Part shown: positions 1-15,045 of the stretch, piece after piece
How the letters are laid out: every line of letters begins with the position of its first letter
How positions within the stretch are numbered: position 1 is the stretch's first letter
NCBI GenBank assembly: GCA_020343475.1
Contig: CP070796.1
Location: 72,314 to 87,358 of the forward strand
Direction of reading: 5' to 3'
DNA: 15,045 bases
From: Candidatus Zixiibacteriota bacterium
GTDB lineage: Bacteria > Zixibacteria > MSB-5A5 > GN15 > PGXB01
Position numbers and translations under genes: made by a program
The notes under the pieces: model-generated
What the model saw: only the letters and a program-made list of their open reading frames with translations
What the model was told of the DNA's origin: nothing
Databases searched by the model: none

Positions 1-671
1 TGGCAGGCAAGGCAATCAAGGATATCGATTTTGCCGAGGCTATCGATATTTCTGACCAGATCATCGCACACCAGATCCCACGGCTTTAAGACCGGAAAGC
101 ACTCGAATTCCTCCTCGATATTATCCTCGGAAAAGGGGATCGCCTTGAGGTATTCAGCTCGCATCCCTATTGTATATGGCAGGTTTTCATATTGAATTCC
201 TGCTGCCTGAGTCTGCACATAGGGCGCAAGGCTGATATCGGTTCGTTTCTCCTGGACCGTCGGCGTTTCGCTGGTGCCACCGTATAAACCGCCATATCCA
301 CCGTACGAATCGTTTTCGCTGATGGCCTGGCGCTCGATGACCTTGTTGCGTTTCTTAAGTACCACGGCGTCGATTTTCCAGTACGGGTAATAGACAAAGC
401 GGTACTGAATATCTGAACCAGTCAACGGCTGGGAATGCTGTTTGAGGTGCCGGTCCAGCAAAAAGCGGATTTCACGTTTTGCTTTTCGGGGACGGATCAA
501 ATATGCCGGCGGGATATCGGGCATTGTTATCCGCAGCACCGATCCGCAGTGCTCGCATTCGAGGACAAAAAAATCCTGGTCCAGTTCGAGTCGGCCGCCG
601 CAGCCGGGACACCCGACTTCGATAAAGAATCCCGATTTATCCCTGTTTGTCTCTATCGTCGGGTTTTTCAT
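1..671 (-). CDS. Hypothetical protein with an N-terminal CxxC-x17-CxxC zinc ribbon. It is partial: the C-terminus lies beyond the window start. It is absent from the supplied ORF track because there is no in-window stop.
   Basis: I translated the reverse strand by hand from the ATG at 671 (frame top positions = 2 mod 3). The reading frame is open for 223 codons to position 3 and begins [45 protein letters not shown] purine-rich AAGAGAG lies 5-11 nt upstream. The start overlaps the stop of the upstream SPFH gene (637-639) by 35 nt. The composition is protein-like and a Gly/Tyr-rich segment (GYGGLYGG) is present. Confidence 0.55.
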
Positions 672-1779
672 TTACTCTCTTGCCGCATTCGCCGCAGAAC
701 TTCGAACCCGGGATCAGTTCCGCCGAGCAGTGCGGGCAGGTCATCTTGGCGTTAAGCTGGTGGCCGCATTTAAGGCAGAATTTCGCCTCGGTCGGCAGTT
801 CCTGGCCGCAGGAGGGACATTCGTTCTGCTTGACCATCATGTTTCCACAGCGGTAACAGTAGCGCGACTGTTCCGGTGTGTCGGCATGACATTTCGGGCA
901 GGTGACGGTGGCCACCGGTTCGCGGCGCAGGTCGGTTTGCTCCGGCTTGAAAACATTGGCCATGACACCCGGAAGCATCAATCCAACCCCGGCCGCCATA
1001 CCCATCCCGGCGCCAGTCCCGGCCGGGCCGCCGGGCGCGCCAAGCCCACGGGCCATCTCGAATTTCAAAAACCGGTCGAGATCACCGACAGCTTCCATAC
1101 CGGAACGCTGATCGATCAGTTTCGAGACATCTTCCGGAGGGGTAATGGATGAAATATAAAAATCAACCAGTTCCAGACCGTATTTCTCAAATTCGCTGCG
1201 GACAATTTCTTTAAAATCCTCGGCCAGCTCGGTATAGATTGCCGGTAATTCAAGAATGGTGTCCAGTTTCTCGCCCAGCAGGTCGTTCATGCGGGCGATG
1301 ATGACATCACGGAGATAACTCTGAATGTCGTTGGTGGTGTAGCGCGACTGCCGCCCGACAATGGAGTTGAGAAAGAGAATCGGGTTTTCGATCCTGAAGG
1401 TGAATGCCCCGTGGCCGCGCAGGCGGATCAGTCCCAGCTTGCTGTCCTGAAAAGTCACCGGATGCTTGGTGCCCCATTTCAGGTCGGTGAAAACCTTCAG
1501 ATTGACAAAATACACCTCCGCCCGAAACGGCGAATTGAAGCCAAACGGAAACGCTGCCAGACGTGTCAGGATCGGCAGGTTCATGGTTGTGAGAGTATGT
1601 CGTCCGGTGGTGAACGTATCGGCGGCATGGCCGCTCTTGAAAAAGATCGCGGTCTGGCTGTCGCGGACAATTAATTGCGCCCCAATTTTAAAATCGGCGG
1701 ATCCTTCCTGTGGTATCCGGTAAATCATTTCATCACCGGATGGATCCATCCATTCGATTACCTCAATAAGAATTGACAT
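637..1779 (-). CDS. SPFH/band-7 (stomatin/prohibitin/flotillin-like, COG4260/YdjI-like) protein with a C-terminal triple zinc-ribbon tail
   Basis: 380-aa ORF. The N-terminal approximately 270 aa resemble the band-7/SPFH family (start [20 protein letters not shown], typical of this family). A Gly/Ala/Met-rich linker follows. Three consecutive CxxC-x(9-12)-CxxC zinc-ribbon motifs close the protein (CPKC..CYRC, CPSC..CLKC, CPHC..CGEC). Confidence 0.85.
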
Positions 1780-1925
1780 ATCCTGCCCTGGACCTTCCCT
1801 GAATTGTGATGTGATGATCGTTTACTACAGTTTTCGACACATCTTACCCATCCTTGAATGTTATGGTATTTCCATATCTGGCAACAGGATACGTCTCAAA
1901 ATATATGGACTTTTGACGGAGAATG

Positions 1926-1986
1926 GCTGCAAAATGCTTGCAGCGAAAAACAAAAGCCTTGACGTATTGACCAATGGGTCTATATT
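1926..1986 (+). promoter_or_regulatory. Perfect 7-bp-arm palindrome GCTGCAAAATGCTTGCAGC, followed immediately by a sigma70-like promoter motif (TTGACG-N16-TATATT)
   Basis: Palindrome at 1926-1944. TTGACG at 1959-1964 and TATATT at 1981-1986 with a 16-nt spacer. It lies in the 719-bp divergent intergenic region, about 510 nt upstream of the next plus-strand start codon. Confidence 0.3.
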
Positions 1987-2450
1987 GATATTAGGTAGAG
2001 GAGCTAATTACACGGAGCGGAACGGCTTATTACCCGCCTGTTACTGTTCCAGCCATACGATTGGGCTAACCCTGATTATAAAATTAATTTCGGGCACTGC
2101 GGGCAATTACAACAGTTTAAGATGAAGGAGAGTTGCCTCGATTTTTCTTTCAGACTGTTTCCCGTCCGGCTATATCTCCGGCGGCAGTCAAAGGATTCTC
2201 CATGCCGGTAATGAATACTTCGGCGGAGACCGATAAATTTTGATATGATGAACACCTAAATATATAGGGCAAAATACCCGATTCTAAGAAACATAAAGCG
2301 ATTCATAGCGTATTTTTTGGAGAAAGAGAAACTGATTCAAACCAACCGCGAACATCACCCCCACTGCAAACCCTTTCTGACCGTATAAAAACAGGAGGAG
2401 GAAAGAGCAGGATACGACTTGACTGGTTTTGGACAACTTACTGGCCTTAC

Positions 2451-2479
2451 TTGTCTTAGCAAATGCCAGATCTTATATA
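2451..2479 (+). promoter_or_regulatory. Sigma70-like promoter for the 2499 gene (TTGTCT-N17-TATATA), with RBS GGAG 7 nt before the ATG
   Basis: TTGTCT at 2451-2456, TATATA at 2474-2479, GGAG at 2488-2491 and ATG at 2499. Confidence 0.35.
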
Positions 2480-2498
2480 TCAAACAATGGAGTGAAAC

Positions 2499-4805
2499 AT
2501 GAAGAACACCAATCGACTAGCATGGGTAGCAATTGTGAGCATGCTTTTGCTGGCCGTGGCGGTCAGTGCCGGGACGCTTAAGACCAAGAGCAAGAAAATT
2601 GACGCTCCGCGGCTTACAGTCTCCGCGCTTAGCGATAAGACACTGCCACAGTATGTTCCGGCGGTATCCGCGGAAAAGCAATTCTTTGGTCCCAAGCAAG
2701 GCGGTGAGGACATAAGCACGGCGACCCCAATTCCGGGTCTGCCCTATGCGGATAATGGAACCACCGCAGGTGCCGCTGACGACTACGACCCCACTTTATC
2801 CGGCTACTGTTCCGCACCGACGGATGCCCCGGATGTGGTTTACTCATATACCCCCGCGGCTGGCGAGCTTATCAGCGTTACCAGCTGTAATTCCGCCTAC
2901 TGGACGCGACTGCTGATATACGAAAATGACAGCCTCAATCTGGTGGCCTGTAACCAGTACAGCGATAGTTGCGCCGATCCCTTTCATGCCGCCATTTTTG
3001 ACCAGATTGTCGTTCCTCCGAACACCTACTATATAGTAGTGGATGGTGGCCCTTCCGGCGGTGATCGCTTCGGCGAATATGAAATCCAGGTGACATCAAA
3101 GCCGCCGGTGGATACGCTGCGTATTCATCCCACATTGGGTGATGCCACTACCGATAATCTGATGCTGTCCTACCGCATCGAAGATTACGATTCGATAATC
3201 ATCTGGTCTTCCTCGGCCGACGACGGCGGCAGTTTCGGCAACAGTGTTTACTGGAGTTTGACTCCCGGCTGCGGGGATTATCCTTCTCTGGAATCCTGGG
3301 GGAACGGCTCGACCTTCCAAGGTACATACAGAATCCAGCCGGAATATGAAAATGGCGCGGTCATACCATGGATAGAGATCCTGAATTCAGCCGACAATGG
3401 TACGTGGTCGCACTGGTCCTGGAATTTCAAAGATCCCGGCGGATTCGATCTCCATGATATCATGGCGATTGATATCGCCGCCTGCAACAATTTGGAACCC
3501 TGGAAGTTTGGTTTTCTCTCGCTGGTTGCGAGCCTGAATTATTACGGCAGTCCTTACAATGATATTGAATTTATATTCTATCAGACCAGCGAGGATGGTT
3601 TTGCCACCATAAGCGCCTATGGTCTTGAAGGCTGTAATACCACCGCAAATGCCATTGACTCCGTTTCGAATAAGGCCTACGCCGCGTGGGACTTCTATGA
3701 CACCGATTCAAGCCGCTGGGCAATTGCCGTTCGCCAGGAAAGCTATGATAATTTCGATGACACTATTACTGCTTTCCCCGGCCTATATGGATTCTATGGC
3801 GGGACCGGGAATCTCCAGTATCAGGATATCGTGGCTTATGACAGCAATGTCCTGATTGTCTCGGAGTATTACGAGGATGGCACGCCCGACAATAAGGATC
3901 TTGTCTGTTCCTACGTCAACGACGCCGACTTCGGCATCGGCGAGGTCAGCTCCGTAACGATAGTGGAAACTGCGGATGCGGAGAGATTCCCGCGAATAAT
4001 TCATGTTGTTGATTCTTCATTCCTGGTGATCTTTGTTCGCAACGACTCCCTGTTTAAGGTCCTCACTGAGAACAACGGTGCCACCTGGGGCGTGCCTGAG
4101 TACGTAAGCATCGACGGTGATCTGGTTGTATCAGAGTACCGCACCGCCCATGTCTCCGAATCCGACGGTTATACCGCCAAGATTGTCTATTCATATTATG
4201 AGGGTGGAGGCAAGGCATACGACGGCCCGGTGTTTGTGCGACTTATAGAAACCTCCATTTATGAGTTTACTGACACCGATGGTGATGGTATTCAGGACAG
4301 TGAGGATAACTGCCCGAATGACTATAATCCGGAACAGACTGACCTCGACGAAGACGGACACGGTACCGAGTGCGATAATTGCCCGAACTTCTGGAATGAA
4401 GATCAGGCTGATAACGATGAAGATAATGTCGGTAACGTCTGCGATAACTGCATTGATGATCCCAATACCGATCAGTCCGACGTTGACGAGGACGACGTGG
4501 GCGATGTTTGCGACAACTGCCCGGATGTATACAATCCGGGTCAGGAAGACAGCAACGGCAATGACGTCGGTGACGCCTGTGATTATATCTGCGGTGATGC
4601 CAACAAGGACGAAGACATCAACCTGCTGGATATTCTCTACCTGATCGATTTTATCTATGGTAGCCCGACGGGCCCGGAACCTGATCCGTGGGAATCCGGG
4701 GATGTCAATGGTCCTGACGGTGACATCAACCTGCTGGATATTCTCTACCTGATCGATTTCATCTATGGTAGCCCAACGGGCCCGGATCCGGACTGCACTC
4801 CGTAG
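2499..4805 (+). CDS. Secreted multidomain protein: signal peptide, PPC-like jelly-roll, BNR/sialidase-like region, five thrombospondin type 3 (TSP3) calcium-binding repeats, and a C-terminal dockerin-like module
   Basis: 768-aa ORF. Signal peptide MKNTNRLAWVAIVSMLLLAVAVSA. PPC-like motif TYYIVVDGGPSGGDRFGEYEIQVT. BNR-like ENNGATWG. TSP3 repeats of the form DxDxDGxxDxxDNCPxxxNxxQxDxDxDGxGDxCD. The protein ends in two dockerin loop-helix repeats. Confidence 0.9.
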   Translation: MKNTNRLAWVAIVSMLLLAVAVSAGTLKTKSKKIDAPRLTVSALSDKTLPQYVPAVSAEKQFFGPKQGGEDISTATPIPGLPYADNGTTAGAADDYDPTLSGYCSAPTDAPDVVYSYTPAAGELISVTSCNSAYWTRLLIYENDSLNLVACNQYSDSCADPFHAAIFDQIVVPPNTYYIVVDGGPSGGDRFGEYEIQVTSKPPVDTLRIHPTLGDATTDNLMLSYRIEDYDSIIIWSSSADDGGSFGNSVYWSLTPGCGDYPSLESWGNGSTFQGTYRIQPEYENGAVIPWIEILNSADNGTWSHWSWNFKDPGGFDLHDIMAIDIAACNNLEPWKFGFLSLVASLNYYGSPYNDIEFIFYQTSEDGFATISAYGLEGCNTTANAIDSVSNKAYAAWDFYDTDSSRWAIAVRQESYDNFDDTITAFPGLYGFYGGTGNLQYQDIVAYDSNVLIVSEYYEDGTPDNKDLVCSYVNDADFGIGEVSSVTIVETADAERFPRIIHVVDSSFLVIFVRNDSLFKVLTENNGATWGVPEYVSIDGDLVVSEYRTAHVSESDGYTAKIVYSYYEGGGKAYDGPVFVRLIETSIYEFTDTDGDGIQDSEDNCPNDYNPEQTDLDEDGHGTECDNCPNFWNEDQADNDEDNVGNVCDNCIDDPNTDQSDVDEDDVGDVCDNCPDVYNPGQEDSNGNDVGDACDYICGDANKDEDINLLDILYLIDFIYGSPTGPEPDPWESGDVNGPDGDINLLDILYLIDFIYGSPTGPDPDCTP
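4272..4589 (+). other. Thrombospondin type 3 calcium-binding repeat array (about five repeats) inside the 2499-4805 CDS
   Basis: Asp-rich repeats DTDGDGIQDSEDNCPNDYNPEQTDLDEDGHGTECDNCPN... with a conserved DNCP/CDNC periodicity. Confidence 0.8.
4590..4802 (+). other. C-terminal dockerin-like module, copy 1 of 3 in this window: two 12-residue calcium-binding loops each followed by a LLDILYLIDFIYG helix, bracketed by Cys
   Basis: CGDANKDEDINLLDILYLIDFIYGSPTGPEPDPWESGDVNGPDGDINLLDILYLIDFIYGSPTGPDPDCTP. The loops fit D-x-[DN]-x-[DS]-x-x-x-[DN]-x-x-D of type I dockerin and EF-hand-like F-hand motifs. Confidence 0.8.
4614..4786 (+). repeat. Tandem direct repeat: two 65-bp copies (4614-4678 and 4722-4786) with 2 mismatches and a 108-bp period, encoding the two dockerin half-sites
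   Basis: gacatcaacctgctggatattctctacctgatcgatttYatctatggtagcccRacgggcccgga occurs twice. The remaining 43 bp of each unit have diverged. Confidence 0.9.
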
Positions 4806-4828
4806 ATCAAACCGCCTGAACAAAAAGA

Positions 4829-4861
4829 GAGGGACAGCCTATTTAGGCTGTCCCTTTTTTT
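4829..4861. terminator. Bidirectional rho-independent terminator between convergent genes
   Basis: AGGGACAGCC-tattt-AGGCTGTCCCT hairpin with a 10-11 bp GC-rich stem, followed by TTTTTTTG on the plus strand and flanked by CTCTTTTTG on the minus-strand side. Confidence 0.7.
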
Positions 4862-4898
4862 GTCTCCCGTACGGAAGCATCCTTCAAACGGGAATCTC

Positions 4899-6119
4899 TT
4901 AGAATTTCAATATGAATGAGGTCTGGGTGCGCAGGTTGTCGACCGCTTCACCGTCTTTATAGTCGGTTTTCCAGCGGGCGATTTCCACGCCGATAATGGC
5001 CTGCGAAATGATTGAATACTGAATATTACCGAAGACCGCTCGATTCTGAGAACGATCGCCGCTTGACAGATCCTCGTCATTGGGATTATCGTAGCCGAAT
5101 CCGGCGACAAGTTTGATCTTGGGGGACGGTTTCACCCAGGCGCTGGTCCAGCCGCCGAACGACTCCAGGCCGTCGACCAGGCTGTTGTTGGCAATAGCGC
5201 CGAGATAATTGCCGAGGTTGGAACCACTGTATACCTCACCCGAGAAGCCGTAATCGGAAGCGAATGAGAGCGCAAAATGCCCGGCAATCCCCCAGCTTTC
5301 GTACCTTTCGGATTTTCCCAGGTTGGTTTCGGCCTTAAGCTGGCCCCACAGACCGGAAATGCCGGCGCGAATAGAGTTGCCGCCCGGCAAGTCGTGCGTG
5401 ACGTCGATTCTGCTCTGGAAGGAAGGAATTCCGGCGTCAGTACCGTCGTCGGAACCATCGTTTTCCTCGCCCAGCGCCAGGGTGATGGTGGGCGTGAGAT
5501 CAGAACCGATTGTCCGGAAGAAACCGCCGGCCAGCGTAATATCGGTCTGCTCGTTCGGTGCAACCGTATAGGAAAGGCTGACCTGCGGACGGCGATAGCC
5601 TATATTACCGCATGACCAGAGCATCGAGTAATTCAGCGTCGACGGATCAAGCGGAGAGATCAGGTCAGATGTCTGCCCGGCCAGAACCGAAAAATTGCCA
5701 TTGCTTATTGAGAAGTACGCATGCCGCAATTGCAGCGTGGCTGTATTGTCGGCAACGGCTGCCCCGGTAGCTCCGGCATACAAATCCATCTCCAGTCTAC
5801 CGAATACCTCAATGGCTGAATATCCGGTTCCTTCTGCGGTGAAACCGAACCGGGATTGATTTGCGGTCATATTAAACTGCTCATCATCACTTTCATATGA
5901 TTTCGGTTCAACCCACATGATGGAATTACCATGACTGGTCAGGTTCTGATCGATAGCACCATCCAGTTTGAAATAACCGTACGGTTTGATGCTAATCGAC
6001 TGCTTATTATCGCCGTAAGCGGCAGCCGAGATCAGGAAGCACAGGCAAATAGATACCGCAACAAGGGTAAGTATTCTTCCCGTGCATGACCGTGAAGCAT
6101 TTGTGAGAGCTTTTTTCAT
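4899..6119 (-). CDS. Outer-membrane beta-barrel (porin-like) protein with signal peptide and C-terminal Phe
   Basis: The ORF in the track extends to 6245, but the likely start is the ATG at 6119 (MKKALTNASRSCTGRILTLVAVSICLCFLISAAAYG), preceded by a strong RBS GGGAGGG 5 nt upstream. The mature protein shows alternating amphipathic beta-strand character, is Gly/Ser/Asn/Tyr-rich, and ends ...TQTSFILKF. Confidence 0.8.
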   Translation of the reverse strand: MKKALTNASRSCTGRILTLVAVSICLCFLISAAAYGDNKQSISIKPYGYFKLDGAIDQNLTSHGNSIMWVEPKSYESDDEQFNMTANQSRFGFTAEGTGYSAIEVFGRLEMDLYAGATGAAVADNTATLQLRHAYFSISNGNFSVLAGQTSDLISPLDPSTLNYSMLWSCGNIGYRRPQVSLSYTVAPNEQTDITLAGGFFRTIGSDLTPTITLALGEENDGSDDGTDAGIPSFQSRIDVTHDLPGGNSIRAGISGLWGQLKAETNLGKSERYESWGIAGHFALSFASDYGFSGEVYSGSNLGNYLGAIANNSLVDGLESFGGWTSAWVKPSPKIKLVAGFGYDNPNDEDLSSGDRSQNRAVFGNIQYSIISQAIIGVEIARWKTDYKDGEAVDNLRTQTSFILKF

Positions 6120-6380
6120 AAGCCCTCCCTTTTTGGATGTTGATGTTAGGTGTTCCTTTTTTTCCATGTCTATACATATTATTTCGAACATTTTGCGATG
6201 AAATTGACTAATTTTTGAGATTTTATTGGCACGATCAGGAGGCAATTCAACGGGAGTGCCAATTCGGAGATTATTGGTCGGCTTTCTGTCGATTTCCCTG
6301 AATTTTTCTCGATTGGAGCCGGCAAAATCCCTACCAGTCGCGTCTTCTTTGTATATCCTGTTGCCGGAATAAAAGTTATC

Positions 6381-6408
6381 TTGACAAATGATTTTTTTGG
6401 GCTATTTT
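6381..6408 (+). promoter_or_regulatory. Sigma70-like promoter for the C1 protease gene (TTGACA-N16/17-TATTTT), with RBS AAAGGA 7 nt before the ATG at 6462
   Basis: TTGACA at 6381-6386 and TATTTT at 6403-6408. Confidence 0.35.
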
Positions 6409-6461
6409 GAGTCTAAGGCAGCTTTATTACCCATCACCTTTGGCCAGCAAAGGATACTATC

Positions 6462-7847
6462 ATGCGCGTTGCACCAATTTTTCTTCTCTCTATTCTTGTG
6501 TGTTTATTATCCTCAAGCCCATCTTCAGCCAATGACCGGCTGGAAGAGGAGTTTCAGGAAATTCAAAACAAAATTGAGCGGGAAGGGCTGAACTGGATTG
6601 CCAGGAAAAATCCGATAGTCGAGCAGATGACACCCGAAGAGCGTCAGCGGCTGAACGGCATCCGATTCCCTTCCAACTGGCGTGAAATCTGGGAATCGCA
6701 TCTTCGCGATGATTTTCAGGCGAAGTCAGCCACGGAACTGCCGGCGGCGTTTAACTGGGAGGATTCCGGCATGATTACCTCGGTTAAGAATCAGGGTGGG
6801 TGTGGATCCTGCTGGGATTTTTGTGCCACCGCAGCCTTCGAGGCGATATATAAGATACAGCGGCACAAGGACTTAGATATTTCAGAGCAGCATGTTCTGT
6901 CCTGCGTGTCACCGGGAGACGGCTGCAATGGAGGCTGGATGGATGACGCCTACAGTTATTATAAGTATGTCGGAGGCATTGACGAACAATGCATGCCGTA
7001 TCAGGCCAGCGATGATATTCCCTGCGCCAACGCCCAGGACTGCGACATCCTCGCGACTATTCGTGACTGGCAGGCTATTCCCAACAGCAGGCTGTCCATA
7101 AAAACCGCGGTCATGACTGCCCCGGTGGCGGTCGCTTTCACTGCCTACAACGATCTTTACTGGTATGGCGGGGGGTGTTACTACCATTCCGGCTATGATG
7201 ATGTCAATCATGGGGTTCTGATTGTTGGCTGGGACGATACCATGTGTGATGGCCAGGGTGCCTGGCGGGTTAAAAACAGCTGGGGCTACTGGTGGGGCGA
7301 CAACGGCTACTTCTGGATTCAGTATGATTGCTGCCACTTTGGTGTTGGCGCGGCGCTGCTTGAGATCGATACGACTCTCAATTTCCTGACCCCGCCACAA
7401 TTGCCGGTCGGCAGTATGTGCGCCGAATACAATTTCCAATTCGAGGCAACCGGAGGATTCACTCTCCCTTACAGCTATATCGTTCTCGACGGAAATCTCC
7501 CCCCGGGACTTATACTGGAACCGGACGGGCTTCTCCACGGCTTTTCGGAAAATGGGGGCAATTATGAGTTTACAGTTCGCGTTGCCGATGCTTTCTTTCC
7601 GGCCAGTTATTATTTTGATGACTTTACCTTAAGCGTCGAGGAGGCTCCCGAATGCGATGCCGATTGCAGTGGCGGGTTGAATCTAATCGATATACTTTAC
7701 ATGATTGATTACACATACAATGGGGGTCCGGATCCAATAACCGCCAGAAGTGGAGATTGCGATTGCTCTCGAGGATGCGATCTTCTTGATATTCTCTATC
7801 TGGTTGACTACCTTTATAATGAGGGGCCGGAGCCCTGTACTTATTGA
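6462..7847 (+). CDS. Secreted papain-like (family C1A) cysteine protease with pro-region, an Ig-like domain and a C-terminal dockerin-like module
   Basis: Signal peptide MRVAPIFLLSILVCLLSSSPSSA. Catalytic-Cys motif QGGCGSCWDF (Cys codon 6810-6812). His motif NHGVLIVGWDD (His codon 7209-7211). Asn motif WRVKNSWGYWWGDNGYFWI. C-terminal module (7651-7844) ECDADCSGGLNLIDILYMIDYTYNGGPDPITARSGDCDCSRGCDLLDILYLVDYLYNEGPEPCTY. Confidence 0.9.
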   Translation: MRVAPIFLLSILVCLLSSSPSSANDRLEEEFQEIQNKIEREGLNWIARKNPIVEQMTPEERQRLNGIRFPSNWREIWESHLRDDFQAKSATELPAAFNWEDSGMITSVKNQGGCGSCWDFCATAAFEAIYKIQRHKDLDISEQHVLSCVSPGDGCNGGWMDDAYSYYKYVGGIDEQCMPYQASDDIPCANAQDCDILATIRDWQAIPNSRLSIKTAVMTAPVAVAFTAYNDLYWYGGGCYYHSGYDDVNHGVLIVGWDDTMCDGQGAWRVKNSWGYWWGDNGYFWIQYDCCHFGVGAALLEIDTTLNFLTPPQLPVGSMCAEYNFQFEATGGFTLPYSYIVLDGNLPPGLILEPDGLLHGFSENGGNYEFTVRVADAFFPASYYFDDFTLSVEEAPECDADCSGGLNLIDILYMIDYTYNGGPDPITARSGDCDCSRGCDLLDILYLVDYLYNEGPEPCTY

Positions 7848-8002
7848 TCAGGGCATGGTATTACCTGCCGGGAAAATGCAATAATTGTTTCCCATCATGA
7901 TAAAAAAGATGATAAGGCGCGGCTTTTTCAAAATAACACACTTGGTCCAGCCGGAAGCGGCAGTGGCGCCGGCTATCCGGGGGCGGCGTGAGTGGGGGCG
8001 GA

Positions 8003-8030
8003 GAAATTTCCCTTGTTTCAGAACAAACCG
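8003..8030 (+). promoter_or_regulatory. Sigma70-like promoter for the C25 protease gene (TTGTTT-N16-TATACT)
   Basis: TTGTTT at 8003-8008 and TATACT at 8025-8030. A strong RBS GGAGAGGA at 8123-8130 sits 5 nt before the ATG at 8136. Confidence 0.3.
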
Positions 8031-8129
8031 GCCTTATACTAATTATAGAGGAACGCGGATTCATTCTTTGGTTTTGGCATTGAATCCTAATTGCGGATGT
8101 GAAAATTACGATAAGGTCCATAGGAGAGG

Positions 8130-11100
8130 ATGAGTATGTGCAGAAAGCTGTTCATGTCAGCGATCCTGGTTCTGGCTACAGTAGCAATGGTCTCCGCTGA
8201 ACGGATTGAACTGGGTACCATCAGTGATGATATTGCTGTAACGGTCGAGGAATCTGGCGAAGCGCGTATTGTTGTTCGCTATGATATCGGTGCCTTTGAA
8301 AGGGAGGCGGTCATTGTTAACGGCGAGTTGTATTATTCAATCAGGTGCGGTGACGAGGCTTTCCTGTTAAGGGAGGGGGAGCCGGAATTGCCGCATGTCA
8401 GCCGGAGTGTTATTATCCCCGATAATGCCAAAATGGCGGCCAGGATAATTTCCTCGGAATATGTTGACTACATTGAGACACCGGTAATTTCATCCAAAGG
8501 CAACCTTTTGCGCACGGTCAATCCGGCCGACATTCCCTACAGTTTCGGCCCGGTTTATGCCGACAACGCCTTTTACCCCAAAAAGATCGTGAGCCTTCGC
8601 GATCCCTTTATTCTGAGGGATTTCCGGGGGACGGTAGTTGAACTGTATCCTTTTCAGTATAATCCGGCAGCGCGGACGCTGCGCGTATATTCATCTGTGA
8701 CGGTCGAAATTATCAATACCGGGCCGGGGGAGATAAACGTCTTCGAGCGCACCAAGAAAGAACCGAATTTCATTCCCGATTTCAGCCTGATATATCAGCG
8801 GCGCTTCATCAATTATGACGTCTTTGCCAAAGTATATCCGGAGGTTATGGAGTCGGGCGACATGCTCGTCATTACCTATGATCTGTTTCATTCTGCAATG
8901 ATACCGCTTGTTAATTGGAAACGTCAGAAAGGCATCAGAACTTTTATTGTCGACGTTTCCACGATCGGCAACAACAGTACCAGCATCGCGAACTACATCC
9001 AGGACTTTTACGATGCTGACAGTACCAATCTGGCCTGGGTCCTTCTGGTTGGCGACGCCTCGCAGGTCGCTACGCCGTATGCATCCGGCGGCGCTTCCGA
9101 TCCCAGCTATGCCAAGGTTTCCGGATCGGATAATTATCCGGACATCATCATCGGCCGTTTATCGGCGCAAACCATTGCTGACGTGGAAACCCAGGTGGAG
9201 CGAACCATAACATATGAAGTCAATCCCCCCGGTGGTGACTGGTTCCATCAGGCCACCGGAATCGCGTCGGCCGAAGGGCCAGGGCACGGCGGCGAATATG
9301 ATTATCAGCACATGGATAATATTCGCGATGATCTGCTTGCTTTCACATATACGCTGGTCGACCAGATTTATGATCCCGGCGCCACCGACGCGCAGGTAGC
9401 CGCCGCGGTCAATGATGGGCGCAGTCTTGTCAATTATTGTGGCCACGGCGGGCCGACCAGCTGGTCGACATCGTACTTCAACAATGCTGATGTCAATGCC
9501 CTTACCAATGATAATCTCCTGCCGTTTGTATTCAGTGTTGCCTGTAACAATGGCCAATTCGACTCGTACACCTGCTTTGCCGAAGCCTGGATGCGGGCCA
9601 CTCACAATGGGATTCCCACCGGTGCCATCGCGACCTACATGTCATCCATCCTCCAGTCCTGGTCGCCGCCAATGGATGCCCAGGATGAGGCCTGTGATCT
9701 TCTGGTGTCAATGGCCAAGACCACCGTTGGCGGGCTTTGTTATAACGGCTCGTGCAAGATGATTGAACTAAACGGCAGCGACGGAGTCAGCATGTATAAC
9801 ACCTGGCACATCTTCGGCGACCCGTCGGTGCAGATCTGGACTGATACGCCGGAACCGATGACGGTCAATCATGCCGATGCGGTTTTCTTTGTCGCCGAGG
9901 AATATGAAGTGGACGTGGTGGACGTGGAGGGCGCCCTCTGCGCGCTTTATTTTGACGGCGTTCTTTACGGTGCCGCATATACCGACATTAACGGTCACGC
10001 GGTCATTCCCATCTCGGACTTTCTGCCGATTGGAGAGGATGTGCTGCTGACCGTTACGGCATTTAATCGCGAGACGTATGTCGGCAGCGTGACGACCACC
10101 TCTGATCTGGCAATTATCCACCAGCCGCCGCTGGAGGATACGAAGGACACCCTCAACGATTACGATGTCTATTGCATGATTTATACTTCCGCGCCGTTAA
10201 TTGCCGATTCATTGTTGCTGAAGTACCAGATCAATTCCGTTTGGTATCTTGATACTCTGGAAGCGGTTGGCCCGGAAGGCGAATATGTCGGCACCATTCC
10301 CGCTCAGTCTGCCGGCACTGATGTTGTTTATTATATGGTGGCGGCCAATACTGGCGGTTTCATTGACTCGACCGTGGTCTATTCGTTCCGCGTCATTGAC
10401 TACGGCGTGAAACTGGATCCATCGTATGCATATCAAGTTGCCCCGGTGGACGATACGGTCTGGTACAGCCTTACCGTCACCAATGACGGGGTTCTGGAAG
10501 ACTCTTACAGTCTCAGCGTCATCGACAATTCCTGGGAAACGGCGCTCTTGGATGAAACCGGCACGATTCCGGTTACCGTAAGCACCTCGCTTTTCGGGGG
10601 GGAAGGATTCAATTTCAGGGTTCGTGTGATTATTCCGTTTAGCTGGGAGGATGAGTTCGACTCAATTGGGATTGTGGCGACTTCGGTAGCCGACGGCAAT
10701 TACAGTGCCACGGCTGCACTCAAAACCATCTCGGCCGGGCAGCCGTGGGAGATACCGTTCAGCGAAACCTTCCCGTTTGACACCTTTGACATGCATAAAT
10801 GGGAGGAGGTCACGGGGGCCGAAATAAATGAGCTGGGTCTTAATGAACCGACTCCATTGTACAGCTGCAATCTGAACGGTGATCCCAACCAGGGAGATAC
10901 AATCATCACGGAAAAAATCGATCTTCGGGACGCCGTAAATGCTCTTGTCCGTTACAGTTACCAGCGGACCGGAGGCGGCGAATCGCCCGACAGCGGTGAT
11001 GATTTGTATGCTGAATATCTTGATTCCCTCGGTAGCTGGGTTCAACTCCAGAGCCATCCCGGCGCGGGCGAGGACATGCTTGATTTTGAACAGGTGGAAA

Positions 11101-13313
11101 TACAGCTTCCCTCCGGCGCCTGGCATGCAGGCTTCCGTCTGAGGATACGTTGTGACGCCTCAACCGGCCCCTATGATGACTGGTTTGTGGACGACATTTA
11201 TATCGGCCTGCCGCCGGATTACGCCGTTGTCGTTGCTCCGGGCAATCAGTCGCAGTACGGCCCGGCTGGCGATACTGCCGCTTACACTATCATGCTGTTT
11301 AATCGCGGCGTTCAGGATGATCATTATGATCTCAGTTCATCCGGCGGCACCTGGGACATTAGCTTCTTTGATGAAAGCGGTCAGGTGCAGATTACGGCGA
11401 CCGATCTGATCGCAGCTGGCGATTCGGAACGAGTCACGGTTAAAGTAGCGATTCCATCAGATGCCATTATGAACGAGTCGGATGAAGCGATCCTTCTCGC
11501 AACCTCGCAGGGCGATCCGGGTATTTCCGCGTCCGCTTATGTAACCACGTACTCTGCGGGCCTGCCGGGGGGATTTCCCTGGTTTGAACCATTTCCGCAC
11601 GATACCATCGCTTCCGCTCGTTGGCTGTTCGTGATCGGTGCTCAGGTCACCGACGCCGCCATTGCGCCGCCATCGAGTCCGTATGCATTAAATCTGGATG
11701 GGGGCAATGATACTGTTGTATCGCAGCCGATTAATCTCTCCGGCGTTTCCGACGCCCTCCTGTCTTACTATTATCAGAGCGGCGGCAGTGAAGATGCGCC
11801 GGAATCCGGCGATAATCTTACGGTTGAATACAAAAACCAGTTCGGCGAATGGGTTGTCGCTCGGATTCATCAGGGCGGGGTGGCGACCATGTCGAGCTTC
11901 GAATGGGTCTGGATCGGGCTGCCTGCTGAGGCAGGTCACGGCGGCTTCCAGATCAGGTTCACGTCAATGGGTTCTGCGGCAGGTCTTGACAACTGGTATA
12001 TCGACGATATCCGCGTCGATCATGCCCCTGCGATATCGGTGACTCCCGCCCTATTCCAGCATACGCTGCTGCTGGGAGACTCGACGTTCGATGAATTGGT
12101 TATCAGCAACGATGGTCCGGGGATGCTGAGATATTCGGTAACCTCGGTGCCAATGTTGAATCTGCGCAGCGGATTTGCTGATTTACTGGCCGCGGGCCTG
12201 GTGGAGCCGGCGTCGCGGACATATCCTGACGGCTTTTTCGACTATGAAGATCTTAAAGGGATTGACGATCCCCGGGTCGGATTCCCCGTGGAGCGCGGGG
12301 CCGGGGGACCGGATCTTTTTGGACATTACTGGATAGATTCCGACGAATCGGGCGGGCCGGCTTTCGCCTGGGAAGATATCTCGGCAACCGGCATCGACGT
12401 TACCGGCAGCCTGACAGATGATAATTACAGCGGCCCGTATCAGCTCGGTTTCGATTTCTCCTTCTATGGCCAGATTTACAGCGAGTTTTACATCAGTTCC
12501 AACGGCCTGATCGGATTTGATTCAACCAATCTGAAATCCAGGCATAAAAAATCGATCCCGAACGATACTGCCCCGAACGCTATTGTGGCCTGGCTTTGGG
12601 ATGACCTCAATCCGGAAGACAGCGACAACCCCGGTGCGCAGGTCTATTATGATACAACCGGCGGGCGGTGTGTTATTATGTTTGTCGATTATCCGGAGTA
12701 CAGCGCCGGCCCCGGCGACGTGATTACCGCCGAAGTTATTCTGGAAGCCGATGGCACGATCAAGTTTCAGTATTTGAATATCGCGAGCGGTTTTGATATC
12801 GGGTCTGCGACTGTCGGGATTGAAAGCCCCGATGGTACCGATGGTCTGGAGGTGGCTTTTCTGACTGAATATGTTCACGACAGTCTGGCCGTCCAGTTCT
12901 TCAAGCCATACCAGTGGTTGACGCTTGACCGGGGATCAGGAGAACTGGCTCCCGAAGAAGCGGATACCATTACCTGCAAGTTTACCTCTGCAGAACTGGA
13001 GCAAGGATTATACTCGGCCAATATTATTATTGGCAGCAATGATCCTGATCCGGCCGACAATCCCTGGACGGTTGTTGCCGAACTTGAGATATTAACAGAG
13101 CCGCCGTTTATCTGCGGTGATGTCAACGATGACGATAATGTCGATCTTCTGGATCTGCTGTTTATTATCGCCTTTCTCTACGAAGACGGCCCGGCTCCGG
13201 GCAATCCGGACGCGGCCGACGTGGACGCGTCGGGTTCGTGCGATTTGATTGATATTCTCAATCTGATTGATTTTCTTTACGGAGAGGAGGGAGTAAAACT
13301 CGAGTGCCCGTAG
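8130..13313 (+). CDS. Giant secreted gingipain-like (family C25) cysteine protease with Ig/CARDB-like repeats, two MAM-like jelly-roll domains and a C-terminal dockerin-like module
   Basis: 1727-aa ORF. The functional start is probably the ATG at 8136, by RBS spacing. Signal peptide MCRKLFMSAILVLATVAMVSA. C25 catalytic dyad motifs NYCGHGGPTSW (His codon 9444-9446) and FVFSVACNNGQFD (Cys codon 9543-9545). Two paralogous roughly 150-aa MAM-like domains lie at about 10740-11210 and 11575-12010. C-terminal module (13112-13310) CGDVNDDDNVDLLDLLFIIAFLYEDGPAPGNPDAADVDASGSCDLIDILNLIDFLYGEEGVKLECP. Confidence 0.9.
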   Translation: MSMCRKLFMSAILVLATVAMVSAERIELGTISDDIAVTVEESGEARIVVRYDIGAFEREAVIVNGELYYSIRCGDEAFLLREGEPELPHVSRSVIIPDNAKMAARIISSEYVDYIETPVISSKGNLLRTVNPADIPYSFGPVYADNAFYPKKIVSLRDPFILRDFRGTVVELYPFQYNPAARTLRVYSSVTVEIINTGPGEINVFERTKKEPNFIPDFSLIYQRRFINYDVFAKVYPEVMESGDMLVITYDLFHSAMIPLVNWKRQKGIRTFIVDVSTIGNNSTSIANYIQDFYDADSTNLAWVLLVGDASQVATPYASGGASDPSYAKVSGSDNYPDIIIGRLSAQTIADVETQVERTITYEVNPPGGDWFHQATGIASAEGPGHGGEYDYQHMDNIRDDLLAFTYTLVDQIYDPGATDAQVAAAVNDGRSLVNYCGHGGPTSWSTSYFNNADVNALTNDNLLPFVFSVACNNGQFDSYTCFAEAWMRATHNGIPTGAIATYMSSILQSWSPPMDAQDEACDLLVSMAKTTVGGLCYNGSCKMIELNGSDGVSMYNTWHIFGDPSVQIWTDTPEPMTVNHADAVFFVAEEYEVDVVDVEGALCALYFDGVLYGAAYTDINGHAVIPISDFLPIGEDVLLTVTAFNRETYVGSVTTTSDLAIIHQPPLEDTKDTLNDYDVYCMIYTSAPLIADSLLLKYQINSVWYLDTLEAVGPEGEYVGTIPAQSAGTDVVYYMVAANTGGFIDSTVVYSFRVIDYGVKLDPSYAYQVAPVDDTVWYSLTVTNDGVLEDSYSLSVIDNSWETALLDETGTIPVTVSTSLFGGEGFNFRVRVIIPFSWEDEFDSIGIVATSVADGNYSATAALKTISAGQPWEIPFSETFPFDTFDMHKWEEVTGAEINELGLNEPTPLYSCNLNGDPNQGDTIITEKIDLRDAVNALVRYSYQRTGGGESPDSGDDLYAEYLDSLGSWVQLQSHPGAGEDMLDFEQVEIQLPSGAWHAGFRLRIRCDASTGPYDDWFVDDIYIGLPPDYAVVVAPGNQSQYGPAGDTAAYTIMLFNRGVQDDHYDLSSSGGTWDISFFDESGQVQITATDLIAAGDSERVTVKVAIPSDAIMNESDEAILLATSQGDPGISASAYVTTYSAGLPGGFPWFEPFPHDTIASARWLFVIGAQVTDAAIAPPSSPYALNLDGGNDTVVSQPINLSGVSDALLSYYYQSGGSEDAPESGDNLTVEYKNQFGEWVVARIHQGGVATMSSFEWVWIGLPAEAGHGGFQIRFTSMGSAAGLDNWYIDDIRVDHAPAISVTPALFQHTLLLGDSTFDELVISNDGPGMLRYSVTSVPMLNLRSGFADLLAAGLVEPASRTYPDGFFDYEDLKGIDDPRVGFPVERGAGGPDLFGHYWIDSDESGGPAFAWEDISATGIDVTGSLTDDNYSGPYQLGFDFSFYGQIYSEFYISSNGLIGFDSTNLKSRHKKSIPNDTAPNAIVAWLWDDLNPEDSDNPGAQVYYDTTGGRCVIMFVDYPEYSAGPGDVITAEVILEADGTIKFQYLNIASGFDIGSATVGIESPDGTDGLEVAFLTEYVHDSLAVQFFKPYQWLTLDRGSGELAPEEADTITCKFTSAELEQGLYSANIIIGSNDPDPADNPWTVVAELEILTEPPFICGDVNDDDNVDLLDLLFIIAFLYEDGPAPGNPDAADVDASGSCDLIDILNLIDFLYGEEGVKLECP

Positions 13314-13333
13314 GGGCATGCTATCATACCTTG

Positions 13334-13368
13334 AAACGGGATGGCAGATTACCGCCGTCCCGTTTTTA
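13334..13368 (+). terminator. Rho-independent terminator after the C25 protease gene
   Basis: AACGGGATGGC-agattacc-GCCGTCCCGTT forms an 11-bp stem with one G-U wobble and an 8-nt loop, followed by TTTTTATT. Confidence 0.65.
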
Positions 13369-13387
13369 TTATATGTCCTGTCGCCGT

Positions 13388-14197
13388 TCAGGTCAGCCGG
13401 ATGGTACCATCCTGCACCACAACAAGCCCGTCCTTTTGGAGGGATTTTAAAGCGGCCATGGTCAATTCCCGTTGATGATGTTTGCTGTTCAGCAGTGATG
13501 CAAGATTGATTCTGTTTCTTATTGTCAGCCATCTGATAATTTCACCCCGAATTTGCCTGCGGGAATCGGGAAAACGCGACTGTTTTGTCAGCGGAGGGAG
13601 ATTAGCAAGGCGCCTGGGCAGAAAAATCCGGCTGTAGTCCATAAGGGCATTGTGCCAATCCCGCGAACGATTTTTAGGCAGAAGGCGTTGCGCAATGACT
13701 TCGAGCTGCTCTCTTATGGTCGAACCGGGCAGCCCAAATTCATGAAGAATCACGCGGCGGATATTGGTGTCGACGGTGATCAAAGGCATATTGTAAGCGA
13801 AAATGAGGATGGCACGGGCGGTATACGGACCGATGCCCGGGAAAGATTGCAGGGTATCGGGGTCATTGGGAAGTTTTCCGTCAAACTCAGAGACCACTTT
13901 TTTCGCCAGCTGGCCAAGAAAGAGGGCGCGGCGGTTGTATCCGAGTCCGACCCACGCCGTCAGAAGCTGGCGATTGGTGGCTTTCGCCAGTTGTTTCCAG
14001 GATGGCCATTTTTCAATCCAGGCAAGATATTTGGGGACGACTCGACTTGCCTGAGTCTGTTGCAGCATGATTTCCGCTACCGTTATCCGGTACGGATCGG
14101 TTGTTTCCCGAAATGGCAATACCCTGCGATTCCGACGGTAGAATCTCCATATCTTTCGCCGAAAGGTCCGAATCCGATTGGGTGTCAAAGCATTCAT
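13388..14197 (-). CDS. MutY/endonuclease III-like HhH-GPD DNA glycosylase, completely Cys-free: no [4Fe-4S] cluster loop and no NUDIX-like C-terminal domain
   Basis: 269 aa, clearly alignable to the E. coli MutY catalytic domain. AEIMLQQTQ matches SEVMLQQTQ, with the catalytic Glu conserved. LGYNRRA matches LGYYARA. HhH-GPD FPGIGPYTARAIL. VDTNIRRV matches VDGNVKRV, with the catalytic Asp conserved. There is no Lys at the EndoIII lyase position. The sequence contains no cysteines. Confidence 0.85.
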   Translation of the reverse strand: MNALTPNRIRTFRRKIWRFYRRNRRVLPFRETTDPYRITVAEIMLQQTQASRVVPKYLAWIEKWPSWKQLAKATNRQLLTAWVGLGYNRRALFLGQLAKKVVSEFDGKLPNDPDTLQSFPGIGPYTARAILIFAYNMPLITVDTNIRRVILHEFGLPGSTIREQLEVIAQRLLPKNRSRDWHNALMDYSRIFLPRRLANLPPLTKQSRFPDSRRQIRGEIIRWLTIRNRINLASLLNSKHHQRELTMAALKSLQKDGLVVVQDGTIRLT

Positions 14198-14315
14198 CCT
14201 TGATTCTAATACGATTATTTCCGGCCTAAAGTATCTGTTGACATGAGATATTGCAGGCTGTTTATTTAGTTAAATCCAATTATAAGACTATAATGCTCTT
14301 GCTTGAAGGGATTCT

Positions 14316-15045
14316 ATGGGACAGCCGGCAGCCAGAGTAGGTGATCAAACGGCTCATGGGGGCGTAATTACAGGTCCAGGGGTCGCGACCGTTTTGATCG
14401 GGAAAAAACCGGCGGCTGTCTTGGGCGATATGCATACCTGCCCGATGCAAACCCCGGCGGCCCCCTCGCCGATACCTCACGTCGGCGGGCCGATTACAAA
14501 GGGCTCCTCAGGGGTTCTGATCGGGAAAAAGCCGGCGGCCCGGGTTGGCGATATGGCAACCTGCACCGGGCCGCCTGATTCAATTGTGGTCGGGTGCCCG
14601 ACCGTTCTGATCGGCGAAAGCGGGGGCGGGGGCGGCGGTGCCGCCGGGGGGGGCGGACAGCAGGTTCAGGCCACATCGGAAAGCACCGAAGTTGAACCGG
14701 GCCACTACCTTGAGGTGAAATTTGTCGATAAAAGCGGCAAACCTATCTCCGGTGTCGATTATTCCGTGGAAGGGCCTGACAATCGTATTGAGAAAGGAGC
14801 GCTGGCACACAAAATCAAAAAGACCGGTCTTGAAGAGGGCGATTATAAGATCGTTCTGAAAGCCATTACCGGCGCAAAGTGGTCCACAGATTCCGCAAAA
14901 GTGGGCGAGACGGTAACCCTGAGCGCGAAAGCATCCGGTATCGAAAGCGGCGAGAAAGCGACTTTTGAAATATATATCAAGGATCCCAGCTTCGCCGACA
15001 AGGGGCTCGCGACGATTGAAACCACCGTAGACGACGATAAGATCG
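14316..15045 (+). CDS. PAAR-repeat protein (T6SS/eCIS spike-tip family) with a Gly-rich linker and a C-terminal extension. It is partial: it continues beyond the window end. It is absent from the supplied ORF track.
   Basis: I translated by hand from the ATG at 14316 (RBS GAAGGGA 6 nt upstream). The frame is open for 243 codons to the window end. The sequence is MGQPAARVGDQTAHGGVITGPGVATVLIGKKPAAVLGDMHTCPMQTPAAPSPIPHVGGPITKGSSGVLIGKKPAARVGDMATCTGPPDSIVVGCPTVLIGE. It shows three PAAR motifs with the characteristic GD-x-x-(H/T/C) and LIGxKPAA spacing, then a GESGGGGGGAAGGGGQQ linker, then a beta-rich C-terminal domain of at least 125 aa. Confidence 0.8.
   Translation, partial: MGQPAARVGDQTAHGGVITGPGVATVLIGKKPAAVLGDMHTCPMQTPAAPSPIPHVGGPITKGSSGVLIGKKPAARVGDMATCTGPPDSIVVGCPTVLIGESGGGGGGAAGGGGQQVQATSESTEVEPGHYLEVKFVDKSGKPISGVDYSVEGPDNRIEKGALAHKIKKTGLEEGDYKIVLKAITGAKWSTDSAKVGETVTLSAKASGIESGEKATFEIYIKDPSFADKGLATIETTVDDDKI
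14646..14653 (+). repeat. G8 homopolymer inside the Gly-rich linker of the PAAR gene, within a G-rich stretch (14621-14655) with G-quadruplex potential
   Basis: cgggggcgggggcggcggtgccgccggggggggcgg. The run of eight G is at 14646-14653. Confidence 0.9.

What the first reader, a model, noticed from the sequence alone, without database searches (positions are those of the whole stretch)
2499..13313. Three unrelated secreted proteins, two cysteine proteases and a TSP3/BNR protein, share one Cys-bracketed dockerin-like C-terminal module
The proteins ending at 4802, 7844 and 13310 each terminate in two copies of a 12-residue D-x-[DN]-x-[DS]-x-x-x-[DN]-x-x-D calcium-binding loop. Each loop is followed by an (I/L)LD(I/L)L(Y/N/F)(L/M/I)(I/V)D(F/Y)(I/L/T)Y helix and then a G-P-[DEA]-P motif. 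The whole module begins with a Cys and ends with a Cys 1-3 residues before the C-terminus (CTP, CTY, CP). This is the type I dockerin / F-hand signature. In gingipain-like C25 proteases the C-terminus is normally a T9SS sorting domain, and none is present here. A conserved C-terminal tag on a gingipain-like C25 protease, a papain-like C1 protease and a TSP3/BNR/PPC adhesin-like protein implies one of two things. It could be a cellulosome-style cohesin-dockerin assembly of a proteolytic, not glycolytic, surface complex, or a novel C-terminal sorting/anchoring signal. No cohesin, scaffoldin or sortase-like partner is visible in the window.
Basis: partly seen in the sequence, partly recalled or inferred. 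Interest (0 to 1): 0.85.

Follow-up and report, generated by a model that had tools for sequence, protein, structure and literature searches.

The report
Dockerin-tagged secreted proteases in Zixibacteria
Three neighbouring secreted proteins of an uncultured Zixibacteria genome, two of them cysteine proteases, end in a genuine calcium-binding dockerin module locked by a likely disulfide, which probably plugs them into cohesin-bearing surface proteins found elsewhere in this phylum, a design already proposed for a sister phylum.

Summary
ORFs 2499-4805, 6462-7847 and 8130-13313 each end in a 64-71 residue module made of two F-hand loop-helix repeats, bracketed by cysteines.

It is a type I dockerin, not a new sorting signal.
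- Pfam Dockerin_1 scores above its threshold for two of the three modules.
- The third module is 46% identical to the first (E=1e-14).
- An AlphaFold model (pLDDT 96.9) matches only solved dockerins.

The first Cys sits at the known "intramolecular clasp" position. Across relatives, cysteine counts at the start of the module and in its tail match in 85 of 89 modules, which implies a disulfide clasp.

The window comes from a Zixibacteria MAG. The three-gene cluster is conserved in a relative whose C25 ortholog is 56% identical. About 57% of proteins carrying this dockerin subtype are peptidases.

No cohesin lies in the window, and the rest of its genome could not be searched. Zixibacteria do encode cohesin–dockerin adaptor proteins. 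Related cohesin proteins, one encoded next to such an adaptor, carry T9SS anchor domains.

A cellulosome-like proteolytic complex with C25-dockerin enzymes was already proposed for Cloacimonadota. This is therefore a new member of a known kind, and all evidence is bioinformatic.

The parts
2499..4805 (+). Gene A: secreted 768-aa non-catalytic protein. It has a signal peptide, an N-terminal region of about 565 aa with unknown fold, TSP3-like calcium-binding repeats, and a C-terminal dockerin.
   Evidence: ORF. Pfam Dockerin_1 26.5 bits and TSP_3 21.9 bits. No Pfam family in aa 1-584 and no PDB sequence match. A 769-aa ortholog with the same architecture lies in synteny in L001.
4266..4589 (+). 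TSP3-like Asp/Cys-rich calcium-binding repeats of protein A (aa ~590-697).
   Evidence: Pfam TSP_3 below threshold. NCBIfam hits to TSP3-containing families at E=2e-20 and 3.5e-18, both far below their cut-offs. Motif matches at aa 592, 605, 625, 638, 648.
4590..4802 (+). Dockerin module of A (aa 698-768). It has two F-hand repeats, Cys698 at the clasp position -1, and Cys766 in the tail.
   Evidence: Dockerin_1 33.1 bits, E=6e-8 on the module alone. The two halves are 92% identical over 77 nt (4608-4684 versus 4716-4792).
6462..7847 (+). Gene B: secreted 461-aa papain-family (C1) cysteine peptidase with an Ig-like He_PIG domain and a Cys-rich dockerin variant.
   Evidence: Peptidase_C1 172.4 bits at aa 93-289 (nt 6738-7328) and He_PIG 26.5 bits at aa 321-379 (nt 7422-7598). 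The catalytic motifs QGGCGSCW, NHGVLIVGW and KNSWG are visible in the translation. Orthologs in L001 and L054.
7653..7844 (+). Dockerin module of B (aa 398-461): a six-Cys variant.
   Evidence: No Pfam hit even at E<=10, but 46% identical to module A, E=1e-14. Both loops fit the strict F-hand pattern. The variant is conserved in the L001 ortholog and in P0121.
8130..13313 (+). Gene C: secreted 1727-aa gingipain-like C25 cysteine peptidase. It has a propeptide, a catalytic domain, an Ig-like domain, about 1000 aa of beta-sandwich domains, and a C-terminal dockerin.
   Evidence: Pfam: Propeptide_C25 90.2 bits (aa 49-209, nt 8274-8756); Peptidase_C25 198.7 bits (aa 245-568, nt 8862-9833); Peptidase_C25_C 32.7 bits (nt 9849-10091); Reelin_subrepeat-B 31.7 bits (nt 10902-11207). 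It is 100% identical to P0001, NCBI JSV44_00310, Candidatus Zixiibacteriota MAG.
13113..13310 (+). Dockerin module of C (aa 1662-1727). It has Cys1663 at position -1 and Cys1726 in the tail, plus an extra Cys at loop-2 position 8.
   Evidence: Dockerin_1 42.2 bits, E=9e-11. AlphaFold2 pLDDT 96.9 with three helices. The Foldseek PDB top 31 hits are all dockerins, TM 0.64-0.82.
4830..4855 (.). GC-rich hairpin between the convergent gene A and the outer-membrane-protein-like gene. It is a likely bidirectional terminator.
   Evidence: 11-pair stem, 7 GC pairs, T-runs on both sides.
13333..13366 (+). Terminator-like hairpin just after gene C. It marks the end of a probable B-C transcription unit.
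   Evidence: 13-pair stem with a T-run. No comparable site lies in the 283-nt B-C gap.

Best explanation
The shared C-terminal module is a bona fide type I-like dockerin. It has two calcium-binding F-hand loop-helix repeats that form a three-helix domain.

Its two ends are tied by a disulfide. One Cys sits at position -1, immediately before the conserved Gly-Asp that opens loop 1. The other sits in the C-terminal tail. This is a covalent version of the 'intramolecular clasp' known from clostridial and ruminococcal dockerins.

The three genes form a conserved Zixibacteria cluster of secreted proteins: a TSP3-repeat protein of unknown function, a papain-like C1 peptidase, and a gingipain-like C25 peptidase. 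After Sec export and oxidative folding, the dockerin most likely binds cohesin modules on other proteins in a Ca2+-dependent way.

Such cohesin-bearing proteins exist in the phylum:
- Adaptors with the order cohesin, Ig, dockerin, dockerin, cohesin.
- Cohesin proteins that end in a T9SS C-terminal domain and would be attached to the outer membrane surface.

Docking would concentrate a mostly proteolytic enzyme set on the cell surface.

Shown: dockerin identity and fold, the cysteine covariation, conservation of the cluster, the peptidase-rich cargo, and the existence of cohesins in Zixibacteria.

Inferred: the disulfide itself, binding to cohesins, surface location, and the presence of a partner in this particular genome.
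For: Dockerin identity:
- Pfam Dockerin_1 scores above threshold for A and C.
- B's module is homologous to A's.
- A seven-module profile hits almost only solved dockerins in the PDB; 28 of 31 matches, best E=4.5e-5.
- The AF2 model has pLDDT 96.9, and its top 31 Foldseek hits are all dockerins.

Clasp:
- Slutzki et al. 2013 place clasp residues at -1 to -3 before G0 and at the C-terminus (PMC3821032).
- Here Cys is at -1 and in the tail.
- In 81 relatives, N-terminal and tail Cys occur together in 60, tail only in 16, N-terminal only in 0, and neither in 5.
- In 89 C-terminal modules with no other Cys, the count of (N-terminal + loop-2 position 4) Cys equals the tail Cys count in 85.
- The model shows a beta-bridge between loop-2 residue 39 and residue 65, next to Cys66.

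Conservation:
- Nearly all Zixibacteria C25 orthologs end in this module.
- The A-B-C order is conserved in L001-L003; L004 and L005 begin just upstream of C.
- At least three more dockerin proteins occur in the same MAG.

Cargo:
- 23 of 40 proteins with this dockerin subtype are peptidases (S8, M14, C10, M1, M28, C25, C1).
- L006 carries five consecutive dockerin-tagged peptidases.

Partners:
- P0298, P0318 and P0346 carry Pfam Cohesin above threshold plus two dockerins.
- Sources name this family as Zixibacteria.
- The family's N-terminal domain folds as a cohesin: pLDDT 89.5, Foldseek top 50 all cohesins, best E=2e-10.
- A gene for a protein with the same cohesin domain, an Ig domain and a T9SS CTD lies directly upstream of an adaptor gene in L052.
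- A cohesin-like domain sits just before this dockerin subtype in C10 peptidases from five of the seven sampled genomes that carry this subtype.

Precedent: Cloacimonadota.
Against: - No cohesin is encoded in the window. HMMs for the N- and C-terminal cohesins found nothing in its ORFs, and Pfam found no Cohesin in A or C.
- The rest of this MAG could not be searched, so a partner in the same genome is not shown.
- None of the cohesin-bearing proteins found comes demonstrably from this MAG or its closest relatives.
- Specificity between these cohesins and the NLLDILYLID-type dockerin is untested.
- How a dockerin protein without a T9SS CTD crosses the outer membrane is unknown.
- Module C has three Cys and module B has six, so the simple one-disulfide picture does not cover everything.
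- No coordinates were available to measure the Cys-Cys distance.
- Everything rests on sequence analysis and prediction.
Confidence: 0.6

Rival explanations
1. Orphan dockerins. The modules are true dockerin folds but have no cohesin partner in this organism. They act as calcium- and disulfide-stabilised C-terminal domains that bind something else (outer-membrane protein, LPS or exopolysaccharide, substrate protein), or they simply stabilise the exported enzymes.
For: No cohesin was found in the window or in the flanks of the closest relatives. Dockerin-like modules are very abundant: 59,273 cluster representatives at E<=1e-3. From general knowledge (Peer et al. 2009, cited in PMC8542988), many genomes hold dockerins without recognisable cohesins.
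Against: Cohesins, including cohesin+dockerin adaptors and cohesin proteins with a T9SS CTD, do exist in Zixibacteria and related sequences. A cohesin-like domain is fused to this very dockerin subtype in several genomes. The residues at the usual recognition positions (10-11 and 17-18 of each repeat: LL or LI, then ID, VD or IA) are similar in all three window modules (read directly from the sequences), as expected for a shared partner.
Confidence: 0.27
2. Novel C-terminal sorting or anchoring signal. The Cys-bracketed module is recognised by a secretion or attachment machinery, as the T9SS CTD or PEP-CTERM are, and is removed or covalently attached.
For: The position is strictly C-terminal, with a conserved Cys-Pro end in most orthologs. 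Paralogous Zixibacteria C25 peptidases carry a T9SS CTD in the same position.
Against: - The fold and profile are those of a dockerin.
- There is no hydrophobic helix or basic tail, and no match to any NCBIfam or Pfam sorting domain.
- The same module occurs internally, in tandem arrays of up to 13, and in proteins that also end in a T9SS CTD, so it is not itself the export tag.
- Canonical dockerins are also usually C-terminal.
Confidence: 0.08
3. Coincidental calcium-binding repeats with no common origin or function.
For: B's module fails the Pfam model.
Against: Pairwise E=1e-14 between B and A. The six repeats form a DNA-level family. The module is conserved in orthologs at 50-70% identity.
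Confidence: 0.01

Closest known systems
Type I dockerins of clostridial and ruminococcal cellulosomes (Pfam PF00404; e.g. PDB 4FL4, 4UYQ, 2MTE, 6KGF)
   Same: Two 12-residue F-hand calcium loops, each followed by a helix. C-terminal position on secreted enzymes. Predicted three-helix fold superposes at TM 0.7-0.8 and rmsd 1.4-2 A. A stabilising contact links residue -1 to the C-terminal tail (clasp, PMC3821032).
   Different: - The clasp residues are a Cys pair (a likely disulfide) rather than aromatic-Pro, hydrophobic or salt-bridge contacts. The clasp paper and a 2025 review mention no natural disulfide clasp.
- The host is a diderm FCB-group bacterium.
- The cargo is mostly peptidases rather than glycoside hydrolases.
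- The putative recognition positions are hydrophobic (LL or LI), not Ser-Thr.
Cellulosome-like complex proposed for Cloacimonadota 'Ca. Stygibacter' (Williams et al. 2021, PMC8542988)
   Same: An uncultured FCB-group diderm. Signal-peptide enzymes with C-terminal dockerins, including a gingipain-like C25 peptidase and an S8 peptidase. Cohesin-bearing scaffoldin with a T9SS-type C-terminal domain for surface attachment. Proposed role in polypeptide degradation.
   Different: - A different phylum.
- The partners found here are small adaptors (two cohesins and two dockerins) and single-cohesin T9SS proteins, rather than one 3755-aa scaffoldin with CBMs.
- The cargo here looks almost purely proteolytic.
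- That paper, as read, does not mention the Cys bracket.
- Both cases are purely genomic predictions.
Dockerin-bearing peptidases of true cellulosomes (C. thermocellum S8 protease double dockerin Clo1313_0689, PDB 8X39/8X3A; R. flavefaciens cysteine peptidase binding ScaE)
   Same: Proteases carrying dockerins that dock to cell-surface cohesins. 8X39 is among the sequence and fold matches. The topic is reviewed in PMC12484212, and peptidases among R. flavefaciens dockerin proteins are described in PMC2930009.
   Different: There the proteases are minor accessory components of a glycan-degrading machine. Here peptidases are the main cargo class.
T9SS cargo with C-terminal sorting domain (gingipains RgpB/Kgp; Pfam PF18962)
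   Same: C25 catalytic domain, propeptide and Ig-like domain. Zixibacteria paralogs do carry the T9SS CTD.
   Different: The window protein has no CTD. A helical calcium-binding dockerin occupies the C-terminus instead of a beta-sandwich CTD.

Membership tests
Dockerin type I (Pfam PF00404) | Profile match at or above the curated gathering score (22.9 bits) | tested here: met
   A scores 26.5 bits in the whole protein and 33.1 alone. C scores 36.5 and 42.2. B has no hit at E<=10, but B is 46% identical to A's module, E=1e-14. A profile that includes B hits solved dockerins.
Dockerin type I (Pfam PF00404) | Two duplicated F-hand segments: a 12-residue loop with Asp/Asn at positions 1, 3, 5, 9 and 12, followed by a helix | tested here: met
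   Five of six loops fit D-x-[DN]-x-[DS]-x3-[DN]-x2-D exactly. Loop 2 of A fits with a one-residue insertion.
Dockerin type I (Pfam PF00404) | Three-helix dockerin fold | tested here: met
   AF2 on module C with a 46-sequence alignment gives pLDDT 96.9 and helices at 13-24, 33-36 and 46-57. The Foldseek PDB top 31 hits are all dockerins (4fl4_A TM 0.81, rmsd 1.9 A over 67 columns). A and B were not modelled.
Dockerin type I (Pfam PF00404) | Calcium-dependent binding to a cohesin module | not testable with these tools
   Needs binding assays or complex prediction. Neither was available.
Cohesin-dockerin (cellulosome-like) system | Cohesin-bearing partner encoded in the same genome | not testable with these tools
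   The MAG (contig 2.85 Mb, JSV44) is not in the gene-position index and did not appear in the genome-contig scan. No cohesin is found in the 15-kb window.
Cohesin-dockerin (cellulosome-like) system | Cohesins present in the lineage, with a means of surface anchoring | tested here: met
   - Pfam Cohesin is at or above threshold in P0298, P0318 and P0346.
- The family is named Zixibacteria by its sources.
- Its N-terminal domain has a cohesin fold.
- P0430 carries the same cohesin domain (HMM E=3e-58), Big_9 and a T9SS CTD, and its gene lies next to adaptor P0351 in L052. P0432, P0434, P0436, P0437 and P0444 have PF00963 plus PF18962 on record.
- The taxonomy of these last six proteins is not named by their sources.
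T9SS C-terminal sorting domain (PF18962 / TIGR04183) | Profile match to a ~80-100 aa beta-sandwich CTD at the C-terminus | tested here: not met
   No Por_Secre_tail or NCBIfam T9SS CTD hit in A, B or C. The C-terminus is helical. Paralogs with a CTD end in ...NYPNPFNP...K.
Tripartite sorting signals (PEP-CTERM, LPXTG, GlyGly-CTERM and similar) | Short motif, then a hydrophobic transmembrane helix, then a basic tail at the extreme C-terminus | tested here: not met
   The sequences end ...GPDPDCTP...GPEPCTY and ...GVKLECP with no hydrophobic stretch. No NCBIfam hit.
Peptidase C25 (gingipain family) | Full-length match to the catalytic domain and propeptide | tested here: met
   Peptidase_C25 198.7 bits over profile positions 1-373 of 374. 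Propeptide_C25 90.2 bits. Peptidase_C25_C 32.7 bits. CGHG and SVACNNG motifs, which I take to hold the catalytic His and Cys, are visible. Catalytic competence was not otherwise tested.
Peptidase C1 (papain family) | Profile match plus the catalytic Cys, His and Asn | tested here: met
   Peptidase_C1 172.4 bits. The motifs GGCGSCW, NHGVLIVGW and KNSWG are present in the translation.
Thrombospondin type 3 repeat (PF02412) | Profile match at or above the gathering score (25 bits) | tested here: inconclusive
   21.9 bits, E=1.4e-4. NCBIfam TSP3-containing families hit at E=2e-20 but far below their cut-offs. Repeated D-x-D-x-D-G / C-x-N-C motifs are present.
   No Pfam family at E<=10 in aa 1-584. 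Only two Asp-box-like motifs, SADDGGSF at 239 and TENNGATW at 523.

The most novel reading that the evidence does not exclude
Zixibacteria build a dedicated proteolytic counterpart of the cellulosome on a diderm surface. Disulfide-clasped dockerins tag a large repertoire of peptidases (C25, C1, C10, S8, M14, M1, M28). These dock onto small cohesin-dockerin adaptors and onto cohesin proteins that the T9SS attaches to the outer membrane. The conserved A-B-C cluster in this window would encode a core cargo set, with the TSP3 protein acting as a non-catalytic substrate-binding or structural subunit. Some peptidases that carry both a cohesin-like domain and a dockerin could polymerise head to tail.
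Probability: 0.4. Interest if true: 0.65.

Novelty: new member of a known kind. Interest (0 to 1): 0.45.

Why it matters
If the docking model is right, a widespread but uncultured sediment phylum organises extracellular protein degradation with the same modular assembly logic that Clostridia use for cellulose, but on an outer membrane. Anchoring would be by the T9SS instead of S-layer homology domains or sortase. That bears on how buried organic nitrogen is recycled.

It would also extend cohesin-dockerin biology beyond plant-cell-wall degradation, adding to the one genomic proposal for Cloacimonadota.

A naturally disulfide-clasped dockerin would be of practical interest for designer scaffolds, because clasp integrity controls dockerin stability and cohesin binding. 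The value is limited because the domain is already recognised by standard annotation and nothing here is experimental.

Tried and rejected
- Looking up the window's own contig by exact protein (B, and P0001 = C) failed, because the MAG is not in the gene-position index. The genome could therefore not be searched for cohesins or counted for dockerins.
A single-module query worked, but it did not return the window's genome.
- A domain-only query to the search for homologous proteins returned only short fragments, so it could not give cargo architectures.
- The profile search of 1.84 billion representatives was dominated by multi-dockerin proteins and carries no taxonomy. It did supply the cohesin lead.
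- Pfam and PDB sequence searches of protein A's N-terminal 584 aa found nothing. For the gene at 4899-6245, Pfam found nothing and PDB gave only four chance-level matches at E>=0.12.
- Pfam Cohesin on the internal cohesin-like domain of the C10 peptidases gave only 12 bits. That domain is called cohesin-like only through its HMM link to the N-terminal cohesin of the adaptor family.
- Flanks of the closest relatives (L001-L005, L054) show no cohesin gene.
- Peer et al. 2009 could not be read.
- Literature searches for Zixibacteria with dockerin or cohesin found nothing.
- No tRNA or Rfam feature lies in the window.
- A strict 'even number of Cys' rule was rejected, since 3- and 5-Cys modules exist. 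The position-specific covariation is the better test.


Full report
**What is in the window**

The window holds three + strand genes:
- A: 2499-4805, 768 aa.
- B: 6462-7847, 461 aa.
- C: 8130-13313, 1727 aa.

All three start with signal-peptide-like sequences.

Pfam assigns the following:
- B: Peptidase_C1 (172 bits) and a He_PIG Ig domain.
- C: Propeptide_C25, Peptidase_C25 (199 bits, full length), Peptidase_C25_C, a Reelin_subrepeat-B-like domain and Dockerin_1 (36.5 bits).
- A: Dockerin_1 (26.5 bits) and a sub-threshold TSP_3 match.

The first 584 residues of A match no Pfam family and no PDB sequence. Only two Asp-box-like motifs are present.

Protein C is 100% identical to NCBI JSV44_00310 from a Candidatus Zixiibacteriota MAG, on a 2.85-Mb contig.

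**The observation**

The C-terminal modules lie at these positions:

| Protein | Residues | Nucleotides |
|---|---|---|
| A | 698-768 | 4590-4802 |
| B | 398-461 | 7653-7844 |
| C | 1662-1727 | 13113-13310 |

Each begins with Cys, holds two loop-helix repeats, and has a Cys one to three residues from the end. Five of six loops fit the strict 12-residue F-hand pattern. Loop 2 of A has a one-residue insertion.

The six helix-coding segments form a six-copy family even at DNA level. The two halves of A's module are 92% identical over 77 nt.

The modules alone score 33.1 bits (A) and 42.2 bits (C) against Dockerin_1, whose threshold is 22.9. B's six-Cys variant is missed by Pfam, but it is 46% identical to A's module, E=1e-14.

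**What the module is**

- A profile of seven modules, including B-type ones, finds almost only solved dockerins in the PDB: 28 of 31 matches, best E=4.5e-5.
- AlphaFold2 on module C with a 46-sequence alignment gives pLDDT 96.9 and three helices.
- Its 31 best Foldseek matches in the PDB are all cohesin-binding dockerins, with TM 0.64-0.82 and rmsd 1.4-3.7 A.
- No T9SS CTD or other sorting domain is detected by Pfam or NCBIfam.
- There is no hydrophobic tail.

Related modules also occur internally, in tandem arrays of up to 13, and in proteins that also end in a T9SS CTD. The module is therefore a folded interaction domain and not an export tag.

**The cysteine bracket**

Slutzki et al. 2013 showed that dockerins are stabilised by an 'intramolecular clasp'. 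It links a residue at -1 to -3 before the conserved Gly (G0) to a residue at the C-terminus. Clasp mutants lose stability and cohesin binding (PMC3821032).

Here the first Cys is exactly at -1 (C-G-D...), and the second is in the tail.

- Among 81 two-loop modules of relatives, the N-terminal and tail Cys co-occur in 60. The tail Cys occurs alone in 16, mostly alongside a Cys in loop 2. The N-terminal Cys never occurs alone. Neither is present in 5.
- In 89 C-terminal modules without other Cys, I compared the number of Cys at -1 plus loop-2 position 4 with the number of tail Cys. The counts were 0/0 in 5, 1/1 in 58, 2/2 in 22 and 2/1 in 4.
- The model has a beta-bridge between loop-2 residue 39 and residue 65, next to Cys66.

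I infer one or two disulfides that clasp the tail to the N-terminus and to loop 2. The clasp paper does not use the word disulfide, and a 2025 review mentions no natural disulfide clasp in bacterial dockerins. I could not measure distances, and the odd third Cys in C and the six Cys in B remain unexplained.

**Conservation and cargo**

- Nearly all Zixibacteria C25 orthologs at 50-70% identity end in this module. Some paralogs end in a T9SS CTD instead.
- The order Band_7, then A, B, C is kept in a relative whose C25 is only 56% identical. The B-type Cys-rich variant is kept there too.
- A closer relative keeps the order outer-membrane-protein-like gene, then C1, then C25.
- The same MAG holds at least three further dockerin-tagged (partial) proteins. 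NCBI already names one of them 'dockerin type I repeat-containing protein'.
- Another Zixibacteria genome has five consecutive dockerin-tagged peptidases in the order C25, M14, C25, M14, C25.
- A scan of GTDB representative genomes with module A returned 45 loci, mostly Zixibacteria MAGs.
- Of 40 proteins carrying this subtype, 36 hit Dockerin_1 and 23 are peptidases: S8 (7), M14 (5), C10 (4), M1 (3), M28 (2), C25 (1), C1 (1). No glycoside hydrolase family appears among the 25 commonest families.

**The partner question**

No cohesin lies in the window. The MAG itself could not be searched.

The profile search of 1.84 billion representatives found 59,273 proteins at E<=1e-3. Among them were proteins whose C-termini looked cohesin-like. 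Pfam confirms Cohesin above threshold in P0298, P0318 and P0346, each preceded by two dockerins.

Searching with this family gave 103 relatives. Eight are labelled Zixibacteria by their sources, and about 30 have PF00963 on record.

Their N-terminal domain, modelled from Zixibacteria protein P0354 (pLDDT 89.5), has 50 of 50 top PDB matches to cohesins, best E=2e-10. The family is therefore a cohesin, Ig, dockerin, dockerin, cohesin adaptor.

More distant members combine cohesin and Ig domains with a T9SS CTD. In locus L052, a gene for a protein with the same cohesin domain, Big_9 and a T9SS CTD lies directly upstream of an adaptor gene, and three more cohesin-like genes follow, at least two of them ending in a T9SS CTD.

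An HMM of this cohesin also detects a domain placed just before the C-terminal dockerin, at E=2e-9 to 2e-5. The proteins are mostly C10 peptidases with a PKD domain, and they come from five of the seven sampled genomes that carry this dockerin subtype. Pfam's own Cohesin model gives only 12 bits there.

**Mechanism proposed**

1. Sec export and oxidative folding. This is inferred from the signal peptides and the Cys covariation.
2. Ca2+-dependent folding of the dockerin. This is established for the family and not tested here.
3. Docking to cohesins on adaptors or on T9SS-anchored surface proteins. This is inferred. Such partners are shown in the phylum but not in this genome.
4. The result would be a surface-bound, mainly proteolytic enzyme assembly.

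The residues at the usual recognition positions are similar in all six repeats: LL or LI at positions 10-11, and ID, VD or IA at 17-18. The two halves of A are nearly identical. Both points fit a shared partner and a dual binding mode, again by inference.

How CTD-less proteins cross the outer membrane is unknown.

**Comparison with what is known**

- Dockerin-bearing proteases are known in true cellulosomes. Examples are the C. thermocellum S8 protease double dockerin (PDB 8X39), a R. flavefaciens cysteine peptidase, and the peptidases among the 222 R. flavefaciens dockerin proteins.
- The closest precedent is Williams et al. 2021. For Cloacimonadota they proposed a cellulosome-like complex with C-terminal dockerins on GH18, GH57, S8 and a gingipain-like C25 peptidase, plus a cohesin scaffoldin with a T9SS-type CTD (PMC8542988).
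- No paper in the library links Zixibacteria with dockerin or cohesin.

**Verdict**

The finding is real and correctly identified as a dockerin. It is a new member of a known kind. The new points are the phylum, the likely disulfide clasp, the conserved three-gene cluster, the peptidase-dominated cargo, and the small cohesin-dockerin adaptors.

- Interest: 0.45.
- The modules are dockerins: about 0.97.
- They work by cohesin docking in this organism: about 0.6.

Noticed in passing
window 4899-6245 (- strand): A 448-aa ORF between genes A and B on the opposite strand. It has a signal-like hydrophobic segment, is rich in Gly, Ser and aromatic residues, and ends ...SFILKF like an outer-membrane beta-barrel. 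No Pfam or NCBIfam match; the PDB sequence search gave only four chance-level matches at E>=0.12. A 399-aa gene sits in the same position next to C1-C25 in L054, but not in L001. It may be a porin for peptide uptake.
   Followed up: partly
window 4608-4684 and 4716-4792: The two halves of protein A's dockerin are 92% identical over 77 nt. This is far more than in B or C and suggests recent internal duplication or gene conversion. The result is a nearly perfectly symmetric dockerin.
   Followed up: partly
window ~14316-15045 (+ strand, runs off the end): Start of a PAAR-domain protein (MGQPAARVGDQTAHGG...GDMHTCP...), a T6SS spike-tip type. In L001 and L054 a PAAR gene directly follows the C25 gene. 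In the window an HhH-GPD glycosylase gene (13388-14197, - strand) lies between them.
   Followed up: partly
window 637-1779 (- strand): SPFH/Band_7 protein (225 bits) fused to several C-terminal zinc ribbons (DZR). It is a conserved upstream neighbour of the dockerin cluster in L001.
   Followed up: no
window 13236-13238 (Cys1703 of C) and module B 7653-7844: Module C and its closest orthologs (P0002, P0003) carry a third Cys at loop-2 position 8. Module B has six Cys, at position 0 and loop-1 position 4, at loop-2 positions 2, 4 and 8, and in the tail. The simple clasp model does not assign partners to these.
   Followed up: partly
L018:2222-4270, L019:8156-10204, L017:2836-4941, L008 (two ORFs: 5756-7903 and 8054-10210), L013:8024-10222 (the ORF in L013 that the cohesin HMM hit begins at 5752, a different ORF): Proteins in Zixibacteria-type genomes with the order Peptidase_C10, PKD, cohesin-like domain, dockerin. 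Both halves of a cohesin-dockerin pair sit in one chain, which could allow head-to-tail polymers or self-capping.
   Followed up: partly
L052:7389-8810 and 10001-11998 (GCA_964447175.1): A gene for a protein with the same cohesin domain, Big_9 and a T9SS CTD lies directly upstream of a cohesin, Ig, dockerin, dockerin, cohesin adaptor gene. Three more cohesin-like genes follow, at least two of them ending in a T9SS CTD. The layout resembles a scaffoldin gene cluster of a diderm.
   Followed up: partly
L006:10001-24797 (GCA_041394985.1): Five consecutive dockerin-tagged peptidase genes in the order C25, M14, C25-like/He_PIG, M14, C25.
   Followed up: no
P0199-P0211: Proteins with 8-13 tandem dockerin modules. 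Some are fused to a C-terminal S8 subtilase, and one to a PG_binding_1 domain. Their taxonomy and role are unknown.
   Followed up: partly
P0055, P0058, P0069, P0070, P0073, P0074: Zixibacteria C25/InhA-like_MAM proteins end in what looks like a single F-hand ('half dockerin'...GDVNASC.FNG.DVTY.VAY.KGG...). It is flanked by Cys pairs and followed by a basic, low-complexity tail.
   Followed up: no
L037 (CAYWLR010000012.1) and other loci: MAGs labelled 'uncultured Ignavibacteriaceae' (binchicken bins) and one labelled 'Planctomycetota' (CP070790.1) carry Zixibacteria-type dockerin proteins. One of them is a 1721-aa protein ending ...FIYNEGPEPTCP like the C25 peptidase P0004. The taxonomic labels are probably wrong.
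   Followed up: no

What the first reader, a model, noticed from the sequence alone, without database searches (positions are those of the whole stretch)
14316..15045. Unannotated PAAR spike-tip gene with C-terminal extension at the window edge, with no T6SS or eCIS genes in sight
A hand-translated ORF missing from the track encodes a textbook PAAR domain with three PAAR motifs. It is fused through a GGGGGGAAGGGG linker to a beta-rich C-terminal domain of at least 125 aa that I cannot assign (GHYLEVKFVDKSGKPISGVDYSV... GDYKIVLKAITGAKWSTD... EKATFEIYIKD). PAAR proteins with C-terminal extensions are T6SS or contractile-injection-system cargo carriers. Here the gene sits divergently next to a DNA glycosylase and downstream of a dockerin-protease cluster, with no VgrG, Hcp, sheath or baseplate gene within 14 kb upstream. 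It is either an orphan PAAR-effector whose partners lie downstream of the window, or part of a non-canonical system.
Basis: partly seen in the sequence, partly recalled or inferred. Interest (0 to 1): 0.7.

Follow-up and report, generated by a model that had tools for sequence, protein, structure and literature searches.

The report
Type VI secretion spike-tip gene, truncated
The open reading frame is a real but ordinary type VI secretion spike-tip (PAAR) gene cut off by the end of the assembled sequence; in related bacteria the same gene opens a complete secretion-system cluster, so it is very probably not an orphan.

Summary
The ORF at 14316-15045 is real. It is 243 codons, open at the window end, and matches Pfam PAAR_motif at 83.9 bits (cutoff 27). 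It is not unannotated: NCBI holds the identical 243-aa protein as "PAAR domain-containing protein, partial" from a Zixibacteria MAG, so the sequence stops inside the gene.

Full-length homologues (more than 3000 hits) are about 350 aa. They have a PAAR cone, a glycine linker and tandem Ig-like/prealbumin-like beta-sandwich domains. None has a toxin domain.

The closest relative is 76% identical and has the same upstream porin, C1 and C25 peptidase genes. There the PAAR gene is followed on one strand by a 1164-aa OmpA-like/HExxH protein, a beta-propeller, a lipoprotein, an Eag-type DUF1795 chaperone, a paralogue of the PAAR extension, a variable membrane-active protein, then ClpV, TssB, TssC, Hcp, VgrG, TssE, TssF and TssG. 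T6SS core genes lie within the roughly 10 kb fetched on each side in 16 of 21 distinct loci.

The T6SS "missing" from the window therefore lies beyond the contig end. The extension most likely docks cargo. In some relatives it is fused directly to OmpA, peptidoglycan-binding or protease domains. This is a new member of a known kind, of low to moderate interest.

The parts
14316..15045 (+). 5' part (codons 1-243 of about 350) of a PAAR protein gene with an Ig-like extension, cut by the end of the sequence
   Evidence: Open frame from ATG 14316 to the window end. Identical to NCBI UCD17390.1, 'PAAR domain-containing protein, partial'. 76% identical over all 243 aa to the 353-aa P0002.
14316..14618 (+). 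PAAR cone domain (residues 1-101). Repeats PAAR, PAAV, PAAR. N-terminal AARxxDxxxH. His14, His40, Cys42, His55 and Cys83 are conserved.
14619..14687 (+). Glycine-rich flexible linker (residues 102-124)
   Evidence: Sequence SGGGGGGAAGGGGQQVQATSESTE. The matching stretch 103-124 of the orthologue model has pLDDT below 50. A G-run is conserved in the family.
14688..15044 (+). First beta-sandwich domain and most of the second (residues 125-243) of the C-terminal extension. The rest of domain 2, a helix and a prealbumin-like third domain (about 110 aa) lie beyond the window.
14289..14311 (+). Possible expression signals: TATAAT at 14289-14294 and GAAGGGA at 14305-14311, four bases before the ATG
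   Evidence: Read from the sequence only. The sigma-70 scan found no complete -35/-10 pair on the + strand in the 14198-14315 intergenic region. Untested.

Best explanation
The ORF is the first two thirds of a roughly 350-aa T6SS spike-tip protein.

Shown:
- Its N-terminal 100 residues form a complete, orphan-type PAAR cone.
- A flexible glycine linker then tethers tandem Ig-like/prealbumin-like beta-sandwich domains. These carry no enzymatic domain.
- The gene is cut by the end of a contig.

Inferred from established PAAR biology:
- The cone caps the VgrG trimer.

Inferred by synteny:
- In the intact genome this gene opens a one-strand cluster: PAAR-Ig, an effector slot (in many relatives a roughly 1160-aa OmpA-like/HExxH protein with a beta-propeller and a lipoprotein, which are immunity candidates), a DUF1795/Eag-type chaperone, a stand-alone paralogue of the PAAR extension, a variable second effector, then ClpV, TssB, TssC, Hcp, VgrG and TssE/F/G of a subtype-iii-like T6SS.

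Inferred mechanism:
- The beta-sandwich extension is a docking platform that holds non-covalently bound cargo effectors at the spike tip. This is analogous to the transthyretin-like extension of VgrG proteins and to the B. fragilis VgrG-PAAR cargo complex.
- The whole tip is fired into a neighbouring cell when the sheath contracts.
For: PAAR identity:
- Pfam at 83.9 bits.
- Conserved AARxxDxxxH and His/Cys positions, interpreted with PMC7773334.

No toxin domain:
- Nearly all of the best 120 homologues are 326-370 aa, with only faint SpaA/CarboxypepD_reg hits after PAAR.
- The fold is tandem Ig-like.

Contig end:
- NCBI has the identical 243-aa 'partial' protein.

T6SS linkage:
- L001/L086 is collinear with the window: porin 64%, C1 68%, C25 70% and PAAR 76% identity. 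It carries split ClpV, TssB, TssC, TssD, VgrG, TssE, TssF and TssG downstream on the same strand. Pfam confirms all except TssF, which scores 24.4 bits against a cutoff of 25; tblastn finds that gene 48% identical to the TssF of L005.
- The same order is seen in Zixibacteria LS998015.1 and CP070824.1, reached independently from the Ig380 protein, and in L009, L015 and L016.
- 19 of 24 loci (16 of 21 distinct) have T6SS core genes inside the locus. Three of the five exceptions are short contigs.

Cargo role:
- The PAAR extension is paralogous to the Ig380 protein encoded next to the Eag-like gene (E 6e-20).
- The Eag-like gene passes the Pfam DcrB threshold.
- Fused relatives exist: P0218 is PAAR-Ig plus the N-terminal part of the p1164 family; P0257 adds OmpA, EF-hand and a calpain-type protease; P0226 and P0168 add PG_binding_1; P0196 is a VgrG-like hub carrying the same module.
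- The gene after Ig380 varies in length from 261 to 928 aa, and some versions have hydrophobic hairpins. One weakly matches the T6SS effector family BTH_I2691.

Window genome:
- An Ig380 orthologue (UCD17302.1, 64% identity) sits on the same 2,846,532-bp record.
Against: - The DNA downstream of the window in this genome was never seen. Neither P0001 nor P0284 is in the position index.
- On the NCBI record the Ig380 orthologue is 88 protein accessions before the PAAR fragment, not about 5 genes after it. That fits a pseudo-chromosome built from contigs joined by N-gaps. A record whose proteins fall in the same accession range has a 100-N gap. It would equally fit a PAAR gene about 100 kb from the main cluster.
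- No p1164 orthologue from this genome was found.
- The structural model is of the 76%-identical orthologue, not of the window protein.
Confidence: 0.72

Rival explanations
1. It is a T6SS PAAR tip, but the Ig-like domains are not a cargo dock. They act as an adhesin or receptor-binding decoration, or simply as a spacer, helping the spike tip engage the target-cell surface or its polysaccharide.
For: The closest fold matches after PAAR include adhesin repeats, intimin/invasin, pilin and macroglobulin domains. The same module occurs as repeats in giant proteins of 3000-4000 aa that look like adhesins (P0148, P0203, P0212).
Against: The extension is fused to OmpA, PG-binding or protease payloads, or to a VgrG-like hub, in relatives. 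It has a stand-alone paralogue always encoded next to an Eag-type chaperone and a variable effector-like gene. Both patterns are typical of loading modules. No carbohydrate-binding family reached threshold.
Confidence: 0.15
2. In this particular genome the gene is a true orphan or a dead fragment. It would be separated by a rearrangement from the T6SS cluster, which lies about 88 genes away, or truncated.
For: The Ig380 orthologue of the same record is 88 accession numbers earlier, and numbering is sequential along the window. No p1164 orthologue from this genome was found. A glycosylase gene is inserted between C25 and PAAR here, whereas the relative keeps only a 64-aa relic.
Against: NCBI labels the protein 'partial' and gives it an accession, which happens at sequence ends or gaps and not for internal pseudogenes (own knowledge of PGAP practice). 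A record whose proteins fall in the same accession range contains a 100-N contig joint. The frame is intact for all 243 codons, with every conserved residue in place. In all three Zixibacteria genomes where it could be read (L086, L087, L088), the PAAR-Ig gene and the T6SS core sit in one cluster.
Confidence: 0.1
3. It is the spike tip of an extracellular contractile injection system or a phage-tail-like particle, not of a T6SS.
Against: The PAAR fold is shared by all these machines, so these matches do not discriminate. Every informative neighbourhood holds T6SS-specific genes: ClpV, TssB/TssC sheath, Hcp, TssE/F/G and an Eag chaperone. The T6SS-linked loci read gene by gene show no eCIS or phage tail module. 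Two contain a LysM gene (L004/L013) and one contains Peptidase_C1 and abhydrolase genes on the opposite strand (L088).
Confidence: 0.03

Closest known systems
Orphan PAAR proteins of T6SS (E. coli c1882, PDB 4JIW; V. cholerae VCA0105; Shneider et al. 2013)
   Different: It carries a roughly 250-aa C-terminal extension of a glycine linker plus tandem beta-sandwich domains, which orphan PAARs lack.
B. fragilis T6SS-iii spike cargo complexes (PAAR of PDB 8GRA; BtpeA-BtaeB-BtapC on VgrG, PDB 9JG8; BtaeB N-terminal domain, 9JDH)
VgrG proteins with a C-terminal transthyretin-like (TTR) extension (EAEC VgrG1-Tle1; P. aeruginosa VgrG2a/2b)
   Same: A small prealbumin/TTR-like beta-sandwich hangs on a flexible linker from a spike component and recruits a cargo effector (PMC10715212, PMC7376260). 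The last domain of the family gives faint SpaA/CarboxypepD_reg hits and a weak hit to the VgrG2b C-terminal structure 6h56 (E 0.54). One relative (P0196) has the module on a VgrG-like hub.
   Different: The carrier is PAAR, one copy per spike, not VgrG, three copies. There are three tandem domains rather than one. Effector binding is untested.
Eag (DUF1795) chaperone-dependent prePAAR effectors (Tse6-EagT6, RhsA-EagR)
   Same: A DUF1795/DcrB gene above the Pfam threshold (44.5 bits against 27.2) is a conserved member of the cassette. Some variable proteins downstream have hydrophobic helices.
   Different: The PAAR protein here has no transmembrane domains and an unsplit PAAR. The hydrophobic segments lie in the middle of a separate protein, not N-terminal to the PAAR. 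The Eag gene directly precedes the Ig380 paralogue in most loci read, not the PAAR gene.
eCIS spike-tip proteins (Afp10/Cis10; SalCis10, PDB 9RCE)
   Same: SalCis10 is the best PDB sequence match for the PAAR domain (E 3.8e-34), aligned with a shift of one PAAR repeat.
   Different: The genomic context in the T6SS-linked relatives is T6SS, not eCIS. SalCis10 is 99 aa with no extension.

Membership tests
PAAR-repeat spike-tip proteins (Pfam PF05488) | Profile match above the curated threshold | tested here: met
   83.9 bits against a cutoff of 27, E 9e-24, on the window protein.
PAAR-repeat spike-tip proteins (Pfam PF05488) | Three PAAR-type repeats and conserved His/Cys zinc-site positions, including the N-terminal DxxxH | tested here: met
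   PAAR 4-7, PAAV 32-35, PAAR 73-76, and D10xxxH14. H14, C42, H55 and C83 are invariant, and H40 is near-invariant, in 114 homologues. The role of these residues is taken from PMC7773334. Metal binding itself was not tested.
PAAR-repeat spike-tip proteins (Pfam PF05488) | Conical beta-structure that fits the blunt end of a VgrG/gp5 beta-helix | tested here: met
NCBIfam NF033420, T6SS PAAR protein (equivalog domain) | Score above the curated cutoff | tested here: not met
   26.1 bits against a cutoff of 124. The protein is not a member of that narrow (proteobacterial) equivalog.
T6SS-associated PAAR (as opposed to phage or eCIS) | Encoded in or next to a cluster with TssB/C sheath, Hcp, VgrG, TssE/F/G and ClpV | tested here: inconclusive
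   Met in relatives: L086, L087, L088, L004, L005, L008, L009, L012, L014-L016 and others, 16 of 21 distinct loci. Not readable for the window's own genome. Only an Ig380 orthologue on the same record is known.
Specialised (evolved) PAAR effector: PAAR fused to a toxin | A C-terminal toxin or enzymatic domain on the same polypeptide | tested here: not met
   Full-length orthologues stop at about 350 aa. Pfam finds only PAAR plus faint prealbumin-like hits. The model shows beta-sandwich domains only. Longer relatives with OmpA, PG_binding or calpain domains exist but are other proteins.
prePAAR / Eag-dependent effectors | N-terminal transmembrane domain(s) between the prePAAR motif and a split PAAR | tested here: not met
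   The AARxxDxxxH motif is contiguous with the PAAR domain. No hydrophobic segment was found in the orthologue.
T6SS subtype iii (Bacteroidota type), for the cluster in relatives | Sheath and tube proteins of the subtype-iii families rather than subtype i | tested here: met
   In L086, TssC matches PF17541 at 251.9 bits and TssD matches PF17642 at 79.1 bits. The T6SS-i NCBIfam equivalogs fail: TssB 33 against 97, Hcp 16 against 59, TssC no hit. That these Pfam models derive from Bacteroidales systems is from my own knowledge.
T6SS subtype iii (Bacteroidota type), for the cluster in relatives | TssN/O/P/Q/R membrane complex in place of TssJ/L/M | not tested
   The fetched loci end at TssF or TssG. 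The region beyond was not read.
eCIS tip protein (Afp10/Cis10) | Location in an eCIS operon (Afp-type sheath and tube, tape measure, Afp11-type baseplate, Afp15-type ATPase) | tested here: not met
   The T6SS-linked loci read gene by gene contain T6SS-specific ClpV, TssB/C and Hcp and no such operon. The window's 14 kb upstream has none.

The most novel reading that the evidence does not exclude
The PAAR-Ig gene marks an undescribed, horizontally mobile 'spike-tip loading cassette'. Its parts are the PAAR-Ig protein, an OmpA-like/HExxH giant effector, a beta-propeller, an Eag-type chaperone, a stand-alone paralogue of the PAAR extension, and a polymorphic effector. The cassette is plugged into both subtype-i and subtype-iii T6SS cores across Zixibacteria, Ignavibacteria, Fibrobacterota and Desulfobacterota. 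The subtype-iii cores would then extend a T6SS class that current reviews restrict to Bacteroidota, and they use a ClpV split into two polypeptides. In this reading the Ig-like module is a general connector that docks cargo either covalently (fused relatives) or through its free paralogue.
Probability: 0.4. Interest if true: 0.5.

Novelty: new member of a known kind. Interest (0 to 1): 0.3.

Why it matters
For the scan, the apparent anomaly (a PAAR gene with no injection machinery nearby) is an artefact of where the assembly ends. It should not be carried forward as a candidate non-canonical system.

For T6SS biology the side results have modest value:
- A large family of PAAR proteins, so far uncharacterised as far as I could find, carries an Ig-like docking module.
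- The family comes with a conserved accessory cassette and natural fusion proteins that point to its cargo.
- There is genomic evidence for subtype-iii-type T6SS in uncultivated FCB-group phyla. A 2026 review (PMC13584744) still describes that subtype as confined to Bacteroidota.

Tried and rejected
- **Window genome look-ups.** Looking up the window protein (P0001) and the same-genome Ig380 orthologue (P0284) in the contig index found neither on record. The window's own downstream DNA could not be fetched.
- **p1164 search.** A search with the p1164 protein, meant to find the orthologue in the window's genome, returned 10 hits and none from the 2.85-Mb record.
- **Circular-junction idea.** I considered that the record is a circular chromosome opened inside the PAAR gene. 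It is not supported. The one Ig380 orthologue found lies 88 accessions before the PAAR fragment, not near the start of the numbering. A gapped pseudo-chromosome is more likely.
- **p1164 structure.** AF2 of the 1164-aa neighbour gave mean pLDDT 52, with the HExxH region unmodelled. Foldseek on that model gave nothing at E <= 0.001, only non-significant hits to TagL and Pal peptidoglycan-binding domains. Profile-versus-PDB gave only weak OmpA/Pal hits, best E 1e-3.
- **Expression signals and RNAs.** The sigma-70 promoter scan found no full promoter upstream of the gene on the + strand. Rfam found nothing in the window. Composition is unremarkable.
- **Membrane-complex idea.** I considered that the conserved genes between PAAR and ClpV are the subtype-iii membrane complex (TssN-R). 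I rejected this because the same genes also accompany subtype-i cores.
- **eCIS reading.** Rejected on genomic context, despite the SalCis10 match.
- **Literature.** Searches for T6SS in Zixibacteria, Ignavibacteria or Fibrobacterota found nothing relevant in the held library. Shneider 2013 is not held.

Full report
**1. The observation**

ATG at 14316 opens a frame that runs without a stop to the last base of the window: 243 codons plus one base. The mechanical ORF list omits it only because it runs off the end.

The translation matches Pfam PAAR_motif at 83.9 bits (cutoff 27, E 9e-24). It stays below the narrow NCBIfam T6SS_PAAR equivalog, at 26 bits against 124. The protein has PAAR at residues 4-7, PAAV at 32-35 and PAAR at 73-76.

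The upstream 14 kb holds no T6SS or eCIS gene. tblastn with T6SS core proteins finds nothing. The large ORFs are a divergent HhH-GPD glycosylase, a C25 peptidase with dockerin, a C1 peptidase, a dockerin/TSP3 protein, an SPFH protein with zinc ribbons, and a 448-aa protein with no Pfam family.

The identical 243-aa protein is in NCBI as UCD17390.1, [quoted passage not shown]. "Partial", together with an exact match to the window's last codon, means the sequence (a contig, or a contig inside a gapped scaffold) ends there.

**2. What the whole protein looks like**

The search returned 3133 homologues at E <= 0.001, and nearly all of the best 120 are 326-370 aa. Alignments of 18 and 114 of them show the following architecture:
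- a PAAR domain (1-100);
- a glycine run;
- a conserved region of about 230 aa ending near residue 350.

Invariant positions include H14, C42, H55 and C83, and H40 is kept in at least 90% of sequences. With D10xxxH14 these match the zinc-site pattern described for orphan PAARs (PMC7773334). All of these residues are present in the window protein.

An AlphaFold2 model of the closest full-length orthologue (P0002, 76% identical to the window fragment) has mean pLDDT 89. The linker (103-124) is disordered. Beta-strands group at 131-189, 193-248 and 272-347, with one helix at 253-264.

There is no enzymatic or toxin domain.

**3. Which machine it belongs to**

The closest relative, L001 (the same sequence as JGI contig L086), is collinear with the window. 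Protein identities are porin 64%, C1 peptidase 68%, C25 peptidase 70% and PAAR 76%. A 64-aa relic sits where the window has its glycosylase gene.

Downstream of its PAAR gene, all on one strand, L086 carries:
- a 1164-aa protein;
- a PQQ-like beta-propeller (374 aa);
- a 264/281-aa protein with a lipoprotein-type signal when read from the upstream GTG;
- a DcrB/DUF1795 protein (Pfam 44.5 bits against 27.2);
- a 380-aa protein, called "Ig380" here;
- a 791-aa protein with a hydrophobic hairpin;
- ClpV as two adjacent ORFs (486 and 365 aa);
- TssB (T6SS_VipA), TssC (PF17541, 252 bits), Hcp/TssD (PF17642, 79 bits), VgrG (Phage_GPD plus Phage_base_V), TssE (gp25), TssF and TssG. TssF is just under the Pfam cutoff (24.4 bits against 25), but tblastn finds it 48% identical to the TssF of L005.

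ClpV starts about 10.8 kb after the PAAR start codon.

The same order is found in other genomes:
- Zixibacteria LS998015.1 (L087) and CP070824.1 (L088). I reached these independently, starting from Ig380 homologues.
- Zixibacteria L009 and L016, and Ignavibacteriaceae L015.
- In Desulfosarcina (L004/L013), Thermodesulfobacteriota (L012), Ignavibacteria (L014, L017) and others, the PAAR-Ig gene directly follows VgrG of a subtype-i core.

Overall, 19 of 24 loci (16 of 21 distinct) contain T6SS core genes within the fetched sequence. Of the five exceptions, three are short contigs, one exhausts the 10-kb flank just after Ig380, and one (L020, 37% identity) shows none.

No eCIS or phage tail module appears in the T6SS-linked loci read gene by gene. 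The best PDB sequence hit is the eCIS tip SalCis10 (E 3.8e-34, register shifted by one repeat). That reflects the shared PAAR fold and nothing more.

**4. The window's own genome**

I could not read past the window. The position index has neither the PAAR fragment nor the same-genome Ig380 orthologue.

What is known:
- Proteins of the window are numbered sequentially in NCBI: UCD17384 SPFH, UCD17385 dockerin protein, UCD17387 C1 peptidase, UCD17390 PAAR.
- An Ig380 orthologue (UCD17302.1, 64% identical to L001's, named "carboxypeptidase regulatory-like domain-containing protein") lies on a record of the same length, 2,846,532 bp.
- That orthologue is 88 accessions before the PAAR fragment, not about five genes after it.
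- Proteins of other "MAG chromosome" records (CP070707.1, CP070824.1) carry accessions in the same UCC-UCF range. One of those records has a 100-N contig joint inside the fetched locus.

The simplest reading is a pseudo-chromosome of joined contigs, where order across gaps means nothing. A real separation of about 100 kb cannot be excluded. No p1164 orthologue from this genome was found. That is compatible with the alternative effector slot seen in L009, L015 and L016.

**5. How it most likely works**

Shown:
- The PAAR cone is complete and of the orphan type.
- A flexible linker follows it, then non-catalytic beta-sandwich domains.
- Relatives show tight, conserved linkage to T6SS cores and to an Eag-type chaperone gene.

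Inferred from established T6SS biology:
- The cone caps the VgrG trimer and is fired with it.

Inferred mechanism:
- The extension is a docking module for cargo.

Support for the docking role:
- *Paralogy.* Residues 179-344 of the PAAR protein are homologous to residues 112-284 of Ig380 (E 6e-20). Ig380 is encoded next to the Eag-like gene in most loci read. The gene after it varies from 261 to 928 aa, and some versions have hydrophobic hairpins. One version weakly resembles the T6SS effector family BTH_I2691.
- *Fusions.* A phmmer scan of 1.8 billion representatives with the window's extension found 240 clusters, mostly PAAR-fused. Among the longer ones:
  - P0218 (1534 aa) aligns over the whole PAAR-Ig protein (E 2e-30) and then over residues 35-314 of the p1164 family (E 2e-12). 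That is a fusion of the two neighbouring genes.
  - P0257 adds OmpA, an EF-hand and a calpain-type protease.
  - P0226 and P0168 add PG_binding_1.
  - P0196 carries the module on a VgrG-like hub.
- *Functional precedent.* The transthyretin-like extension of VgrG binds Tle1 by fold complementation (PMC10715212; PMC7376260).

The p1164 family keeps an OmpA-type GHTDxxG...N..LS..RA motif, with weak but consistent Pal/OmpA hits (best E 1e-3). It also keeps an HExxH, present in all 8 complete members of one set and invariant in a second set of 10. This suggests a periplasm-acting, peptidoglycan-binding metallopeptidase. The adjacent beta-propeller and lipoprotein would be immunity candidates. That part is hypothesis: the AF2 model was poor and its fold search was empty.

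**6. Comparison and novelty**

PAAR proteins with C-terminal extensions were recognised as a class in 2013 (Shneider et al., as cited in PMC7773334). Cargo loading through spike-attached adaptor domains is established.

This protein is therefore a new member of a known kind. Its particular Ig-like extension and cassette are, as far as the held literature shows, uncharacterised. It fails the tests for a PAAR-toxin fusion, a prePAAR effector and an eCIS tip.

The more notable points are by-products:
- Subtype-iii-type T6SS cores occur in Zixibacteria and Ignavibacteria. A 2026 review still confines that subtype to Bacteroidota (PMC13584744), and I found no paper on T6SS in these phyla.
- ClpV is consistently split into two ORFs.
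- The same cassette is shared between subtype-i and subtype-iii systems.

**7. Verdict**

The feature is real and correctly identified as PAAR. The puzzle of the missing machinery is explained by the sequence ending inside the first gene of a T6SS locus. I put confidence at about 0.85 that it is a T6SS tip protein. The T6SS linkage rests on synteny rather than on this genome's own DNA. I put confidence at about 0.5 for the cargo-docking role of the extension. Interest is low to moderate.

Noticed in passing
L086 12576-14036 and 14039-15136; L015 15960-17432 and 17425-18519; L016 10968-12419 and 12419-13516; L088 12724-14187 and 14184-15281: The ClpV ATPase of the subtype-iii-like clusters is encoded as two adjacent ORFs. 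The first (about 485 aa) holds Clp_N, the first AAA domain and a lid. The second (365 aa) holds AAA_2 and ClpB_D2-small. This recurs in several Zixibacteria and an Ignavibacteriaceae genome, whereas L005 has a single 840-aa gene. The recurrence argues for a real split rather than a sequencing error.
   Followed up: partly
L086 15161-22304; L087; L088; L009; L015; L016: T6SS cores of the subtype-iii kind (TssC PF17541, TssD PF17642; T6SS-i NCBIfam equivalogs fail) occur in Zixibacteria and Ignavibacteriaceae MAGs. A 2026 review states that subtype iii is restricted to Bacteroidota (PMC13584744), and no paper in the held library links T6SS to these phyla. TssN-R genes were not looked for.
   Followed up: partly
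L004/L013, L008, L012, L014, L017 (subtype i) versus L005, L009, L015, L016, L086-L088 (subtype iii): The same accessory cassette travels with two different T6SS subtypes in different phyla, which suggests horizontal exchange of the spike-tip module. The cassette is PAAR-Ig, the p1164 OmpA-like/HExxH protein, a beta-propeller, a DUF1795 chaperone and Ig380.
   Followed up: partly
P0218 (1534 aa), P0257 (951 aa), P0226, P0168, P0196: Natural fusion proteins exist. They are PAAR-Ig joined to the N-terminal OmpA-like part of the p1164 family; PAAR-Ig joined to OmpA, an EF-hand and a calpain-type cysteine protease; PAAR-Ig joined to PG_binding_1; and a VgrG-like hub carrying the same prealbumin-like module.
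   Followed up: partly
window 2499-4805, 6462-7847, 8130-13313: Three secreted-looking proteins each end in a type I dockerin domain: a 768-aa TSP3-repeat protein, a C1 papain-like peptidase and a 1727-aa C25 gingipain-like peptidase. The C1 and C25 genes are conserved in the same order in L001. A dockerin-tagged protease set in a Zixibacteria genome hints at a cohesin-dockerin surface assembly. No cohesin was looked for.
   Followed up: no
window 13388-14197 (-) versus L001 8737-8928: The HhH-GPD glycosylase gene that sits divergently next to the PAAR gene is absent from the collinear relative. That relative keeps only a 64-aa, 37.5%-identical N-terminal relic at the same place, so the region immediately upstream of the PAAR gene has been remodelled.
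   Followed up: no
NCBI proteins UCD17302.1 and UCD17390.1 (same 2,846,532-bp record): The window genome's orthologue of the cassette protein Ig380 is 88 protein accessions before the PAAR fragment, although in relatives the two genes are about 5-6 kb apart. The record may be a pseudo-chromosome of N-joined contigs. CP070707.1, whose proteins fall in the same accession range, has a 100-N run at L011 6404-6503.
   Followed up: partly
PDB 9rce_c versus the PAAR-Ig profile: The PAAR domain of this T6SS family is closer in sequence to the eCIS tip SalCis10 (E 3.8e-34) than to the solved T6SS PAARs. The alignment is circularly shifted by one PAAR repeat: query 33-99 aligns to chain 4-71, and query 2-30 to chain 72-99.
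   Followed up: no
window 637-1779 (-): A 380-aa protein combines an SPFH/Band-7 domain with a C-terminal array of double zinc ribbons. NCBI names it an SPFH domain-containing protein, UCD17384.1. It is unrelated to the finding.
   Followed up: no
L088 4144-5282: In CP070824.1 the PAAR-Ig gene upstream of the cassette is missing from the gene table of the contig index, although an intact frame is there. It has a PAAR-like N-terminus of the P0218 type: KPAARNTDMATTCNDPTD....
   Followed up: partly
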